A program made the position numbers and the translations under genes. From an uncultured Syntrophaceae bacterium (lineage in GTDB: Bacteria; Desulfobacterota; Syntrophia; Syntrophales; UBA4778): 64,000 nucleotides of DNA. The stretch is taken from contig CAZRAC010000001.1 in the NCBI GenBank assembly GCA_964597995.1, forward strand, positions 23,556-87,555, written 5' to 3'. The notes under the pieces were generated by a model, which worked only from the letters and a program-made list of their open reading frames with translations, had not been told where the DNA came from and did not search any database. Of this stretch, positions 1-64,000 are shown piece after piece (the first letter of the stretch is position 1; each line of letters opens with the position of its first letter).

Positions 1-107
1 TCATCTATCGCAACGACGGAGCCGAGGTGCGGGAAGGGGCCGACGTTTTCCGCAGACCGGTCTCCCGCGAATCGATGGAGCAGCTTCTTCAGGAGGTTCA
101 TGCCTAG
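1..107 (+). CDS. 3' end of an unidentified CDS truncated by the window start
   Basis: Open frame from nt 3 (..IYRNDGAEVREGADVFRRPVSRESMEQLLQEVHA) ends at TAG 105-107. A hairpin plus T-run follows. The product is not recognisable. Confidence 0.3.
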   Translation, partial: IYRNDGAEVREGADVFRRPVSRESMEQLLQEVHA

Positions 108-120
108 CCCTTTGCCGCGG

Positions 121-149
121 CCCCGGTCCGACCGGGGTCATCTTTTTTT
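121..149 (+). terminator. Rho-independent terminator
   Basis: Stem CCCCGG / CCGGGG with loop TCCGA, followed by TCATCTTTTTTT, just after the upstream stop codon. Confidence 0.65.
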
Positions 150-245
150 CCTGTTCATCTCCAAGAATTTATATTACAAATCTTACCTTAGCGAAGCGGC
201 TGTCCGCAGCCGCGGCCATCTCAGAACGTCAGGAGGAAGGTTGGA

Positions 246-755
246 ATGAAAGGCAAGAGAGTCAAGGAAAGCACCGTTGTTATGGCTCAGCAGATGAACC
301 CGCAGGATGCGAATCCGGCAGGTAATGTCCACGGCGGTGTGATCATGAAACTCATCGACACTGCGGCGGGAGCTGTTGCCGTCCGTCATGGCAGGACAAA
401 TGCCGTGACTGCCTCCATCGACCGGCTGGACTTTCACCATCCCGTTTTTATCGGCGATTTCCTGACCCTGCGGGCCAGTCTGAATCTTGTGGGGAAGACC
501 TCTATGGAAGTGGGTGTCCGGGTGGAATCCGAGAACCTCAAGACCGGCGAGCGGCACCATACGGCGTCCGCCTACATGACCTTTGTGGCACTGGACGATA
601 ACGGCCGTCCCGTGCCGGTGCCCCCGCTGATTCTTGAGACCGACGATGAGAAGCGGCGGAACCGGGAGGCGAAAGCCAGGCGTAGGACCCGCCTTGCAGA
701 AAAAACCAAGGAAAAAGAATGCCAGTTGAACGCGACCGGCTGCGATCTGGACTGA
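246..755 (+). CDS. Acyl-CoA thioesterase, hotdog fold (YciA-like)
   Basis: 169 aa. NPAGNVHGGVIMKLIDTAAG, TASIDRLDFHHPV and ASAYMTFVALD are typical of hotdog acyl-CoA hydrolases. Confidence 0.8.
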   Translation: MKGKRVKESTVVMAQQMNPQDANPAGNVHGGVIMKLIDTAAGAVAVRHGRTNAVTASIDRLDFHHPVFIGDFLTLRASLNLVGKTSMEVGVRVESENLKTGERHHTASAYMTFVALDDNGRPVPVPPLILETDDEKRRNREAKARRRTRLAEKTKEKECQLNATGCDLD

Positions 756-805
756 CAAAGGCAGGCGTGTTCAGCAAGATGACCCGGCAGAAAGGGGTTT
801 TGGGT

Positions 806-1660
806 TCAGGGGGGCGGGGAGCCGCTTTCCGCCGATTCCTTCCTGATCAGGTACAGGGCAGCTCCGCCGACCATCATCAGCAGGCATAGTATCTGGCCCA
901 TGCTCAGGGATGCCGCGATGAAGCCGAGCTGCTCGTCGGGTTCGCGGAAAAATTCGATAAAGAAACGGACGAGGCCGTATCCGACGATGTAGAGAGAAAA
1001 CAAGTAGCCGTCGAAGGGATTTTTCTTCCTCAGGCTCCACAGGACGGCAAAGAGAGCCACTCCCTCGAACAATGCCTCGTAGAGCTGTGACGGGTGTCGC
1101 AGTCTGTGGTACGGGTCGAGAGGAAAATACATGCCCCAGGCGACCGAGGTGGCCCGCCCGTAAAGCTCGCCGTTGATGAAATTGCCGATCCTTCCGAAGG
1201 TGTAGCCCAGAGGGGCGGCGGAACTCACGAGGTCGGAAAGCTTCCAGAAATCCGTTTTGTACCGGTTGCAGAAGACAATGGCGGCCGTGAGCACTCCTAT
1301 GACGCCGCCGTGGTATGACATCCCGCTTATCCCGACAAAGCGAAACCCGTCCGAGAATTCGAAAGGCAGTATTATCTCGAGCGGGTGCCGCAGATAGTAA
1401 GCGGGGTTGTAAAAAGCGACGTATCCCAGCCTGGCGCCGATGATAAGGCCCGTGATGGCCCAGATGAAGAGATTCTGGATGGTTTCGCTGGAGTAAGGGA
1501 GGCCTTCGTTCTTGACCCGGTAGATCACGAGGAAATAGGTTACGAGAAAGGCAACGATGTACATCAGGCCGTAATAGCGAAGCTGGAAAGACCCTACCTG
1601 AAACAGGTAAGGGCGGATGTGCTCGGGTATGTGCTGCCAGAGGGCGATAAACTGTTCCAC
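806..1660 (-). CDS. lgt: Prolipoprotein diacylglyceryl transferase
   Basis: 284 aa polytopic membrane protein with the Lgt signature GRIGNFINGELYGR and YHGGVIG. Confidence 0.9.
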   Translation of the reverse strand: MEQFIALWQHIPEHIRPYLFQVGSFQLRYYGLMYIVAFLVTYFLVIYRVKNEGLPYSSETIQNLFIWAITGLIIGARLGYVAFYNPAYYLRHPLEIILPFEFSDGFRFVGISGMSYHGGVIGVLTAAIVFCNRYKTDFWKLSDLVSSAAPLGYTFGRIGNFINGELYGRATSVAWGMYFPLDPYHRLRHPSQLYEALFEGVALFAVLWSLRKKNPFDGYLFSLYIVGYGLVRFFIEFFREPDEQLGFIAASLSMGQILCLLMMVGGAALYLIRKESAESGSPPP

Positions 1661-1671
1661 CGGGTTCCTTT

Positions 1672-2640
1672 TTAGTACGCCTCGCCTTTCAATCCCTCGA
1701 CATAATGCTGCGCCGCAACGCCGGCAATCGCCCCGTCACCGCAGGCCGTGACGACCTGCCGCAGAGGGGTGTTGCGGCAGTCTCCGCAGGCAAAGATGCC
1801 CTTTGCCGAGGTATTCATACGGGGGTCCGTTACCACGTAGCCGTCCCGGTCCAGCTCGACAACCCCGCGCAGGAAGGCCGTGTTGGGGTCGAGGCCGATG
1901 AAAAGGAAGACACCGTCCACCGGGAGCTCCCTCTTCTTACCGGGGTCATTCACGTCACGGATCACCACGGCCGTGACGGAGTCGTCTCCTTTTATCTCCT
2001 CGACGACGGAGTTCCAGGCGAATTCCATCTTCCGTGAGGAGAGACACCTCTCTTTGAGTACCCCCGCCGCCCTGAGTCGGTCCCGACGGTGGATGAGGGT
2101 AACCTTCTTCGCGAAATTGGTCAGGTAAACGGCTTCCTGGGCCGCCGCATCCCCGCCTCCGACGACGGCGACGTTTTTGTCTTTGAAGAAGGGCGCGTCG
2201 CAGGTGGCGCAGTAGGATATCCCCCGGCCGACGAACCTTTCTTCTCCCGGCACCCCCAACTTCCGCCAGGATGTTCCCGTCGCGACAACGACGGCAAGAG
2301 CCCGGCGGCGTTTGTCTCCCGTGGTTACCTCCCATCCCTCGACCCCGGCGAGGTCGCATTTCCCGAGAGAGGTCACCTCTGCCTGGGCGATTTTTGCGCC
2401 GAATTTTGCTGCTTGATTCCTGAATCGCTCGACCAGGTCGAAGCCCCCGATGCCCTCCGGGAATCCGGGATAGTTCTCCACGTGCTCCGAGAGGGAAATC
2501 TGGCTCACCGTGGACGCGCCTTCGACCACGAGTACTTTGAGGCCGGCCCTGGCGGCGTAGAGTCCGGCGGTGAAACCGCCGGGGCCTCCGCCGACGACGA
2601 TGACGTCATGGGCATCTTCAGGCATCCGATAATCGGTCAT
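1672..2640 (-). CDS. trxB: Thioredoxin-disulfide reductase
   Basis: 322 aa. FAD motif VIVVGGGPGGFTAG, redox CATCD, NADPH motif VVGGGDAAAQEA, C-terminal GDC. Confidence 0.9.
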   Translation of the reverse strand: MTDYRMPEDAHDVIVVGGGPGGFTAGLYAARAGLKVLVVEGASTVSQISLSEHVENYPGFPEGIGGFDLVERFRNQAAKFGAKIAQAEVTSLGKCDLAGVEGWEVTTGDKRRRALAVVVATGTSWRKLGVPGEERFVGRGISYCATCDAPFFKDKNVAVVGGGDAAAQEAVYLTNFAKKVTLIHRRDRLRAAGVLKERCLSSRKMEFAWNSVVEEIKGDDSVTAVVIRDVNDPGKKRELPVDGVFLFIGLDPNTAFLRGVVELDRDGYVVTDPRMNTSAKGIFACGDCRNTPLRQVVTACGDGAIAGVAAQHYVEGLKGEAY

Positions 2641-2668
2641 GAGCCTTTTTCTCCTTCACTGAACTTTG

Positions 2669-2822
2669 ATGGACTCGTAAAAAGTCGAGAATTACGCGTT
2701 TCGTCATTCCGGCGAACGCCGGAATCCAGTATATTCAATATGTTCTGGATGCCCCCGTATCGAGTACGGGGCAGGCTTAATCAAGTCCGGCATGACGTTT
2801 TTGGACTTTTTACGGGGACGTC
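2669..2822 (+). mobile_element. MITE-like element, long (154 bp) variant, copy A
   Basis: Ends ATGGACTCGTAAAAAGTC / GACTTTTTACGGGGACGTC form imperfect terminal inverted repeats. Flanked by direct repeat AACTTTG (2662-2668 and 2823-2829). By eye it is identical to the reverse complement of copy B. Confidence 0.75.
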
Positions 2823-3013
2823 AACTTTGGGGATTACCGCGAAAGATGGGAAAAATTCCTCTTCACCAGTCTTCCGTGGGGTCTACTTTTAAACAATATC
2901 TCTTCAGATTTCAAATTAAATCGGCAGAGCCAGCGTTTCCGGGTCTAGTTTTTGTGGCCCCGTTTCCGGTAATATGGTATAAAAAAAGAGTTTTTTCGCG
3001 CGAGGAGGCTCCG

Positions 3014-4402
3014 GTGAGGCTGGGATACCACCTGAAGAGATACCAGGACCTGATGGCCGCTCTTATCATGGGAGGCGAGATGAATGTCCGGGAATCCTGG
3101 AGCAGGGAGCAGCTTCTCCTTTTTCAGGAGCAACGGTTGCAGTTCCTCGTGCATTTCGCCCGTCAGCGTTCCCCCTTTTATCGCGAGGCCTACAGCGCCT
3201 TCCCCGACGCGAGGCCTGTCCGTCTCGCCGAACTGCCCATCATCACCAAAGAGACGGTCATGGAGAACTTCGACCGGTTCGTCACGGACCCCCGCCTTAA
3301 GTTGTCCGACCTTTATGAGTACATCGAACGGAATAAGCAGGATAACTACTACCTGGGGAATTATGTCGTCCTGACGACGGCGGGCACCTCCGGGCTCAAG
3401 GGTGTGTTTGTCTACGACCGGAAATCGTGGCGTTCGATCATCGCCGCACTTACAAGGGCGGCGTCCTTTATGGGGCTCTCCTACGGGCGGAACACAAAGG
3501 TGGCTACCATCGGGGCCGGCAGTCCCAATCACCTGAGCAACCGTACGGCTGTCAGTATAGACGTCGGCCGCCGCAAGGTCCTACGTCTTGACGCCACCGC
3601 GCCATTCGCTAGTATCGTGGCGGCGCTGGACGAATTCAAGCCCGATTATCTCAAGACCTATCCTTCCGTCGCCGCCCTCCTGGCGGAGGAGCAGATGGGC
3701 GGCAGGCTGGACATCCGTCTCCGGGCCGTCCTCACCGGCGCGGAGGTCCTCACGGAAGACCGGAAACAGAAGATTCAGCAAGCCTGGGGGGTCACCCCTT
3801 TCGATTCTTACAGCGCCACGGAAGGCATCATGGCGGCGGAGTGCGCCCATCACCAGGGGAAACATCTCTTCGAAGACCTCTGCATCGTGGAGGTCGTGGA
3901 TGACGAGAACCGGCCTGTCCCCGATGGGGCACCCGGACAGAAGATCCTCCTGACCAACCTCTTCAACTTCGCCCAGCCGTTGATACGGTATGAACTGACC
4001 GACATGGTCACCCTGTCGCCGGAACCGTGTCCCTGCAACAGGCCCTTTCGTCTGATCAGCGTCCTCACCGGACGGCGCGACGACGTCCTTTACTTAGAGG
4101 GACCGGACGGCCGCCCCTCCCCTATCCACTGCGTCCATTTTCACAGTTCGTTGCAGGAGTTGAAGGAAGTCAGGGAATATCAGGTCATCCAGAGGCAGGA
4201 CGGGCTTCATGTCCGCGTAGTGGTCCAGGAAGGGGCGTCGCGGGAGGCGGCTGCGTCAGCAGTACGGGAGGCCCTCCTCAATATGTTTGCCCACGCCGAG
4301 GTACGCGCTCCGGCCATTCATGTCCATTTCGTGGACTGGATCGAAAGAGACCCCGCCAGGATGGGCAAGGTCAAGCTCGTGATGTCGGAGTTAACCGCCT
4401 GA
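3014..4402 (+). CDS. Phenylacetate-CoA ligase / coenzyme F390 synthetase family adenylate-forming enzyme
   Basis: SPFYRE, LPIITKE..FDRFVTD and TTAGTSGLKG (AMP-binding P-loop) fit the PaaK/CapK family. I prefer GTG 3014, which has GAGGAGG 5 nt upstream. The listed ATG 2792 lies inside the MITE. ATG 3053 is an alternative start. Confidence 0.7.
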   Translation: MRLGYHLKRYQDLMAALIMGGEMNVRESWSREQLLLFQEQRLQFLVHFARQRSPFYREAYSAFPDARPVRLAELPIITKETVMENFDRFVTDPRLKLSDLYEYIERNKQDNYYLGNYVVLTTAGTSGLKGVFVYDRKSWRSIIAALTRAASFMGLSYGRNTKVATIGAGSPNHLSNRTAVSIDVGRRKVLRLDATAPFASIVAALDEFKPDYLKTYPSVAALLAEEQMGGRLDIRLRAVLTGAEVLTEDRKQKIQQAWGVTPFDSYSATEGIMAAECAHHQGKHLFEDLCIVEVVDDENRPVPDGAPGQKILLTNLFNFAQPLIRYELTDMVTLSPEPCPCNRPFRLISVLTGRRDDVLYLEGPDGRPSPIHCVHFHSSLQELKEVREYQVIQRQDGLHVRVVVQEGASREAAASAVREALLNMFAHAEVRAPAIHVHFVDWIERDPARMGKVKLVMSELTA

Positions 4403-4414
4403 CCGTGCTAACGG

Positions 4415-5179
4415 TCATCCGTCCCTTCCCCTCAGGAGGTTCACGAACCGCAGGTAAGGGCGCATCTGGGGAGTGCCGCCGCCTTCGGAAATGACCTGCA
4501 AGGTTTTTCCTGTGTCGGAGACGAGCGCCCCGCCGAGGTGGGTCACCGGCGTTCCGGCGAACACCTCGAGGCAAAGAGGTGTGGAGGGACCCAGGACCGC
4601 CACATGCCGGGGGCTTCCCAGTTCCTTCAGTGTTTCCTCCATCGTGCCGTTCAGGAGCGCCGTGGCCGTGATGACGGCGACCGTACAACTCCTCAGGATC
4701 GCCTTCCTTTCTTCTTCGTCGAGGAGCGGCATGCGCGCCGGGTTTCGCTCGATGACGTCGAGCAAGGCCCCCGAGGCCTTTATCTTCGGGACCAGGGGCG
4801 GGAAAAACCCCACCATGGCCACCCGGTCAGCGGGCGTCAGGTTCATGAGCTGCAGGGCGTCCTCTTCTTTTCCCCCCCGGATGCCCGTCTGGAGGATGGC
4901 GTTTGCGGTTGCAAGTCCGAGGGCGCTCTCTACCGGGTTTTTCGCCTCCAGGAGAAATCTCAGGAGGTCGGCTGCGGAGGAATTCGCCAGCCTTCCGGCG
5001 TAGGGGAAGCGCAGGCAGTCGCCGGTGACCCCGCTTAAGAACGTCGCCGCCAGGCCCATCCGGTCCTCGAACACCCGAACGCCGACATAGCAGATTCCGA
5101 TGCGTATATCCTGAACCGGTGTATCCGCGTCGCCGCAAACTCTCTCGTATATGCGCCTCAGTATCTCGCCCTTTTTCAT
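4415..5179 (-). CDS. DUF4213/DUF364 domain protein (putative Rossmann-like chelation domain)
   Basis: 254 aa. The N-terminal V.D.RIG..Y..V....G.GLA pattern and a C-terminal Rossmann-like half (VAMVGFFPPL) match my recollection of the DUF364 family. Confidence 0.6.
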   Translation of the reverse strand: MKKGEILRRIYERVCGDADTPVQDIRIGICYVGVRVFEDRMGLAATFLSGVTGDCLRFPYAGRLANSSAADLLRFLLEAKNPVESALGLATANAILQTGIRGGKEEDALQLMNLTPADRVAMVGFFPPLVPKIKASGALLDVIERNPARMPLLDEEERKAILRSCTVAVITATALLNGTMEETLKELGSPRHVAVLGPSTPLCLEVFAGTPVTHLGGALVSDTGKTLQVISEGGGTPQMRPYLRFVNLLRGRDG

Positions 5180-5243
5180 CGTCGGCCTCCCCCGAGGGTC
5201 TTTTGCGGGGGCATCTTAGCCCTTTTCCCCGGACCTTGCAACC

Positions 5244-5273
5244 GCATCCGTCGGTTCTGCATCCGTCGGTTCT
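5244..5273. repeat. Perfect tandem direct repeat, 2 x 15 bp (GCATCCGTCGGTTCT)
   Basis: Read directly from the sequence. It lies in the divergent intergenic region between the DUF364 gene (-) and the DUF4384 gene (+). Confidence 0.8.
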
Positions 5274-5357
5274 CACGCGGAATTCCTTGACTCCCTGCGG
5301 GATCGTCTGTAGGGTAAAACCATCGACTCACCGGTTCTTCGGGGAAGGAGGCTTGAG

Positions 5358-6221
5358 ATGAAGAAGGCGCTTCTCGTGGTTTTGCTGCTTGTCCTCACGG
5401 TTTCCCATGTCTATGCCGCCCAGTCCGCGATCACGGAGGCGGAGGGTTACGCCTGCCAGGGGGAGGACAAGTCGAGGAGGCAGACGGAGCAGGCCGCGAC
5501 GGCCGACGCGAAACGCAAGGCCATCGAGCAGGTCTCCGCGTATGTCACGAGTGAGACGGAGGTAAAGGATTTCACCCTCCAGAAGGACCTGGCCCAGGCC
5601 TACTCGCGGGCGACCGTCAAGGTCATCCAGGAGTTGGAGAAGGGGTGGTACCGGGATGCCTCCCTCGGCGATTGCTACCGGATAAAGGTCAAGGCCGAGG
5701 TGATCCCCGACGAACAGGAGATGATGGCGATTGCGAAGGGCAAGACGGCGGACGACCCATCGGCGCCGCTTTGCGTCCGGGTCTGGACGGACAAACAGGC
5801 CTACGGGGCGGGCGAGCGGGTCAAGGTCTACCTCAAGGGCAACAAGCCCTTCTATGCCACGATCCTTTATAGGGATGCCGGAGGGAAGCTCGTACAACTC
5901 CTCCCCAACCCCCACAGGAAGGACAACTACTTCAACGGCGGAGTCGTCTATGAGGTCCCCGCGGGCAACGACCGGTTCGAGTTGGAGGTGGCCCCGCCCT
6001 TCGGCGAGGAGCAGGTCATCGTCTATGCGGGCACCACCCCGCCGGGAGACGTAAGTGTAGTGGAGCGGGGCGGGGTGTACGAGGTCAAGACCCGGGCCTC
6101 CGAGGTCGGTGAACGGACACGGGGCGTCAAGCTCACCCAAAAACTCAGCGCTGCCGGTGCGGTAGCCGCGGAGTTCTTCGAGGGGAAGGCGACCCTGACC
6201 ACGGAAGGCAGTAAGCGATGA
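5358..6221 (+). CDS. Secreted DUF4384 domain protein
   Basis: Signal peptide MKKALLVVLLLVLTVSHVYA. The C-terminal half VRVWTDKQAYGAGERVKVYLKGNKPFYATILYRDAGGKLVQLLPN matches the DUF4384 pattern. The stop overlaps the next start (ATGA at 6218-6221). Confidence 0.7.
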   Translation: MKKALLVVLLLVLTVSHVYAAQSAITEAEGYACQGEDKSRRQTEQAATADAKRKAIEQVSAYVTSETEVKDFTLQKDLAQAYSRATVKVIQELEKGWYRDASLGDCYRIKVKAEVIPDEQEMMAIAKGKTADDPSAPLCVRVWTDKQAYGAGERVKVYLKGNKPFYATILYRDAGGKLVQLLPNPHRKDNYFNGGVVYEVPAGNDRFELEVAPPFGEEQVIVYAGTTPPGDVSVVERGGVYEVKTRASEVGERTRGVKLTQKLSAAGAVAAEFFEGKATLTTEGSKR

Positions 6222-9100
6222 AGAGACGATTCTGCGAAGTCTTGATTCTTTCTATCATCATTTTAGCGGTGGGGGCGTGTGCAGGGAAGCTGCCGACAGA
6301 GCCTACCTTAAGGATCGAGACGGGCATGCATTCCGCTCCCATAACGAGGATCGGCGTGGATGTCGGGAACCGCTATCTTGTCACGGGTTCTAACGACAAG
6401 ACAGTCCGGGTCTGGGAACTAGCGACGGGGAGGCTCTTGCAGACCCTGAGGCCCCCCATCGGCGGTGTAGATGAGGGAAAGATCTATGCCGTAGCCCTTT
6501 CTCCCGACGGAAGGACGGTCGCTGCCGCCGGTCAGACGGGGTATGAATGGGGTTGGAATGTCTCCATCTACTTTTTCGACCGCGCGAGCGGACGGATGAT
6601 TAAAAAGATGAGCGGACTGCCTCGGGTTATCTCAAACCTCACCTATTCCCGGAACGGAAGGTACATCGTCGCTGGTCTTGTGAGCAAAAAGGGCATCCGG
6701 GTCTACCGGACCACCGACTATAGACTTGTTTTGAAAGACAGAGATTATGGAGACTCATGTTACGGCGCCGACTTCGATAAAACAGGGCGGCTCGTGACGA
6801 CATCGTGGGATGGTTATGTCAGGCTTTATGCCAATGATTTCAAGCTAATCACGAAAGAGGAGGCACCCGACGGAAAGAGACCTCATGGGGTCAGCTTTTC
6901 CCCCGACGGCGCGAAGATCGCCGTCGGTTTTACTGATTCTACAAAGGTAGACGTCCTCTCCGGCGAAGACCTCTCCTACCTCTATTCCCCCGACACCGGC
7001 GACATCACAAATGGCAATATGTCAACGGTCTCCTGGTCTCAGGACGGAAGTTACCTTTATGCCGGAGGACGGGCGCAAAAGTTTGTGAATGAAGAATTGA
7101 AATGCATCACCCGCAAATGGCGCGATGAAGGTAGTGGGGGTTACGTGGACCTACCGGCGGCGGAAAACACGATCATGCAGATTATTCCCCTGCGATCCGG
7201 CGGCATCGTCTTTGGCTCCGCCGACCCTGCATTCGGCGTCTTCGATGCCTCAGACCGATTGGCGGTGTACAAAGGACCAGAGATTGCAGATTTAAGGGGT
7301 AATCGGGAAGGATTCCTCGTTTCCGATGACGGCGCTACCGTCCAATTTGGCTACGAACGATTCGGCAAATCATCGGCGAGATTCTCCGTATCCGAAAGGC
7401 TCCTGGAGCTGAATCCAGGCCCTTCCGATTCGCAGAACTTGAACCCCCCGGTGACTTCAACAGCAGACTTGAATATCGCCGACTGGAAAAATACTTATCA
7501 GCCGAAGTTAAGCGGCAGACCATTAAAACTGGAACAATACGAGATATCCCGCAGTCTCACCGTTTCCCCGGGGGGAAAGACCTTTCTCTTGGGGACAGAA
7601 TGGTATCTCCGCCTGTTCGACGGCGAAGGGACGGAGATATGGAAGGTTTCTATTCCGGATAGTGCAGGGGCCGTCAACGTCTCCGGTGACGGGAAGGTGG
7701 CTGTTGCTGCTATTGCTGACGGAACGATCAGGTGGTACCGGATGAAGGACGGGAAGGAGATTCTCGCGCTCTTTCCCCATAAAGACAGGAAACGCTGGGT
7801 CTTATGGACTCCCTCCGGTTACTACGACGCCGCCCCCGGCGCCGAGGAGCTCATCGGCTGGCACGTGAATAACGGCAAAGACGCCGCCGCCGACTTCTTT
7901 CCCGCGTCCCGGTTCAGGGCCGCCTACTACCGCCCCGACGTGGTGGCGAAAGTCATCGAGACGTTAGACGAGCGCGAGGCGGTAAGGCTGGCCGATGAGG
8001 AGTCGGGGAGGAGAAAACAGGCGGTCACCGTCCGGGAAATGCTTCCCCCTGTCGTAACGATCGTGAGCCCTGCCGACGGGGCCGAGGTCTCCATCCCGGA
8101 GGTGACGGTCAAGTTCAGCGTCCGTACCCCCTCCGGTGAGCCCGTGACGGCCGTAAAGGCGCTGGTGGACGGGAGGCCGGCGGCCGCCGAGCGCGGCGTG
8201 AAGATAGTAGAGAGGGAAGGGGATGTGCAGGAACTCCGGGTCACGATCCCGGAGAGGGACGTGGAGATCGCCGTGATCGCCGAGAATAGGTATACCGCGA
8301 GCGAACCGGCGACCGTTAGGGTTAGGTGGAAGGGTGCGCCGAGGGAAGAATTCGTCGTCAAACCCAGGCTCTATGTGCTCGCCGTCGGCGTCAGTAATTA
8401 CGCGGACAAGAGCCTGCGGCTTTCCTTCGCCGCCAAGGACGCCCGGGACTTTGTGACGGTCATGGATGTGCAAAAGGGCAGGCTGTACCGGGACGTTGTG
8501 GTAAAGGTCATGACCGATGAGGGTGCGACCAAGGACGAGATACTGGACGGCCTCGATTGGCTCCAGAAAGAGACGACGAGCAAGGATGTGGCGATGGTAT
8601 TTCTTGCCGGCCACGGGGTGAATGACCCGAGCGGGGTGTATTACTATCTTCCCGTCAATGCGGACACGGACCGGCTGAAGAGGACCGGCGTCGCCTTCTC
8701 GGACATCAAGAACACCGTCGCCTCCCTTGCCGGTAAGGCCGTTGTCTTTGTCGATACCTGCCATGCGGGCAGTGTCATGGGTGCGCGGAGGGGAGTGGCC
8801 GACATAACGGCTGTCGTCAATGAGCTGGCGAGCGCCGAAAACGGCGCCGTGGTCTTCGCCTCCTCTACGGGCAGGCAGTACGCCCTCGAGGATGCGGCAT
8901 GGGGTAATGGGGCGTTCACCAGGGCCCTCGTCGAGGGCATAGGCGGAAAGGCGGACTACACGGGCAAGGGCAAGATCACTGTGAATATGCTCGACCTCTA
9001 TCTCTCGGAGCGGGTGAAGGAGCTCACAAAGGGAAGACAGACGCCGACGACGACCAAGCCCCATACGGTCCCCGACTTCCCCATCGCCGTGACGAGGTGA
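6218..9100 (+). CDS. Exported WD40-repeat / Ig-like / peptidase C14 (caspase, orthocaspase) protein, probable lipoprotein
   Basis: 960 aa. Signal with lipobox-like AVGAC. WD40 repeats (VTGSNDKTVRVWELATG, SWDGYVRLY, ADGTIRWY). C-terminal caspase fold with His (FLAGHG) and Cys (VDTCHAG) dyad. Confidence 0.85.
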   Translation: MKRRFCEVLILSIIILAVGACAGKLPTEPTLRIETGMHSAPITRIGVDVGNRYLVTGSNDKTVRVWELATGRLLQTLRPPIGGVDEGKIYAVALSPDGRTVAAAGQTGYEWGWNVSIYFFDRASGRMIKKMSGLPRVISNLTYSRNGRYIVAGLVSKKGIRVYRTTDYRLVLKDRDYGDSCYGADFDKTGRLVTTSWDGYVRLYANDFKLITKEEAPDGKRPHGVSFSPDGAKIAVGFTDSTKVDVLSGEDLSYLYSPDTGDITNGNMSTVSWSQDGSYLYAGGRAQKFVNEELKCITRKWRDEGSGGYVDLPAAENTIMQIIPLRSGGIVFGSADPAFGVFDASDRLAVYKGPEIADLRGNREGFLVSDDGATVQFGYERFGKSSARFSVSERLLELNPGPSDSQNLNPPVTSTADLNIADWKNTYQPKLSGRPLKLEQYEISRSLTVSPGGKTFLLGTEWYLRLFDGEGTEIWKVSIPDSAGAVNVSGDGKVAVAAIADGTIRWYRMKDGKEILALFPHKDRKRWVLWTPSGYYDAAPGAEELIGWHVNNGKDAAADFFPASRFRAAYYRPDVVAKVIETLDEREAVRLADEESGRRKQAVTVREMLPPVVTIVSPADGAEVSIPEVTVKFSVRTPSGEPVTAVKALVDGRPAAAERGVKIVEREGDVQELRVTIPERDVEIAVIAENRYTASEPATVRVRWKGAPREEFVVKPRLYVLAVGVSNYADKSLRLSFAAKDARDFVTVMDVQKGRLYRDVVVKVMTDEGATKDEILDGLDWLQKETTSKDVAMVFLAGHGVNDPSGVYYYLPVNADTDRLKRTGVAFSDIKNTVASLAGKAVVFVDTCHAGSVMGARRGVADITAVVNELASAENGAVVFASSTGRQYALEDAAWGNGAFTRALVEGIGGKADYTGKGKITVNMLDLYLSERVKELTKGRQTPTTTKPHTVPDFPIAVTR

Positions 9101-9160
9101 TCGAGGCCTCCGCGAAATACGCTGAAGGGTGCTTTTGAAGGAGCGGCCGCCCGGCTACGG

Positions 9161-10273
9161 TCAGTTATTGAATACGCCTTTAATGCCCTCTACGCCCTTT
9201 TTGACACCCTCGGTGCCCGTCTTGATGACGGATTTTCCTATGTCTTTCACCGAAATGCCGAGTTTGTTGGCTACGGCAAGGGATAGCTTGTCGGCGACAC
9301 CTTCCCTGAGGCTGAACTTCGGGTTGTTTAGGTCACCTTCGAGGACAAAATTCACCGTAATCTCATTTTTATCGTTCTTGAGGGTGGCGACGGCAATCGA
9401 GAGCGGCACGCCGCGGAATTTGTTCCCAATGCCGGGGCCGCTCTTGAAATCGAGGTCCCGCAGCAGGGCCCGCCCCGGGGCATGGAGTTTCCGGGCACGG
9501 ACCTTCACGTCCATGTCGAGGTCGAGAAGTCCCCTGGTTATATTCACCCCTCTCTTCTGGAAGTAAGGCCTAAAGGGGATGATGTCGACATTGCGGACCT
9601 CGACCTTCGCTTCGGCATCTTCGATTTTCTCGTCTTTGAGTCTGACCTTCCCCTTGCTCTTTATCGTCCCTGAACTCTTGATGCCCGTGATAACGGCGCC
9701 CAGGGTGTACTGCGATTCGCCCCCGCCCGGCGGGAGGGCGACACCTTGAAGCTCTACGTCGATATCCCGCACCTTGATGAAAGCGGATCCCGCCCGCGGT
9801 TGCCGGTCGAGATAATCGAGAGAACCCTTTGTTATCAGGACCTTCTTGATAAGAAACGGAGGCAGAGGTTTCTTTTCCTTTCCTCCCTTTCCACCTTCTC
9901 CCGCCGGCAGTGAAGGATTTACCAGATTACCCCGGTGGTCTATTTCCATGAATACATAGGGTTCGTTGATGGTCAGGTGTGAGATGACGAAATCCCTTTT
10001 CAGCAGGCCTAAAAAGTCTGCCTGGATGGTCAGGCCGGCGGTCGTGAACACCGTTTTCCCCGCCTTGTTTTTGAGCTCGATATGGGAGGCCTTAACTTCT
10101 CCCCACGAAAGTCCGACCTCCTGAACGGAAAAAGCCCTCCCAAGGGCCGATTCGAGCTCTGCCTTGATAATCCTGTTGGCATTATGAAGGAGCAGAACCC
10201 CCGCCACAAAAACGATTGCGCTGAAAACAGCGAGGATAACCGCTACCTTCTTAAACCGTCTTCCCTTCCCCAT
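9161..10273 (-). CDS. Membrane-anchored DUF748/AsmA-like protein
   Basis: 370 aa. One N-terminal TM helix (VAVILAVFSAIVFVAGVLLL), repeated beta-rich segments, and a C-terminal GDLNNPKFSL motif as in DUF748. Confidence 0.5.
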   Translation of the reverse strand: MGKGRRFKKVAVILAVFSAIVFVAGVLLLHNANRIIKAELESALGRAFSVQEVGLSWGEVKASHIELKNKAGKTVFTTAGLTIQADFLGLLKRDFVISHLTINEPYVFMEIDHRGNLVNPSLPAGEGGKGGKEKKPLPPFLIKKVLITKGSLDYLDRQPRAGSAFIKVRDIDVELQGVALPPGGGESQYTLGAVITGIKSSGTIKSKGKVRLKDEKIEDAEAKVEVRNVDIIPFRPYFQKRGVNITRGLLDLDMDVKVRARKLHAPGRALLRDLDFKSGPGIGNKFRGVPLSIAVATLKNDKNEITVNFVLEGDLNNPKFSLREGVADKLSLAVANKLGISVKDIGKSVIKTGTEGVKKGVEGIKGVFNN

Positions 10274-10416
10274 CGAGCTTTTCCTTTTAGGTTTCAGATA
10301 GACAAACCTGACCCCTCTTCCTCCAGTGAAAGGCCTTATATCCCTTTTTTATCCCTATTTCAGTCAGTTTCTGCATCATGCGCAAGCCTGAATTGTCACC
10401 CTTCGATATTGAATAG

Positions 10417-11739
10417 ATGAGTAGGATCAGGTATAAAGGCGGCATGAACAAGCACCGGATTTTTATCGCCGATTCCCGCTCCATGAAGGATGTGCAGGAT
10501 CGGTCCGTCCACCTGGTGGTCACGTCGCCGCCTTACTGGCAGCTCAAGGACTACGACAGCGCCCGTCAGATTGGCTTTCACGACACCTACGAAGAATACA
10601 TCAACAACCTCAACCTCGTATGGAAGGAGTGCCATCGCGTACTGCACGACGGTTGTCGCCTCTGTGTCAACATCGGAGACCAGTTTGCCCGGTCCGTTTA
10701 TTACGGTCGATACAAGGTAATACCGATCAGGACCGAGATCATTAAATTTTGCGAAACCGTCGGGTTCGATTATATGGGGGCCATCATATGGCAGAAGGTG
10801 ACGACCTGCAACACGACAGGCGGCGCCACGGTCATGGGGTCGTACCCGTATCCGAGAAATGGGATCCTCAAGATCGATTACGAATTCATCCTGCTCTTCA
10901 AAAAGCCCGGGAATCCCCCACCTGTCGACAGAACGGCCAAAGAACAGTCCAGGTTGTCAGCAGAAGAGTGGAATGAATACTTCGCCGGCCACTGGCATTT
11001 TCCCGGGGAGAAACAGGATAAGCACCTGGCCATGTTTCCGGAAGAGCTTCCCAGGAGGTTGATCAGGATGTTCAGCTTTGTCGGGGACACGGTTCTCGAC
11101 CCCTTTTTGGGGAGCGGCACAACCTCTCTTGCGGCAAGGAAGCTGGAGAGGAACTCTGTCGGGTATGAGATCAACGAATCATTTCTACCGGTAATCAGGA
11201 AAAAGATAGGGGCCGACCAGCCGGATATTTTCAGCGAGACGGCTGTCGAAATCATCAAACCGGCAAGCCAACCTATCGATTACATGCAGGAAATAAAGAA
11301 ACTGCCCTATGTATTTCACGACCCGGTGCGCTTCGATAAGAAGGTAGATCCTCGGAAAATGACCTTCGGTTCCAAAATCGAAGCCGACGGAAACGGCAAC
11401 GAACAGTATCTACGCGTGAAACGCGTAATAACCCCCCACACGATGGAACTCACCAACGATGTAGTCATCAGGTTGATCGGTGTCGGGGCCAAGGCAGGCA
11501 AAGAACGGGAGGCCGTGGAGTGGTTGTGGGATAGACTGAAGGGGCAAAGGCTTTGCCTGAAATTCGACCAGACCAAGTATGACGAAGACAACCGTCTTCT
11601 CTCTTATCTGTACCTCAAAAACAAGACCTTCATCAATCTTCACTACCTTCGCTCCAATCTTGTCCGGTTGGACGAGACGTTCCCCTTCAAGTATCGCGAC
11701 AGGTTCAGGGCGATCCTTAAGGAGGAAATCGAGCCGTGA
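10417..11739 (+). CDS. Beta-class N4-cytosine/N6-adenine DNA methyltransferase fused to a degenerate SNase (thermonuclease)-like domain
   Basis: Motif IV VVTSPPYW lies N-terminal and motif I VLDPFLGSGTT lies C-terminal, which is the beta-class order. The C-terminal ~120 aa follows the SNase pattern (VIRLIGV..., LLSYLYL.NKTFIN) but lacks the catalytic GIDAPE-type residues. ATG 10444 is an alternative start. Confidence 0.8.
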   Translation: MSRIRYKGGMNKHRIFIADSRSMKDVQDRSVHLVVTSPPYWQLKDYDSARQIGFHDTYEEYINNLNLVWKECHRVLHDGCRLCVNIGDQFARSVYYGRYKVIPIRTEIIKFCETVGFDYMGAIIWQKVTTCNTTGGATVMGSYPYPRNGILKIDYEFILLFKKPGNPPPVDRTAKEQSRLSAEEWNEYFAGHWHFPGEKQDKHLAMFPEELPRRLIRMFSFVGDTVLDPFLGSGTTSLAARKLERNSVGYEINESFLPVIRKKIGADQPDIFSETAVEIIKPASQPIDYMQEIKKLPYVFHDPVRFDKKVDPRKMTFGSKIEADGNGNEQYLRVKRVITPHTMELTNDVVIRLIGVGAKAGKEREAVEWLWDRLKGQRLCLKFDQTKYDEDNRLLSYLYLKNKTFINLHYLRSNLVRLDETFPFKYRDRFRAILKEEIEP

Positions 11740-11772
11740 AAAAGCTCAGGATGCAGAGGCCTTCTAGCGAGA

Positions 11773-12513
11773 CTAAAACTCCTGGCGCGTTGGCCGAAAC
11801 AGGATCTCGTTCACATCCACGTCCTCCGGTTGGCTGATGGCGAAGGCGACCGCCCGGGCAAACGACTGGGCAGGAATCGCAACGTCATAGAGTCGACGCG
11901 AGGCCGCGGCGAAGTCAGGGTCGGTTATGCTGTTAGGCAGTTCCGTGGCTACTGCGCCCGGCGAAATCACGGTGGTGCGGATGTTGTATGGTTTGACTTC
12001 CTGCCGTAGTCCCTCCGATAGGGCCCGCACGGCGTGCTTGGTCGCTGCATAGACGGCGCCGCCGGGGCGTACCTTATGGCCCGCCACAGAGGAAACATTG
12101 ATGAAGTGTCCCGATTTTTGCTGCTTCATGTACGGCAGGGCGGCGGCAATGCCGTACAGCACGCCCTTTAGGTTCACGTCGACCATCCGGTCCCAGTCCT
12201 CGACCCTGAGGCGTTCAAGGAGCGACGACGGCATCAGCCCGGCGTTGTTGATCATGACATCGATGCGGCCGAACGTCTGCACGGCCGCGTCCACCAATGC
12301 CTTAACCTGGTCGACCTGGGTAACGTCAGTCACTACGGCGAGCGCCTTACCCCCGTTGGCAGTCAGCTCTTCTGCCAATGACCGGAGTCGGTCGGCACGC
12401 CGAGCGCCGAGCACGACGCTCGCACCTTGAGCGGAGAGCAACCGGGCAGCCGCCTCGCCCAACCCGCTGCTCGCGCCTGTGATCACAACGACTTTTCCTG
12501 CGATGTTATCCAT
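11773..12513 (-). CDS. SDR family oxidoreductase
   Basis: 246 aa. TGASSGLG cofactor motif, NNAG, catalytic YAATK. Confidence 0.85.
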
Positions 12514-12554
12514 GGAACCTCCTTCTGCATCTCTTCTCGATCCTGATCAATCTT

Positions 12555-12708
12555 GACGTCCCCGTAAAAAGTCCAAAAACGTCATGCCGGACTTGATTAA
12601 GCCTGCCCCGTACTCGATACGGGGGCATCCAGAACATATTGAATATACTGGATTCCGGCGTTCGCCGGAATGACGAAACGCGTAATTCTCGACTTTTTAC
12701 GAGTCCAT
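12555..12708 (-). mobile_element. MITE-like element, long (154 bp) variant, copy B
   Basis: Reverse complement reads identically to copy A. Flanked by perfect 7-bp direct repeat CAATCTT (12548-12554 and 12709-12715). Confidence 0.8.
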
Positions 12709-12758
12709 CAATCTTTATTCGGTGTCTAAAAAACCCTTGACCCGTATGAACGACCTCG

Positions 12759-13271
12759 TCATGTCTCCTTCAAGACCAGGCTCAAAACGGTGGTCAGCTT
12801 GACCACGTCCTCATCCGCTTTTCGCAGCCGCGACCCCATGATCTTCGCCAGATTCAGGATTACCTTGAATCCCAGCTCAGGGTTGCTCTCTGCCAGCCTC
12901 AAAAAGGCGTCTCTCCGAATCTCGTATAGGAGGCAATCCGAAATGGCCCGGACCGTCGCCGTTCGCTCCGACTCTTCCAGCAGAGCGACCTCTCCGAAGA
13001 TAGAATGGTTTTCAGCTTCCAGCTTTGTGAAGACTTTGCTTTTTTGGTCAGAATCGTCATCGAAGCCTTTCATGGTCAACCTCTTGACCACCTCCACCGA
13101 CCCCTCGAGGATGATATACATGGTGTCGCCTGTCTTGCCTTCTTCCATGATGATGTCATCCTTGCGGAAGGCGACTTTTCCGGCGATGGTCAAGAACGTT
13201 CGAACCTGATCGGCCGTTAAACCCTGGAACAGGCCGGTTTTTGCAAGGGCGCTCATCAATTCGTCCGTCAT
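12759..13271 (-). CDS. Stand-alone cyclic nucleotide-binding domain protein
   Basis: 170 aa. LFQGL..., GDTMYIILEGSVEV and FGEVALL....RTATVRA are the canonical cNMP-binding motifs. Confidence 0.8.
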   Translation of the reverse strand: MTDELMSALAKTGLFQGLTADQVRTFLTIAGKVAFRKDDIIMEEGKTGDTMYIILEGSVEVVKRLTMKGFDDDSDQKSKVFTKLEAENHSIFGEVALLEESERTATVRAISDCLLYEIRRDAFLRLAESNPELGFKVILNLAKIMGSRLRKADEDVVKLTTVLSLVLKET

Positions 13272-13339
13272 TTTTTCCCCGACCTTCCTTGTGACCGGCG
13301 ATCCTCTGTCTCTCCCATATGCTGTCGTCGGCTCTAAGA

Positions 13340-14509
13340 CTACGATTCCGGGGACGACAGAATCACGGCATGGTCATCGGCTGTGATGACATGGTGGTCA
13401 TCGGGATTGATGATGACCTTCGTCGCCTCCTCGCGTTGCAACACGCCCTTGTTGGACGCCTTGAGTTTTTCCCGTATGAAGAGGTCGATAGCCGAGGTGT
13501 CGTCGCTCAGTACGTCCTCAACCTTGACCCCCTGCGATTCCTTCAGGAGGCCGATCAAAATCGCCTTCCGCTTGCCGCGGTAATACGCCGAAAGTTCTCC
13601 GAAGGTATGGCCGACGTATTGTTTCGGTATCTCGTCCCGCTTCAACATTCCCGCACCTTCAAAGGATAAAAGACCGGCATACACCTTGGAGAGACCCGGC
13701 GACCGCACGGCACCGGCAAGAAGAGACCCTATGTGTTCCCCCCTGACGATTATTTCATCTACATTGGCGCGCTTAAGGTGAGGCTTGCTTTCCCCGTCGA
13801 GAAGCTCGGCGATGACCTTGATCTTCGGCGCCAGGGACTTGACGGCCAAGGCACCCAGGATCGTCCTGTCGTCCGCCCTATCCCTGGGATGGGTCCCGGA
13901 AAAGTCGGCCATGATGAGCGCAAATCCGGCCCTCGTGATATTCGCCCTCAAGAGGACCTCCTCATGAACGAAGTCGCCCCTCAAGAAGATGACGTTCTGT
14001 TTTCCATACTTTGCCCGCAGAATGTCCATCTCGTCGATGGGAAGCTCATTGATCAAGACGATGGGCAAGCTACCCGACGTCCCGGCAGTCAGCCCCCGTA
14101 TGACTTCTTCGGTGTTGTTGTTCCAGCCGCAGACGACGATGTGCCCCTTATCCTTGATGGTTTCCAATCCCTTCCCCTCCTTTATCTTTTGCTCCACAAG
14201 GACGGACGCAACGGTCGCCGTCAACATGGACAGCAGTCCAATGCCCGAAATCATCAAGAAGATCCCGATAATCTTTCCCGCAAACGACAGGGGGACTTTA
14301 TCGCCGTACCCCACGGTGCAGATGGTCACGAAGGCCCACCACACCCCGTCCCAGATAGAATGTATGGTGGCGGCATCCATATGGCGTTCCGCGTAAAAAA
14401 CGCCGACCGAGGCAATGATGATGACGGCGAGCGTTATGGGCGCGACGAAGAAGAAACGCTCTTTTGCTAGAGCCTTCGTGACCGTCCTGGTCTTCGCAAC
14501 AAGTTTCAT
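13340..14509 (-). CDS. Potassium channel with RCK/TrkA-N domain
   Basis: 389 aa. Two TM helices around the selectivity filter TVGYGD, then a Rossmann-like HIVVCGWNN RCK domain. Confidence 0.85.
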   Translation of the reverse strand: MKLVAKTRTVTKALAKERFFFVAPITLAVIIIASVGVFYAERHMDAATIHSIWDGVWWAFVTICTVGYGDKVPLSFAGKIIGIFLMISGIGLLSMLTATVASVLVEQKIKEGKGLETIKDKGHIVVCGWNNNTEEVIRGLTAGTSGSLPIVLINELPIDEMDILRAKYGKQNVIFLRGDFVHEEVLLRANITRAGFALIMADFSGTHPRDRADDRTILGALAVKSLAPKIKVIAELLDGESKPHLKRANVDEIIVRGEHIGSLLAGAVRSPGLSKVYAGLLSFEGAGMLKRDEIPKQYVGHTFGELSAYYRGKRKAILIGLLKESQGVKVEDVLSDDTSAIDLFIREKLKASNKGVLQREEATKVIINPDDHHVITADDHAVILSSPES

Positions 14510-14728
14510 GGGTCAATCCGGTGGGAACGGTGCCGATTTGCCGTCAGTATACAAATCTTCTTGCGTATGACACCCATTCAATTCAGGACATGTTGATTTC
14601 ACCAGTTACCTATTTTTTACGGCGAAAGTAACGACGAGTCGAGTCCCGTGCCTTCAAGCCCGGGACTCGAACGACTTGTCCGGCTCTTACTTGACTTTGC
14701 AGCTTTTGCATTCAGATCCAAAAACTTC

Positions 14729-15094
14729 TTATTTCGTCTTTCCAACAAAGGTTGCATTCACTTTACGCTGTGCGTCTGTCTTTTCGCCCGCTTTGCGGTA
14801 GGCTGCTGCTTTGAGCTCCGGCGAACCTTCGTACATGCTGCAGCTTGCTTCGCTCTTAGCATAATCAGGGTGTGACCTGGGAATGCCGAGTGGCGGCAAC
14901 TTTGCTAACGCGGCCATGCAGACCTCATACGGGGTTTTTCCCGGCATGCTCGGCTTCATCTCGGCATACTTTTTCTCCAGTTCCTGCTGACGGGCTGACT
15001 TCTTAATGACGACGGGTTTCATCTGCGACAGGTCCAATGCAAACGCGTTTGATGCAAAGACAACAATTACAACGATCACAGCGAGCTTTTTCAT
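14729..15094 (-). CDS. Small secreted hypothetical protein
   Basis: 121 aa. Signal peptide MKKLAVIVVIVVFASNAFA. No recognisable domain. Confidence 0.5.
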   Translation of the reverse strand: MKKLAVIVVIVVFASNAFALDLSQMKPVVIKKSARQQELEKKYAEMKPSMPGKTPYEVCMAALAKLPPLGIPRSHPDYAKSEASCSMYEGSPELKAAAYRKAGEKTDAQRKVNATFVGKTK

Positions 15095-15129
15095 ATTAAC
15101 TCCTTTCTTTTCAGGTTTTTACTAAATCC

Positions 15130-16404
15130 CTATTTTCCCCTCGACGGAAGTGCGACCGGTTTAAAGATATCTTTTGTCATAGTATCGGGGCGGAAAGATG
15201 GGTCCATATTCAGTTTAGGCATGCTTGGGATACGAGCGTTCTTATCGACTTTCATCACAAAGGGGGCAGATTTTATCGCCGAGAGTAGCTGACTCCCCAC
15301 GAGAACAAAATGGCCGTCCATAGTCTCATCCATATCGTAACCGCAATATCTTACCCGAGGTTCTCCGAGCATCCTTACCCATTCCATGGTGCCCATCCGA
15401 TCCAGTTTGATTACGAGCAAGTAATCTTGGCAAAAGAGCACATACGCCCCGCCGTCATCGGCAGGACAGGCAGAGGCACGCCCCGTGACACCGCCTCGGT
15501 CCCATAGCCATTTCCCTTCAGCATCCAGTTTGATTACGAACCCCTTGATAACACCCAATGTCGTCCCACCACTCACGATGATACCTCCGTCACGGGTACA
15601 TACAATGGATTGAACGACATCTGATGAATTTTTCCCGAAAGAGCTATATCCCCGCTGCCAGACCACGGTTCCCGCGGCATCTAATTTGGCGACTCGCAGA
15701 CCTTCCCCACTTTCAATCGCCGTATAGGCAAACAAGTAATGATGATCCGGAGTTTCGGTAAGGGCGCTTCCTTCGTATTGGGCACTCTCCAAAAATGTTT
15801 CCCACACCACGTTCCCTTGTTTATCCAGCTTGATCACCCAGCCGGTATCGCGGTTGCGGGCTTTATTAAATCGGCTTCCTCCAAAAACACACCCGCCGTC
15901 CGCTGTGGCTGCAAGGGCATTGCCGTACCACGTAACCTCTTTCCCAAATTCCTTCTCCCAGATGACCCTCCCCGTATCGTCCATTTTGATGACGCGCAAT
16001 CCGTCCCGAAGGGAATTTCCCTCTGCGAGGTTCTTGCAAGCCAGAACGAAGATGCTTCCATCAGGCCCCAGGCGCACGTTATAGAAACTACTGCCATGTA
16101 TAGCCTTGGGGAAAGTTCTCTCCCACAGCTTGTCGCCTCGGGCATTCAACCGTAACACCCACAGGTTGGGTGGCGGGAATTTAGAGGCGAAAGCGTACCC
16201 GACCGCCACGCATCCCCCGTCGGCCGTGTGAGACACGGCATACAATACTTTGAAATTAGGGCCGCCGAATGTCTTGAACCATGTCGTAGTTGCGGGAGGT
16301 GCCGATACCTTCGCTTTCTTTTGCGCCCCCATGGATGAGCTCGCACCTAAGACAAACACACACACCCCAAGGACTATACAGATTACGAACGCTGCTCGCT
16401 TCAT
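15130..16404 (-). CDS. Secreted seven-bladed beta-propeller protein (SBBP-like repeats)
   Basis: 424 aa with a signal peptide. Seven ~45-aa repeats of the form T.DGG.v..G....g.vIKLD..G..vWe (for example TADGGCVAVGY..VLRLNARGDKLWE and TRDGGIIVSGG..VIKLDAEGKWLWD). Confidence 0.6.
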   Translation of the reverse strand: MKRAAFVICIVLGVCVFVLGASSSMGAQKKAKVSAPPATTTWFKTFGGPNFKVLYAVSHTADGGCVAVGYAFASKFPPPNLWVLRLNARGDKLWERTFPKAIHGSSFYNVRLGPDGSIFVLACKNLAEGNSLRDGLRVIKMDDTGRVIWEKEFGKEVTWYGNALAATADGGCVFGGSRFNKARNRDTGWVIKLDKQGNVVWETFLESAQYEGSALTETPDHHYLFAYTAIESGEGLRVAKLDAAGTVVWQRGYSSFGKNSSDVVQSIVCTRDGGIIVSGGTTLGVIKGFVIKLDAEGKWLWDRGGVTGRASACPADDGGAYVLFCQDYLLVIKLDRMGTMEWVRMLGEPRVRYCGYDMDETMDGHFVLVGSQLLSAIKSAPFVMKVDKNARIPSMPKLNMDPSFRPDTMTKDIFKPVALPSRGK

Positions 16405-16664
16405 ATGGACCTTCCTCCCTCAGTCATTACGTTCAAAAAAATAAAGCCTGTTTAACAGTGTGTATACCATATCATAACAAGTAGTTACAAGCGGCCTAAG
16501 AAGTACTTACCCTCATAGCTATGGTAATTTTGGGGCTGTAAGGGCATTCGCAATGCCCCCCAGTCTACAAGGGGACGGTCCACTTTGCCCGCTTTATACT
16601 TGACACGCTCCTCTATTCTGTCATATTTCTGAACACAAAACTCAGCAGAAAGGAGGTTATTGTT

Positions 16665-17078
16665 ATGAAAAGAGTATTTTTACTTGTTTTTTGCTGTGTA
16701 TTATTTGTCCCGGTGATTGCAAGTGCAGTAGAACGCCCGCCAGACGGGACGGTAAGGGTTTATCGCGATTCTCTGTGCAAAACAGGACCTCAGTCAACTT
16801 TTGCTAGTACTTTAACCGGCTCAGCAGACGGGAAATATCCAAGCCTGGTAAATTTTCCACAACATGACGAGAATGGTTCGCAAATACCCGGAAGCACCTG
16901 GAATGACCAGATTTCATGCCTGACGATTGGTGGGGGCATCAAAGAAGTCGTTATTTACGAGAATGTCAACTTCAAAGGGAAAAGCAAAACACTGAAGAGG
17001 AAAGATGGCTGGGTCTGGAGCTTTGGCGGCGACTGGTGGAACGACCGCATCAGCTCCTTTAAGATTATTGCACAGTAG
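16665..17078 (+). CDS. Secreted beta/gamma-crystallin-like domain protein
   Basis: 137 aa with a signal peptide. Greek-key motifs VRVYRDSLCKTG..., IYENVNFKGKSKTL and WWNDRISSFKI. Confidence 0.55.
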   Translation: MKRVFLLVFCCVLFVPVIASAVERPPDGTVRVYRDSLCKTGPQSTFASTLTGSADGKYPSLVNFPQHDENGSQIPGSTWNDQISCLTIGGGIKEVVIYENVNFKGKSKTLKRKDGWVWSFGGDWWNDRISSFKIIAQ

Positions 17079-17259
17079 ACATTCCCTTCGCGTCCTCCAG
17101 AAAACCCGAGATATGCAAAGATATAACACCGGTGTGGTGTCGGAAAGACATCGCACCGGTGTTTGCACTTTGATGTTGTAAAACTTAACCTCTTCCCAGG
17201 CAGTCAGCTTCTCTCCCGTGATGATGCCTAAGCTACCTCATTTGCCGCGTGCTCTTTGA

Positions 17260-17442
17260 CTAACTTACCCGCTTCGATCGTTTCAATGAGCCTTCTTCGG
17301 GTCTTCTTCCCATGTTGCGATAACCCCGGTGAGGCCTCTCGTAATTGTAATGATAGAGCCACTTGTCCAGGTCTTCCTGAAGCTCCTCGACCGAGGTATA
17401 GAACTTTTCCCTGTGGGTCTCCCCGCTGCTTAACTTGTCCGT
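17260..17442 (-). pseudogene. C-terminal remnant of an rve/DDE-type (IS481/IS3-like) transposase
   Basis: Minus-strand frame reads TDKLSSGETHREKFYTSVEELQEDLDKWLYHYNYERPHRGYRNMGRRPEEG..* . The W..YN.ERPH tail is typical of integrase-core transposases. The frame is closed by a stop 5' of it and has no start or catalytic core. Confidence 0.6.
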
Positions 17443-17471
17443 CTAAGCCTCTCCCCACCCGTCATATCTCC

Positions 17472-18380
17472 TTAGCCCTTCAGAAAATCCGGATCCCGGT
17501 ACGCCGGGTTGGGATAGGTATAAAAACCACGGCCGGTTTTTACTCCCAGCCAACCTTTGTCAACATACTCCTTTTTCAAGAATTCCGCGTTCTTGCGGCT
17601 CTGTTGGTTGTCGCGGTTAACATTCGATGATTCCGCAATGTGCAATGCGGTATCCAGGCCGACATCATCCAGCATGCCGAGGGGTCCGACGGGCATTTTC
17701 ATGATCCCCATCCAGGCACGATCCACATCGTGCACCGACGCGACACCATTGGCGACCAGGGCAATCGCGGCAGCGTTCAGGGAACTGTACATAGCGTTGA
17801 AAATATACCCATGATTCTCCTTGCGGAGAACCATGGGTATCTGATTGATGGAGCGGGCGAAATCGCGGACCAGCGTTACAACTTCCGTCGCGGTTCCGGG
17901 ATGGGGCATTATATCGGCCACATTCCCGACCCAGACAGGTTGGTGGAAATGAAACGCGAGGAATCGCTCAGGACGGCCGGTGGCTTCGGCGACAACCGAC
18001 GGAACCAGCAGGGATGTATTGGTGGTGAAAATGGTCCGGCCTGGGCACAGCTCGTTGAATCGGGCAAGTACCTTCCTCTTCAGGGCAGGATCTTCCGGAA
18101 TCGATTCGCTGAGCAGGTCCGCCTCCCGGGCCGCTTCCGCCTCGTCGGTCGTGGCTGCAATCCCGGCAAGGGCTTTTTCGGCAGCCCGCTTCTCCAGGTA
18201 GCCGCCGGTGACGAGATTGTCGGCATAGGCGGCCAGCCGCCGAAGAGAAAGTTCCAAGGCAGCTTCATCAATGTCGTAGAGAGTGACTTCGTAGCCGTGG
18301 GCCGCGCACTGGAAGGCGATCTGCCGGCCCATCGTCCCGCCGCCGACAATCAGCACTTTCCTGATATCTTTCAGTTCCAT
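17472..18380 (-). CDS. hbd: 3-hydroxyacyl-CoA (3-hydroxybutyryl-CoA) dehydrogenase
   Basis: 302 aa. NAD motif VLIVGGGTMGRQIA. The order of the 3HCDH N- and C-terminal domains is recognisable. Confidence 0.85.
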   Translation of the reverse strand: MELKDIRKVLIVGGGTMGRQIAFQCAAHGYEVTLYDIDEAALELSLRRLAAYADNLVTGGYLEKRAAEKALAGIAATTDEAEAAREADLLSESIPEDPALKRKVLARFNELCPGRTIFTTNTSLLVPSVVAEATGRPERFLAFHFHQPVWVGNVADIMPHPGTATEVVTLVRDFARSINQIPMVLRKENHGYIFNAMYSSLNAAAIALVANGVASVHDVDRAWMGIMKMPVGPLGMLDDVGLDTALHIAESSNVNRDNQQSRKNAEFLKKEYVDKGWLGVKTGRGFYTYPNPAYRDPDFLKG

Positions 18381-18776
18381 TGAATCGCTCCTTTCGTTTG
18401 GGGCAATGGCAATAGAAGAACTGCGTATGTCTAACGCTCTGGAAATTCGTTTGCCGAAAATCTCCCGGTTTTGGTCCCACGCTTATAGCCTGAAAATTTT
18501 AATCGTTCGGAGGCAGGGGGGCCATTTACATCATATTTATCAAGGGGCTCCTTAAGCGCCCACCCCGATTTTGGGCTGCCTTGGCATGGATGACCCTTAT
18601 CACCCTTTTTCTCCTCATGCGAATGCAAATATGTAAAGGGCGTCTCCATCCCGCGTCCACATTGTCGTCTACGCTGGCCCAGGAAGTCCATTTTCTACCT
18701 TTGCCTAACTCTTGACGTCACCCGGAGCCAACTTTTTCGGCGATCGGGTTCACGCGCTTGTTGTACGGTCCTTTTC

Positions 18777-21700
18777 TCATAGCGATTTAGTGTACCGACA
18801 CTTCTTCTTCGCATAATTAGAACAGCCGAGGAATTTTCTCCCGTACTTGCTCCGAACGACGAGGTATCCGCCACATCCTGGTTCTGGACATGGCTCTCCG
18901 GTCTGTTTTCCAGAAGGCATGTCTTCGTCCAGTTCAAGATTCCTGATGATTTCTTCAATAGTGGACTGACCTTCGAAGCGCCTCATGTGTTCTGCCGTGT
19001 CCTTGTGGCTTAATATGTTTAGACTGCCCTCCCAAGCAATGGTGTCATCAATAATTGCCACCTTCTGGTGCATGCTACGCCGCTCAATTACCATGACGCC
19101 AATACTGCGTAGTTGGTCAATTACGATGTCCGCCTGGTTTGCCATTTCCCCGGTCTGCTGGTTTCTTGGTCGAGTATAAACCCGGATGTCTATGCCCCTC
19201 TCTTTCATAACTCTGAAGTAATCCATGAAATTGCTGCTACGTCTCACTGAGAGAAAGGGGCTCAGAATAATAAGTCTCTGCTGACTTCGTATTACGTCTT
19301 GAAAAAACTGAGCCCAAAAGTTCTTTTCAGTATACATTTGGCCGAGATCAGGATTGTAGTGTCCCCCTGTAGATAGAAACGCCGTTGCCCACCTCTCAAA
19401 GTCACTTGTGAAGTAGCTGTCTACAAGACTTCCGGATGGTATCTGCTGCGCATTGCCGTAGAAATGGTGGATTATTCCAGACAGCACGGAATCACCATGC
19501 AAATCCGAAAGCAGGTGTTTAGTGTGTGCAACCAGGTAGAAACGATCCTTAGCTCGTGTGATTGCGACGTTCAACAAGAGCCTTGCATCGGAATCAGGTT
19601 TCGTGTCGTCGAGCATCGGCGCAACCTTTGTGCCTGATCCCTCAACCGTATCGAAGATAATAATCGGTTCCTCCCCGCCTTGAAACCGATGCACAGTGCT
19701 CGTCCGTATCCGATCTAGTATTCCCCAGTCTTTTGCGATCTTGTTTATCAGACGAGCCTGTGCTGCATAGGGAGCGATTATTCCGACTCGACCATCATGG
19801 ATGTTAGAGATGATTTTCTTCGCGATTGTGCAGCAAAGCAAGGCGTTGTATAGGTTGAACCGCCCGCCCGTAGAAAGTCGACTGCACCAAGGATTCATTC
19901 CAGCTGTTTCAACCAGCACAAGCGATTGCGTTGCTATACCGTCATCTGGACTCCCGTTGTTCGTGGCCGGGGCATCTTTTAACATACCCTGATAGAAGAA
20001 TTTGTTCGGAATAACAGAGATGTCGGGTGCCATACGGTATTGCGTGTCAAGGAGGGTAACGCGATCATCCCGAACGGCCTTTTTTACCTGGTCGATACCT
20101 AGAACAGAAAATATGCTTCGACCTAACCACTTTTGCGCCATGGCCTCCTGTGCTATGCATATGGGTGGTAATTGAAGGAAATCTCCAACAATCGTGACGT
20201 AGCCACGACATTTGCTAGCGGCCCAATAGAGATGCGGCAGCGGTGCCATGCTGGCCTCATCAAGAATGAGAACATCAAAAGGCGCATCCGGGAATTGTTT
20301 TGCGGTAAAAGTCTTTGTAAGTGTCGTCGCAATGAGCCTTGCTTCCGAGAGAATTTTCTTTGTGATTTCATCAAGCTCGTGATTTATTTCAGCAATTCTC
20401 GATAATATCGCAAGTATCTTCGCCTCTATTTCCTTCTTACTGGATTCGATTTCAGCCTCCGAAACCCCGGCAGCGGACAAAAGACGGTCGGCCAATACTT
20501 TCGCTTTCTTGACTTCAGCGTCTTTTGTGACCATCAATTCTTCCAGGATAACGAGGCGTTCTGTTATCTCTTTTAATAGCCTTTTCCTGGAATCTACTGT
20601 CACACTGGTCTGATCGATCTCCCGCTGAATTTTGCGAGGATCAAGGCCCTTAAAAAATCTCTTGATCGAGCCGGATGACTGAGCCTCGATCAGCCTTTCT
20701 CGGTTCTTTCTCTGCCGTGTCTCCAATTCTGACAGTTCGCGGGTGGTTGCAGAAAGCTTATCTGACAGCTGGGACAATTCAGATGAAAAGGCAGACAGTT
20801 CTGAGGACAGGGTTCTGACAGCATAAATAGCGTAGATTAAAGTTTCGTATTGAGCTAGCTTGGCATCAAACTCGGTTTTTTGTTCTTCAAGTTCGCGCTT
20901 TTCTTTCGATAGGGATTCACCGAGATGATTTGCGATCTTGTCCAACAACACTAAAGGATAATTTTCCAGTCTCTTAGAATGACTGGATTGCGGGATGCCG
21001 AGCCTTACCAGCTTACCATCTGTGTAAAACGAAGTGGCCTTTAGCTGTTCAGCAACGTCCTCCAATGCCTCATCAACGGCAGCGTTTGCATGGGAAACCA
21101 GAAGAACACGTCGCCCCGCATGAAGATGGGCTTCAATGGCTTGAGCAATAGCTTTGGTTTTGCCTGTTCCAGGGGGCCCCCAAATGACAGCCGTCTGAGA
21201 AAAGAAGGACGCTGTAATCGCTCTTTTTTGAGCCTCATTCGGAGGCCTTACGGAAACAGAACACTGCGGCCTGATCTCGTGCTTGCATCTGCCGCAAATC
21301 GGGCTTCGTGACGATATGTAGTTCGTCATTCTGTTCACGGTTCCGCAGTTTCCACATGGGACTAAATTCTCGAAGCCGGGTATTGCAGCGGTTTTCCCGC
21401 TTAAGAGAATCTCGCTGATAGCCGGGGCAGTGCCATCGTTCAATTCAGTAAATTTATTTTTGAGTAGCTCCAGCAGATACCACATATTGGTTTGAAGCTT
21501 AGCCTCCGCAATATGCTGACCGCAGAACTGTTCAATTCCGATTTCCACTTCCAGGCCTTGCGTCAACAGGACTTGCGCCGAATAGCGCTTGCCGCGAATG
21601 TCGATCTCGGCAGGCGAATCATCCAAAACGGCCAAGAAGTTCTCCAGGTTGAATACATATATGAAAAGGCCCGAAACCCTGCGTAGAAAGCAGCCGTTGA

Positions 21701-21794
21701 ATACCTTGACAATACTGCCTCCCTTGCCTTTCTTGATAGCGGTGATTTCCTGGTCAAGGGCTATGATAAACTCGTTGATAATGGTTGAAGGCAT
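18777..21794 (-). CDS. SF1 (Upf1/DNA2-like) helicase fused to a PLD-family nuclease and zinc fingers; Mokosh type II-like candidate defence protein
   Basis: 1005 aa. Zn ribbon CGNCG..CGRCKHE. Walker A GPPGTGKT. A ~200-aa coiled-coil insert. ILDEASM, TQYRM, VHRFQGGE and ITRAK helicase motifs. PLD motif HQKVAIIDD..GSLN. C-terminal topoisomerase-type finger CPEPGCGG..GCSNY..KKCRY. The locus is AT-richer than its flanks. Confidence 0.85.
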   Translation of the reverse strand: MPSTIINEFIIALDQEITAIKKGKGGSIVKVFNGCFLRRVSGLFIYVFNLENFLAVLDDSPAEIDIRGKRYSAQVLLTQGLEVEIGIEQFCGQHIAEAKLQTNMWYLLELLKNKFTELNDGTAPAISEILLSGKTAAIPGFENLVPCGNCGTVNRMTNYISSRSPICGRCKHEIRPQCSVSVRPPNEAQKRAITASFFSQTAVIWGPPGTGKTKAIAQAIEAHLHAGRRVLLVSHANAAVDEALEDVAEQLKATSFYTDGKLVRLGIPQSSHSKRLENYPLVLLDKIANHLGESLSKEKRELEEQKTEFDAKLAQYETLIYAIYAVRTLSSELSAFSSELSQLSDKLSATTRELSELETRQRKNRERLIEAQSSGSIKRFFKGLDPRKIQREIDQTSVTVDSRKRLLKEITERLVILEELMVTKDAEVKKAKVLADRLLSAAGVSEAEIESSKKEIEAKILAILSRIAEINHELDEITKKILSEARLIATTLTKTFTAKQFPDAPFDVLILDEASMAPLPHLYWAASKCRGYVTIVGDFLQLPPICIAQEAMAQKWLGRSIFSVLGIDQVKKAVRDDRVTLLDTQYRMAPDISVIPNKFFYQGMLKDAPATNNGSPDDGIATQSLVLVETAGMNPWCSRLSTGGRFNLYNALLCCTIAKKIISNIHDGRVGIIAPYAAQARLINKIAKDWGILDRIRTSTVHRFQGGEEPIIIFDTVEGSGTKVAPMLDDTKPDSDARLLLNVAITRAKDRFYLVAHTKHLLSDLHGDSVLSGIIHHFYGNAQQIPSGSLVDSYFTSDFERWATAFLSTGGHYNPDLGQMYTEKNFWAQFFQDVIRSQQRLIILSPFLSVRRSSNFMDYFRVMKERGIDIRVYTRPRNQQTGEMANQADIVIDQLRSIGVMVIERRSMHQKVAIIDDTIAWEGSLNILSHKDTAEHMRRFEGQSTIEEIIRNLELDEDMPSGKQTGEPCPEPGCGGYLVVRSKYGRKFLGCSNYAKKKCRYTKSL

Positions 21795-21910
21795 TTTCAG
21801 ATTTCCATGTCATATGCCATTTCGTTCGCACAACGGCAGGGGTGAAGCGCGGCGGCTTTTGACCGTCGCCGCGATCCAATTGTTAACAACTGTTTTCAAT
21901 TGTCTGTTGG

Positions 21911-22186
21911 TCACGGTAAATGAATGGCCTTTAGAACCCGGTATGTTTCACGATCCAATCTCTCAAATATTGCGGTATTAGTTTCTGCGCAATAGCAGGC
22001 TCCTTTATTCGTGTGGTTTTTGCAATGGTCTGATGGGTAGAGCCAATCTTCCATTTCGCGAAGTTCAGGGAACCTGCGGAGAAGCATCTCTATAATTTCC
22101 TTTTTCATCAAAACTCGGCCTTCGCAAAGCATCATGGCATCTGCAAATTGGTTATGGAATTTGGTCGCGAATTCTCTCCACCCCAT
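21911..22186 (-). CDS. Small Cys/His-rich hypothetical protein, co-oriented upstream of the helicase-PLD gene
   Basis: 91 aa (..YPSDHCKNHTNKGACYCAETN..YRVL), with the same AT-rich composition as the helicase gene. The gap to that gene is 116 nt. No domain recognised. Confidence 0.5.
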   Translation of the reverse strand: MGWREFATKFHNQFADAMMLCEGRVLMKKEIIEMLLRRFPELREMEDWLYPSDHCKNHTNKGACYCAETNTAIFERLDRETYRVLKAIHLP

Positions 22187-22522
22187 ATCCGTTACTCCTT
22201 TGGAGCATTGGTATCGCTCATTAGGCTAACATTAAAACTCATCTACATGCCGCGACCCTCCACATTTCCGTGCAGATGTTAGCCGGGGGCATGGGGAATG
22301 TCAAGGTGATTTTTGGAAAATTCTTAAATGATTTCAAGCCAGAATGTGCTTACAGTGGGCAGATGGGATAACAGAACGCTGAAATAGTCCTGGCCCGTTG
22401 CCTCATAAAAATTGTTACCGAAGGATAGGCTGATCGCGGTAAAGATGTCCTTTCTTTTTAATACGAGATTCGCTTATAATTCGGTGCCTGACGGTTGATG
22501 TCTTTTGACGAAAGGATTCCCG

Positions 22523-23848
22523 ATGGATTACGTCCCGCATACGCCTGCCGATGAAGAGGCCATGCTGCAGACGATCGGCGTCGGGTCGGTCGAAGACCTT
22601 TTCGCGGACATCCCGGAGCGCTACAGGCTGAAAAGACTCCTCGACCTGCCGCAGCCCCTTTCCGAGCAGGAACTCTCCGCCCTGATGAGGGAGATCGGTT
22701 CTGAGAATAAGGTCCCCGAGATAACGTTGATGGGCGCGGGGGCTTACAATCACTACATCCCGGCCGTCGTCGGTCACGTCGTCTCACGGAGCGAGTTCTA
22801 CACCGCCTATACCCCTTACCAGGCCGAAGTCAGCCAGGGCATCCTTCAGGTGATTTACGAATACCAGACGATGCTCGCCCGTCTCACCGGAATGCAGGTG
22901 GCGAACGCCTCTATGTACGACGGGGCTTCGGCGATGGCCGAGGCGGCCGTCCTGGCGGCAAAGACCCTGAACCGCAGCAAGATAGTGATGGTTAAGAGCG
23001 TCCATCCCGAGTACCGCCGGGTTGTGAAGACTTACTGCTGGGCGAACGGATACGAATGCGTGGAAACAGCCTGGGGAAGCTCCGGTCAGGCCGACATCCC
23101 TTCACTGGAGCAGGCGGTTGACGAAAACACGGCGGCCGTCCTGGTGCAGAGCCCGAACTTCTTCGGCATCATCGAGGATATCGCTGCGATAGAACCTGTG
23201 GTTCATGCGAAAGGCGCCCTCCTCGTTTCGGGGTTCACCGAGGCGACCTCCCTCGGCATCCTCAAGCCTGCCGGGGCGTCTGGGGCCGATTTCGTCGTGG
23301 GCGAGGGGCAAAGCTTCGGGAACCCGATGAATTACGGCGGTCCCTATCTCGGTATCTTTGCGGGCACCGACAGATTTCTGCGAAAAATCCCCGGCCGCCT
23401 TGTCGGGGCGACGGTGGATAGAGAAGGCCGTCGGGGATTCGTTCTTACGCTTCAGACAAGGGAACAACACATCCGCCGGGAAAAGGCGACATCAAACATC
23501 TGCTCCAACGAGGCCCTCTGTGCCCTGGCCGCGGCCGTCTACCTCGTCAGTCTGGGGAAAAAACTGAAAGACCTGGCAGGGTTGAACATCCGGAAGGCGC
23601 AGTATTTGAGGAGCCGACTCCTGGAGCTGCCCAGTTGGGAACCGGTCTTCACCGGCGCGGTCTACAATGAATTCGCCGTCCGCTGTCCCGACGCAAGAGA
23701 GGTCAACCGGAGGCTCGAGGCGCGGGGGATCGTCGGCGGCTATGATCTCGAGAAAGACTACCCCGAACTTGAAAACTGCCTGCTCTTCTGCGCAACCGAG
23801 ATGTTGCAGAAGAAGGACATGGACATGGTCGCCGCCCTCGTTGCTTAA
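22523..23848 (+). CDS. gcvPA: Glycine dehydrogenase (aminomethyl-transferring) subunit 1
   Basis: The conserved N-terminus [15 protein letters not shown] starts at ATG 22523 (the listed ORF starts at 22505). YTPYQAE is the family motif. Confidence 0.9.
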
Positions 23849-23864
23849 GAAGAAAGGAACCGCC

Positions 23865-25307
23865 ATGAAACTTATCTTCGAGAAGAGCCGGCCCGGAAGA
23901 AGCGCAACGACCCTGCCCGCCACAGACGTCCCCGCCCTGCCTGTGGAAACGGTCATCGACAAAAACTTGCTCCGGGAGGACCTCGGCCTGCCTGAGGTCG
24001 CGGAAATAGACCTCGTCCGCCATTACACCCGGCTTTCCGGGAGGAATTTCGGCGTGGACTCGGGTTTCTACCCCCTCGGTTCCTGCACGATGAAGTACAA
24101 CCCAAAAATCAACGAGGACATAGCCCGGCTGGCCGGGTTCACCGCCCTCCACCCTTACGCCCCGGAGCGGTTTTCCCAGGGCAACCTCCGCCTCCTGTAC
24201 GAGTTGCGGCAATACCTGAGCGAAATCTTCGGTATGGGGGATTTTGCCCTTCAGCCCGCGGCAGGCGCCCACGGGGAATTGACGGGCGTGATGGTCATCA
24301 AGAAATATTTCGAAAAGAAGGGAGAGAAGCGAACCCGGATGCTCATCCCGGACACCGCCCACGGAACAAACCCGGCCTCCGGGGCGCTCTGCGGCTACCA
24401 GGTCGTCACAGTCCCCTCGAACGACGAGGGGGGCGTCGACATCGACCGCCTCCGGGAGCTGATGACGGAGGACGTGGCCGGCCTTATGCTCACCAACCCC
24501 AACACGCTCGGGCTCTTTGAGCGGAACAGCGAACGCGTCGCCCGGATCGTCCACGAAAAGGGCGGGCTCCTTTACTGCGACGGGGCGAACGCGAATGCCT
24601 TTCTGGGGAAGACAAGGCCCGGCGACCTCGGTTTCGACGTCATCCAGTTAAACCTCCACAAGACTTTCGCCACACCCCACGGCTGCGGCGGTCCCGGGAG
24701 CGGCCCCGTCGGCGTGGCAAGGAAGCTCGTCAAATTTCTCCCCGTCCCAAGGGTAGTCAAAAAAGGGAAGAAATACCTCTGGAGCTACGACCATCCCGAC
24801 TCGATCGGCCGGGTCCGTGCCTTCTACGGTAATTTCAACGTGATCGTAAAGGCCTATGCCTACATCCGTTCTCTCGGCCCGGAGGGCCTCCGGAAGGTGA
24901 GCGAAGCGGCGGTCCTGAACGCCAATTACATCAAGGAAAGGCTGCGGCCTTACTACGAGCTACCTTACGACCGGACCTGCATGCACGAGTGCGTCTTCTC
25001 GGGCAGAAAGCAGGTGAAGGAAAGCGGCGTCCACACCTCGGACATCGCTAAGCGTCTCCTCGACTACGGCTACCACCCGCCGACTATCTATTTCCCGCTT
25101 ATCGTCCCGGAAGCTATCATGATCGAGCCGACTGAGACCGAAAGCAAGGAGACCCTCGATGCCTTCTGCGACGCCATGATCGCCATCGCCGGGGAGGCAA
25201 AGGAAAACCCCGAACTCGTCAAGTCGGCGCCCCTCACCACCCCGGTCAGGCGTCTCGACGAGGTGAAGGCCGCCCGCGAGCCCGACGTCTGCCGGCGTGA
25301 ATCGTGA
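23865..25307 (+). CDS. gcvPB: Glycine dehydrogenase (aminomethyl-transferring) subunit 2
   Basis: True start is ATG 23865 ([12 protein letters not shown]). [10 protein letters not shown] and NLHKTF (PLP lysine) are present. The long upstream extension of the listed ORF overlaps gcvPA. Confidence 0.9.
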
Positions 25308-25324
25308 ATAAGTGACGGCCGGAG

Positions 25325-26182
25325 GTGGGAATGCAGGTCAGTGGTCGTAAACCGGACTGGCTCAAGGTCAGGCTGCCGCACACGCCGGAATTCAACCGCG
25401 TAGCGGCAACGCTCGCGGATTGTCGCCTCCATTCCGTCTGCCGGGAGGCCCGCTGCCCGAACATCGCCGAGTGCTTCCATAGCGGAACGGCGACCTTCCT
25501 CATCCTAGGAAACGTCTGCACCCGGCACTGCTTGTACTGCAACGTCCGCCACGGCGTCCCCTCGGCCCCCGATGCCGGTGAACCTGCCCGTCTGACGGAG
25601 GCGGCGACCCGGCTGAACCTGCGTTACGTGGTGATCACCTCTGTCACGCGAGACGACCTCCCCGACGAGGGAGCAGGTCTATTCGCCGAGTGCATCGAGA
25701 CGCTCAGGGCGGGAGTCCCCGGCTGCAGGGTGGAGGTCCTCATCCCGGATTTCCGGGGAAACCCGCAGGCGTTGGACAAGGTAGCGAATGCCCGGCCCGG
25801 CGTGATCAACCACAACATGGAGGTCGTAAGGCCGCTCTTCCCGGCCCTGCGACCCCAGGGCGATTACGGTATCTCCTTGGAAATCATAAGCCGCATAAAG
25901 AGATACGATGCCAAGATCATCAGTAAATCCGGGTTCATGGTCGGCCTGGGGGAGGGCTGGGGCGACATCATCGATCTTATGGAAGACCTGGCGGGGGCCG
26001 GCTGCGAGCGCCTCACCATCGGGCAGTACCAGCAGCCCCGTCGGGATAACGCCCCGGTGCAGAGGTACTATCATCCTGAGGAGTTTGAGAGGTTGAGGGA
26101 GATTGCCCTCGGGATGGGGTTCCAGCACGTGGAGGCCGGGCCTCTGGTCCGCAGCTCTTACCATGCCGCCGGGGCAGATTAG
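25325..26182 (+). CDS. lipA: Lipoyl synthase
   Basis: 285 aa. CPNIAEC auxiliary cluster and radical-SAM CTRHCLYC motif. Confidence 0.9.
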   Translation: MGMQVSGRKPDWLKVRLPHTPEFNRVAATLADCRLHSVCREARCPNIAECFHSGTATFLILGNVCTRHCLYCNVRHGVPSAPDAGEPARLTEAATRLNLRYVVITSVTRDDLPDEGAGLFAECIETLRAGVPGCRVEVLIPDFRGNPQALDKVANARPGVINHNMEVVRPLFPALRPQGDYGISLEIISRIKRYDAKIISKSGFMVGLGEGWGDIIDLMEDLAGAGCERLTIGQYQQPRRDNAPVQRYYHPEEFERLREIALGMGFQHVEAGPLVRSSYHAAGAD

Positions 26183-26191
26183 GGGGTAAAC

Positions 26192-27553
26192 GTGGCGAGG
26201 GAATATGACATCGTCGTCATCGGCGCCGGTCCCGGCGGTTATGCTGCCGCAGAGAAGGCCGCCCGCCTCGGCGCCCGGGTGGCCGTAGTGGAAAAGGAAA
26301 GATGGGGCGGAACTTGCGCCCACGTGGGCTGTATCCCCACGAAGGCCCTCCTCGCCGGCAGCAGGAGATACGCGGAGATAAAGAAGCTGGAGCGCCTCGG
26401 GACGGCCGTCAGCGGCGCTTCCTTTGATTACCAGGGCCTAAAAAGGCACAAGGAGCAGATGGTGCGCCTCGCAGCGGCCGGCGTCAGAAAAACCCTTCAG
26501 GATGTGGGGGCGGAGAGGTTGGAAGGGACGGGGCATTTACTCTCACCTTCTGAGGTCGAAGTTGCAGGAGCAGGCGGGGAAAGGACACGGTTGCGGGCAA
26601 GACGGGTCCTTATCGCCTGGGGGTCGGAGCCCCTATCCCTTCCGGGTGTCAGGCTTTCCGACCGCGTCATGAATTCCGACGGTTTTCTCGCCCTAAACAG
26701 GCTGCCCGCGAGCGCCGTAGTCGTGGGGGGCGGTGCGATCGGCGTCGAATTCGCTAACTTTCTGGCGGAGTTGGGCATTCGGGTGACCCTCGTCGAGCTC
26801 TTGAGTCAGATCCTCCCCTCTGAGGATAAGGATGCCGCCGACTTCCTCGCCGGAGAATTGACCAAGGCGGGCGTCGAGATTTATACCTCGACGCGGATGA
26901 CCTCTCTCGAAGAAAGGGAGAAAGAGGTCCTCCTGGTAGGGGAGAAGGAAGGCAGAGAATTGACGGCCCGGGCGGAGTGCGCCCTTATCGCCACGGGACG
27001 AAGGCCCCTCATCCATGCCGGAGAACTCGACCGGCTCGGGATCGTATACGATGGTCGTGGAGGGATCACCGTGACAGAACGCCAGGAGACTTCGGTGGAA
27101 AATGTCTACGCCGTGGGCGATGTCACGGGGGGCTTGCTCCTTGCCCACAGGGCGAGTGCCCAGGGAAGGGCGCTCGCCAACCATCTCTTCGGCGACGGAG
27201 AGCTCTTCTACGACGAAAAGGCCGTCCCTTCCGTTGTTTACACCCATCCGGGCCTTGCCCGTGTGGGACTGACCGAGAAGGAGGCCCGCGCGCGGGGTAT
27301 GGATGCCGAAATCAGACGGGCGGAATACGGCGCCAACATGACCGCCCGGACGGAACTGATGGGGAACGGCTTCGTGAAGGTCCTGCTCTCTTCGGGAAAG
27401 GTCTGCGGCGTAACTATCGTCGGCGAAGGGGCGTCGGAACTGGTAGCCGCCGCGGGCCTCGCCATGACGGGCGAAATGGCGGAGCGCGACCTGAGAAAAT
27501 GGGTCCTGCCCCACCCGAGCCTGGGAGAGCTCCTCGGCCTCTTCGCCCCCTGA
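26192..27553 (+). CDS. lpdA: Dihydrolipoyl dehydrogenase
   Basis: 453 aa with a GTG start. GAGPGGY FAD motif and redox disulfide GGTCAHVGCIPTK. Confidence 0.85.
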   Translation: MAREYDIVVIGAGPGGYAAAEKAARLGARVAVVEKERWGGTCAHVGCIPTKALLAGSRRYAEIKKLERLGTAVSGASFDYQGLKRHKEQMVRLAAAGVRKTLQDVGAERLEGTGHLLSPSEVEVAGAGGERTRLRARRVLIAWGSEPLSLPGVRLSDRVMNSDGFLALNRLPASAVVVGGGAIGVEFANFLAELGIRVTLVELLSQILPSEDKDAADFLAGELTKAGVEIYTSTRMTSLEEREKEVLLVGEKEGRELTARAECALIATGRRPLIHAGELDRLGIVYDGRGGITVTERQETSVENVYAVGDVTGGLLLAHRASAQGRALANHLFGDGELFYDEKAVPSVVYTHPGLARVGLTEKEARARGMDAEIRRAEYGANMTARTELMGNGFVKVLLSSGKVCGVTIVGEGASELVAAAGLAMTGEMAERDLRKWVLPHPSLGELLGLFAP

Positions 27554-27563
27554 AGCGACCCCT

Positions 27564-28355
27564 ATGAACACGATCCTCAGCCTTTTCGCGGCCGTCTGCA
27601 TCGCACTGCCTTCCCCTGCTGACAGCGACTTTCCCTGTGCCGGAACGCCGGTCTACACGTGCAGAGTCGTGAAGGCATACCCCCATGACCCGACGGCCTT
27701 TACCCAAGGCCTTCTTTTCTACAGGGGCGCGCTCTACGAGAGCACGGGGAAGCACGGGCACTCTTCGTTGAGGAAAGTAGACCTCGCCACCGGCAAGGTC
27801 ATCAAGATCAGGCGTCTTCCGAACAGATACTTCGGCGAGGGCATCGCCCGGAAACGAAACCGGATTGTTCTCCTGACCTGGCAGGAGAGGGTAGGTTTCG
27901 TCTACGACTTAGAAACCTTCCGGCTTGTTGGGAGGTTTCGGTATGGAACGGAGGGGTGGGGCGTCACTTACGACGGACGCCGCTTCGTCATGAGCGACGG
28001 GACGGCGACACTCCGGTTTCTGGACCCTCGGACCTTCAAGGTGGTGAAAAGGCTGGTCGTGAAGGATAGAGGCAGGCCCGTCGACCGCCTGAACGAACTC
28101 GAGTTCGTCAGAGGGGAGATATTTGCGAACGTCTGGGGGACGGGCCTGATCGCCCGGATTGCGCCGGAGACCGGCGAGGTGGTAGGGTGGATAGACTTAA
28201 CCGGCCTTTATGCCGAAATCGAGGCCCCGGGAAAGGCCGACGTCCTGAACGGCATCGCCTACGACGCCGAGAGAGACCGCCTTTTCGTCACCGGTAAGTA
28301 CTGGCCGAAGCTGTTCGAAATAAGGCTCGTCCCCGCGGGGGACGGGCGAAGATGA
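27564..28355 (+). CDS. Glutaminyl-peptide cyclotransferase (beta-propeller type)
   Basis: 263 aa with a signal peptide. YPHDPTAFTQGLLFYRGALYESTGKHGHSSLRKVDLATGKV is the characteristic N-terminal block. Confidence 0.8.
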   Translation: MNTILSLFAAVCIALPSPADSDFPCAGTPVYTCRVVKAYPHDPTAFTQGLLFYRGALYESTGKHGHSSLRKVDLATGKVIKIRRLPNRYFGEGIARKRNRIVLLTWQERVGFVYDLETFRLVGRFRYGTEGWGVTYDGRRFVMSDGTATLRFLDPRTFKVVKRLVVKDRGRPVDRLNELEFVRGEIFANVWGTGLIARIAPETGEVVGWIDLTGLYAEIEAPGKADVLNGIAYDAERDRLFVTGKYWPKLFEIRLVPAGDGRR

Positions 28356-28358
28356 AAG

Positions 28359-28386
28359 CGGAAATGTTTCACGTGAAACATTTCCG
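28359..28386. terminator. Perfect 28-bp palindrome between convergent genes (probable bidirectional terminator)
   Basis: CGGAAATGTTTCAC|GTGAAACATTTCCG lies between the stop at 28355 (+) and the stop at 28424 (-). There is no clear T-run on either side. Confidence 0.5.
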
Positions 28387-28423
28387 TCTCCCTAAAAGTC
28401 TGACGCCGGACTCCTCTCCGCCG

Positions 28424-29647
28424 TCACATCAAACTCTTCCCACTCTCCTCCACCGCCCGGTCGATTTCTCTTTTCAGCTCCTCGGGAATGCCTTCCATCT
28501 CCACCCGGAGAAAACCCCTCACGATTAGGGCCGTTGCGTCGGCCTCGCTGATCCCCCGGGCCATCAGGTATTCGATTTCCTGCTGGGATATCTTGCCCAC
28601 GGCGGCCTCGTGGGACATCTCGACCCCGGCGATGCGGCCGTCGAGTTCCGGGATGGCCCGGATGTAGCCGGTTTCGGAAAGCATCAGCCCGTTGCATTCG
28701 AGATGGGCCTTCACCCCCGGCACGTACCCAACCAGGAGCCCCCGAGAGATGATGTTGCCGCCCGTCGAGATGGTCCGCGAAACGACCTCCGCCTTCGTGT
28801 CCGGGGCCTCGAGATGAACTCTGCCGCCCACGTCCATCTCGGAACCTTTCCCGGCGACCAAGATGGTGTTTAGCCTGGTGACGGCGCCCTCACCCAGGAG
28901 CCTCACCGTCGGGTCCGTCTGTATAGAGCGCGCCGGCTTCATGCAGACGTAATGGGAGAGATAGGTCCCTCCTTCCTCCACCCAGACGGCCGTCCTCGGG
29001 CGGACTGCCACTTCTTCGCCCCAGTTGTGGATCATCGTGAAGGTGAGGGTCGCACCGCGCTTGACGTAGAACTCCGAAACCCCGATGTGGAGTGCCCTTG
29101 CCAGGTTCGGGGCCGTGGTGCAGCCCGTGATGACGTGGAGTTCCGAACCCTCCTCGGCGATGATGATGTTGTGGACATGCTGGGCGATCCCCTCCTCGCC
29201 GAGGTAGAGGCAGGCCTGAACAGGGAAGAGGGCCTTCACGCCTTTCGAGACACGGATGAAGTAACCGTTGTGGAGTTCTAGCTCCGTATGTGCCGTATAC
29301 TTGTCGGCATCCACGGCCATGGCCTGCCACCAGTAATCCTGCAAGCCGTCGTATCTCTTCAGGGCCTCCACGATCGGCAGGATCTCGACCCCCTCCTCCC
29401 GGATAGAGCAGTGAACGGGCGAATGGTCCATCTGGATATAACTTCCCGCCCGCCCTTCTTCCGAGAGGACTATGCCCGCCTCGGTCATCCCCCGTTGGCT
29501 GTCCGGGGGTATCTTCTCCAGGTCGTCCTGGTAGGCGTGTTCAGCCGCTTTTCTCTTGAACGCCGCCAGGTCGATGTCGGTTCCGTAAAGGGCCTTCTTT
29601 TCTTTTGCCGCCTGTGCCTTCTCTTTTATCTTTGACATCTTGCGCAT
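28424..29647 (-). CDS. SufB/SufD family Fe-S cluster assembly protein
   Basis: 407 aa. Beta-helix SufBD core (HNIIIAEEGSELHVITGC..., ISTGGNIISRG). It overlaps sufC upstream. Confidence 0.8.
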   Translation of the reverse strand: MRKMSKIKEKAQAAKEKKALYGTDIDLAAFKRKAAEHAYQDDLEKIPPDSQRGMTEAGIVLSEEGRAGSYIQMDHSPVHCSIREEGVEILPIVEALKRYDGLQDYWWQAMAVDADKYTAHTELELHNGYFIRVSKGVKALFPVQACLYLGEEGIAQHVHNIIIAEEGSELHVITGCTTAPNLARALHIGVSEFYVKRGATLTFTMIHNWGEEVAVRPRTAVWVEEGGTYLSHYVCMKPARSIQTDPTVRLLGEGAVTRLNTILVAGKGSEMDVGGRVHLEAPDTKAEVVSRTISTGGNIISRGLLVGYVPGVKAHLECNGLMLSETGYIRAIPELDGRIAGVEMSHEAAVGKISQQEIEYLMARGISEADATALIVRGFLRVEMEGIPEELKREIDRAVEESGKSLM

Positions 29648-30360
29648 TCCTCATAGCCGAATTTACAGATGGTGTCGAACATCTCCCGGGGGTTCCCGGA
29701 GCACTTGAGGCTACCGTCGAGGAGGAGATGACCCTTGTCGGCCTCCACGTAGTTAAGGATGAGCCCGGTGTGGGTGATGATGAGGCCCGATTTGACCCTA
29801 AGCCGGCGGAGGTTCTTCTGGAGAAGCTTCTTTATGACCTTGCCGAGAAGGGCGATGTTCTCGAGGTCCACGCCCGACTCCGGCTCGTCGAGAAGGATGA
29901 GGTCGGGATTCTGGGCCATGAGCTGAACCAACTCCGATTTCTTGATCTCCCCTCCCGAGAGGCCGTAATTGATTTCCCTGTCGAGAAATTCGGTGAATTC
30001 CAGGCTTTCTGCGTACTTTGTCGTCTGTCCGCCGTTGCCTCTTTGCTTTCCCAAGAGGTCCACCAGGTCTCTCGTTTTGAGTCCCCTGATGGTGGGCGGT
30101 CGCTGGAAGGCCATGCCGATTCCGAGGTTCGCCCTTTCGTTGATCGGGAGGTGGGTGATGTCCCGTCCCTTGAAGGTGATGCTGCCCTTCGTAATCTGGT
30201 AACCCGAAAAGCCCATGATCGCCATCAGGAGAGAGGTCTTCCCGGAGCCGTTTTTCCCGAAAAGGACGTGGGTTTCCCCGGGGTTGATCTCCATATCGAT
30301 ATCGTGGAGGACTTCCCGCCCCGCGATTTCAACGCACAACTCTTTGATTATCAGAGACAT
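29626..30360 (-). CDS. sufC: Fe-S cluster assembly ATPase SufC
   Basis: 244 aa. Walker A GKNGSGKTS, signature LSGGEIKK, Walker B ILLDEPESGVD. Confidence 0.9.
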   Translation of the reverse strand: MSLIIKELCVEIAGREVLHDIDMEINPGETHVLFGKNGSGKTSLLMAIMGFSGYQITKGSITFKGRDITHLPINERANLGIGMAFQRPPTIRGLKTRDLVDLLGKQRGNGGQTTKYAESLEFTEFLDREINYGLSGGEIKKSELVQLMAQNPDLILLDEPESGVDLENIALLGKVIKKLLQKNLRRLRVKSGLIITHTGLILNYVEADKGHLLLDGSLKCSGNPREMFDTICKFGYEECARCQR

Positions 30361-30377
30361 TTTTCTTCTCCCGGTTT

Positions 30378-31055
30378 TTAGCTTTTTGACCTCGCCTTTT
30401 CAAGTTCCCGCAATGGACAGTCTCGACAAAGAGGCTCTTTTCGGCAGAAAAGCTTACCCGCCTGGACAAGCAGGGCGTGGTACTGATTGTAGAAGGGCGC
30501 GTCCGCCGGAAGATTGTCCATGAAGAGGCGTTGGATCTCACCGTAACTTTTATCTCCGTCGACGATTCCATGGCGTGAGAGTATCCGCCGTGTGTAGGCG
30601 TCAACGACGAAAACCGGCATCCCACCGGCGTAGAGAAGGATGCTGTCCGCCGTTTCCTCGCCGATCCCCTTGACGCCCAGCAACTTCACCCTGAGGTCCC
30701 GCGGGTCTTCCGCAAACATCTTCCCGAGGTCACCCCGGTACTCACCAAAAAGGAAATGAATGAAGGCCTTAAGCCTCTTCGCCTTAACCCGGTAGTAGCC
30801 GGAAGGCCTGAGGAGTTCCGCGAGGCGTCCTTCCTCAACGGCGAGTAGGCCTTGCTCGGTCAGGAGGTTCTCGTTCCTGAGGTTTGCGACCGCCCTCTCG
30901 ACGTTCTGCCAGTTGGTGTTCTGCGTCAAGATCGCGCCGACGATGACTTCAAAAGGTGTCTCGGCCGGCCACCAGCAGAGGTCTCCGAAACGGCGCTCCA
31001 GCCTGTCGTACATTTCCCGCAGCAGACGGGCGGTTTGCGACCCTTCTCTGACCAA
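30378..31055 (-). CDS. Endonuclease III domain (HhH-GPD) DNA glycosylase-like protein
   Basis: 225 aa. ILTQNTNWQNVE, HhH LGVKGIGEETADSILLYA, VDAYTRR, and a C-terminal Cys cluster C.K.PLC..CPL. Confidence 0.75.
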   Translation of the reverse strand: MVREGSQTARLLREMYDRLERRFGDLCWWPAETPFEVIVGAILTQNTNWQNVERAVANLRNENLLTEQGLLAVEEGRLAELLRPSGYYRVKAKRLKAFIHFLFGEYRGDLGKMFAEDPRDLRVKLLGVKGIGEETADSILLYAGGMPVFVVDAYTRRILSRHGIVDGDKSYGEIQRLFMDNLPADAPFYNQYHALLVQAGKLFCRKEPLCRDCPLRELEKARSKS

Positions 31056-32537
31056 TCAACCCTTCTTGAGAGCGATGTAAAGGTTCGTCTTGCCTCTCTT
31101 GACGAGGAGCAGCGCCTTGTCTCTGGCATCCTTTCTCGACATCTCTCTCTTATACTCCTTGATAGAAGAAATCTTTACCTTATTCACCTGGACGATGACG
31201 TCCCGGGGCCTGACTCCAGCTTCATCGGCGGGGCTTCCCGACTTGACCCGCACAACGACGACACCCCTCTTTTCGGAAAGGCCGAGTTGTTGGGCGATCT
31301 CCGGAGTGATTTCCCCGACCGTCATCCCGAAGTAGCCGCCCGTGCCGCCGCCTTTCTCGGCAAGTTGCATCGTCTCTTTTCGCTCTGTGACGACGACGGG
31401 GACGACGTGGGCCTTTCCGTCCCGGAGGACCTTGACATCAACCTTCTTCCCTATCGGGATCGTGGCGACGACCCGGAGCAGTTCATGGGTGTCCTTGATT
31501 TTTTTCCCGTCCACCTCGACGATGACGTCCCCCGTCTTGATCCCGGCCTTATCTGCCGGGTCGCCGGGCATCACCTCTGCCACCAGGGCCCCTTCCATTT
31601 CTTTTATCTTCAGGCTCTGGGCCATGTCCTCCGTGATGTCCTGGACCGAGACCCCGAGCCAACCGCGGGTCACCTTTCCCTTCGTCTTCAGTTCCGGAAG
31701 GATTTCCCTCGCCATGTTGATCGGGATGGCGAAACCTATACCATGTCCCTGGGCGACGATCGCCGTGTTGATCCCCACGACCTTACCGTCCAGGGAAAAA
31801 AGAGGACCACCGCTGTTGCCAGGGTTTATCGAGGCATCCGTTTGGATGAAGTTGTCGTAAGGCCCGGCACCGATCACCCGTCCTTTGGCGCTGACGATCC
31901 CCGCCGTGATTGTTTGCTCGAGGCCGAAGGGGTTTCCGATGGCGATCACCCAGTCCCCTACCCGCAACTTGTCGGAGTCGCCGAATTCAACGACCGGCAG
32001 GTTGCCGGCCGGCGTTATCTTGATGAGGGCGAGGTCCGTCTTGGCGTCTTTCCCGACGACCCGGGCGTCGTATTCCTTACCGCTGGAAAGGCGTACCCTG
32101 ATTTTATCGGCCCGCTCGACTACGTGGTTGTTAGTAAGGATATAACCGTCCCGGGTGATGATAAAGCCCGACCCGAGACTCCTCTGCTTGTACTGTCGCG
32201 GTGCCTCGTTGAAAAATTTCCGGAAGAAATCGTCGCCGCCGAAAAACCGCTCAAAGAAGTCGTCCCCGAAGGGAGCGCCCTGTCCCCTTCCCTCGGACCG
32301 GACGATCTTTGTGGTCGAGATGTTGACGACCGCCGGCTTCAGTTTCTCCACCAGGTCCGCGAAGGAAGCCGGCGCCGTGCCGATGTCTCTTGCCGACGCG
32401 AGCCGGTACTTTTGCTGTGTCCGGGGTGATGCGAAGGCAAAATGCACCGCACCGACCAGCGACACGAAGAAGAAAAAGATCAGAAAGACGAGCCAGATTA
32501 TAAGAAAGTTTTTTCCTGATTTATGTCTGAATTCCAT
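31056..32537 (-). CDS. htrA: Do/DegP/HtrA family periplasmic serine endopeptidase with two PDZ domains
   Basis: 493 aa. TNNHVV (His), DLALIK (Asp), GNSGGPL (Ser), then two PDZ-like segments. Confidence 0.9.
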   Translation of the reverse strand: MEFRHKSGKNFLIIWLVFLIFFFFVSLVGAVHFAFASPRTQQKYRLASARDIGTAPASFADLVEKLKPAVVNISTTKIVRSEGRGQGAPFGDDFFERFFGGDDFFRKFFNEAPRQYKQRSLGSGFIITRDGYILTNNHVVERADKIRVRLSSGKEYDARVVGKDAKTDLALIKITPAGNLPVVEFGDSDKLRVGDWVIAIGNPFGLEQTITAGIVSAKGRVIGAGPYDNFIQTDASINPGNSGGPLFSLDGKVVGINTAIVAQGHGIGFAIPINMAREILPELKTKGKVTRGWLGVSVQDITEDMAQSLKIKEMEGALVAEVMPGDPADKAGIKTGDVIVEVDGKKIKDTHELLRVVATIPIGKKVDVKVLRDGKAHVVPVVVTERKETMQLAEKGGGTGGYFGMTVGEITPEIAQQLGLSEKRGVVVVRVKSGSPADEAGVRPRDVIVQVNKVKISSIKEYKREMSRKDARDKALLLVKRGKTNLYIALKKG

Positions 32538-32690
32538 TCGATCCTCTCTGTCCGTCCCGGCCAGGAGGGGGTATTTTTGTCGGGATTTTTTCCTGGACGG
32601 GGACCGCCTGCACCCAATTCAGTGGTCTTTGCTTGATGTAACTTATATTTATCAATTTCACGGGGAAGTCAATACAATTATCGGTATTCA

Positions 32691-33887
32691 TCAGAGAAGC
32701 GTTTTTCTGGTCAGTAGTCCTTTCAGGTAGAGTGACTGGGGAATATTGAGGATGTAAGGGTGGTCGGTATCCTGGAAGAGGTGTTCCAGCACCTCGATCC
32801 GGCAGTCCGCGTCGGCCGCTGCGTTCAGGCAGGCACATCCTATGTCGTCGAGTGATATATGGTGGGAGCAGGAAAATACCGCGAGATACCCCTCGGGCTT
32901 GAGAATACGCAGACCGTCGAGGACGAGGCGCCTATACCCCTTCAATGCCCCACCCTTCGCGTCTTTCGCCTTCGCGAAGGAAGGCGGGTCAAGGACTACG
33001 AGGTCGTAGCGCTTGCCTTGCTTTGCCTCGCGGGCAAGGTAAGCGAAGGCGTCGGCCTTCACGGAGACGACGTCCTTCATGCCGTTCAGGCTAACGTTCT
33101 CGCGGGCGGCCTCAAGGGCCGCAGCCGATTGGTCGACGAGGGTAACGGACCCGGCACCTTTAGCGGCGGCGTAGAGGCCGAAGCCGCCCGTATTGGAAAA
33201 GACGTCGAGTACCCGGTACCCTGCGCCGACGTAAGACGCCACGGTCCCTCTATTTCTCCTCTGGTCGAGATAGAATCCCGTCTTCTGGCTTTCGCGCAGC
33301 CGGACCTTAAAGAGGACGCCGCCCTCTTCGATGGTCAGTTCCTCGGGGATCTCCCCGTAGAGGACCCCCTCGGCGCTTCCCAGTCCTTCCTTCTCTCTGG
33401 CGCCGGCATCCGACCGCTCGTAGATACCTGCCGGCCTCACCACATCAATGAAGGCGGCAAGGATCTCTCTCCTCAGGCGCTCCATCCCCGCCGTGTTGAC
33501 CTGGAGGGAGAGAAAACCGTTGTAATAATCGGCAACAAGGCCGGGAAGCCCGTCGGCCTCCGAATGGACGACGCGGAAGGCGTTTGTCGTTTCCCCCAAG
33601 ACGGCCCGGCGCTGCCAGGCCTTCGCAATCTTCTCCCGGAAGAACTCCTGGTCGATGGGGCGTTTCGTGAAGGAAAGAACCCGGACGGCGATCGTGCTCG
33701 TCTGGTTGATGTACCCGACCCCGAGGAATCCCCCCGACGGGGACGACACCCTGATAACCTCACCGCCGCCCACATCCCGGGGCACCGTGACGAGTTCGTT
33801 TTCATAGACCCAGGGGAAAAACCGTGCCACTCTTCCCGCGGCCGTCTTGCTTACGATCACTTCTTTCACGACGTTTCGATCTCCCAC
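32691..33887 (-). CDS. rlmI: Class I SAM-dependent 23S rRNA (cytosine-C5) methyltransferase, RlmI-like
   Basis: 398 aa. PUA-like N-terminus, DVFSNTGGFG SAM motif, DPPSFA catalytic motif. Confidence 0.8.
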   Translation of the reverse strand: MGDRNVVKEVIVSKTAAGRVARFFPWVYENELVTVPRDVGGGEVIRVSSPSGGFLGVGYINQTSTIAVRVLSFTKRPIDQEFFREKIAKAWQRRAVLGETTNAFRVVHSEADGLPGLVADYYNGFLSLQVNTAGMERLRREILAAFIDVVRPAGIYERSDAGAREKEGLGSAEGVLYGEIPEELTIEEGGVLFKVRLRESQKTGFYLDQRRNRGTVASYVGAGYRVLDVFSNTGGFGLYAAAKGAGSVTLVDQSAAALEAARENVSLNGMKDVVSVKADAFAYLAREAKQGKRYDLVVLDPPSFAKAKDAKGGALKGYRRLVLDGLRILKPEGYLAVFSCSHHISLDDIGCACLNAAADADCRIEVLEHLFQDTDHPYILNIPQSLYLKGLLTRKTLL

Positions 33888-34026
33888 ATGCTTCTTGATC
33901 CCTCCCGGTTGTCGAGCGATTCGCCCTCATCCCGGCCAAAGCCCGCTTCCCGGGAAGTCATGCAACTTCATCGATGAATAGGATTGGTATTTCAGACAGA
34001 TACGGTTGTCAAGGGAAAAACGGCAG

Positions 34027-35091
34027 TCACTGCCCGCATGCCGAGCAGGCCGGAAAACAACCGGCACAGAGGACGTGGAGGGCGTCGCAGAGGTAAAAGT
34101 TCAGGACGGGCCGCCGACAGTTTTCACAGACGAGCGACTCGAGGCCACGGATGGCGGGGTTGACGGGCAGGGAGACGAGGCGCCTTTCCTTGCGCCGCTG
34201 CAGCGTAACGTCGAGGATTGTCAACGGCAATTCGACACGCAGAACACTCACCGGCTCGAGGACTATGTCCAGGGCATACTTATCCCTGGCGTCCTGGATC
34301 TTCTTCAGATAATCGGCCCGGGTTGCCTCAAGCCGAGACAAGGCCCGGTCCGCCTCTTCCGGGTCATTCTTCTTCTTTAGCAGGCGTCTCTCGATCTCCT
34401 GGGCGAGGGTGAGGTAGTACGCCTGGAGACGCCGTAGGTCCCGCTCGAGCCTGCGGTTCAGGTTGTCGATGAATTCCCCGCAGATATCCTGCGCGGCGAG
34501 AGAGGCGAGGTCTTGGGCCGTCCGGAGACTGCGGGCCAGCTCCTCCGAAGACACCTCCGGCCCGCCTCGGTCCTTCTCCCGGCCTTCGGCGCCGTATCGG
34601 TCGAGGAGATACATAATCTGCGTCTCCATCCCCACCGGCACCGTTCCTGTCTGTTCATTGACCGCCACGGCCAGGAGGCGCTCCATCCGGGTGTCCGCCG
34701 TCGCGGTCAGCGAGAAATGTACCACAAGGTAGGATCCTTTGCCCTCCCGCATCTCTTTGATCCGAAATATACCGTTCTGGACCGTGAGGTGTGAGGCAAG
34801 GAGCTTTTCGGGGTCCTTGACGGCAAAATTCAGGTCGGGAAACGAAACGGCGCTGAATTTACCTTTCTCCAACGCCAACGGTCCCAGGGATTCGATGAAA
34901 TCACGGCCGCCGTGGATGAAAGTCAGGGCCTGCCCTTTCTCCCGGGGTATGCGGAAGACATCCATTTCTCCGACCTGGAGTTGCCTCTGAAGAGAAGAGG
35001 GAAATAGGACCTGTAATGCACCATCATCACTCTCCTCTACCAGGCAGCCGTGACGGCCGAGCAACTGCGCAAGGAATTTGTGCAGTTCCAT
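34027..35091 (-). CDS. Hypothetical coiled-coil protein with a C-terminal zinc ribbon; partner of the SNF2 helicase
   Basis: 354 aa. Central Arg/Glu-rich coiled coil. C-terminal CENCRRP...C....LCAGC..ACSACGQ. It starts 7 nt after the SNF2 stop. Confidence 0.6.
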   Translation of the reverse strand: MELHKFLAQLLGRHGCLVEESDDGALQVLFPSSLQRQLQVGEMDVFRIPREKGQALTFIHGGRDFIESLGPLALEKGKFSAVSFPDLNFAVKDPEKLLASHLTVQNGIFRIKEMREGKGSYLVVHFSLTATADTRMERLLAVAVNEQTGTVPVGMETQIMYLLDRYGAEGREKDRGGPEVSSEELARSLRTAQDLASLAAQDICGEFIDNLNRRLERDLRRLQAYYLTLAQEIERRLLKKKNDPEEADRALSRLEATRADYLKKIQDARDKYALDIVLEPVSVLRVELPLTILDVTLQRRKERRLVSLPVNPAIRGLESLVCENCRRPVLNFYLCDALHVLCAGCFPACSACGQ

Positions 35092-35097
35092 CAGACC

Positions 35098-37485
35098 TTA
35101 CACCTCGTAATCATCGCCGAAGAGCATTTCGTCCAGGGCCTTCGTTTTTTCATAGGCCTTCTTCGCCGCGATGACTTCGTCCTCGAGGCGGGCGAAGTTT
35201 TCCCGCCGCAGCGCTTCGTCTCCTGAGCGGAGCCAGACGTCGAGGATGAGACTGCTGAAATCGCGGTCGGTCTCCAGGTTGCCGAGGATGGTGTCGATCT
35301 CGCCGATGACGAGCTCAAACATGTGGATCTTGTCGTCCAGTATCCGCATCATGTAATCCTCGATGCTACCTGCCAGGCAGAGGTTGAAGATGAAGACATC
35401 CCGTTCCTGGCCGATCCGGTGAATCCTGCCGATTCGCTGTTCAAGGCGCATGGGATTCCAGGGAATGTCATAGTTGACCATCGTGTTACAGAACTGGATG
35501 TTCCGGCCTTCACCGCCGGTTTCGGTGCTGAGCAGAATAGGGACTTCGCGCCTGAATGCCTCGACGGCGGCGTCTTTCTCGTATGTGCTCATAGTTCCGC
35601 TAAAAACGGCAAAGGGTAGGCCTCTTTCCCTGAGCAGACCGGCCAGATATGCGAGCGTCCTCTGGTACCGGACAAAGATCAGTTTCTTCTCCCGATTCTG
35701 CTCCACCAGGGCAAGGAACTGCCGGCCTTTGGCGGAGTCGTCTATACGGGCCAACCGGGCGTCGAGATCCCTCAACAGGTGGCGGATTGGATGGTCGGCG
35801 CCTTCCAGGCGGGCCTGCAGGTGACCAAGGGCATCCCTCAGGGCGAAAGGAGAACTTCCGGCCGCCATCTGGAGGTTTCGGATCGTCAAGAGCTCCGTCG
35901 GCCCCTCCTTCTCGTGGAGCAAGCGGGTTAAGGTGCTCAGAAGTTCATACGTTTCCCGCTCCTCTTCCGTCGGTGTCACGTACAGGGTCGTTGCGAAGCG
36001 CCTGGGCAGTTTGACGTCGACCATAGAGCGGGTGTTCCGGATCATCACTTCCTTTAGGAGCCTGCGCAGTTGTTCGGGGTTATTCGGCTGCCGGAGATTC
36101 CCCCGTTTGACGTAGTCCCTTTTGAAGGCCGCTTCGGTACTGAGGAGGCCGGGCTGGAGGAGAGTGATGAGGTTGTACAGTTCTATCAGGTTGTTCTGGA
36201 CAGGGGTGGCGCTCAGGAGAAGGAGAAATCGCTTGCGGAGGGCGCCCACGAGGCGATGGTTGAGGGTCTTCTTGTTCCGCAGGTAATGTGCCTCATCGAC
36301 GACAACGAGGTCGTAATCGATATTGGTGACGACGTCAGAATGCCGCTGGGACTTGGCGGTGTTGATGGAAGCGATCACCAGGTCCTGCTCCCTCCAGAAA
36401 CGTTCGCTATCCCCTTGGAATGCTTCGTGATCCGGCGTTACGAAGGACAACCCGAACTTGACTGCCATCTCTTCCTGCCACTGGGAAACGAGACTGGGCG
36501 GGGTGAGGATGAGTACCTTCCTCGCCAGTCCCCGAAGGAGATATTCTTTGATGACCATACCCGCTTCGATCGTCTTACCCAACCCCACCTCGTCGGCGAG
36601 AAGAACCCGTCCCCGGAACCGTTTGAGGACACTGGCGACCGTTTCCACCTGGTACCAATAATGAGTCACCCCCTGGAGTTGGTCAAGACACAGGAGTTCC
36701 TCGAAGTCTTTAAGGAGACGCAAGCGGTGGTATGCAAGGCGCAGTCTGTAGTCCGTCAAATCCTCGGGTACGGCGGCAGCGACGTCGGTCACGAGGTCTC
36801 CGTCCCCCGACCGAAACCGGATGGTCGGCTCGACCCGGAACTTTCGGGCCTCTTGAAACGGTGATAGGTCGAGACTGGGCAAAACAGGACCGGCTGTCTC
36901 CGGCGGAGAGGGGGCGGCCGTTGCCGTAGGTACCTGCTTCTTATCCGGAAATCTGGCAGCTCTGGAGGCAGTGCCGGTGTCGGATGCTTTGAGCATGGCA
37001 CGAAATCTCTCTGCCTCCTGGTATTCCTTGGACTCCCGGATCCATTCTCGTGCCTGTTTCTTGTATCGATCGATATCCTTGCTTCGCCGGTCCTTGTAAC
37101 GGGACAAAAATCCTTCCAACAGGGATATTTCGTCGGCGTAACGTTGCAGCCGGAAATAGCAATCGGCCAGGGAGAACATCGTTATGACGTCGTTGGGGTC
37201 TTTTTGAACGATTTTTTCCAGGCAGGAGCAAGCGGTCGCGATGTCCGGCTTCGGAATTTCAAGGGCAATCATGGATTTCAGACGTAGGGCGTGGTGCCAG
37301 TCCGGCTTCAGGTGAAGGGCCTTCTCGACGTGGAGTCCGGCCTTCTCATAGTCACGTAGACGTAAAGCGTCCACAGCCAGGTCCAAGTTCCACTGTGCGT
37401 CGATCAGCTGCGATTGTCTCGCCCGGTCTTGGCGGATTCGCTTTACCCGATCCCGTTTTTTCTGAAGATTCTTCTTGACGGACAT
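35098..37485 (-). CDS. SNF2-family (RapA/HepA-like) helicase with an N-terminal TPR region
   Basis: 795 aa. LLADEVGLGKTIEAG (motif I), VVVDEAHYLRN (II), LLLSATPVQNN (III), GGEGRNIQ..NYDIPWNP..EQRIGRIHRIGQ (V/VI). The N-terminal ~180 aa are TPR-like. Confidence 0.85.
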   Translation of the reverse strand: MSVKKNLQKKRDRVKRIRQDRARQSQLIDAQWNLDLAVDALRLRDYEKAGLHVEKALHLKPDWHHALRLKSMIALEIPKPDIATACSCLEKIVQKDPNDVITMFSLADCYFRLQRYADEISLLEGFLSRYKDRRSKDIDRYKKQAREWIRESKEYQEAERFRAMLKASDTGTASRAARFPDKKQVPTATAAPSPPETAGPVLPSLDLSPFQEARKFRVEPTIRFRSGDGDLVTDVAAAVPEDLTDYRLRLAYHRLRLLKDFEELLCLDQLQGVTHYWYQVETVASVLKRFRGRVLLADEVGLGKTIEAGMVIKEYLLRGLARKVLILTPPSLVSQWQEEMAVKFGLSFVTPDHEAFQGDSERFWREQDLVIASINTAKSQRHSDVVTNIDYDLVVVDEAHYLRNKKTLNHRLVGALRKRFLLLLSATPVQNNLIELYNLITLLQPGLLSTEAAFKRDYVKRGNLRQPNNPEQLRRLLKEVMIRNTRSMVDVKLPRRFATTLYVTPTEEERETYELLSTLTRLLHEKEGPTELLTIRNLQMAAGSSPFALRDALGHLQARLEGADHPIRHLLRDLDARLARIDDSAKGRQFLALVEQNREKKLIFVRYQRTLAYLAGLLRERGLPFAVFSGTMSTYEKDAAVEAFRREVPILLSTETGGEGRNIQFCNTMVNYDIPWNPMRLEQRIGRIHRIGQERDVFIFNLCLAGSIEDYMMRILDDKIHMFELVIGEIDTILGNLETDRDFSSLILDVWLRSGDEALRRENFARLEDEVIAAKKAYEKTKALDEMLFGDDYEV

Positions 37486-37625
37486 ACCTTTCCTTGGACC
37501 GTGACCTTTCCTGGGTAGATGCTACTCCTTGTCGGATGGTATTCCGTCGGACGGCTAAAGAGGTTTTGTTGTCTCGCAGTCGCCCGGGGGTCGCAGGGCA
37601 CCTGGACCCTGCGTCAAAATCAACC

Positions 37626-38069
37626 TCAGCCTTTCTCTTTTCCCTTTCCTTTTCCTTTCCCGCCTTTTCCTTTCCCCTTTTCCTTGTGCGTGTATAAATC
37701 GTCGCCCCGCTTCAATGCATGGAATTCCGGAGAGCCCGGTTTGATTCCGAGACTCTTAGCTATGACACCCCACCCTTTCCCTCTGTTCTTCTTGTACACA
37801 TCGACCACCCGCTCTACAGGCTGGTGGGACATCTCCCCTAACCGGAACGCCATGTATACACCGGCCGGATCATGTATGTTGCTCATGACGGCGCTGATCT
37901 GCGCGTCCCCGATGTTGAATCGCGCGGCAAGCCTTGCCCGGAATCCAGACGGATCCAGCGAGGCCTGGGCGTTGAAATCGTTCATCCAGTCAAAATCCCC
38001 CGCCACAGCCGGGGATGCAAAGAGAAACAACATAAAAACCATAACCGCCATTCTCAGAGCCTTCATCAT
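37626..38069 (-). CDS. Small secreted protein with a Lys/Gly-repeat tail
   Basis: 147 aa. Signal peptide ..FLFASPAVAG. C-terminal KEKGKGKGGKGKGKGKEKG. Confidence 0.55.
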   Translation of the reverse strand: MMKALRMAVMVFMLFLFASPAVAGDFDWMNDFNAQASLDPSGFRARLAARFNIGDAQISAVMSNIHDPAGVYMAFRLGEMSHQPVERVVDVYKKNRGKGWGVIAKSLGIKPGSPEFHALKRGDDLYTHKEKGKGKGGKGKGKGKEKG

Positions 38070-38110
38070 TTCCTCCTATTCACGCACAGATAAACGAATC
38101 ACTTCTTGTC

Positions 38111-38854
38111 CTACCACCTTCCATGTCCTTTGTCTCCGCCTTCATGTCTCCCCGGAGATTGCCGTTGCTGTGATCCCCCATGACCTTTCTCCCCCCTGGG
38201 CTCTAAATCCCGTCCCTGGGGCCGCTCGCCCCTTGGTTCAAGATACCGCTCCTGTGGCTGACGTGGCTGAGATGGCTGTTGAACACTTCGCCCGTGCTCG
38301 TGCTGCAACTCTCTTTGGACTGCCGGCTTCTGCCGATATTGCTCCTGCCTTTGCCGTCTCAATTCCTGTCTCTGCTTTGGTGTTTGAGGTTTATAACCCT
38401 GGACATTCCAGACTTTTTTCTTCTCCCAATAGCGATTCGCTTGCCAAGTCTTCCAGTTTCTTTGAAGTTCATGGTGTGGAACATATTGGTGGTTCCAAGG
38501 ATGGCCATGCCAATTATGGGACCTGAAACAATCACGCCATCCCGAATCCACATAAAAGTAGAAGTTTGGAACACCGCCGTAATAAACCCACCCCCGGTCA
38601 TAATACTGAGAGCGATACCATCGCCCTCCCCATGGACGCCACCACCAACCGCCCCAGAAGAAAAGGTCCACTTCGATATAAGGGACTACATAGACATCAG
38701 GGGTGTCGGGTAATACGATAACAGCCGGCGGCCCCGAAAACGAGATAAGAGGCGGCAAACTTATTCCAATGTGGACATCAACATCTGCCGTTGCCCCGAC
38801 GGGTGAAAAAATCGTCGCTGCCAAAATTATCGCTCCGAAAAGTAGTTTTCTCAT
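38111..38854 (-). CDS. Secreted Trp/Tyr-rich, Gln/Arg-rich hypothetical protein
   Basis: 247 aa with a signal peptide. FFWGGWWWRPWGGRWYRSQYYDRGWVYYGG resembles WxxGxW/YXWGXW-type repeats. The tail is low-complexity and Q/R/E-rich. Confidence 0.55.
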   Translation of the reverse strand: MRKLLFGAIILAATIFSPVGATADVDVHIGISLPPLISFSGPPAVIVLPDTPDVYVVPYIEVDLFFWGGWWWRPWGGRWYRSQYYDRGWVYYGGVPNFYFYVDSGWRDCFRSHNWHGHPWNHQYVPHHELQRNWKTWQANRYWEKKKVWNVQGYKPQTPKQRQELRRQRQEQYRQKPAVQRELQHEHGRSVQQPSQPRQPQERYLEPRGERPQGRDLEPRGEKGHGGSQQRQSPGRHEGGDKGHGRW

Positions 38855-38858
38855 TTCG

Positions 38859-39341
38859 TTACCTCCTATGAGAAAGGACTTCTTTTTTCTGAATCTCCTT
38901 CAATGTGTCCTCATACTCGTCCTTGTGCCTTGTCTTAAGAGCTTTTTCAACCAGCAGCTTCGCTTCTTGAAGACGATCCTGCATAAGTAAAGCAACTGCC
39001 AGATTGTTCATCGCGTCGGTGTTGTTAGGGTCGAGTGTCAGTACTTTACGGAAAAAATCTTCAGATTTCTTGTAGTTTCCTGTCTTGCAAGCAAGATTCC
39101 CGAGATTGAAGTACGGTATCGGCCAGTCTTCGCGTTTCTTGACCGCCAGCAGGTACTCCTTCTCTGCGAGTTCGTAAGCCTTTTTCTGCTCGTAAACATA
39201 ACCAAGGTCATTATGTTGTTCCGCAGTAAGTGAATCCTCTATCATCACTATCTGGGGAAAGGTACAGGCAGACAGTGAAATTACAAGGAGCCAGATTGCT
39301 ACCGGTAAACAAGTAAGAAGCTGTTGCCTGTTTTTTGCCAT
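38859..39341 (-). CDS. TPR-repeat lipoprotein (TPR half of a PA2778-like protein)
   Basis: 160 aa. Lipobox LSAC. About three TPR motifs (GYVYEQKKAYELAEKEY, LGNLACKTGNYKKSEDFF..). Confidence 0.7.
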   Translation of the reverse strand: MAKNRQQLLTCLPVAIWLLVISLSACTFPQIVMIEDSLTAEQHNDLGYVYEQKKAYELAEKEYLLAVKKREDWPIPYFNLGNLACKTGNYKKSEDFFRKVLTLDPNNTDAMNNLAVALLMQDRLQEAKLLVEKALKTRHKDEYEDTLKEIQKKEVLSHRR

Positions 39342-39790
39342 ATCTTCTCAAATTCCTCGTAAGGATATTCCTGGGCCGGTTTAAGACCATCATGGACCAA
39401 AAACCCCCTATCGGAATATCCATAAACGACCAGGTAATGCATCCTGGATACCACCCAGAATCCCAAATCAACAAGAACGATGACGGGTTTATTGTTGAGG
39501 AGAATTTCTTTGATGTCGGCAATGGAGGCACGTCCTATCTTTGTCTGAAACCCCCTTTTTCTGCCGTAGTTCTCCAGGTCCGTTATCAGGGCACCTTTTA
39601 ATCCGGGAGAATATACCTCTTTCCCGATCGTTTTCTGATCAACATTATCGCCATAGTAGGATAGTACCGAAGAGAGGGCTGCTGGACCGCAATACTGCGT
39701 TTCCTGCCTGACAAAAGGCATACCATCTATGATGTACGTTGTACCGGCACCTTCTGCCAGGACGAGAAAGAAGATGATAAGGATATTCAA
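39299..39790 (-). CDS. C39-like cysteine peptidase (PA2778-family peptidase half)
   Basis: 163 aa. N-terminal signal or anchor. Q..YCGPAALSSVLSYYG (Gln/Cys) and HYLVVYGY..FLVHDG (His/Asp). Confidence 0.7.
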   Translation of the reverse strand: MNILIIFFLVLAEGAGTTYIIDGMPFVRQETQYCGPAALSSVLSYYGDNVDQKTIGKEVYSPGLKGALITDLENYGRKRGFQTKIGRASIADIKEILLNNKPVIVLVDLGFWVVSRMHYLVVYGYSDRGFLVHDGLKPAQEYPYEEFEKIWQKTGNSFLLVYR

Positions 39791-39799
39791 TGCGTTACT

Positions 39800-40195
39800 T
39801 TACTTTATGATGATCCTTTTATCCAAAAGCTTCAAAATAACAATGACCAGGATTATGATTACCAAGACAGCGATGACAAATCCAGCCCCGTCTCCACCTG
39901 CCAGAACCCGGTCCGAGGCCTGGGCCACTACCTGGATCTGCTCATCGGACATGCTGCTCAGCTTAGCCTTCACCTCTTCGACAGACAGGCCGTAAGCCTG
40001 CAGTTTATCGGCTACAATTTGCATTTCCAGGACTTTCTTAACCTTGTCGATCTCTGCTTCTTTGCCCTTGCCGGCCATCTCAATTGATGACGGCATAGAA
40101 GAAATCAAGCCGGCCATGGCCGGAAAACTCACGAAGAAGACAAGATAAGTTGCCATAAACAGCGCTACAACCGGAATTTTAAACTTGTCCAACAT
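39800..40195 (-). CDS. PA2779-family-like small membrane-anchored protein
   Basis: 131 aa from ATG 40195, which has an AGGAGG RBS upstream; the listed 200-aa ORF is over-extended. YGLSVEEVKAKLSSMSDEQIQVVA....AGGD followed by a C-terminal TM helix. Confidence 0.55.
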   Translation of the reverse strand: MLDKFKIPVVALFMATYLVFFVSFPAMAGLISSMPSSIEMAGKGKEAEIDKVKKVLEMQIVADKLQAYGLSVEEVKAKLSSMSDEQIQVVAQASDRVLAGGDGAGFVIAVLVIIILVIVILKLLDKRIIIK

Positions 40196-40952
40196 ATTCG
40201 ACCATCTCCTCCTTTGCGGTATCGATACTGAGGTGTCAAAAGTGTCTATCAACAGAAATACGCATCGAAATGAAGCATAACGTGCGTCGAAACGCAACAA
40301 AATTTTCATGCCTGTAGCGGCATCCACGGATGCCTTCAAGGCGCGGTTCACCCAGATAATCAGAAACGGTATCGACGCCATCTTCAGGCAGATGGCCTTC
40401 AATATCTTTCGTAGAGGTAAAGTACTGGGGACAGTATAGATGGAAAGAGGTGTGTGTCCAGGGTTGTAGATATGGACAGGGGGACTCCCGCCTGGTGGGT
40501 GAAAACAGCATTTGGGAGGTGAATAGTGATGACATAGCAGTCACGGTTATCGTCATCCAGCAATAGGCAACTTTATCGCATCCCCGTTTTTGAGCAAATC
40601 GGGGATAGAAATAGGACGTTCGTGAAATTTAGAGAAATTCAAAGGTCTCGATTATTTTATACTTCGCCATACGTGCAAGAGTGAAAAGTCCCGGGGTTTG
40701 ATGTGGTTCTAACTCGTCGAAATCGGGGCGTAGGGCCGAGCCAAAGAACACCGATGACAAACCATGTTTACGGTTAGCGTCGGTCGGTGTCAAGAGATTT
40801 CCCAGGGGTAGATAGACCCTCCGGGAAGGCACTGCGGTGTCTTTTTAAAGTTCTCCCCCATTATGCCGATGTAAATATCAACCGCAACAGCCGGGGCCGG
40901 GCGCAAAACGGCTCCGAAAAGGCGTAAATGATTTCAAGGAGGATACTTAAAT

Positions 40953-42764
40953 ATGAAGATGCAAGGGCTGAGGGCAAAACTGATGGTGTGGGGGATAATT
41001 CTGTCGGTGATCCCCGTCGTCATCTTGGGGTTGATGACGTATTTTTGGACCGCACGGAGCATGGAAGAGGAGGTGAACAACAAGACCCTCATGCAGGCCA
41101 AGAGTTCGGCCCAGATGGTGGACGCCATCATATCAGCAGAAGCCGTCAACATGGCTATACATGCTCGGAGCAAGGAGGTGTTGGAGGCCGTCAAAGAGGC
41201 CAACGGCGGTGCGCCGGGGGAAAAGGCGGCCCGTCTGACGAACACAATGGTTCAATGGCAGGCCGTCGCCGGGGATCGCTATGAATTAGTGGTCGTAGCG
41301 GACAGAAACGGCGTCATCTTCGCCGACAGCGGGGGGGGAGGGGCCAAGGGCGTAAACATGGCCGATCGTGAGTACTTCAAGCTGGCCATGCAGGGGAAGC
41401 CGAGCTTGGACAACGTGGTGATGAACAAAGTAACGGGCAACCCTACCAGCATCGTCTCCCAGCCGGTCGTCGGCGAGGACGGCAGCGCAATCGGCGCTAT
41501 CGCCGCCACCCTAAAGATTGACCCCATCGCGCAAAAGCTCAACGAGATAAAGCTGGGGAAGACGGGGTATGTGTATGCGATGAACAAACAGGGTCTGTTC
41601 ATCATGCACCCCGACTCAAAACGGATCTTGAAGACCAATTTAGCCACGGAGAAAGGGATGGAGGCCTTCGCCCAGATCTCCCTCTCCGGGAAAGAAGGGG
41701 TAGGGGAATACACGCTCGACGGGGTAAGAAAATTGGCCGGTTTTATCCCGGTGAAGAGCACGGGGTGGGTCGTGGTCGCGGCCGTGAATAAAAACGAGGT
41801 CATGTCGATAGCCTACACGATCAGGAACATGATCCTGGGGTGTATCATCATCGTCGTCCTCGCCGCCGGTTGCTTCGCCTTCTTCGGCGCCCGGGCAATC
41901 GCCAAGCCGATCCAGGTTGCGGTCGAGAAGACGACGGCGAGTTCCGAGCAGATCGCCTCGGCGAGCGCACAGGTTGCCTCGGCGAGCCAAGCATTAGCGG
42001 AAGGCACATCCGAGCAGGCGGCCGCCGTGGAGGAGACGTCTTCCTCCCTGGAAGAGATGTCATCGATGACGAAAACCAACGCGGACAACGCCGCAGCGGC
42101 CAACGCCCTCATGACCGAGGCCAAAGAGATCGTCGCCCAGGCGGAGGCCTCCATGGAGAAACTCACGCGGTCGATGGCGGAGGTGAGCAAGGCCAGTGAA
42201 GAGACATCGAAGATAGTGAAGACCATCGATGAAATCGCCTTCCAGACGAACCTCCTCGCCCTCAATGCGGCCGTCGAGGCGGCCCGGGCGGGTGAGGCCG
42301 GGGCGGGCTTCGCCGTCGTCGCCGAGGAGGTGCGCAATCTCGCGCTCCGGGCGGCACAGGCGGCCAAAGAAACGTCTCTCCTCATCGAGGGTACGGTCGG
42401 GAAGGTGAAGGATGGGACGGGGTTGCTGGAGGTGACGAACAAGCAATTCATCGAGGTGGCCAAGAGCGCCCTCAAGGTCGCCGAGTTGGTGGGTGAGATA
42501 TCGGCCGCCTCCCGCGAACAGGCCCTCGGCATAGAACAGGTCAGCAAGGCGGTGACGGAGATGGAAAGGGTCGTTCAACGGAACGCGGCCTCTGCCGAAG
42601 AGTCGGCCTCCGCCGCGCAGGAGATGAGTTCCCAGGCCGCCGTCCTCAAAAAAGAAGTGGTCGAGAACCTGCTGGTCGTGATCGGGGGAGGGAACAACCA
42701 CGCCGTCGCCCCGGCCGCGATCCCGCAAACAAAAGAGAAACAAGAGTTCGCTTGGACGGAGTAA
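40953..42764 (+). CDS. Methyl-accepting chemotaxis protein with a periplasmic dCache domain
   Basis: 603 aa. TM, Cache-like sensor (DREYFK.., [17 protein letters not shown]), TM, HAMP, then the conserved signalling hairpin [26 protein letters not shown]. Confidence 0.9.
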
Positions 42765-42788
42765 GACCTTTGAAAAATGACCGCTCAT

Positions 42789-42902
42789 GTCATTCCGACG
42801 AAAGTCGGAATCCAGAACCTCTTGAAAATGCTGGATTCCCCCGTATCGGAGCCTGCCCCGTACCCGATACGGGGGGCAGGCTTAAGTCAAGCACGGAATG
42901 AC
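42789..42902 (+). repeat. Core-only, diverged relative of the MITE family (copy C)
   Basis: GTCATTCCGACGAAAGTCGGAATCCAG...CCCCCGTATCGG..CCGATACGGGGG..CGGAATGAC has the same hairpin modules as copies A and B. It lacks the GTAAAAAGTC termini and is bounded by its own inverted repeat GTCATTCCG/CGGAATGAC. Confidence 0.55.
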
Positions 42903-42956
42903 GCCGAGGCCATTGAATGACAAATTCAAAGGCCTCGGCGTAATCCTTGTCCCTTC

Positions 42957-42994
42957 GGGGCCCGGAGCCGAGGAGGCGCCGGGCCCCTTTTTTT
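42957..42994 (+). terminator. Rho-independent terminator
   Basis: GGGGCCCGG - 13-nt loop - CCGGGCCCC followed by TTTTTTT. It lies downstream of the MCP gene. Confidence 0.6.
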
Positions 42995-43029
42995 CTTATG
43001 GGCGCCTTCCCCTTAACGGCCCGACAGTC

Positions 43030-43524
43030 TCAAGAAAACTCGACAAAGGCCTTTTCTTTCGCCCCACAGACGGGACATTCGTCGGGCAACACCCCGTCGG
43101 AGACGTAACCACAGACGGTGCACACATAGTACGTCGTTTCTCTTTCTTCCATCAGGTGGTTCATGGCCTCTTTGTACAGCCGGGCATGTATTTCCTCTAC
43201 GTCCCGACTCTGACTGAAGTGGATCACGGCCGCCCTGTCTCCCTCCGCTTCGGCGATTTTAATGAACTCGCCGTACGCCGTCTGGGCGACCGATTCCTCG
43301 GACTCGAAACTCGCCTTCAGGTTTTCCTCTGTGGATTTCACCTCCCGGAGCAGCTTGAGCGCCCTTTTCGCGTGTATCTCTTCTGAAAAAGCGACGACGG
43401 AGAACAGGCTCGCGACCTGGCGGTAGCCCTCCTGTGCCGCCTTTTCCGCGTATATCTTCAGCCTGACCGCCGCCTTTGCCTCGCCCGTGTACGCCTGGTG
43501 GAGCGCATCTTTTACTGTCGTCAT
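43030..43524 (-). CDS. rbr: Rubrerythrin
   Basis: Start ATG 43524 (GGAGGAGGG RBS). Ferritin-like diiron domain (YTGEAKA, E..H motifs) plus a C-terminal rubredoxin-like CTVCGY...CPVCG. Confidence 0.85.
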   Translation of the reverse strand: MTTVKDALHQAYTGEAKAAVRLKIYAEKAAQEGYRQVASLFSVVAFSEEIHAKRALKLLREVKSTEENLKASFESEESVAQTAYGEFIKIAEAEGDRAAVIHFSQSRDVEEIHARLYKEAMNHLMEERETTYYVCTVCGYVSDGVLPDECPVCGAKEKAFVEFS

Positions 43525-43529
43525 GGCAT

Positions 43530-43694
43530 CTATCCCTCCTCCGGAGAAAATTCTTCTTTCCCTGAACCGCAGATAGGACACGTCCAGTCGTCGGGAAGTT
43601 CTTCGAACGGCGTTCCCGGGGGGATATTACCGTCCGGGTCGCCGGCGGCAGGGTCATACACGTAACCGCACACATTGCACACGTACTTTTTCAT
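43530..43694 (-). CDS. rd: Rubredoxin
   Basis: 54 aa, too short for the ORF track. Hand translation: [54 protein letters not shown], with both CxxCG knuckles. Confidence 0.85.
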
Positions 43695-43707
43695 CTCCCA
43701 CTCCTTC

Positions 43708-44907
43708 TCAAGCGTTTAGTATATCGGCCAATTTCTCCCCCAACTCCCGGCAGGCGGCAAGGTCGGAAGTAGTCGGGACGTGCCTGACCCGCAGGGGTTC
43801 CAACGGCAACGCCGCCTTCATCTCCTTGAGGACCTCGTTTACCTGGAGGGTGCCCTCGCCGCTCCACCCGTAAGAACCGAAGGCGGCGCCGACGACGTTC
43901 AGCGGCCGCAGGCCCTTCAAGTAAGTGAGGACGTCTGCTACCTTGGGGAGCATGTTGTTGTTCAGGGTGGATGTGCCGACGACGAGGGCCGCCGCGTCGA
44001 GCATCTCGTATGCGATATCGCTGCGGTGGAACGCGTCGACGGCCATGACCTTGGCCGGGACGCCCCGGGATGAAAGTCCCTCGCCGATGTAACGGGCCAT
44101 TTTCTCCGTGCTGTGCCACATGGTGCCGTAGACTACCACCGCCTTCTTCGCCCGCTTCTGCTGGGCCCACCGGCGATAACGTTCTACGATCCATCCGGGG
44201 TTCCGGCGCCATACGGGGCCGTGGTCCGGGGCGATCACATCGAAGCTCAGGCCCGCCGAGTCTACCCTGGCAAGGAGCTTGGTCATCAGTCCCGCATAAG
44301 GGAGAAGAATGTTAGCAAAGTACGTAGCCGCCTCGTATTCGAGGACGGCGGTGTCGACCTCGTCGGCGAAGCGCTCATGGGAGGCCAGGTGCATACCGAA
44401 GGCGTCATGGGAAAACAGGAGTTTCTCCTCCTGGAGGTAGGTGAACATGCTGTCGGGCCAATGCAACATCCGCGTCTCCATGAAGGATAAGGTCATGTTG
44501 CCGAGGGAGACCGACCGGCCGTCGGCGACGGCTGTGATCCCCGTCGAGAGGGAAGGCGAAAGTTCGGCCAAGGTTTTGACCCCCATAGGAGAGGCGTACA
44601 CCTCCCGGGGCCGAATTTCTTCTATCACCTCCGCCAGACAACCGGAATGGTCCATCTCGGAATGGTTGGAGACGACGACCTCGACCTTCCGGGGGTCTAT
44701 GACTGAGGCAACGCGGGAGAGAAACTCTTCCTTGAAAGGCTTCTTCACTGTGTCGACGAGGGTTACCCTGTCGGCAAGGATCAGATAGGCGTTGTACGAA
44801 GAGCCCCGCCGCGTCGTGTAACCGTGAAAGTCGCGGAGCGTCCAGTCGACGGCGCCTACCCAGTAAACTCTTTCCGTGATGGGAATCGCACGATACGCTT
44901 CGGCCAT
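43708..44907 (-). CDS. fprA: FprA-family A-type flavodiiron protein (rubredoxin:oxygen/NO oxidoreductase)
   Basis: 399 aa. Metallo-beta-lactamase-like N-terminal half ([10 protein letters not shown]) plus a flavodoxin-like C-terminal half ([15 protein letters not shown]). Confidence 0.85.
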
Positions 44908-45260
44908 GGTACATCCTCCTTCCCGAGATATTCGACCGGTCTGTCCTTACGGCCTCGTAAAAACCCGCGGCCGGTTTCGACGCCGGGTCATAAAGAACCC
45001 GGCCCTGTCTCTCTCCAAGTCATTCCTGCATCTATGCCGCTTGAATAAGGTTTCTACCACAGGCCACAAGAAAGTTCAACGCAAATGTTGGTCATTCTAC
45101 AGTTATTTTAACCAGTTAGAACTGAAGGTGTTTTACGAAGGGTCACAGATAATCGGAAAATCTCCGAGGGCAGTGAAAATCAGGCGTCGCTATGGCTGTA
45201 TCATCGCGAGGATGAAAAAGGATTCGTAGGCTGTGTGCCCCGTTCCTCGCAACCGGGTCA

Positions 45261-46400
45261 TTACAAGCAAATTCCCGCCTTCGCGGCAAGCCCGGAAATG
45301 ACTCCCCGTCCTCTTCCGGGATTTCGGTTCTGGACGCTCACCCACTCAACCAGTTTTTTCAAGGGTCTTCCCGACTCCACTTCCTCGAGGGCGGTCTGAA
45401 CGCCGTCCCTGAGCGAAAGAGACTTGCCGGCAAGCCACAATATGATGCCGGCATTGAAAGCCACAATGTCCGTCCGCGATTTCTTTCCCCTTCCCGCAAG
45501 GGTTCTTAGTGCGTCCACCGATTCATCCGCCACGCCTTCCATCGGCCGGATATCCTCATAGCTCCCCCTTGTCAGTCCCGCATCTTCCGGGTATAGTTCC
45601 AGGTACTCCACGTCGCCATCTTCTTTCAGAAGGCCGAGCCTTGACTTCCCCAGGGTCGATAGTTCATCCATCCCCCTGTCCCCCTTCTCGTCCCAGCCGT
45701 GGTATACGACCGCTTTACGGTACCCAATCCGCCGCATTACCTCGATCGTCGGTTCTATCTGACCCGGAGACCCAACACCGCGGGCTCCCAGGGACGGCAG
45801 CGCCGGATTGGCGAGGGACGCGGCGATATTCAGTGTCGTCCCGAACCGTATCTGCGAGAGGACCCTCCCCAAACCCCCGGGATGAACCTTCGGACTCATA
45901 CCGTTGAAGAGGCCGAGACCGCATATTTCGACCGACCGCGACACTATACCCACATCACAATCTACGTCAACGCCAAGGGCCCGACACAGGTCCACGGTGC
46001 CGCATCGGGAGGTTATCGCCGCCGCGCCGTGTCTCGCGAGACGGACGCCCTTGCTCGCGGCGACTATTGCGGAAAGGGTGCTTATATTGAAGGTTTTCAG
46101 AGAATCCATCCCCGTCCCGCAGTTATCGACAAGGGTGTCTCTATCGATCTTTACCTTGTTTGTGTCGAGGTTATAGATCGCATCGAAGCACCCCGCGATT
46201 TCCTCGACGGTTTCTCCTTTCATCCTCAGCGCTGCCAGAAAAGCGCCCTTTTGCAGATCCGGCTGATCCCCGAAGAGGATGTCCGAAAAGGCCTCCCTGA
46301 CTGTCTCCCGGGAGAGATTTTCCCTTGCCATCAGCGAAATTATGAGCATTCCGAAGTGTTTCAATTTTTGCTCTTCCATCGCGGCGTTCTCCTTCCTCAA
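45261..46400 (-). CDS. Divergent anthranilate phosphoribosyltransferase (TrpD/glycosyltransferase family 3)-like protein
   Basis: 379 aa. LAALRMKGET.EEI and DNCGTGMDSLKTFNISTLSAIVAAS match the TrpD fold. The canonical GTGGD and KHGNR motifs are altered (GTGMD, RHGAAA). Confidence 0.7.
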   Translation of the reverse strand: MRKENAAMEEQKLKHFGMLIISLMARENLSRETVREAFSDILFGDQPDLQKGAFLAALRMKGETVEEIAGCFDAIYNLDTNKVKIDRDTLVDNCGTGMDSLKTFNISTLSAIVAASKGVRLARHGAAAITSRCGTVDLCRALGVDVDCDVGIVSRSVEICGLGLFNGMSPKVHPGGLGRVLSQIRFGTTLNIAASLANPALPSLGARGVGSPGQIEPTIEVMRRIGYRKAVVYHGWDEKGDRGMDELSTLGKSRLGLLKEDGDVEYLELYPEDAGLTRGSYEDIRPMEGVADESVDALRTLAGRGKKSRTDIVAFNAGIILWLAGKSLSLRDGVQTALEEVESGRPLKKLVEWVSVQNRNPGRGRGVISGLAAKAGICL

Positions 46401-47419
46401 AATCTATCGATGATCACTTTTTTCGTTTCATGCTTCTCCAGCATTTCCATGCCTTTCACGATATCGGTCAGGGGGATCCTGCGTGTGTTCAAAAAAGAGA
46501 CGTCTACACCGCCTCCCGCGAGCATGCCAAGCGCCCTGTCAAAGTCTTTTTTGTTACATCCGTACGACCCTGCGAGGGTGATTTCCCGGTAATGCAGTCT
46601 GTTTATATCGACCGGGATGAGGGGTTTTTCGCCGTCTGTCCCTGAAAACAACGACACGCATCCGCCTGGCTTCATCACGTCCCAGAAGGGCCATGAAAGC
46701 CCCCCGCTGCATGCCGGGATGACCAGATCGATCTCGCCGGCAATTTTCATTTCCCTCAATCTTTCCGTAACGTTTGCCCTCGATACATCGAGCGGCATAA
46801 CACCTTCCGGCAACTCGCCGGCAAGCCTCCGGGGGTCGCGGTCGGCCATTATCACACAGTCCCAGCCTTCCGACTGCAGTAGGGCCGCAAACAGACTTCC
46901 CATGGCGCCGGCCCCGACGATGAGCGCCGCACCCTTGCTTATTTGCTTGAACTTGTCCGTGGCGCTCAAACAACACGCCAGCGGTTCCGCCAGGACGGCA
47001 TCCTCATTTTTGAGGTGGAGCGGGATGGGAACGAGGGACTTCGTCTCCTCTTCCGCGAAGGGAATTATCGTCTGAAAAAAACCGTCTTTATTGAAGCCGT
47101 AAATGTGGAGCGCTCCGCAGCGTCCGGTATGACCGCTCTTACAGGCGTTACAGGCGCCGCAGTAAGAGCCGGGGTAGACAGCCACCCTGACTCCCGCCTT
47201 GAACAGGGGGTTTTCACTTTCTACGATCACACCGACCCCTTCGTGACCCAACACCCGCGGATATACGAGATCCTTGTGTCCTCTCCGCACCATCTTGATA
47301 TCCGTTCTGCATATGGCCACCGCCTCCATAGCAACGAGGACGCCCCCGGGAGGAAGTGAAGGCCGGCTGGTTTGGACCACCGCAAGCGCCCCGATTTGTT
47401 TCAGCAAAGCCCTTTTCAT
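46397..47419 (-). CDS. Zn-dependent MDR-family dehydrogenase (threonine/sorbitol dehydrogenase-like)
   Basis: Start ATG 47419 (GGAG RBS). Catalytic Zn ligands AICRTD and GHEGVG. Structural Zn CGACNACKSGHTGRC. GAGAMG NAD motif. Confidence 0.8.
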   Translation of the reverse strand: MKRALLKQIGALAVVQTSRPSLPPGGVLVAMEAVAICRTDIKMVRRGHKDLVYPRVLGHEGVGVIVESENPLFKAGVRVAVYPGSYCGACNACKSGHTGRCGALHIYGFNKDGFFQTIIPFAEEETKSLVPIPLHLKNEDAVLAEPLACCLSATDKFKQISKGAALIVGAGAMGSLFAALLQSEGWDCVIMADRDPRRLAGELPEGVMPLDVSRANVTERLREMKIAGEIDLVIPACSGGLSWPFWDVMKPGGCVSLFSGTDGEKPLIPVDINRLHYREITLAGSYGCNKKDFDRALGMLAGGGVDVSFLNTRRIPLTDIVKGMEMLEKHETKKVIIDRF

Positions 47420-47435
47420 TTTCGATTCACTCCAT

Positions 47436-47483
47436 AAAAAAAGCCGCTTGAAACACACACAGCATGTGTTCCAGGCGGCTTTT
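47436..47483 (-). terminator. Riboswitch expression-platform terminator
   Basis: Minus strand: AAGCCGCCTGGAACACA-TGC-TGTGTGTTTCAAGCGGCTT followed by TTTTTTT. It lies 17 nt upstream of the start codon at 47419. Confidence 0.6.
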
Positions 47484-47499
47484 GGCATCACCTAACCTG

Positions 47500-47730
47500 T
47501 TGACCGGTCAGGCAGGTCTTCTGGCTCTCCCCGTCACCGCTCGCCTTCCCGGCCTGTAATCACAGCCAGTGACTTTTCACCCGAAACCAAGGCGGCTCCG
47601 GGGCTTTGCGGCAACATCACTGCACCCGTTTGAATGGGGTCGGGGATCACAGCATCGGCCTCAATGCGGTGGATTCACGCCACCTTCCCTTTTTCACCCT
47701 CATGCCAGGGCACCTGACCGTTATGCGCCC
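47500..47730 (-). promoter_or_regulatory. Cobalamin (B12) riboswitch
   Basis: The minus strand reads GGTCAGGTGCC...AAAAAGGGAAGGTGGCGTGAATCCACCGCA...(B12 box) AAGTCACTGG...CCGGGAAGGCG...GAGAGCCAGAAGACCTGCCTGACC, with P1 GGTCAGG/CCTGACC. This matches the consensus blocks of the cobalamin aptamer. Confidence 0.85.
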
Positions 47731-47764
47731 TTAAGAATCACGTTTACCGGTAATTGTCAAGGTT

Positions 47765-47861
47765 GACGCCCTCGTAAAAAGTCCAAAAACGTCATGCCGG
47801 ACTTGATCCGGCATCCAGAACATATTGAATATACTGGGTTCCGGCGTTCGCCGGAATGACG
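47765..47861 (-). mobile_element. MITE-like element, short variant, truncated (copy D)
   Basis: GACGCCCTCGTAAAAAGTCCAAAAACGTCATGCCGGACTTGATCCGGCATCCAGAACATATTGAATATACTGGGTTCCGGCGTTCGCCGGAATGACG. It lacks the 26-nt internal module and the far terminal ~40 bp. Confidence 0.6.
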
Positions 47862-48078
47862 GACGATGGTCTTTCCCGACGTTTTGCTTGACGCCCGCCG
47901 AAAGCCCCCCTATACTCAATTACCAAAAAAGGAAATTCCTGTCAGTTTTTTGCCAGTTATAACCCCTTCCGGGAAGGAAGTTCCTGTCAATCACGTCGGT
48001 TTATGCCGTTTGGGCGCGGTAAAGCGGGCGAGGCGCGAAGCGTCGAGTAACGGTTACTGAAGGGATGGAGAAAGGATC

Positions 48079-49149
48079 ATGACGTCACAGCAGAAAAAGT
48101 GGCTTGTTCGCGGGGTTGTCGTTCTGGCAATCGGCGCTGCCGCCGCATTCGCCTGGCAGCGCTTCGGTCCAAGGGAGGATGAGGGGCTGGTCAGCGGCAA
48201 CGGGCGGATCGAGGCCACCGAGATCGACGTCGCCGCCAAGAATGCTGGCAGGGTCAAGGAAGTCCTGGTGAGGGAGGGCGATTTCGTCAAGGCCGGGCAG
48301 GTGGTGGCCCTGATGGATACCGACGTCCTCGAGGCGGAGCTGCGGGAGGCCGAGGCCAAACTGGAGCAGGCGCGCAGCGACGCGGCGACGGCCCGCAGTC
48401 AACTGGCACAGCGGGAAAGCGAAAAAGTGGCGGCGCTCGCGGTCGTCAGCCAGCGGGAGGCTGAGCTGAGCGTAGCCAAGAAACGCCTTGCCCGTACATC
48501 GGCGTTGGCCGCCGAGGGCGCAACCTCTCAGCAGGAGGTGGACGACGACTGGGCCAGTGTCCAGAGCGGCCAGGCCGCGCTGAACGCCGCGCGTGCGAAC
48601 GTTGCCGCGGCGGAGGCGGCTATCGCGACGGCGCGGGAGCAGGTCGCCAGCAAGGTATCCTTCATCAATGCAGTCCAGGCCACGATCGAGCGGATCCAGG
48701 CCGACATAAAGGACAGCGCCCTCAAATCCCCCCGTGACGGCCGGGTCCAATACCGGGTGGCGCAACCCGGCGAAGTGGTAGGCCCCGGCGGCCGGGTGTT
48801 GAGCCTGGTCGACCTGAGCGACGTCTACATGACCTTCTTCCTCCCCACGGTAGCCGTTGGGAAGGTCGCCCTGGGAACGGAGGTGCGCCTTGTCCTGGAC
48901 GCCGCCCCGGACCATCCCATCCCCGCCAAGGTGTCGTTCGTTTCCGACGTGGCCCAGTTCACCCCCAAGACCGTGGAGACGGCCAGTGAAAGGGAGAAGC
49001 TGATGTTCCGCGTCCGGGCCCAAATCCCCGTCGAGCTGCTGCAGAAGTACATCACCCAGGTCAAGACGGGGCTGCCCGGCGTGGCCTATGTGAAACTGGA
49101 CCCCCATAAGGACTGGCCTCCCCGCCTGCAGGAAAGATTGGTGAAATGA
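48079..49149 (+). CDS. HlyD-family membrane fusion protein (YhiI-like)
   Basis: 356 aa. N-terminal TM, a long Ala/Glu-rich coiled coil, and lipoyl/beta-barrel segments. Its stop overlaps the downstream ABC gene. Confidence 0.85.
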
Positions 49150-51944
49150 GCGCATGGGATCGAGCGGTCAACGGCTCGGGCGCCGCGTCCGTGCCCGTGG
49201 CACGGCTGCAGGGGGTCGGCTTACGCTACGGCAAGACCCAGGCCCTTGACGACATCTCCCTGGATCTGCCGTCCGGTTGCATGGTCGGTTTTATCGGACC
49301 CGACGGGGTGGGAAAGTCGAGCCTCTTTTCTCTCGTCGCCGGCGCCCGGGCGATCCAGACAGGCAAGGTCGAGGTGCTTGGCGGTGACATGGCCGTTGCA
49401 GAGCATCGCCGCTGGGTCTGTCCGAAGATCGCCTACATGCCCCAGGGTCTGGGAAAAAACCTCTATCCGACCCTGTCGGTCCGCGAAAACGCCGACTTCT
49501 TCGGACGCCTGTTCGGCCACGAACGGAGCGAGCGGGAACGGCGTATCAGTCGGTTGCTGTCCGCAACGGGGCTCGCCCCCTTCGTCGACCGGCCGGCGGG
49601 CAAGCTCTCCGGCGGCATGAAACAGAAATTGGGTCTCTGCTGCGCCCTGATCCACGACCCCGACCTGCTGATCCTCGACGAGCCGACTACGGGCGTCGAC
49701 CCCCTTTCCCGCCGGCAGTTTTGGGAACTCATCGACCGCATCCGCGCCGGGCAACCCGGCATGAGCGTGATGGTGGCAACCGCCTACATGGAGGAGGCCG
49801 CCCGCTTCGACTGGCTCGTTGCCATGAACGGCGGGCGGGTGCTGGCCACGGGGACACCGCAGGAGCTACTGACGCAGACCGGCACCTCCACCCTGGAGGA
49901 GGCCTTCATCGCTCTCCTGCCACCCTCCGCAAGGGAGGGCTACCGGCCCGTTGTCATCCCACCTCGGGAGACGAACATCGCCGGAGAGACCGCCATCGAG
50001 GCCCACAACCTCACCATGCGCTTCGGCGACTTCACCGCCGTCGATCACGTGAACTTCCGGATCGGGCGGGGGGAGATCTTCGGTTTTCTGGGCTCCAACG
50101 GCTGCGGCAAGACCACGACGATGAAGATGCTCACCGGACTCCTGCCGGCCAGCGAAGGGGAGGCCTGGCTTTTCGGCCGTCCGGTGGACCCGAAGGACAT
50201 CGATACCCGGCGGCGGGTCGGCTACATGACCCAGTCCTTCTCCCTCTACAGTGAGTTGACGGTGCGGCAGAACCTCGTTCTCCATGCCCGCCTCTTCCAG
50301 ATGCCGGAAGACCGGATCCCGGCGCGGGTGGAGGAGATGGCCCGCCGTTTCGGCCTCGAAGAGGTCATGGACAGCCTTCCCGACGCCCTTCCGCTGGGGC
50401 ACAGACAACGATTATCCCTGGCGGTGGCCATGATCCACGGGCCGGAGATGCTGATCCTCGACGAGCCGACCTCCGGGGTGGACCCTGTCGCCCGTGACGC
50501 CTTCTGGCAGATAATGATCGACCTCGCCCGTCGCGACAAGGTGACCATATTCATCTCCACCCACTTCATGAACGAAGCCGAACGCTGTGACCGGATTTCC
50601 CTGATGCACGCCGGACGGGTGCTGGTGAGCGATGCGCCGGCGGCGTTGGTCGCGAAGCGCGGGGCGAAAACGCTGGAGGAGGCCTTCATCGGCTATCTTG
50701 AAGAGGCGGCCGGTGAGGCTGCGGAGGGAACCGGGAAGGAAGAGGAAACGGCAGAGGCCTTTTCCAACGCCCCGGCGAGGGAGGAAACAAGGCAGGCAAC
50801 CGCCGCGCGGGACCGATTGGTCGGCCTGCGCCGTCTTTTCAGCTACAACTGGCGCGAGACACTCGAGCTGCGGCGAGACCCGGTCCGCCTGACGCTTGCC
50901 CTCTTGGGAAGCGTCATTCTCATGTTCGTCATGGGCTACGGCATCAACATGGACGTGGAGGACCTCTCCTTCGCGGTGCTCGACCGGGACCAGACGACTC
51001 TCAGCCGCGACTACACCCTCAACCTCACCGGTTCCCGCTACTTTCGTGAGCGGCCGCCCATCAAGGACTATGAAGACCTGGACCGGCGGATGCGTGCCGG
51101 CGAACTCAGCCTGGCAATAGAGATACCACCGGGCTTCGGGCGCGACCTACGTCGGGGGGCGCCCGTTACCGTCGGCGCCTGGATCGACGGGGCCATGCCG
51201 ACCCGTGCCGAGACGGTGCGCGGCTACGTGCAGGGGATGCACAACAAGTGGCTCGCGAACATCACGCGCCAAGTCCTCGGCCGCTCGGCGACGGTGGGGG
51301 CGGCCACGATCGAGATACGCTTCCGCTACAACCCGGACGTCAAGAGCCTGCCCGCCATGGTGCCGGCGGTGATCCCGCTCTTACTCCTGATGATACCGGC
51401 CATGCTGACCACGCTCTCGGTCGTGCGGGAGAAGGAGCTGGGCTCCATCATCAACTTCTACGTCACCCCCGTGACCCGGATCGAGTTCCTCCTGGGTAAG
51501 CAGATCCCATATGTCATCCTGGCGCTGCTCAACTTCCTTCTCCTCACCGCCCTGGCGATCTTTCTGTTCCGCGTGCCCCTGAAAGGGAGCTTCCTCGCGC
51601 TCTGCACCGCAGCGTTCTTGTACGTCGTAATCGCTACCGCCTTCGGGCTCGTGATCTCGGCCTTCATGCGCAGTCAGATCGCCGCCCTGTTCGGCACGGC
51701 CTTGCTGACTATCCTGCCGGCGGTCCAGTTTTCCGGGATGACCGACCCCGTCTCCTCGCTGGAGGGAATGGGCGCCTTCATCGGCCGGATATATCCGACG
51801 ACCCACTTCCTGACCATCGCCCGGGGCACCTTCTCCAAGGGGCTTGGTTTCGGCGACCTCCATGCCTCTTTCATCCCCCTGCTGCTGGCGATTCCCATCA
51901 TCATCGGCCTGGGGGTAACACTGCTGCGAAAACAGGAATCCTGA
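49146..51944 (+). CDS. Fused ABC transporter: two ATPase domains plus an ABC-2 permease (RbbA/YhiH-like)
   Basis: 932 aa. Two sets of Walker A (GPDGVGKSS; GSNGCGKTT), signature (LSGGMKQK; LPLGHRQR) and Walker B (LILDEPT twice), then six C-terminal TM helices. Confidence 0.85.
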
Positions 51945-51946
51945 CC

Positions 51947-53068
51947 ATGCACGCCTCCAACATCTTCCACCTCGGGGTCAAAGAGCTGCGAAGCCTGATG
52001 CGCGACCCCGTGATGCTCTTCCTGATTTTCTTCGCCTTCACCTTCGCGATCTATACCGGCGCGACGGCCCTTCCCGAGACACTCCACAAGGCCCCCATCG
52101 CGTTCGTGGACGAAGACCGTTCGCCGCTCTCGGCACGCATCATCGATGCCTTCTATCCGCCCTACTTCATGCCCCCCAAGATGATCACACGGGCGGAAAT
52201 GGATGCCCGGATGGACGCCGGCCTCGACACCTTTGCGGTCAACATCCCCCCCGACTTCCAGCGCGACGTCCTTGCCGGCCGCTCACCGGCGATCCAGCTA
52301 AACGTCGATGCCACCCGGATGAGCCAGGCCTTCACCGGGAGCGGTTACATCCAGACGATAATCGACGGGGAGGTCTCCAGCTTCCTCCAGGGGTATCGCG
52401 CCTACCAGGCCCCTCCTGTGGACCTGGCCCTGCGGGCGCGATTCAACCCAGAGCTGAATAGGATATGGTTTGGGGCGGTCATGAAGATCATCGATAACGT
52501 GACCCTACTCTCGATCATCCTCACCGGCGCCGCGTTGCTCCGGGAGCGGGAGCACGGGACCGTGGAGCATCTGCTGGTCATGCCGGTGACCCCCTTCGAG
52601 ATAATGACCGGCAAGGTATGGGCTATGGCGCTCGTCGTGCTCGCTGCCACGGCCTTCTCGCTGCTCTTCATCGTCCAGGGGCTGCTCAGGGTTCCGATCG
52701 AAGGCTCGGTTGCCCTGTTCCTGGTCGGGACGACGCTCCACCTATTTGCGACGACGTCCCTGGGCATCTTCCTGGGCACCTTCGCCCGCTCCATGCCCCA
52801 GTTCGGCCTCTTGATGATGCTCGTGCTCCTGCCCCTGCAGATCCTCTCGGGAAGCACCACACCCCGGGAGAGTATGCCGGAGTTCATCCAGGTCGTGATG
52901 CTGGGGGCGCCGAACACCCATTTCGTCATGTTCGCCCAGGCGATCCTGTACCGCGGGGCAGGAATTTCGGTCGTCTGGCCGCAGTTCCTCTTCCTGGCCC
53001 TCATCGGCTCCATCCTCTTTGGCCTGTCGCTCGCCCGCTTCCGCAAGACCCTGGCGACGATGGCCTGA
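51947..53068 (+). CDS. ABC-2 family permease (YhhJ-like)
   Basis: 373 aa. N-terminal TM, a periplasmic loop, and a C-terminal bundle of five TM helices. It completes the yhiI-rbbA-yhhJ-type gene order. Confidence 0.8.
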   Translation: MHASNIFHLGVKELRSLMRDPVMLFLIFFAFTFAIYTGATALPETLHKAPIAFVDEDRSPLSARIIDAFYPPYFMPPKMITRAEMDARMDAGLDTFAVNIPPDFQRDVLAGRSPAIQLNVDATRMSQAFTGSGYIQTIIDGEVSSFLQGYRAYQAPPVDLALRARFNPELNRIWFGAVMKIIDNVTLLSIILTGAALLREREHGTVEHLLVMPVTPFEIMTGKVWAMALVVLAATAFSLLFIVQGLLRVPIEGSVALFLVGTTLHLFATTSLGIFLGTFARSMPQFGLLMMLVLLPLQILSGSTTPRESMPEFIQVVMLGAPNTHFVMFAQAILYRGAGISVVWPQFLFLALIGSILFGLSLARFRKTLATMA

Positions 53069-53145
53069 GGGCTATACGCGGCGACGGCCTTGGGGACGGC
53101 GTCGAGGCCGGGACAAGGCACGGCCCGCCGTTAAAATCTCTCGTA

Positions 53146-53721
53146 TTATTTCAGCAGCTTAACGATAGTTTTGCCGAACTGCTCCGCCGCATGGGGGCCC
53201 GATGCCGTCACGACCTTCCCGTCGACCTCAACGTCCTTCCCCGTGTAGATAGCCCCTTTTGCCTTCAATGCCTTCGCCTCGGTGCTATAGACCGTCGCTT
53301 TCTTTCCCTTGAGGACCCCCGCTTCGGACAGAACCCGCGGCGCGATGCATATCGCCCCCACGAGCTTCCCCCGGTTATACGCATCCTGGGCGATCTTCAA
53401 CGCGACGGGATTGTTGAAGTATTCTGCCGCCCCGGTACCGCCGACGAAGATGACCGCGTCGAAATCATTCACGTTTACGTCCTTTATGAGGACATCCGGC
53501 TTGACCTTCGCGCCGAGCATCCCGGTAGCGGTGTCGAGGGAAGAAGAGGCGATCGTCACCTTGACCCCTTTGTTCTCCAGTATTTCTTTCGGCTTCAGGA
53601 GCTCTTCGTCCCTGAAGTCCTGAGAGGCAATGACCATCAATGCCTTTTTCCCTTCCGCCGCATAGGCCGCGGAGATCACGGCTACGAACAGTAAAACGCA
53701 GACGATGATTTTTCTCTTCAT
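53146..53721 (-). CDS. DJ-1/PfpI family protein with a signal peptide
   Basis: 191 aa. Signal MKRKIIVCVLLFVAVISAAYA. Nucleophile elbow GAICIAP. FVGGTGA. Confidence 0.8.
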   Translation of the reverse strand: MKRKIIVCVLLFVAVISAAYAAEGKKALMVIASQDFRDEELLKPKEILENKGVKVTIASSSLDTATGMLGAKVKPDVLIKDVNVNDFDAVIFVGGTGAAEYFNNPVALKIAQDAYNRGKLVGAICIAPRVLSEAGVLKGKKATVYSTEAKALKAKGAIYTGKDVEVDGKVVTASGPHAAEQFGKTIVKLLK

Positions 53722-53799
53722 TTCCGATCAACCTCCTTATGCTTTATTTTCGCGCTTAAATCGTGACAATCCCCGTCAAAGGCTGCGATGCCAAAAAAA

Positions 53800-55194
53800 T
53801 CACTTGCCGACGCAGAAAGACGCGAAGATCCGGTCTAAGATGTCTTCGCTTGTTGTCTCTCCGGTTATTTCACCTAGGCACCGCAAGGCATCCCTGATGT
53901 CCTGGGCGGCGAACTCCGGCGAGAGGCCCGAAGCCAGGCTCTCCCCGGCTTGTGCGAGGAATTCGGCTGTCCTTTCGAATGCGTCCTTGTGGCGCACGTT
54001 ACAGAGGACCTCTTCCCCGCGTCCCATCTCTTCTCCATCGAGGACGGTCTCTAATATCCTTTTTTTCAGGTCTTCTATTCCGCTGCCGAACTTCGCCGAG
54101 ATCATGAGAGGTCTTGGCCCCGGAAAGACCCCTTCGACGTCCGCCCGGCCGAGGCGCTGCGGCAGGTCGCTCTTGTTGACCGCTACAATGACTTTTTTCC
54201 CCTTCAACCCCTCCAGTATCCGGATGTCGTCGGAGGAAAGACCCTCGCTCCCGTCCAGGAGGAAGACGACGGCGTCCGCCCGCGCGACCCTTTCCCAGAC
54301 CCGGCCTATGCCTTCCTCTTCGATCACGTCTCCGGCCTCCCTGATGCCCGCCGTGTCTGCCAGGCGAACGGCCACGCCGCCGACCTGTATCTCCTCTTCG
54401 ATGAAATCCCTCGTGGTGCCGGGGATGGGTGTCACGATAGCCCTTTCCTCCCCGAGAAGCCGATTCAGGAGGCTCGACTTCCCCACATTGGGCCTTCCGG
54501 CGATCACGACGTGAATGCCCTCACGGTAGAGACGCCCTTCGTCATAAGTAGCGAGCAATCTTGCGATTTCCGCTGCTACGGCTCCTATCTTTCCCGCCGC
54601 CTCGGACGGCGGCTCCGTCTCTATGTTCTCCTCAGGGAAATCCACGGCCGCTTCCAGCATGGCCAGTTGCTCCTCCAGTACCGCCCGCATCTCTTTGACC
54701 TTTTCGGCAAGGCCGCCCTTGAGCTGGGCGATGGCGACTTCCCGGGCCTTCGCCGCCCTCGCGGCGACGAGGTCGGCAACGGCTTCCGCCTGGGAGAGGT
54801 CCATCCGGCCGTTGAGAAAAGCCCGGCGGGTGAACTCTCCCGGTTCCGCGGGCCTGGCCCCGGCCTTCAACACCTCCTCGAGCACCGCCCGCAGAACGGC
54901 GGGGCTGCCATGACAATGTATTTCCAGGGTATCTTCGCCGGTGTAGGAATGGGGCGCCCGCATCAGGACGACCAGGGCCTCGTCGAGGACGGCCCCGCTC
55001 TCTCGGGCCAGGACATCGCCGTGATAGAAATGGTGGGTAGCAAAGGGACAGGGCCGTTTTCCGGGCCGGAAGAGCAGACGCCCGACTTCTTCCGCTTTCG
55101 GGCCGCTCACCCGGATGACGCCGATACCCCCCGCCCCCGGCGGCGTGGCGACGGCCGCGATCGTGTCTTCTTTCCCGGTCGAAACCGCGCGGAT
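53800..55194 (-). CDS. mnmE: tRNA modification GTPase MnmE
   Basis: G-domain GRPNVGKSSL, DTAG, NKSD and the C-terminal CVGK tail. The conserved N-terminus DTIAAVATPPGAGGIGVIRVSGP lies upstream of the first canonical start (GTG 55110). I extend to ATC 55194, which has AAGGAG 8 nt upstream. The 5' end is uncertain. Confidence 0.8.
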   Translation of the reverse strand: MRAVSTGKEDTIAAVATPPGAGGIGVIRVSGPKAEEVGRLLFRPGKRPCPFATHHFYHGDVLARESGAVLDEALVVLMRAPHSYTGEDTLEIHCHGSPAVLRAVLEEVLKAGARPAEPGEFTRRAFLNGRMDLSQAEAVADLVAARAAKAREVAIAQLKGGLAEKVKEMRAVLEEQLAMLEAAVDFPEENIETEPPSEAAGKIGAVAAEIARLLATYDEGRLYREGIHVVIAGRPNVGKSSLLNRLLGEERAIVTPIPGTTRDFIEEEIQVGGVAVRLADTAGIREAGDVIEEEGIGRVWERVARADAVVFLLDGSEGLSSDDIRILEGLKGKKVIVAVNKSDLPQRLGRADVEGVFPGPRPLMISAKFGSGIEDLKKRILETVLDGEEMGRGEEVLCNVRHKDAFERTAEFLAQAGESLASGLSPEFAAQDIRDALRCLGEITGETTSEDILDRIFASFCVGK

Positions 55195-55199
55195 GAGGC

Positions 55200-55916
55200 T
55201 TACTCCTTCTTTTTCGGCAGGATTATGATCTTCCTGTACATCCCCTCGCCCCTGCTCTTTGTGGTAAGGGCTTCGTCGTCCTTCAGGGCAATATGGATGA
55301 CCCTGCGGTCGCGGGCGCTCAGGTGGTTGACCGTTATCGGTTTCTTCGACTTTTTGACCTTCTGCCCCAGCTTCTGCGCCAGCGCTACCAGGTATTCGTC
55401 CCTTCGGTCCCGGTAGTCTTCCGTGTCGAGGACTATCATCCTCCTGTCCCTGCCCGGTTTTCCGACCGCTTTATTGAGGATGTACTGTATGGCGTCGAGG
55501 GTCTGGCCACCCTTGCCGATGAGCAGCCCGGAGCCGTCTCCCTTGATGTTCAACGTGACGGCCTCGTCCGTTTCTTCGACGGTCACAGGGAAATCCATCC
55601 CCATCCGCGAAAGAATCCCTGTCAGGATCTCCCGCGCCTTTTCCGCCGTATCCCCCGTTTCCGTTGTCTTTTCAGAGGGTTTCTCCGGCGTAGCCTCCGC
55701 CGTTTCTTTTGCCGCCTCCGTCCCCATCTCGAAGGTCAGGAGGCTCGCCCGGATGCGGGCCTTTTTCGTTCCCACGAGGCCCAGCAGCCCGGAAGACCCC
55801 TCCGACAGGATTTCGATGTTCAGCTTCTCGCGGGGCACGTTGAATTCCCTGCAGGCATTCTGTATCGCCTCGTCAATGTTCTTTCCTTCGACCTCAAGGG
55901 CATTCATCTGAAACAC
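55200..55916 (-). CDS. jag: Jag/KhpB RNA-binding protein (Jag_N, KH, R3H)
   Basis: 238 aa. N-terminal Jag domain (EGKNIDEAIQNACREF), KH-like LLIGKGGQTLDAIQY, and R3H (RRVIHIAL). Confidence 0.85.
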   Translation of the reverse strand: MFQMNALEVEGKNIDEAIQNACREFNVPREKLNIEILSEGSSGLLGLVGTKKARIRASLLTFEMGTEAAKETAEATPEKPSEKTTETGDTAEKAREILTGILSRMGMDFPVTVEETDEAVTLNIKGDGSGLLIGKGGQTLDAIQYILNKAVGKPGRDRRMIVLDTEDYRDRRDEYLVALAQKLGQKVKKSKKPITVNHLSARDRRVIHIALKDDEALTTKSRGEGMYRKIIILPKKKE

Positions 55917-55920
55917 CTCG

Positions 55921-57537
55921 TTAGATCAATTTCTTGTTGATGTAATACTGCTGGCCGATACTCAGGATGTTGTTGAACAACCAGTAGATGACCAACCCGG
56001 AGGGAAAATTCAGGAACAGGAAGGTGAAGATGATCGGCATGATCAACATGACCTTCTGTTGCATCGGGTCGCCTGCGGTGGGGGTCATCTTCTGCTGCCA
56101 AAACATGGTCGCCCCCATGATGATCGGTGTGATGTAATAGGGGTCCTTCGCCGAAAGGTCTTGAATCCACCAGACGAAGGGTTGATGACGGAGCTCGATG
56201 GAATAGAGTAGCGCCTTGTAGAGCCCGAAAAATACTGGGATTTGGATGAGTATCGGCAGACACCCGCCCAGAGGGTTGATCTTGTATGTCTTGTAGAGCT
56301 GCATGACCTCCTGGTTGAGGCGCTGCTTGTCGTCCTTGTATTTCGTCCTCAGCTCATTGATCAGGGGCTGCAGTTTCTGCATGTCCTTCATCGATTTGTA
56401 GCTCTTGTTGCCCAGGGGCCAGAAAATGACCTTGATCACGGCCGTCAGGATGAGGATGGCCACTCCGTAATTATTGACGAACTTGTAAAGAAAGTTAAGG
56501 GCAATCAGGAGGGGCAATGCCAACCATTTGATCCAGGAGCCGAAGTCGATGGCGTTTTCGAGGCCTACGCCTTCCGCTGCCAGGGCCTTGTGTTCTTTAG
56601 GGCCGAGGTAGAGAGAATAGCCGAAGACGGCAGCCTGACCCGTCGGGACGATGTTGGCCGGACCTTCCAGGGCGACGGTCACCTGGTTGGAAGCGTCCTT
56701 TGCTGTTATGAGGCCTGTCAGCGACGGTTGCTTCGGGATCAACGCCGCGATGAAATACTTGCTCTCGAAGCCTCCCCAGGAAACAGGCGGAGGGAAGACC
56801 TTCCGGGCCTCCATCTTACTGACGGTCACGGTCTCCACGTCGTCCTTGATGCTGTAAACCGGACCCGCATGGCCGTAACTATCCTCAACAGCCTTGGGGT
56901 CGACGTATTGGTTCCAGGACAATTGCGCCTTTTCGTTCAGGTTGGCGGCCGTGGGATTGAAGACCCGGACCTCAAGGTCGACATGATACCGGTCTGCGTA
57001 GAAGATGAATGTCTTTTCGACCTGCACCCCCTCCGGCGTGGCAAGGGAGAAGTTCAGCCTGCCACTTTCGCCCGCCTGCGCGAGCACGACGGAGTCGGCA
57101 TCCGCCCTGTACACGCTGTCGGGGGCGATGTTTACGCTCGAATCGACGAAGGAAACAGCAAGCGGCGGGGCCATCCCTTCTTTGACCTCCACAAGGTCTA
57201 CTAGGTCCGAGTTCTCGTCCAGGGTCTTGCGGTAGGATTTCAGCTTGAAGGATTTCAGGCCGGCCCCTTTTGTCGTGAAAATTGCCACATACAGAGGCGT
57301 TTCAACCCTGACTTCCCGGGCAGGCATTGAGACGACGGCATGGCGAGGGGCCTTCGCCGGGGCGGGGGTTATCGCCGCGACCGGCTGAGACTTTGCCTGC
57401 GTCTGCTGAGGGGCGACCTGCCCTTCCTTCGAGGAGGACGTAGTCGGTTGTTGCGGCGCCGGCTTGACAAAAAAGTACTGAAAAACCAGGACAACGGCGA
57501 AGGATAGAACGATGGCAAGGACTGTCTTTTTATCCAT
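55921..57537 (-). CDS. yidC: Membrane protein insertase YidC
   Basis: 538 aa. N-terminal TM, a large periplasmic domain, and a conserved C-terminal core (GCLPILIQIPVFFGLY, PSGLVIYW). Confidence 0.9.
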   Translation of the reverse strand: MDKKTVLAIVLSFAVVLVFQYFFVKPAPQQPTTSSSKEGQVAPQQTQAKSQPVAAITPAPAKAPRHAVVSMPAREVRVETPLYVAIFTTKGAGLKSFKLKSYRKTLDENSDLVDLVEVKEGMAPPLAVSFVDSSVNIAPDSVYRADADSVVLAQAGESGRLNFSLATPEGVQVEKTFIFYADRYHVDLEVRVFNPTAANLNEKAQLSWNQYVDPKAVEDSYGHAGPVYSIKDDVETVTVSKMEARKVFPPPVSWGGFESKYFIAALIPKQPSLTGLITAKDASNQVTVALEGPANIVPTGQAAVFGYSLYLGPKEHKALAAEGVGLENAIDFGSWIKWLALPLLIALNFLYKFVNNYGVAILILTAVIKVIFWPLGNKSYKSMKDMQKLQPLINELRTKYKDDKQRLNQEVMQLYKTYKINPLGGCLPILIQIPVFFGLYKALLYSIELRHQPFVWWIQDLSAKDPYYITPIIMGATMFWQQKMTPTAGDPMQQKVMLIMPIIFTFLFLNFPSGLVIYWLFNNILSIGQQYYINKKLI

Positions 57538-57568
57538 TAAGCTGCCTCCAGATTCCCCGCTGCATGGA

Positions 57569-57796
57569 CTACCTTACGGGGTCATACCCGCCCTGGCTGA
57601 GAGGATGACACCGGAGCAACCTCGTCAGGCCGCGGTAGAGACCCTTCAGAAAACCGTATCGCGCGACGGCCTGAATCGTGTACTCCGAACAGGATGGATA
57701 AAATCGGCAGCACGGTGAAAAAAGGGGAGATAAAACGAGTTGATAGCCTTTTATCAGAAAAATGGTGATCTTCGCGAGCATCTTCATCTGTATCAA
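57569..57796 (-). CDS. yidD: Membrane protein insertion efficiency factor YidD
   Basis: 75 aa. [22 protein letters not shown] signature. Confidence 0.9.
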
Positions 57797-58140
57797 TCGG
57801 CCGCTCCTGCCATGAGGAGGGTCTCCAGCTCCCGCCTTACTTCGTCGTACTTTTTCGTCGAGGTGTCTTTCCTTGCAACGATGACGACATCCTGTCCGGG
57901 CGGGAGCCTGTCTTTGTTCAACCTAAAAAATTCCCTCAAAAGGCGCTTGATGCGGTTTCTCTTCACCGCTTCGCCGACCTTTTTGCTGACCGTTACCCCG
58001 AGCCTCGGGATGCCGGACTCATTGGGGTGCAAAAAAACGATGAAATTTGCAGAGGAAAGCCGCTTTCCTCTGTCGTAGGCGGCGGAAAAGTCTTTTCTCT
58101 TCAGTATCCTTTCGCTCTTCCTGAAAGAGTGTCTTTTCAT
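57793..58140 (-). CDS. rnpA: Ribonuclease P protein component
   Basis: 115 aa, basic, with the RNR-like motif [18 protein letters not shown]. It sits between rpmH and yidD. Confidence 0.85.
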
Positions 58141-58214
58141 CTTCCCCGCAGACCGGGCTTTCTTAAAATCACCATGCCCTACCTGCCGGCTTCCGCCCGT
58201 CCCCGGAACGCGCC

Positions 58215-58352
58215 CTACACGGTCAATCGCTTGCGCCCCTTTGCCCGCCTTCTACTCAGGACCAATCTTCCCCCCCTGGTCGCCATCCTCACGAGAAAAC
58301 CATGGGTCCTCTTTCTCTTTATGTTACTGGTGTTCCTTAAAGTCTTCTTCAT
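58215..58352 (-). CDS. rpmH: 50S ribosomal protein L34
   Basis: 45 aa, not in the ORF track. Hand translation: [45 protein letters not shown]. Confidence 0.9.
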
Positions 58353-58687
58353 AACGTCGATCCTGTCGATCCTATTGAAAGTTGAAGCAGTCTTCTAAAC
58401 CATAGTCGCCGGAGTTTGTCAAGGAATTATTGAAAATTTCGTTATCGCACCCGTCACCTCCGGCATTCCGGCAACCGAACTGCCGCCTTTCTTTTTATCA
58501 GGACACATCCTCGTCTTCTATGTCTCCGCACTATCCTGATTCGGCGTCCAAGAAAAACTCTATACCAATATAATTACTTCTTGACATAAGTTTAATATAT
58601 AGATTAAAAAAGCATACATTGAGTATAAAAACACTTTTATGATTTTTTTAAGAACCTTGAGCGGGTGAAGAAAAGGAGGGTGAGATT

Positions 58688-59683
58688 ATGTTTTTGAAAG
58701 AGAAATGCGACCTATGCGGTGATTGTCTTGTCAATTGTAAATATCTAACTTATGACAAGGAATCCGCCGGTGCGGAGATAAGACGCCTGATTAATGGGGA
58801 GAAAGCAGAGATTCTTTCTTCCTGTATTACCTGCTGCGCCTGCAATGAATATTGTCCTACAGGGGCAAATCCTTTCGATCTGATAAACGAACTCCAGGAA
58901 AGGTACTTCGCTTTTTTTGTTCCCAAAACCTCCTGGGATTTTTACAACAGTGTTATCGCCTCACCGGGCCGAGTAACAGAGGGGGATCCCGACAAACCGG
59001 CATTGTCACTTTGCGTTATGCCCCCGGTTCTTCCAAAAGATCTGATAAGTGGTCGTATGTTTGAGGGTTTAACCCTTGCACAAGGCGGGGATTATTTTTG
59101 CTGGTTTGGTTACGTCCATTTCGGAACGGAAACCCCGGTTAGAAAAAATGCTCAAAAATTCGTTGATGCGATTGCGAGCCTTAATCGTCGCGAAGTTGTC
59201 TTCCTTCATGATGACTGCTATGCCATGATCAAGAGCAAAGCGCCGGAATACGGAATTCCCGTACCCTTCAAGCCAATCCATATTCTCGAATATATCGCCG
59301 ACTACCTAAAAGACCATGAATCGGAAATCAAAAAGCTTAGTATGCGGGTAGCTTACCAGCGGCCCTGCGCATCAAGATATACTCCTGAAAAGGAAAAGTT
59401 GGTTCAAGAGATATTCGATTTAGTCGGTGTAAAATGGGTTGACCAAAAGTATAAAGGGGTCGACTCGCTATGCTGCGGTGTCCTGACTTTAAATGCAGAC
59501 CCGGAAAGAGGACGGGCTATCATGAACAGGAATTTGTCAGACATGGAGGAGCATGGAGCGGAGGGGGTGGTCTTCCTGTGCCCTGTTTGCCAGTACGGAC
59601 TCTCCGAACAGGCTGCGCAACGAGGGATGAGGCCGATCCACATCATCGACCTCGCCAAATTGGCATTAGGGGAAATTCTTTAG
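58688..59683 (+). CDS. (Fe-S)-binding protein with ferredoxin-like Cys motifs and CCG domains (HdrD/GlpC-like)
   Basis: 331 aa. CDLCGDCLVNC and CITCCACNEYCP, then CCG-type motifs (QRPCA..., LCCGV, FLCPVC). Confidence 0.75.
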   Translation: MFLKEKCDLCGDCLVNCKYLTYDKESAGAEIRRLINGEKAEILSSCITCCACNEYCPTGANPFDLINELQERYFAFFVPKTSWDFYNSVIASPGRVTEGDPDKPALSLCVMPPVLPKDLISGRMFEGLTLAQGGDYFCWFGYVHFGTETPVRKNAQKFVDAIASLNRREVVFLHDDCYAMIKSKAPEYGIPVPFKPIHILEYIADYLKDHESEIKKLSMRVAYQRPCASRYTPEKEKLVQEIFDLVGVKWVDQKYKGVDSLCCGVLTLNADPERGRAIMNRNLSDMEEHGAEGVVFLCPVCQYGLSEQAAQRGMRPIHIIDLAKLALGEIL

Positions 59684-59932
59684 GGCTCATTGCATCGAAG
59701 CTTCACCCGTTTTCGTCTGACAGAAAAAATTGTGGGTCCTCTTCGGTACCGGCTACGAACATAGACGTAGCCGACCAACCAAAACCATGGTATAAAAACT
59801 CGTGGACATACTCCCCCCTTCGTATCCGGAAATTTTTATGCTTTTCCTTTTTGGGGTGCATGTCCATCTTTTTCAACCGCCAAGCGAACGCACTAACCGG
59901 ATGAACCGCCTCATTTTGGACGATTATGGTTG

Positions 59933-60062
59933 ATGGACTCGTAAAAAGTCGAGAATTACGCGTTTCGTCATTCCGGCGAACGCCGGAATCCAGTATATTC
60001 AATATGTTCTGGATGCCGGATCAAGTCCGGCATGACGTTTTTGGACTTTTTACGGGGACGTC
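59933..60062 (+). mobile_element. MITE-like element, short (130 bp) variant, copy E
   Basis: Same termini as copies A and B, without the 26-nt internal hairpin module. Flanked by ATGGTTG / ATGGTTA (6 of 7 positions match). Confidence 0.75.
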
Positions 60063-60092
60063 ATGGTTAGGGCAGGACAAAAGGTCAGAAAG

Positions 60093-60704
60093 ATGAAAAG
60101 AAAAGAAGAGAAACATCCCCGTTATGGAAAGAGGTTAAAATACTTCAGGATTGCCAGAGGCGTCACGATCAAAGAATTGGCGGAGGCCACCAACCTCTCA
60201 CCGTCTTTCATCAGCTTGATCGAGAACGACAAGACCGACGCCAGCTTTTCAAACATGCAGAAGATTCTAAGGTACTTGAATCTGACGCTCGCCGACTTGA
60301 CGGAAAATCAACCTGTCGACGGGAAAATGGTCCGCCTGAATGACGCAAGGAACATCACCAAGGTAAGGCTCGCCGATGCCCGCTACATCGGGCCTGATGA
60401 ACAGGGTACGGTCATCTTGGAACTGGTGAGCACCAAGAAGAACAAGAAAATATGGCCGGGTTATTTCATCATGAAGCCAGGGGCGGTGCTCGGTCCCATG
60501 CAGCATAAAGGAGAAGAGTTCTCGCATATAATCCAAGGCATCTTCGAAGTGAGGCTGAAAGACCCCAAGACCGGCACGGAAGAAATCCACCTTTTACGGA
60601 AGGGGGACACGATCTACCATCCCAGCAGCTACTTGCACACCTACAGAAATCTGAGCAAACGGGACGGGATATTCTTGGCGGCCGTAACCCCGCCTACTTT
60701 TTGA
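60093..60704 (+). CDS. XRE-family transcriptional regulator with a C-terminal cupin domain
   Basis: HTH GKRLKYFRIARGVTIKELAEATNLSPSFISLIEND and cupin H.GEEF..I.G......G. I prefer ATG 60093 because ATG 60063 sits in the MITE flank. Confidence 0.8.
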   Translation: MKRKEEKHPRYGKRLKYFRIARGVTIKELAEATNLSPSFISLIENDKTDASFSNMQKILRYLNLTLADLTENQPVDGKMVRLNDARNITKVRLADARYIGPDEQGTVILELVSTKKNKKIWPGYFIMKPGAVLGPMQHKGEEFSHIIQGIFEVRLKDPKTGTEEIHLLRKGDTIYHPSSYLHTYRNLSKRDGIFLAAVTPPTF

Positions 60705-60732
60705 CGGGTTTACTCCACGCGCTCGGGAGTTT

Positions 60733-61965
60733 TTAAGTATCGTCCCTGTTGCGGAGGTCTCTGCCGCGTGTCAGACGAAAAAGAAAGGCGATGTGGATAA
60801 GGATCAGTACGACCAAACCGCTGGAGCAAAGATAGACAATCCCCAGTGACCAGCGCGCGGACACCCACCCTACCAGGTAGACCGCCAGCGCCCCCACCCC
60901 GAAAATCAGGATCGACCCCAACCCATAACCGGTGCTTCGCCACCGCGGCGGCGTGAACACGGCGATCAGGCTGTTTTCTATGGGCTGGATGCCCAGCGCG
61001 AAAAACACGTAGACCGCCGCCGCAGCGACGAGCCATTGGTCGCTGAGGAAGGCCAACAACAGTGCGAGCGGCATGGTGACGGCATAGAAGAAGAACCAGA
61101 GCCGCTTCAATTCGTGGCGGTCGGCGATCTTCCCGCCCCAGACTTGACCGAATATGCCCGCCACATAGATGAGTGACGTCAAGGTTGCTGCGGCCATCGT
61201 CGTCGTGGCCGCCATCGTCGGGATGCTGAGCATGTCGTGGAAGTAACGGGCAAGCAGGCCCGCTTTCATTTCCAAGTATGCCGGAAGGGCGACAATGTTT
61301 ATCCGGTACACCAAACCGCCCAGGGTCACGACCCAGAAGAAGAGGACCACTGACCCCCATGTGAATCCTTTATCGTTTCCTCCACCGTTGAGTGCGGCCG
61401 GTTTTTTGCTGATGTGTGATTCGTCTATGCGGAAAAACAGCATGGCCACACCGCAAGACAGGCTGACGACACCCATCGCCGCATAGGCCAATTTCCATCC
61501 GGCAAGCCAGTTCAGGATGCCGACCAGAAAAGGCCCGACGATCAATCCGACAGTCCCGGCGACACTGTAGACTCCCAGCGCCGACCCCCGGCTTTCGCCC
61601 CCGTGCGAAATCAGTCCCATGCCGGCGGGGTGACAGATGCAGCAGAATATCCCGATCAGGGCGAGAGACCACATGATGCCCGTCGGGGTGGACGAGAGCG
61701 CGGCCAGGAAAGAACCGGCGGCGCAACCGAAGAAACCAATCATCAGGGTGAGGTGGTTGGTGAAGCGGTCGGCGAAAAACCCCCAAGGCAGGGAAAAAAC
61801 GCCGAAAGCCACGTACATGGGGAATCCGAGCGCGAGGACATCCTTGAGGCTCATCCCCAGCGATAAAGTCAACGGGATGGCCAACGCCGGGAAGGCGATC
61901 TCGTAGAAATGGAAGAGAAAGTGCGAGGCGATGGGGAAAAAGATGGCCTTCTTTTCGTCTCTCAT
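60733..61965 (-). CDS. MFS transporter
   Basis: 410 aa, about 12 predicted TM helices, MFS loop motif GFFADRF. Confidence 0.85.
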   Translation of the reverse strand: MRDEKKAIFFPIASHFLFHFYEIAFPALAIPLTLSLGMSLKDVLALGFPMYVAFGVFSLPWGFFADRFTNHLTLMIGFFGCAAGSFLAALSSTPTGIMWSLALIGIFCCICHPAGMGLISHGGESRGSALGVYSVAGTVGLIVGPFLVGILNWLAGWKLAYAAMGVVSLSCGVAMLFFRIDESHISKKPAALNGGGNDKGFTWGSVVLFFWVVTLGGLVYRINIVALPAYLEMKAGLLARYFHDMLSIPTMAATTTMAAATLTSLIYVAGIFGQVWGGKIADRHELKRLWFFFYAVTMPLALLLAFLSDQWLVAAAAVYVFFALGIQPIENSLIAVFTPPRWRSTGYGLGSILIFGVGALAVYLVGWVSARWSLGIVYLCSSGLVVLILIHIAFLFRLTRGRDLRNRDDT

Positions 61966-62052
61966 CCGATCTACCCCAGACCCCCTATTGCGGTTGATGT
62001 CTATCGTACGATGGACCGCCCGTCAAGAGACATCTTGTTCCCGGGCAGAAAA

Positions 62053-62958
62053 TCACTGCATCAGGCAGGTTATTATCGCCTTTGAGACGTCGAGCATGTC
62101 ATCAAGCGGGATAAAGCGGCCCCTGCCGGCTCGAGCTATCTCCTTTGCGAGTTTGACGTTCCCACCCGGCAGGTTGATGACGTGGAGTTGCGGGAACCTC
62201 AATGCTATCTTAATAGGATCCTGACCAACGTTTTGCCAGCCATCGGTCAGCAATATCCCCATTTTCTGCTGAACATTCGACCTTCTCAGCTCTTGCAGTC
62301 CCGCCGTCAGGCCGATCGCGATGTTTGTGCGACCTTCTGGCAGTATATCCAGTATGCCGCGGATTACCTCGTCCAGATGCCTCGGCTGGTCGATGCGCTT
62401 GAAAACGTGGTATTTCTCGGAAAACAAGACGATGCCGTAATCATCTTTGAAGTCCAGGTTCATGGCAAGGGACGATGCGGCGATCGCTGCGATCGAGAGG
62501 TTGGACCCGTGCATCGAACCGGAGGAATCGATCATGATTATTGCTGATTTCTTGTGCTTTTTTCTGTCGATGACGTAGATGTTGTCGTAGGATAGAAAGC
62601 GGCTCTCCGTCAGGCCTTCCACGGTCCGGTCGAGGTCGATCTCGTCGCCCTGAAAGTTAAAATGCCTTACAACCGGCTCTCCGGTCGGGGTCCCGCTTTG
62701 CCATACGATGCTTTTAGAGACCCGGTAGACCATCCCGATCATCAGATGGACAAACCTGTGACGGGTTTCGTCGTCCAGGCGATCCCATGTCATCGTGAGC
62801 AGTTTTCTCAGTAGATCAGGGTTGCTTTCCTCCCACTGTGCGAGGACGAGGCGGTAATTCCCGAGCATATCCCCGATTCGCAAGGCATGGTCTTGCGCAA
62901 AATCGATCAGCCGCTCCAACTGATTGCCCTCGATCATGGACTCAATCTGTCGGTCCAT
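62053..62958 (-). CDS. von Willebrand factor type A (vWA) domain protein
   Basis: 301 aa. MIDAS motif IMIDSSGSM, a later T (GRTNIA), and LLTDG. There is no obvious Shine-Dalgarno before ATG 62958. Confidence 0.8.
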   Translation of the reverse strand: MDRQIESMIEGNQLERLIDFAQDHALRIGDMLGNYRLVLAQWEESNPDLLRKLLTMTWDRLDDETRHRFVHLMIGMVYRVSKSIVWQSGTPTGEPVVRHFNFQGDEIDLDRTVEGLTESRFLSYDNIYVIDRKKHKKSAIIMIDSSGSMHGSNLSIAAIAASSLAMNLDFKDDYGIVLFSEKYHVFKRIDQPRHLDEVIRGILDILPEGRTNIAIGLTAGLQELRRSNVQQKMGILLTDGWQNVGQDPIKIALRFPQLHVINLPGGNVKLAKEIARAGRGRFIPLDDMLDVSKAIITCLMQ

Positions 62959-63038
62959 CCGCGTGTATTCGGATTTGTCGCGGGGACTCCGTCCCGTAGC
63001 CGTGCCGGAGAATAGATCGACTTCACCGGGAGGGGGTG

Positions 63039-63908
63039 TCAGTTTTTTTTTTGAAGGTTGCCGAATATCTCTCCGATGACATCTTCGGGCGTCTTTTCCG
63101 ATGTCTCGTATATCCAGATCTTGCTCCTGAATGACATGATCGCGGAGCGCAGGAGTAGGCCATCGTCGAGTTTACGGTCGGTTACCGCACGTCCCAAGCC
63201 GTTCATCGCCTTCGCATAGATGTCGATCATGTCGATGCTCCCGCGGACAGACGATCCCAACTTGACATCCGGATGCCTGCGTGTGGCCCTGGCGATGGCG
63301 ACGGCAAGCGCGATGACCTCGCTCGAGTCGAGGTTCGTCCTTCTCCTCACGATTTCTCTTTCTTCTTCTTCCGATTGATAATCCATCCGGATAGAAGAGA
63401 ACCTGTCTTTCAAGGCCCGGGATATCCGGCTGATGCCGATATCGTCGAGGGGGTTCAATGCGGCTATGATCCGAAAACCCGGGTTCGACTCGACGATACC
63501 CAACCTCGGCACAGTGAGTTTCTTTTCCGACATGACGGTGACGAACACGTTGGTCGTTTCATCCGGCAGCCTGTTGAACTCCTCTATGTAAAGATAGCTT
63601 CCCTTTTGCATGGCTTCGAGCAGGGGGCCGGGAATAAAGTACTCCGGTTTGTACCCTTTCGACAGTGTTTCGGCGGGGTCGAAATAGCCGATCAGCTTGG
63701 AAGTCGTAAGGTCGCTGTTTCCCGTGATTAAACAGTACTCGGTCCCCAGATGATCTGCGATGGCCTTGAGGATGGTGGACTTGGAAGTCCCCGGGGGACC
63801 CTCCAAGAAGATGTGCTTCCCTGCCTCAAGGGCCGAAACGATCATCAGTATTTCTTCCTGTCTGCCCACTACCTCTTCATAAATCTCTTCAATGCAATCG
63901 ATCATCAT
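63039..63908 (-). CDS. MoxR-like AAA+ ATPase (AAA_5)
   Basis: 289 aa. Walker A GPPGTSKST, Walker B LYIEEFNR, sensor/arginine region AALNP. It is paired with the downstream vWA gene. Confidence 0.85.
   Translation of the reverse strand: MMIDCIEEIYEEVVGRQEEILMIVSALEAGKHIFLEGPPGTSKSTILKAIADHLGTEYCLITGNSDLTTSKLIGYFDPAETLSKGYKPEYFIPGPLLEAMQKGSYLYIEEFNRLPDETTNVFVTVMSEKKLTVPRLGIVESNPGFRIIAALNPLDDIGISRISRALKDRFSSIRMDYQSEEEEREIVRRRTNLDSSEVIALAVAIARATRRHPDVKLGSSVRGSIDMIDIYAKAMNGLGRAVTDRKLDDGLLLRSAIMSFRSKIWIYETSEKTPEDVIGEIFGNLQKKN
63043..63052 (-). repeat. A10 homopolymer (coding strand) ending the MoxR ORF
   Basis: Coding strand CAA AAA AAA AAC TGA, which is T x 10 on the plus strand at 63043-63052. 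This is unusual in a GC-rich genome. Confidence 0.9.
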
Positions 63909-63925
63909 TCAACCTTTGAAAATTG

Positions 63926-64000
63926 ATGGACTCGTAAAAAGTCGAGAATTACGCGTTTCGTCATTCCGGCGAACGCCGGAATCCAGTATATTCAATATGT
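63926..64000 (+). mobile_element. MITE-like element, copy F, cut by the window end
   Basis: ATGGACTCGTAAAAAGTCGAGAATTACGCGTTTCGTCATTCCGGCGAACGCCGGAATCCAGTATATTCAATATGT is identical to the first 75 nt of copy A. Confidence 0.7.

Follow-up and report, generated by a model that had tools for sequence, protein, structure and literature searches.

WD40 repeats are the commonest accessory domain in orthocaspase surveys (PMC3501461, PMC6426788, PMC8283722), and prokaryotic caspase homologues that are likely exported have already been noted (PMC3501461, PMC3355149). DUF4384, in turn, has been noted to accompany orthocaspases, kinases and proteases as an accessory domain (PMC8283722, PMC6426788, bioRxiv 10.1101/2022.08.17.504292), and its fusions to Peptidase_C14 and Pkinase domains have been catalogued (PMC8283722, PMC7475262, PMC6426788, bioRxiv 10.1101/2025.01.12.632604). 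The same domain forms the C-terminus of one group of Csx30 proteins (bioRxiv 10.1101/2022.08.17.504292), and a FecR-CHASE2 operon theme is represented by the Burkholderia BiofilmReg operon (PMC5192318). The window considered here, a 64,000-nucleotide stretch of DNA from an uncultured Syntrophaceae bacterium, contains a DUF4384 gene (A) that overlaps a gene for a WD40-caspase protein (B). An earlier note on this DNA had set the pair against cytoplasmic caspase-WD40 effectors and presented an extracytoplasmic version as a departure from them. That premise was overstated: since exported caspase homologues and DUF4384-caspase fusions had both been catalogued, A and B form an uncharacterised variant among known types. 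We consider it rather probable that the two genes, coupled in translation, make up one operon whose products are a cysteine protease, exported by the Sec route to the periplasm, and a protein that partners it.

Several described systems share parts of this arrangement. Orthocaspases (MEROPS C14, for example Microcystis MaOC1) resemble B in their C14 fold, in the AGHG and D-x-C-H-S/A-G motifs of the catalytic dyad and, putatively, in conserved Asp residues at the S1-pocket positions. B differs in that its propellers precede the caspase domain and a predicted signal peptide heads the entire protein; unlike the orthocaspases, its family of ~960-aa proteins has no member studied so far, and the one specific NCBIfam caspase model with which the family consensus has a match scores it under the cutoff. 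A secreted Bradyrhizobium caspase-YARHG protein (PMC3355149) has, like B, a signal peptide, a C14 domain and an extracellular accessory domain, which is YARHG in that protein as against WD40, an Ig-like segment and a DUF4384 partner in B. In the DUF4384 fusions the module found in A is joined to a caspase or signalling domain, whereas A is a separate, putatively secreted protein with an extra Lpp20-like N-domain, encoded 5' of the protease and translationally coupled to it. The type III-E Craspase (TPR-CHAT Csx29 with Csx30) likewise combines a clan-CD protease with a separately encoded protein, which in one Csx30 group ends in DUF4384, and relatives of A pair with TPR-CHAT proteases too. By analogy, Csx30 would offer a precedent for a DUF4384 protein as the substrate of a clan-CD protease. 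Craspase, however, is cytoplasmic and RNA-guided, whereas A and B carry predicted signal peptides and have no cas genes beside them. A Craspase locus would join a TPR-CHAT protease to gRAMP/Cas7-11 and a CRISPR array; no CHAT match was found in the window, and the genes flanking the pair encode DUF364 and DUF748 proteins and a DNA methylase.

Two overlapping genes and their domains

The features of the locus are as follows, with positions counted along the window.

5341..5352, + strand: Shine-Dalgarno-like GGGAAGGAGG, 5' of the gene A start, read in the sequence
5358..6221, + strand: gene A, predicted exported protein of 287 aa, Lpp20-like N-domain and DUF4384 domain (ORF, Pfam)
5358..5417, + strand: signal peptide of A, aa 1-20, predicted SPase I cleavage between VYA and AQS (hydrophobic core, conservation)
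5427..5705, + strand: N-terminal alpha/beta domain of A, aa 24-116 (AF2 model)
5454-5456 and 5673-5675, + strand: invariant C33 and C106 of A, within the N-domain
5802..6041, + strand: DUF4384 beta-sandwich of A, aa 149-228 (Pfam, Foldseek)
6048..6167, + strand: low-confidence loop of A, aa 231-270, with [RK]253-T254-R255-G256-[VI]257 (pLDDT <50)
6120-6125, + strand: R255-G256 of A, inside that loop
6168..6218, + strand: C-terminal strand of A, aa 271-287, with E272-F273 nearly invariant, predicted to fold back against the sandwich
6218..6221, + strand: ATGA start/stop overlap of A and B, translational coupling (sequence)
6218..9100, + strand: gene B, predicted exported protein of 960 aa, double propeller, Ig-like and caspase domains (ORF, Pfam, AF2)
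6218..6283, + strand: signal peptide of B, aa 1-22, predicted SPase I cleavage after A20-C21-A22, before G23 (family consensus)
6269-6280, + strand: lipobox-like V18-G19-A20-C21 of B, inside the signal peptide
6305..7837, + strand: tandem beta-propellers of B, aa 30-540 (Pfam WD40, AF2, Foldseek)
7841..8041, + strand: helical linker of B, aa 542-608 (AF2 secondary structure)
8048..8329, + strand: Ig-like beta-sandwich of B, aa 611-704 (AF2; weak Big_7)
8372..9058, + strand: Peptidase_C14 caspase domain of B, aa 719-947 (Pfam PF00656, NCBIfam)
8438-8440, 8612-8614, 8753-8755 and 8759-8761, + strand: key residues D741, H799, D846 and C848 of B (conservation)
8786-8794, + strand: R857-R858-G859 of B, in the low-pLDDT loop aa 851-863

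The overlap, the coordinates and the size of B are all as the earlier note gave them, with the ATG start of B (6218-6220) lying across the TGA stop of A (6219-6221). The same 4-nt overlap recurs in 9 of 16 pairs from other genomes in which A precedes B, which indicates more than chance. No sigma-70-like promoter was found between positions 5000 and 9400. The locus sits within conserved housekeeping synteny, shared with locus L165 (79% identity), and to judge from that synteny the module is chromosomal and inherited vertically in this lineage. Some related loci lie amid toxin-antitoxin genes. The pair is widespread among sediment and groundwater bacteria, in some of them as one fused protein.

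Behind its signal peptide, protein A has an alpha/beta domain followed by the DUF4384 beta-sandwich and a flexible tail. It has more than 1500 homologues at ~60% identity and 1944 relatives as cluster representatives (E<=1e-3). The Pfam searches that the earlier note proposed returned DUF4384 (PF14326, E 7e-23, 80.9 bits against a cutoff of 27, profile positions 2-81 of 81), along with Peptidase_C14 and WD40 in B. The N-domain has no Pfam match; its Cys pair is invariant in 66 sequences, and Foldseek relates it to H. pylori Lpp20 (5ok8, probability 1.0, TM 0.43-0.52, E 3e-3), while the sandwich resembles the alpha2-macroglobulin MG2 domain 2p9r (TM 0.52-0.58, rmsd 3.3-3.7, E ~5e-3). These structure matches are weak, all with E > 1e-3, and the model of A is of moderate quality (pLDDT 67). 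Within the flexible loop, all 121 sequences compared keep R255, and 112 of the 121 keep G256.

In protein B the signal peptide is followed by two beta-propellers, the Ig-like domain and, last, a domain of the C14 caspase fold; the protein is conserved at 50-70% identity across phyla over 950 aa. Pfam WD40/beta-propeller matches cover aa 35-274 and ~471-524, and Foldseek matches the region best to double seven-bladed propellers (2ymu, Aip1 1nr0, Apaf-1 3shf). The Ig-like segment proposed earlier is borne out as a beta-sandwich at aa 612-704 of the AF2 model (pLDDT 83.5), but its Big_7 match (aa 611-654, 20.9 bits) stays under the cutoff of 24.1. The caspase domain matches PF00656 with E 2e-15 and 57.3 bits against a cutoff of 21.4 (profile positions 3-225 of 233).

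The His/Cys dyad, described earlier as intact, is so throughout the family: H799 (FLAGHG) and C848 (VDTCHAG) do not vary among the 121 homologues aligned. In the AF2 model H799 sits at the end of strand 791-802 and C848 at that of strand 841-849, and both belong to metacaspase-type motifs (AGHG, DTCH[SA]G). In metacaspases the S1 pocket contains two acidic residues, Asp95 and Asp211 in TbMCA2 (PMC6426788). D741 and D846 of B are invariant in the homologues, and D846 stands two residues ahead of C848 as Asp211 of TbMCA2 stands ahead of Cys213. The AGHG motif aligns with SGHG of Yca1 and D741 (KDA) with the Asp of Yca1 C-I-N-D-A, in an alignment with an hhalign probability of only 46%; a PDB sequence search with B gave only marginal metacaspase matches. 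From the putative placement of D741 and D846 at the metacaspase S1-pocket positions, B is predicted to cut after Arg or Lys. It may also process itself at R857/R858, in a loop ten residues past C848.

Leader sequences and the lipobox-like motif

Both proteins begin with leaders of the Sec type, A with MKKALLVVLLLVLTVSHVYA before AQS and B with MKRRFCEVLILSIIILAVGACA before GKLP. In each a basic n-region stands ahead of a strongly hydrophobic core (best Kyte-Doolittle 10-mer 3.7 in A and 3.5 in B), and the basic n-region, h-region and A-x-A-type c-region expected for Sec export and SPase I cleavage are conserved; these signal peptides, which the earlier note had also seen, were called by heuristics and conservation. 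The leader of A is variable and is followed by an almost invariant mature N-terminus, AQSTITE.EGYAC. Among the ~960-aa class, 98 of 99 proteins have a hydrophobic leader and then a conserved mature start, with a family consensus at the leader end of A-[FYW]-A/G-E-P-P (the slash marks the predicted cut), an SPase I site.

The earlier note had also pointed to a lipobox-like AVGAC in B and to tethering at the outer membrane. On this account B would be a surface lipoprotein protease anchored in the outer membrane, with A as its secreted substrate or inhibitor. The tetrad V18-G19-A20-C21, which we take to fit the PROSITE-style lipobox pattern, is indeed present in B, as it is in P0001 and P0002, the two relatives nearest to it. 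Further afield, an SC(T/S)QP lipobox-like site is found in 14 of 22 variants of B with 1300-1400 aa, and the TPR-CHAT partners of A have ...VIPGC. As the mark of a lipoprotein we took [LVI][ASTVIG][GAS]C at the leader end, conserved in orthologues, and it is in conservation that B fails: a lipobox-like match of any sort occurs in just 8 of the 99 proteins of the ~960-aa class, and a Cys at the position of C21 in just 4 of ~94 sequences. P0003 (79% identity to B) has no Cys there and reads AAAYA/GEPP where the window has AVGACA/GKLP, so that Cys21 of B falls at position -2 of the conserved A-x-A SPase I site. A has no lipobox. Tethering is thus not a family trait, and we regard the lipoprotein account as improbable.

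Export itself is a different matter. The conserved leaders, the invariant Cys pair of A and the Pkinase and TIR-PASTA fusions, where the A-like module comes behind a transmembrane helix, together argue that A and B are exported, as the earlier note supposed, and we hold this to be very probable. A cytoplasmic role for the pair, as an Apaf-like death or anti-phage effector whose hydrophobic N-terminal segments are not export signals, is highly unlikely. Apaf-1 and STAND-WD40-caspase proteins do share with B tandem seven-bladed-like propellers and a caspase-fold protease, B has weak similarity to the PADLOC 'caspase' model and to the NCBIfam caspase of the EACC1-associated type (NF047832, caspase_w_EACC1), and some of the related loci are those found among toxin-antitoxin genes. 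Yet B differs from such proteins in having no CARD, a predicted extracytoplasmic topology and, in Pfam searches, no NACHT, NB-ARC or other NTPase domain. Its NCBIfam score is 82.9 bits against a cutoff of 140, and its PADLOC match is partial (E 1e-8, model positions 1-167 of 453); in PADLOC-DB, A is unmatched and B has no full-length defence-system match. The conserved leaders with their A-x-A site, the Cys pair and kinase/TIR fusion topology of A and the housekeeping synteny of the locus all speak against a cytoplasmic effector.

Association of A and B across genomes

On the side of the protease, 14 of 80 B loci have a DUF4384 gene right beside B in the same orientation and 21 have one within 5 kb, an orthologue of A flanks B at only ~10 of 79, and ~59 of 80 have no DUF4384 gene within 5 kb, so that B can apparently work without an adjacent A. 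DUF4384 is all the same the top Pfam family, with 15 members, among 118 same-strand neighbours of B. On the side of A, 23 of its 99 immediate neighbours carry Peptidase_C14 and 11 CHAT, and among the 35 A loci flanked left and right by 1 kb or more of sequence a caspase or CHAT protease is adjacent at 17 and within 5 kb at 25, to which Pfam adds three. Across 19 adjacent A/B pairs the distance matrices are correlated (r=0.85, Mantel p ~5e-4), as shared species phylogeny would also make them, and mean divergence is equal (0.34 vs 0.33). In P0241, P0249 and P0317 a signal peptide, A, WD40 and caspase form a single chain with no second signal peptide at the junction, and in P0345, P0291 and P0355, relatives of A, the DUF4384 module, R-G and AEF tail included, is fused to a caspase or signalling domain.

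With DUF4384 as the commonest operon neighbour, A loci beside proteases, the fusions, the coupling and the co-divergence all pointing the same way, A and B are very probably functional partners and probably form a complex. The earlier suggestion of a dedicated partner, and the survey of adjacency proposed with it, come out mixed: A is very probably a genuine partner but not a strictly dedicated one, being scarce at B loci and pairing also with TPR-CHAT and C14-FGE-sulfatase proteases. The frequent absence of A would suit a degradative periplasmic peptidase, serving nutrition or protein quality control, whose propellers gate substrate access and for which A is an unrelated neighbour. Propeller-gated peptidases such as prolyl oligopeptidase and tricorn exist and lend this account a model, but we give it only a slim chance, in view of the A/WD40-caspase fusions, the gene coupling and the reciprocal association. 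Moreover, the recurrent neighbours of B are signalling proteins, not transporters, and its 50-70% identity over 950 aa across phyla better fits a specific partner or target than bulk degradation.

The module of A would be an extracytoplasmic recognition or sensor module, which in other proteins is predicted to lie outside the membrane behind Ser/Thr-kinase or TIR domains, and A would supply ligand or target recognition to the B protease. Such a sensor or targeting subunit is a plausible, still tentative, role for A. That the caspase also cuts A, within the disordered loop at the invariant R255-G256, is doubtful: fusions with kinase, TIR and caspase domains all preserve the R-G motif, and since it is kept where no caspase partner is required it may be structural or ligand-binding instead of a cleavage site.

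The substrate or inhibitor pair of the earlier note is a candidate reading. As a bait-type inhibitor or pseudosubstrate, A would silence the caspase by placing its R255-G256 loop in the active site in imitation of the R858-G859 loop of B. A [RK]-x-R-G-[VI]-like motif is conserved in low-confidence loops of both proteins, the DUF4384 fold resembles macroglobulin MG domains, and translational coupling would yield stoichiometric A and B. We nevertheless assign inhibition a low probability, as the motif is also kept alongside kinases, TIR proteins and CHAT proteases, the MG-like sandwich is a generic fold to which the matches are weak, and an adjacent A is absent at many B orthologues.

Signalling context of the fuller clusters

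The window holds the two-gene core alone of a fuller type of locus, with no CHASE2, FecR or CHAT gene. In fuller clusters, such as that of Dissulfurispira thermophila, FecR, a CHASE2 cyclase and TPR-CHAT are added; at loci L001, L005 and L166 the A/B pair is flanked by genes for a FecR-domain protein that is exported and for a CHASE2 sensor in the membrane, and a Crp-type regulator is found at L140. Every partner protein of these clusters has a signal peptide, a lipobox or a TM segment at its N-terminus, which also speaks for export. The output of the Burkholderia BiofilmReg operon is a histidine kinase, whereas the fuller A/B loci have an adenylate/guanylate cyclase. Their composition points to periplasmic proteolytic signalling, and the output of loci that combine FecR, DUF4384, WD40-caspase, CHASE2 cyclase and TPR-CHAT is probably cyclic-nucleotide signalling.

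A speculative extension of the exported protease-partner operon, which we rate as quite improbable, would make A and B the core of a so far unrecognised periplasmic caspase pathway running from cue sensing through DUF4384 cleavage and FecR/CHASE2 to a cyclic-nucleotide/Crp relay. A cue from the envelope or from outside the cell would be picked up by the double propeller and the DUF4384/Lpp20-like module and would switch on the exported caspase. It would then cut DUF4384 modules at the invariant Arg-Gly, in partner A here and in the ectodomains of Ser/Thr kinase and TIR proteins elsewhere, and the signal would pass to FecR and CHASE2 cyclases and on to cyclic-nucleotide and Crp regulation. If this is true, such a periplasmic caspase pathway would be an extracytoplasmic counterpart of caspase cascades.

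The coupled gene pair and its products

Gene A, which encodes a DUF4384 protein, and gene B, which encodes a WD40-Ig-caspase protein, meet in an ATGA tetranucleotide at 6218-6221 in which the ATG start of B overlaps the TGA stop of A, and GGGAAGGAGG precedes A. Since the flanking genes run convergently or divergently on the other strand, the two form an isolated operon in the window.

Genes at the A/B locus
4415-5179, opposite strand to A and B, DUF364/DUF4213 gene, flank
5358-6221, + strand, A, open reading frame of 287 aa
6218-9100, + strand, B, open reading frame of 960 aa
9161-10273, opposite strand to A and B, DUF748 gene, flank

A promoter and terminator scan of 5000-9400 returned nothing better than shuffled sequence, and the whole 64 kb window holds neither CHASE2, FecR or CHAT nor another copy of A or B. 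Synteny extends to the nearest non-trivial relatives: at L165 (79% identity), LGT, Pyr_redox, AMP-binding, DUF364, A, B and DUF748 follow in the window's order, which indicates that the pair is chromosomal and vertically inherited in this lineage. Missing from this otherwise syntenic locus is a 440-aa N6/N4 DNA methyltransferase with a C-terminal extension of ~180 aa (window 10417-11739, + strand), which looks like an insertion beside the DUF748 gene. Two further genes of the window have a defence-like look and are unrelated to A and B, namely a 1005-aa AAA_11/AAA_12 helicase that carries a PLD nuclease domain at its C-terminus (18777-21794, - strand) and a 795-aa SNF2-family helicase (35098-37485, - strand).

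The ATGA overlap, the domains, the intact His/Cys dyad and the leaders described in the earlier note were confirmed, and all three Pfam families it had named for checking match: DUF4384 in A (aa 149-228; 80.9 bits against a cutoff of 27), and Peptidase_C14 (aa 719-947; 57.3 bits against 21.4) and WD40/propeller repeats (aa 35-274 and about 471-524) in B. A Big_7 match at aa 611-654 of B is sub-threshold. In NCBIfam, no model matching A was found, and B scores 82.9 bits with the 'caspase, EACC1-associated' model, under its 140-bit cutoff. PADLOC detected only partial caspase similarity in B and gave no defence-system assignment for the pair. The NCBIfam PQQ-associated propeller model and the PADLOC HEAT-ARM match were set aside as noise, as was a VirB8 match on A (Pfam, E 1.6e-3, under cutoff) as chance. 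Structure models divide the two proteins as follows.

Domains in the AlphaFold2 models of A (66 sequences, pLDDT 67) and B (28-sequence alignment, pLDDT 83.5)
A, aa 24-116, alpha/beta domain
A, aa 140-225, beta-sandwich
A, aa 231-270, low-confidence loop
A, aa 273-283, final strand, returning to the sandwich
B, aa 30-540, beta-propeller strands
B, aa 542-608, helical linker
B, aa 612-704, beta-sandwich
B, aa 717-958, alpha/beta caspase-type domain

Foldseek matches to A are all weak (E > 1e-3) yet coherent: the first domain resembles Helicobacter pylori Lpp20 and the sandwich resembles the MG domains of alpha2-macroglobulin and complement (TM 0.52-0.58 on 2p9r). The N-terminal half of B resembles the tandem seven-bladed propellers of 2ymu, Aip1 and Apaf-1; WD40 propellers swamp the results for the whole protein, which are uninformative on the caspase domain. 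Searches of PDB sequences with that domain, as a single sequence or an 8-sequence profile, also failed as evidence for the dyad, as the top matches were Mcr-1/2 phosphoethanolamine transferases with a spurious ...DHG... similarity and TbMCA2, a metacaspase, and GSU0716 came up no better than E 0.2-0.9. Evidence was taken instead from Pfam, NCBIfam, residue invariance and hhalign.

By those measures, H799 (FLAGHG) and C848 (VDTCHAG) are invariant among 121 aligned homologues and in the curated 28-sequence alignment, and in the model they lie at the C-terminal ends of strands 791-802 and 841-849. In metacaspases and orthocaspases, the dyad motifs take the forms AGHG and D-T-C-H-S/A-G. Equally invariant are D741 and D846, the latter two residues before C848. 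Aligned by hhalign to yeast Yca1 (probability 46%), K-D741-A falls on the N-D-A of 'CINDA' and AGHG on SGHG. Two Asp residues account for the preference of metacaspases for a basic residue at P1 (PMC6426788), and D741 and D846 appear, from the alignments, to correspond to these positions.

Probable export and possible lipidation

Both proteins begin with a basic n-region followed by a strongly hydrophobic core, which is present in 98 of 99 B homologues of about B's length (the ~960-aa class). Past the leader of B, itself variable, the junction is conserved as A-[FYW]-A|G-E-P-P-x-E-P-I-L-R-I-E-T-G-M-H; in A homologues a variable leader likewise gives way to an invariant AQSTITE.EGYAC. Exactly two cysteines of A are invariant, C33 and C106, and the pair would be compatible with a periplasmic disulfide. 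The topology of fusion proteins points the same way. For instance, an A-like module lies C-terminal to a cytoplasmic Ser/Thr kinase and a transmembrane helix in P0291 and P0355, and after a TIR domain, a transmembrane helix and PASTA repeats in P0336, so that in all three the DUF4384 module is predicted to sit outside the membrane. The companions encoded in fuller clusters (a FecR protein, TPR-CHAT, C14-FGE-sulfatase, a second WD40 protein and a CHASE2 cyclase) all start with a signal peptide, lipobox or transmembrane segment as well. From these indirect but mutually independent lines of evidence, the B family appears to act outside the cytoplasm.

The earlier note had further considered B a tethered lipoprotein, and this part of its reading was not supported. 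L-A-V-G-A-C fits the lipobox pattern in B and its two nearest relatives (93-94% identity), a 79%-identity relative reads A-A-A-Y-A|G-E-P-P at the same position, and across the ~960-aa class the position of C21 is held by F, Y or W, with Cys in 4 sequences only. The simplest reading is that C21 would be the -2 residue of a signal peptidase I A-x-A site, A20-C21-A22|G23. While lipidation confined to the window's lineage is conceivable, B is more likely a soluble periplasmic protein. Relatives of 1300-1400 aa usually carry an SC(T/S)QP lipobox-like N-terminal site, unlike the ~960-aa class; P0006-P0035 are such longer proteins, with ~50% identity, in which an unassigned insert of ~400 aa separates the propellers from the caspase domain.

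Association of DUF4384 and caspase genes

Relatives of B were found in 499 of 185,579 genomes, each representing one GTDB species. The loci of the best 80 (51-70% identity over about 930-960 residues) span many lineages, among them Nitrospirota, Desulfobacterota, Acidobacteriota, Spirochaetota, Verrucomicrobiota, Chlorobi-like bacteria, Gammaproteobacteria, Deferribacterales and Geomonas, and the nearest named relative is a Syntrophobacterales MAG. Across phyla that include Nitrospirota, Desulfobacterota and Acidobacteriota, members of the family share 50-70% identity over ~950 residues. Given this distribution, two short contigs with B orthologues in MAGs labelled Candidatus Bathyarchaeia (L027) and Enterobacteriaceae (L014) are probably mis-binned.

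Adjacency to A is patchy. An A orthologue adjoins B in about 10 of 79 loci, directly upstream in 6 and directly downstream in 2-3, a count that rules out the universal adjacency first expected; domain-level, reciprocal and fusion evidence was for this reason used instead of a plain count. At the level of domains, DUF4384 is the commonest family among the 118 same-strand neighbours of B (15 members), followed by extra C14/WD40 proteins (8), CHASE2 (6) and cyclase (5). A combined DUF4384 profile places a DUF4384 gene next to B on the same strand at 14 of the 80 loci, and no farther than 5 kb from B at 21 of the 80; these include a divergent DUF4384 protein of 315-353 aa directly upstream of B in Acidobacteria, where it follows a Pkinase-DUF4384 gene. 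In four acidobacterial loci (L067, L070, L074, L083) the conserved order is Pkinase-DUF4384, a divergent 315-327-aa DUF4384 protein and the WD40-caspase, with one or more extra WD40 proteins in tandem after it in L070 and L074; in these four and L077, the C-terminal linker of the divergent partner likewise holds a conserved G-[STA]-R.

The reciprocal scan with A covered metagenomes and returned 80 loci, one being the 100%-identical source contig. Among the 99 immediate same-strand neighbours of A, Peptidase_C14 occurs in 23, WD40 in ~18 and CHAT with TPR in 11. Thirty-five of the loci extend 1 kb or more to each side of A; a caspase or CHAT gene is adjacent in 17 of these and lies within 5 kb in 25, and in three apparent exceptions the gene next door encodes a C14-FGE-sulfatase, a truncated TPR protein or a truncated WD40 protein. 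Side observations concern L110, L112 and L114, which have a DUF4140/DUF4139 protein directly downstream of A and, like L159, a caspase-domain gene 1.6-1.7 kb downstream of it. A and a true B orthologue stand side by side in 19 loci (16 A-then-B, 3 B-then-A), 9 of them with a 4-nt overlap. The distance matrices of these 19 pairs, a few of which are near-duplicates, correlate at r=0.85 (Mantel p about 5e-4), a value to which shared phylogeny contributes, and mean divergence is near equal.

Fusions were found as well. A phmmer search with A, run exhaustively over 1.84 billion cluster representatives, returned 1944 relatives. In P0241 (1412 aa) and P0249 (1472 aa), a signal peptide and a complete A-like module (46-50% identity) are followed by WD40 repeats and a terminal Peptidase_C14, and no second hydrophobic leader was found at the junction of module and repeats. 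P0317 has the same architecture with a truncated N-terminus, and in all three the domain order is that of the A-B operon. Such fusions are Rosetta-stone evidence of the classical kind for joint action of A and the WD40-caspase. In addition, the A/DUF4384 module follows a signal-peptide caspase in P0345, and the N-domain of A alone is fused to TPR in P0328. Although adjacency is far from general, the fusions and reciprocal evidence make a strong case for the partnership, and the proposal of an extracytoplasmic caspase-fold protease with a DUF4384 partner has good support.

A putative proteolytic signalling cluster

Fuller versions of the locus occur in Nitrospirota. In L001 and L005 the order is FecR, (TPR), A, B and a CHASE2-guanylate/adenylate cyclase. 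The fullest version seen, from the cultured Dissulfurispira thermophila (L166; AP022873.1, 933426-954292), is a six-gene run on the + strand (genes 8927-20867) of FecR, DUF4384, WD40-caspase, CHASE2-guanylate/adenylate cyclase, TPR-CHAT and a second exported WD40 protein, in which every product begins with a signal peptide or transmembrane segment. At L140, a Crp-type cNMP-binding regulator (7192-7938) lies directly upstream of A and a CHASE2 cyclase ~3 kb away. In Thermodesulfovibrio sp. TK110 (L003), a 23S rRNA intervening-sequence protein gene (9352-9828) separates a 1067-aa TPR protein from the B orthologue, a second caspase of 818 aa follows B, and nearby proteins combine GNA1162-like and FlgT_N domains with TPR; no A orthologue adjacent to B was found there. 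A FecR-domain protein with a CHASE2 sensor is a described operon theme (PMC5192318), and a literature search on CHASE2 + FecR + CHAT and on CHASE2 + CHAT domain found no description of the larger cluster.

How A might engage B is suggested by two loops. In B, [RK]857-R858-G859 lies in a low-confidence loop ten residues past C848; caspases undergo cleavage in the equivalent linker. The loop of A bears the motif [RK]253-T-R255-G256-[VI], with R255 present in 121 of 121 sequences, and E272-F273 is near-invariant in its tail. The R-G loops in both proteins, together with linker cleavage in caspases, suggested that A might be a substrate or pseudosubstrate. The R-G and AEF motifs are also retained in fusions with kinase, TIR and C14 domains and where an A orthologue is paired with a CHAT protease, and they may thus be intrinsic to the DUF4384 module. 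Specific mimicry of the R858-G859 loop by R255-G256 was downgraded accordingly, the motif being common to kinase-, TIR- and CHAT-associated modules.

The novelty is smaller than the earlier note assumed, as exported caspases and links between DUF4384 and orthocaspases are already published. Prokaryotic caspase homologues with N-terminal transmembrane or signal segments, suspected to be extracellular, were reported in 2012 (PMC3501461), and a secreted caspase-YARHG protein was noted the same year (PMC3355149). In cyanobacterial orthocaspases, DUF4384 is listed as one of the top accessory domains (23 of 473; PMC8283722), and it occurs in trypsin-pseudo-orthocaspase proteins and kinases (PMC6426788, bioRxiv 10.1101/2025.01.12.632604). 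Csx30, on which the TPR-CHAT protease Csx29 acts as its substrate, likewise has DUF4384 as C-terminal domain in one of its groups (bioRxiv 10.1101/2022.08.17.504292). None of these papers addresses the B family, the split A/B operon, the Lpp20-like domain or the FecR/CHASE2/CHAT context.

Taken together, A and B probably form a periplasmic complex in which a DUF4384/Lpp20-like recognition module would be joined to a cysteine protease specific for Arg/Lys. A would be a candidate sensor subunit, substrate or inhibitor of B, and the pair in the window would represent a proteolytic signalling cluster reduced to its core. The gain for the window is modest, consisting of a well-supported, sequence-based annotation and a corrected localisation call for B. 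Bacterial caspase homologues are numerous and nearly all uncharacterised, and their discussion has centred on cytoplasmic death and defence roles. The partner module doubles as the ectodomain of kinases and TIR proteins, and the TIR-PASTA-DUF4384 architecture hints at envelope surveillance. Dissulfurispira thermophila, with its complete FecR/DUF4384/caspase/CHASE2-cyclase/CHAT cluster, is a good experimental entry point. If the partnership is true, it would offer the first functional handle on DUF4384 and a protease-partner pair with a defined candidate cleavage site.

Follow-up and report, generated by a model that had tools for sequence, protein, structure and literature searches.

The assembly of the cobamide nucleotide loop by CobT, CobU/Y, CobS and CobC/Z is usually regarded as complete. 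The identity of the lower ligand determines which organisms can share cobamides, so a new determinant at this level would affect genome-based predictions of cobamide structure, community ecology and engineering. The bza genes cover only four benzimidazoles (PMC6461909), whereas Bza, 5-MeBza and naphthimidazole are also natural (PMC8123684). BzaF, a paralogue of ThiC, takes AIR as its substrate (PMC7617358). With regard to the anthranilate phosphoribosyltransferase TrpD (AnPRT), the roles of the residues have been reviewed, Asn138 and Arg193 of the Mtb enzyme, for example, holding the carboxylate of anthranilate (PMC9835598). As much as half of the phosphoribosylamine (PRA) that E. coli directs to thiamine depends on the threonine dehydratase IlvA and on TrpD (PMC4725005).

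An earlier note on this DNA had stated that neither TrpD nor the MDR dehydrogenases are standard in the B12 regulon, and both families are indeed absent from the B12 regulon lists that we searched. The 2013 riboswitch-regulon compendium, with its supplements, records trpD solely among the genes with T-box or Trp leaders. The figure of a Chlorobium paper shows 'trpD' and 'DH' beside cobalamin genes, uncommented, and full-text literature searches returned no published description of a TrpD-like/MDR family. Here, we describe such a pair in the window, i.e. the whole 64-kb stretch of DNA that was analysed. The pair recurs beside CobT, or fused with it, across hundreds of bacterial and archaeal anaerobes, and this recurrence points to an undescribed step in the building of the lower part of B12.

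A two-gene operon behind a cobalamin riboswitch

The earlier note had placed a B12 aptamer on the minus strand, at 47500-47730. The Rfam covariance model RF00174 matches there significantly and over its full length (model positions 1-189 of 189), with 62.3 bits (gathering score 31.5) and an E-value of 5e-13; this is the only gathering-level Rfam match across the window (Table 1). The terminator claimed for 47436-47483 also stood: RNA folding of 47400-47510 (-) gave a hairpin whose stem, AAAAGCCGCCUGGAACACAU...GUGUGUUUCAAGCGGCUUUU, has about 20 bp and runs into U7, with a dG of -37.4 kcal/mol and a z of -3.1. A simple terminator scan overlooked this element. This terminator separates the aptamer from the first gene of the operon: the hairpin and U7 come first, then the Shine-Dalgarno motif and the start codon at 47419. 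Other genomes in which the MDR gene leads the operon likewise have a hairpin with a U-tract 3' of the aptamer. Upstream of the aptamer, sequence inspection revealed no credible -10 element after the TTGACA at 47760-47755, and the promoter scan was also silent there.

As is usual for this riboswitch class, a bound cobamide would let the hairpin/U7 terminator form, and transcription would then end ahead of the MDR start codon. Scarce cobamide would lead to read-through of the MDR/TrpD-like operon.

The open reading frame of the MDR gene spans 46397-47491, its true start being the ATG at 47419, behind the GGAG and 3' of the terminator. The open reading frame of the TrpD-fold protein spans 45261-46400. 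As its homologues begin at MEEQKLKHFG, the start is the ATG at 46379, with GGAAGGAG just before it, and the two genes are separated by 17 nt. The 4-nt overlap described in the earlier note, which arose because the TTG at 46400 had been read as the start, is thus not retained, whereas the riboswitch/MDR/TrpD-like operon itself is real.

Table 1 Features of the riboswitch-controlled operon in the window
Feature	Position	Strand	Basis
Candidate -35 hexamer TTGACA	47755..47760	(-)	Read from sequence; 22 nt upstream of aptamer
Cobalamin riboswitch aptamer (RF00174)	47494..47732	(-)	Rfam covariance-model match
Expression platform: intrinsic terminator, hairpin of ~20 bp and U7	47436..47483	(-)	RNA fold and sequence
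Shine-Dalgarno GGAG of MDR gene	47430..47433	(-)	Sequence reading; 10 nt before ATG 47419
Zn-dependent MDR dehydrogenase, 340 aa	46397..47419	(-)	Profile searches, orthologue alignment
Shine-Dalgarno GGAAGGAG of TrpD-like gene	46389..46396	(-)	Read from sequence
TrpD-fold phosphoribosyltransferase-like protein, 'GTGMD' clade, 372 aa	45261..46379	(-)	Profiles, alignment, AlphaFold2, NJ tree

The dehydrogenase and the TrpD-like protein

The MDR protein, which comprises GroES-like and Rossmann domains, scores 73.3 bits with the Pfam model ADH_N (cutoff 23.5) and 31.3 bits with ADH_zinc_N, just under the cutoff of 31.8. Across 75 MDR orthologues, conservation reaches 90% or more for the catalytic Cys, the GHE motif, the four structural Cys, EPxxC and GxGxxG. 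These residues show the MDR to be a Zn/NAD(P) dehydrogenase that is, as far as they allow prediction, catalytically intact. On sequence grounds, it belongs to the polyol/threonine-dehydrogenase branch and is the orthologue of no named enzyme. The cutoffs of the threonine dehydrogenase equivalogs are not reached (99.4 against 380 for NF003808 and 86.8 against 458 for TIGR00692).

The second protein exhibits the AnPRT fold, composed of an N-terminal helical bundle and an alpha/beta domain. Pfam assigns it Glycos_transf_3 (PF00591, 148.6 bits) and Glycos_trans_3N (PF02885, 60.6 bits), and its AlphaFold2 model (pLDDT 92.4) aligns in Foldseek with AnPRT structures at TM scores of 0.76-0.92, the top 50 PDB matches all being AnPRT. 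Weaker profile matches are observed with the YbiB model (41 bits) and with AMP phosphorylase (42 bits). The earlier note had called this protein divergent, with altered GTGGD and KHGNR motifs. The alterations are there, as GTGMD and RHGAAA are found in the sequence, the latter being confined to the lineage of the window in a family whose motif is (K/R)HGARA. By score, however, the protein is not very divergent, since it passes the NCBIfam trpD equivalog TIGR01245 (229.8 against a cutoff of 199.05). As this curated cutoff is passed, annotation pipelines count the TrpD-like protein as tryptophan biosynthesis, and the GTGMD-type protein is mislabelled as anthranilate phosphoribosyltransferase in databases.

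In the alignments, the ligands of pyrophosphate and Mg are kept (NIST for NxST, K/R-H-G and GMDE, with N117, S119, T120, K135, D251 and E252). The residues equivalent to N138 and R193 of the Mtb enzyme, the latter being the Arg of helix alpha-8, are Ala119 and Leu174, and both ligands of the anthranilate carboxylate are therefore absent. Gly180 stands at the position of the second canonical Arg (giRT), and the fourth residue of GTGGD, G110 in Mtb, is replaced by Met. Two residues upstream of Leu174, the family exhibits an invariant Arg172. These substitutions show, at the level of predicted residue roles, an enzyme in which the PRPP-pyrophosphate and Mg2+ residues are retained and the acceptor pocket is rebuilt. 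The pocket is almost invariant in bacteria and archaea. Such constancy across taxa that are expected to use different lower ligands argues against a variable base as the substrate.

All of the best 120 homologues carry GTGMD, mostly with (K/R)HGARA as the second motif, and the transition to the motifs GTGGD/KHGN coincides exactly with a drop in score from at least 277 bits to at most 199 bits. In a tree with TrpD, as the earlier note had proposed, the TrpD-like proteins form a distinct clade, recovered in 29 of 30 NJ bootstraps with one nested GSGAD sequence included. Defined by the exact GTGMD motif, the clade was monophyletic in only 2 of 100 bootstraps, as this GSGAD sequence nests inside, and the exact-motif definition was rejected. 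Two sister lineages on short contigs, P0244 (GTGGD) and P0249 (GTGAD), exhibit the same 'LSQxRF' helix.

Genomic context and proposed role

The context of the pair was compared in 80 species genomes and 4 further loci. The MDR gene adjoins the TrpD-like gene in 75 of the 80 genomes, in both gene orders and in both domains of life. Orthologous pairs also carry B12 riboswitches: one is present upstream, on the same strand, at 31 of the 44 bacterial loci, or 31 of the 39 with usable upstream DNA, and all 31 reach the Rfam gathering score. No riboswitch was detectable in 8 of these 39 evaluable bacterial loci, and none was seen in the archaeal loci of the set. The module, which is conserved like many cob genes, is restricted to anaerobes, both bacterial and archaeal, and is found in methanogens, ANME, alkane-oxidising archaea, syntrophs, sulfate reducers, acetogens and Chloroflexi. 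Cultured carriers, namely Eubacterium limosum, Desulfopila, Desulforhopalus and Desulfogranum, make the question of its function directly testable.

After the MDR gene, the commonest neighbour is CobT, which is adjacent in 30 of the 80 genomes (18 of the bacterial DBI_PRT type and 12 of the archaeal TIGR00303 type, two unrelated classes). In the same 80 loci, CobU and CobQ are each found nearby in 4, CobS in 1 and BzaF in 0. Moreover, 11 loci encode an MDR::CobT fusion (ADH_N, ADH_zinc_N and DBI_PRT). The best 120 database matches of this fusion are all fusions of about 700 aa, including those of cultured Desulfopila, Desulforhopalus and Desulfogranum; the fusion is common in Desulfocapsaceae and occurs in many Desulfobulbales and Bacteroidota. 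At locus L001, the pair is followed by bza genes (RS-MDR-TrpDL-RS-bzaF-cobT-bzaC-bzaD-bzaE-cobS), and at locus L010 it lies within a larger set of cob genes (cobQ-cobU-cobA / RS-MDR-TrpDL-cobT-cobS-cobD-cbiB). Co-localisation, co-regulation or fusion with cobamide nucleotide-loop genes is thus present, with bzaF, cobS, cobU and cobQ among the neighbours. The pair is isolated from cob genes in the window, as it is in many genomes of Syntrophales and Firmicutes, and the two proteins of the window match no CobT model (DBI_PRT PF02277 / TIGR03160, or the archaeal TIGR00303). No trp gene recurs among the neighbours in the 80 loci, and no pair lies inside a trp cluster.

Other recurrent archaeal neighbours (pterin-binding, LarA-like, HdrD-like and MiaB-like proteins, an AI-2E transporter and acetyl-CoA synthetase) are lineage-specific and uninformative. 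At the loci without an MDR gene (L049, L062, L076 and L031), the neighbours are unrelated (UbiA, a MetA-pathway porin, an ABC system and a racemase).

Comparative genomics strongly backs a predicted link between the pair and the lower-ligand/CobT step, as the earlier note had supposed. The part of that idea in which the TrpD-like enzyme acts as a CobT-like substitute is not retained, because the co-occurring CobT genes are intact; the enzyme is more consistent with a partner of CobT. The dedicated B12 riboswitch and the physical fusion to CobT together imply that a reaction, or else a supply line, has so far been overlooked at the lower-ligand step. From this genomic context, we consider that the operon is probably repressed by cobamide and encodes an accessory module that assists lower-ligand activation, the step of CobT, in anaerobes. 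The pair would work with CobT, whichever of the two unrelated classes is present, and the MDR would act on a substrate or product of CobT, as the fusion suggests. A TrpD-type reaction on alpha-PRPP proceeds with inversion and gives a beta-ribotide, and cobamides need an alpha-ribotide, which also speaks against a CobT-like substitute. The TrpD-like enzyme might, with low certainty, transfer the phosphoribosyl group of PRPP to a small and universal nitrogen acceptor other than anthranilate, and the product would be a beta-ribotide serving CobT.

In the version of this role that we rate highest, and which is still doubtful, the TrpD-like enzyme would regenerate NaMN from the nicotinate released by CobT. 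With nicotinate cycling as a catalytic carrier, base and PRPP would be converted, in sum, to alpha-ribotide and PPi via two inversions. This version leaves the MDR without a task, and the loss of the carboxylate clamp is hard to square with a nicotinate acceptor, itself a carboxylate, although Arg172 could be a replacement clamp. In addition, NaMN is also supplied by NAD synthesis, and B12 needs little flux. More broadly, we tentatively propose a unit of three enzymes, CobT, the MDR and the TrpD-like enzyme, whose chemistry goes beyond the textbook nucleotide-loop pathway, as either a PRPP-driven carrier cycle for the ribosyl donor of CobT or a redox tailoring of the lower-ligand ribotide. In either case, a B12 enzyme would be mis-annotated as a tryptophan enzyme in hundreds of genomes.

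Redox tailoring or base supply, in which the MDR and the TrpD-like enzyme would make or modify the base or ribotide handled by CobT, is unlikely taken alone. For example, a 5-hydroxybenzimidazole ribotide could be reduced with NAD(P)H and dehydrated, or a beta-nucleotide could be split to free its base, and the outcome would be cobamides outside the Bza/BluB schemes, such as benzimidazolyl- or 5-methylbenzimidazolyl-cobamide. If true, it would explain cobamides with benzimidazole or 5-methylbenzimidazole, bases that lack known biosynthetic genes. The MDR::CobT fusion suggests consecutive steps, the module is anaerobe-restricted like the Bza pathway, and bza genes explain only some of the natural benzimidazole-type bases. 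Cobamides with 5-MeBza have been reported in Methanothrix soehngenii, Desulfobulbus and Desulfobacterium, and relatives of these carry the module, which may also argue for tailoring. Nevertheless, the near-invariant pocket of the TrpD-like enzyme is easier to reconcile with a constant substrate than with a base that differs between lineages, the carrier E. limosum is a documented DMB maker, and PRPP has no obvious role. An invariant pocket agrees with the universal acceptor of a PurF-independent PRA feeder, which we regard as quite improbable. The threonine-dehydrogenase-like MDR would produce an amino-keto or enamine compound that is labile; its phosphoribosylation with PRPP by the TrpD-like enzyme, followed by hydrolysis, would give PRA, and purine enzymes would convert PRA to AIR, the substrate of BzaF/BzaAB in anaerobic benzimidazole synthesis. 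The IlvA and TrpD precedent is published (PMC4725005), the module is found only in anaerobes, the channelling of a labile acceptor would suit the tight gene coupling, and BzaF, an AIR user, lies directly downstream of the pair at L001. However, BzaF is adjacent at L001 only and in 0 of the 80 genome loci, compared with 30 of 80 for CobT. The fusion partner of the MDR is CobT, neither BzaF nor a purine enzyme, pur genes are lacking nearby, and the MDR is far under the threonine dehydrogenase cutoffs.

These cutoffs also bear on the earlier suggestion that a threonine-dehydrogenase-like MDR feeds the aminopropanol-phosphate linker, by oxidising threonine towards aminoacetone/aminopropanol. The weak resemblance of the MDR to threonine dehydrogenases and the L010 operon, which runs on into cobD and cbiB, are in its favour. 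The scores of 99 against 380 and 87 against 458, the recurrence of CobT rather than CobD/CbiB as neighbour and fusion partner, and the lack of a role for the PRPP enzyme led us to reject this very improbable explanation. Furthermore, the CobD homologue of L010 means that the known threonine-phosphate route exists there. Cobalamin riboswitches do govern B12-independent isozymes, and the NCBIfam trpD cutoff is passed, so that a B12-independent bypass (like metE or nrdDG), or an ordinary tryptophan trpD located by chance behind a riboswitch, was also considered; this is scarcely credible. The isozyme was rejected because the pair lies beside, or fused to, CobT or other cob genes, including archaeal loci where no riboswitch was found. 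The ordinary TrpD was rejected because both anthranilate-carboxylate ligands are substituted, the TrpD-like proteins form a separate clade and the 80 loci exhibit no recurrent trp neighbours.

Comparison with known systems

The TrpD-like protein shares with TrpD (AnPRT, EC 2.4.2.18; PRT class III/IV fold) the two-domain fold, 35-40% identity to canonical members (best PDB match 9ucw, E 6e-47) and the PRPP pyrophosphate/Mg2+ residues. In contrast to TrpD, it exhibits GTGMD instead of GTGGD, Ala/Leu instead of N138/R193 of Mtb, and 'AS' instead of the 'GP' of the FNxxGPLxNP motif, as well as an additional helix at the C-terminus in which K342, W346 and Q350 are conserved. It is never in a trp operon, being paired with an MDR and found behind B12 riboswitches. 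The fold is also common to TrpD2/YbiB, which binds nucleic acids, and to class II nucleoside and AMP phosphorylases; the PRPP motif is absent in TrpD2 (PMC9835598), whereas it is kept in the GTGMD clade.

With CobT and ArsAB (NaMN:base phosphoribosyltransferases, EC 2.4.2.21), the common points are phosphoribosyl transfer, co-regulation by cobalamin riboswitches and, by genomic association, the same step. The folds are unrelated, and CobT uses beta-NaMN to form alpha-ribotides, whereas a TrpD-type reaction on alpha-PRPP forms beta-ribotides. Unlike a replacement of CobT, the MDR/TrpD-like pair accompanies it. The bza operon (bzaAB/bzaF-cobT-bzaCDE) is similarly controlled by a cobalamin riboswitch, anaerobe-specific and centred on cobT, and is contiguous with the pair at L001. 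The pair, however, comprises no radical-SAM enzyme or methyltransferase, usually has its own riboswitch and mostly lacks bza genes nearby. The IlvA and TrpD route described by the Downs laboratory (PMC4725005) also combines a threonine-acting enzyme, a TrpD-fold enzyme and PRPP, and feeds the AIR pool of ThiC-family enzymes. While that route is a side reaction of a housekeeping TrpD and a PLP dehydratase, the present pair consists of a dedicated paralogue and a Zn dehydrogenase, and is linked to CobT rather than to ThiC/BzaF.

Riboswitch, terminator and gene starts

The two-gene module is preceded by a real cobalamin riboswitch with a terminator-type platform. When the whole window was compared with Rfam, RF00174 was the sole gathering-level match, in agreement with the B12 aptamer proposed in the earlier note, which had suggested a search with this model. 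The aptamer is separated from the first start codon by 75 nt, with a long hairpin (AAAAGCCGCCUGGAACACAU/GUGUGUUUCAAGCGGCUUUU) followed by a U7 tract. Folding returned exactly the terminator coordinates given in the earlier note, and an equally good fold was obtained in 1 of 200 shuffles. The GTG at 47491 picked by the ORF-caller lies within this leader, and the real start of the gene for the zinc-dependent medium-chain dehydrogenase (MDR) is a downstream ATG. The ATG of the TrpD-like gene is preceded by GGAAGGAG. As the homologues begin at that ATG, the two genes are spaced by 17 nt; the 4-nt overlap previously claimed relied on a TTG at 46400 and has to be abandoned.

The pair stands alone, and no further cob genes or riboswitches are found in the rest of the window. 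A gap of 353 nt separates it from a downstream flavodiiron protein and rubrerythrin, which probably form a separate oxygen/NO-stress unit. A dispersed, hairpin-rich repeat of ~100 nt, which resembles REP or MITE elements, occupies five intergenic sites of the window (core GTCATTCCGGCGAACGCCGGAATCCAGTATATTCAATATGTTCTGGATGCC, 0.14 copies expected by chance). One copy, located just upstream of the riboswitch, is the source of a terminator-like hairpin. Other features include a 960-aa protein with WD40 repeats at its N-terminus and a caspase (Peptidase_C14) domain at its C-terminus, a glycine-cleavage P protein with a dihydrolipoamide-dehydrogenase-like gene, and mnmE/trmE together with yidC, an arrangement typical near the replication origin.

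Positions of the features in the window and in homologous loci (L numbers) from other genomes
Feature	Sequence	Position	Strand	Details
Cobalamin riboswitch RF00174	window	47494-47732	minus	62.3 bits (gathering score 31.5), E 5e-13, complete model
Terminator hairpin + U7	window	47483-47436	minus	folding, dG -37.4 kcal/mol
MDR gene	window	start ATG 47419	minus	340 aa; preceded by GGAG Shine-Dalgarno sequence
TrpD-like gene	window	start ATG 46379	minus	372 aa; both TrpD Pfam domains
Flavodiiron protein + rubrerythrin	window	43030-44907	minus	NorV/FprA-like, 383 bits to PRK11921
Repeat copy	window	47790-47880	minus	terminator-like hairpin 47814-47794
Other repeat copies	window	about 2665-2770, 12610-12715, 59930-60035, 63920-64000
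WD40/caspase protein	window	6218-9100	plus
Glycine-cleavage P protein region	window	22505-27553
mnmE/trmE with yidC	window	53800-57537	minus
Archaeal-type CobT	L048	5848-6885
MDR::CobT fusion	L061	9295-11385
MDR::CobT fusion	L056	9308-11410
Leader of TrpD-like gene	L061	about 7375-7980
Leader of TrpD-like gene	L084	about 7405-7968
Cobalamin riboswitches	L074	6706-6911, 10883-11137, 13909-14106
Cobalamin riboswitches	L001	6436-6637, 9133-9318
Group II intron	L030	4244-4479, 6056-6129		RF02005, RF00029

Distribution of the gene pair and of its riboswitches

A genome scan yielded at least 559 stretches coding for relatives, and we analysed 80 loci, one genome per species, together with four loci found via individual proteins. 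In the collected loci, all carriers of the TrpD-like gene are anaerobes. The bacterial carriers are Syntrophales, Desulfatiglandales, Desulfobacterales, Desulfobulbales, Peptococcaceae, Desulfitobacteriaceae, Eubacterium limosum, Ca. Formimonas, Dehalococcoidia, Aquificota, Calditrichota, Bacteroidota, Fibrobacterota, Omnitrophota and a purple sulfur bacterium, and the archaeal ones are Methanomassiliicoccales, Methanothrix, ANME-1, Syntrophoarchaeum, Methanolliviera and Methanosuratincola. The MDR gene adjoins the TrpD-like gene in 75 of the 80 loci (tblastn); both gene orders occur, and the pairing is seen in Bacteria and Archaea alike. A contig end cuts two of the five loci without an adjacent MDR. 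No trp genes recur among the neighbours of the TrpD-like gene in the collected loci.

A cobalamin riboswitch was found upstream, on the same strand, in 31 of the 44 bacterial loci. Five of the 13 negative loci have no upstream sequence, so the proportion is 31 of 39 evaluable loci, with no riboswitch detected in eight. All 31 exceed the Rfam gathering score and 30 lie at most 340 nt from the first gene, the last one heading a longer operon from 4.1 kb upstream. Orthologous pairs elsewhere thus carry B12 riboswitches, a check put forward in the earlier note, and the association holds across at least eight bacterial phyla. A sequence-profile scan of the archaeal loci revealed no riboswitch, an absence that is expected. 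Where the MDR gene comes first, a strong hairpin with a U-tract stands behind the aptamer, the same layout as in the window. Desulfobacterales operons that begin with the TrpD-like gene carry longer leaders, which look like translational control.

Several loci show further particularities. In L061 and L084, the TrpD-like gene has a ~600-nt leader without any Rfam match, at the place where other Desulfobacterales/Desulfobulbales loci have a cobalamin riboswitch; these leaders may be a diverged riboswitch or another form of control. L074 and L001 have several riboswitches within a few kb, each at the head of a unit of its own: first the MDR-TrpD-like(-cobT) pair, after it genes the size of TonB receptors, or bzaF. 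A group II intron is located just upstream of the riboswitch-controlled pair of Ca. Formimonas warabiya (L030). Asp/Glu racemase-family and 3-hydroxyisobutyrate-dehydrogenase-like genes directly follow the TrpD-like gene in two Syntrophobacteria/Desulfobacteraceae loci (L020, L031).

The two enzymes and their link to CobT

The AlphaFold2 model of the TrpD-like protein (pLDDT 92.4) exhibits the anthranilate phosphoribosyltransferase (AnPRT) fold, and its best 50 PDB matches are all enzymes of this activity (TM 0.76-0.92). Because the NCBIfam trpD equivalog cutoff is exceeded (229.8 vs 199.05), every source labels the relatives 'anthranilate phosphoribosyltransferase'. To judge from motifs, search scores and phylogeny, the protein is nevertheless not an ordinary TrpD. 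The altered GTGMD and RHGAAA motifs reported previously are both present. GTGMD is found in 120 of the 120 closest homologues (50-98% identity), which come from Syntrophales, Desulfatiglans, Chloroflexi, Firmicutes, Syntrophoarchaeum and other archaea, and (K/R)HGARA in nearly all of them, RHGAAA (residues 116-121) being the form seen in the window protein and its closest relative. When 1.8 billion cluster representatives were searched exhaustively, scores over the full length dropped from at least 277 to at most 199 bits at precisely the point where the canonical GTGGD/KHGN replaces these motifs. A neighbour-joining tree groups the GTGMD sequences and one GSGAD variant in a clade in 29 of 30 bootstraps. 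Sister lineages (proteins P0244, P0249, P0250, P0266, P0267 and P0281; loci L085-L087) share a rebuilt 'GRxLSQxRF' helix and have GTGGD, GTGAD, GSGAD or GTGSD, not GTGMD; their contigs are too short to reveal a B12 context.

In the Mycobacterium tuberculosis enzyme, N117, S119, T120, K135, D251 and E252 bind pyrophosphate and Mg2+, G107 and G110 of GTGGD bind the 5'-phosphate, and N138 and R193 hold the anthranilate carboxylate, their substitution raising the Km for anthranilate (PMC9835598). The clade keeps all the pyrophosphate/Mg2+ residues but has Met for G110 and Ala for N138. Alignment with canonical TrpD places an invariant Leu174 at the Arg of helix alpha-8 and Gly180 at the second Arg (giRT); the 'GP' of FNxxGPLxNP is 'AS'. 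On this mapping, the donor side seems intact and the acceptor side has been remodelled. From Syntrophales through Methanothrix, the remodelled pocket hardly varies. The Arg equivalent to R139 of M. tuberculosis is missing only in the lineage of the window protein.

The MDR belongs to the polyol/threonine-dehydrogenase branch and corresponds to none of the named enzymes: the NCBIfam equivalog models that fit it best give ~100 bits where their cutoffs are 380-470, and its closest PDB relative is an uncharacterised structural-genomics protein. It is very probably an active dehydrogenase rather than a scaffold, because in 75 orthologues conservation is at least 90% for the catalytic Cys, the His-Glu pair, the four structural-zinc Cys, EPxxC and GxGxxG.

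Besides the MDR, CobT, the NaMN:base phosphoribosyltransferase of lower-ligand activation, is the only widely recurrent neighbour (30 of 80 loci, plus L001 and L003). Eighteen of these 30 are of the bacterial DBI_PRT type and 12 of the archaeal type (TIGR00303, 309.5 bits vs cutoff 240). The latter all occur in Methanothrix and relatives, directly upstream of the pair; in L063, the end of cobT and the start of the MDR gene share 4 nt. According to PMC7617358, the two CobT classes are not homologous, so the association is with the CobT reaction and not with a protein fold. In the same 80 loci, CobS is found near the pair in one, CobU and CobQ in four each and BzaF in none; L001, found separately, adds one of each (cobQ-cobU-cobA / riboswitch-MDR-TrpD-like / riboswitch-bzaF-cobT-bzaC-bzaD-bzaE-cobS). 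L010 combines cobQ-cobU-cobA with riboswitch-MDR-TrpD-like-cobT-cobS-cobD-cbiB, and in Aquificota the order is TrpD-like-MDR-...-btuF/C-like-cobU-cobQ.

The module is also tied to CobT by gene fusion. In 11 loci of Desulfobulbales, Desulfobacterales, Bacteroidota and Fibrobacterota, the TrpD-like gene is followed by an MDR::CobT fusion of ~700 aa (ADH_N + ADH_zinc_N + DBI_PRT). A database search with one fusion gave 120 best matches that all have the identical architecture, are all annotated simply as CobT and include cultured Desulfopila, Desulforhopalus, Desulfogranum and Desulfomarina. Such fusions occur widely in Desulfocapsaceae and Desulfobulbaceae, and also in some Bacteroidota; in Draconibacterium, the fusion is accompanied by a second, stand-alone CobT, then cobU, cobS and cobQ.

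Possible roles in cobamide biosynthesis

All functional claims on the pair are based on genomic context and residue conservation. On these grounds, it is likely that the pair functions in cobamide biosynthesis, in or close to the activation of the lower ligand, and that cobamide represses it. TrpD-type enzymes displace pyrophosphate from alpha-PRPP with inversion, giving beta-N-ribotides, whereas CobT displaces nicotinate from beta-NaMN to give the alpha-ribotide needed by cobamides. For this reason, the TrpD-like enzyme could not simply do the job of CobT, and the CobT-like base activation first proposed for it is disfavoured. Organisms with presumably different lower ligands (E. limosum, for example, makes DMB) share an invariant acceptor pocket, which points to a constant metabolite rather than a variable lower-ligand base as acceptor. 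What stays constant in the CobT reaction is NaMN, nicotinate and the ribose-phosphate moiety. In the most economical model, the TrpD-like enzyme would reconvert nicotinate to NaMN using PRPP, so that nicotinate would be a carrier and alpha-PRPP would yield the alpha-ribotide via two inversions. We propose this model tentatively and with low confidence: it leaves no role for the dehydrogenase, the canonical carboxylate clamp is absent from the enzyme, and NaMN is already present in the cell.

The pair could instead modify or provide the lower-ligand base, which we consider rather unlikely. Judging by the MDR::CobT fusion, the MDR would work directly on a substrate or product of CobT. 5-Methylbenzimidazolyl-cobamides are reported to have been isolated from Methanothrix soehngenii, Desulfobulbus and Desulfobacterium, and the module is present in relatives of these organisms. 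Only four benzimidazoles are accounted for by the bza genes (PMC6461909), while benzimidazole, 5-methylbenzimidazole and naphthimidazole are natural as well (PMC8123684). A PurF-independent supply of phosphoribosylamine to BzaF finds a genuine precedent in E. coli, the IlvA-TrpD route (PMC4725005), and fits L001, but the adjacency of CobT in 30 and of BzaF in 0 of the 80 genome loci, as well as the fusion, make it improbable. Supply of the aminopropanol linker, the role earlier envisaged for the dehydrogenase, is very improbable, and a B12-independent bypass or an ordinary TrpD is marginally less probable still.

We found no description of the TrpD-like/MDR family in full-text literature or regulon resources, in which subscription journals are sparsely covered, so that an earlier mention is possible; a figure of a Chlorobium paper draws 'trpD' and 'DH' alongside cobalamin genes, uncommented. 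The chemistry of the pair may be truly new, a possibility that we take seriously but do not favour. The control system is already known in kind, being a B12 riboswitch on biosynthetic genes, and its cargo is a new enzyme pair.
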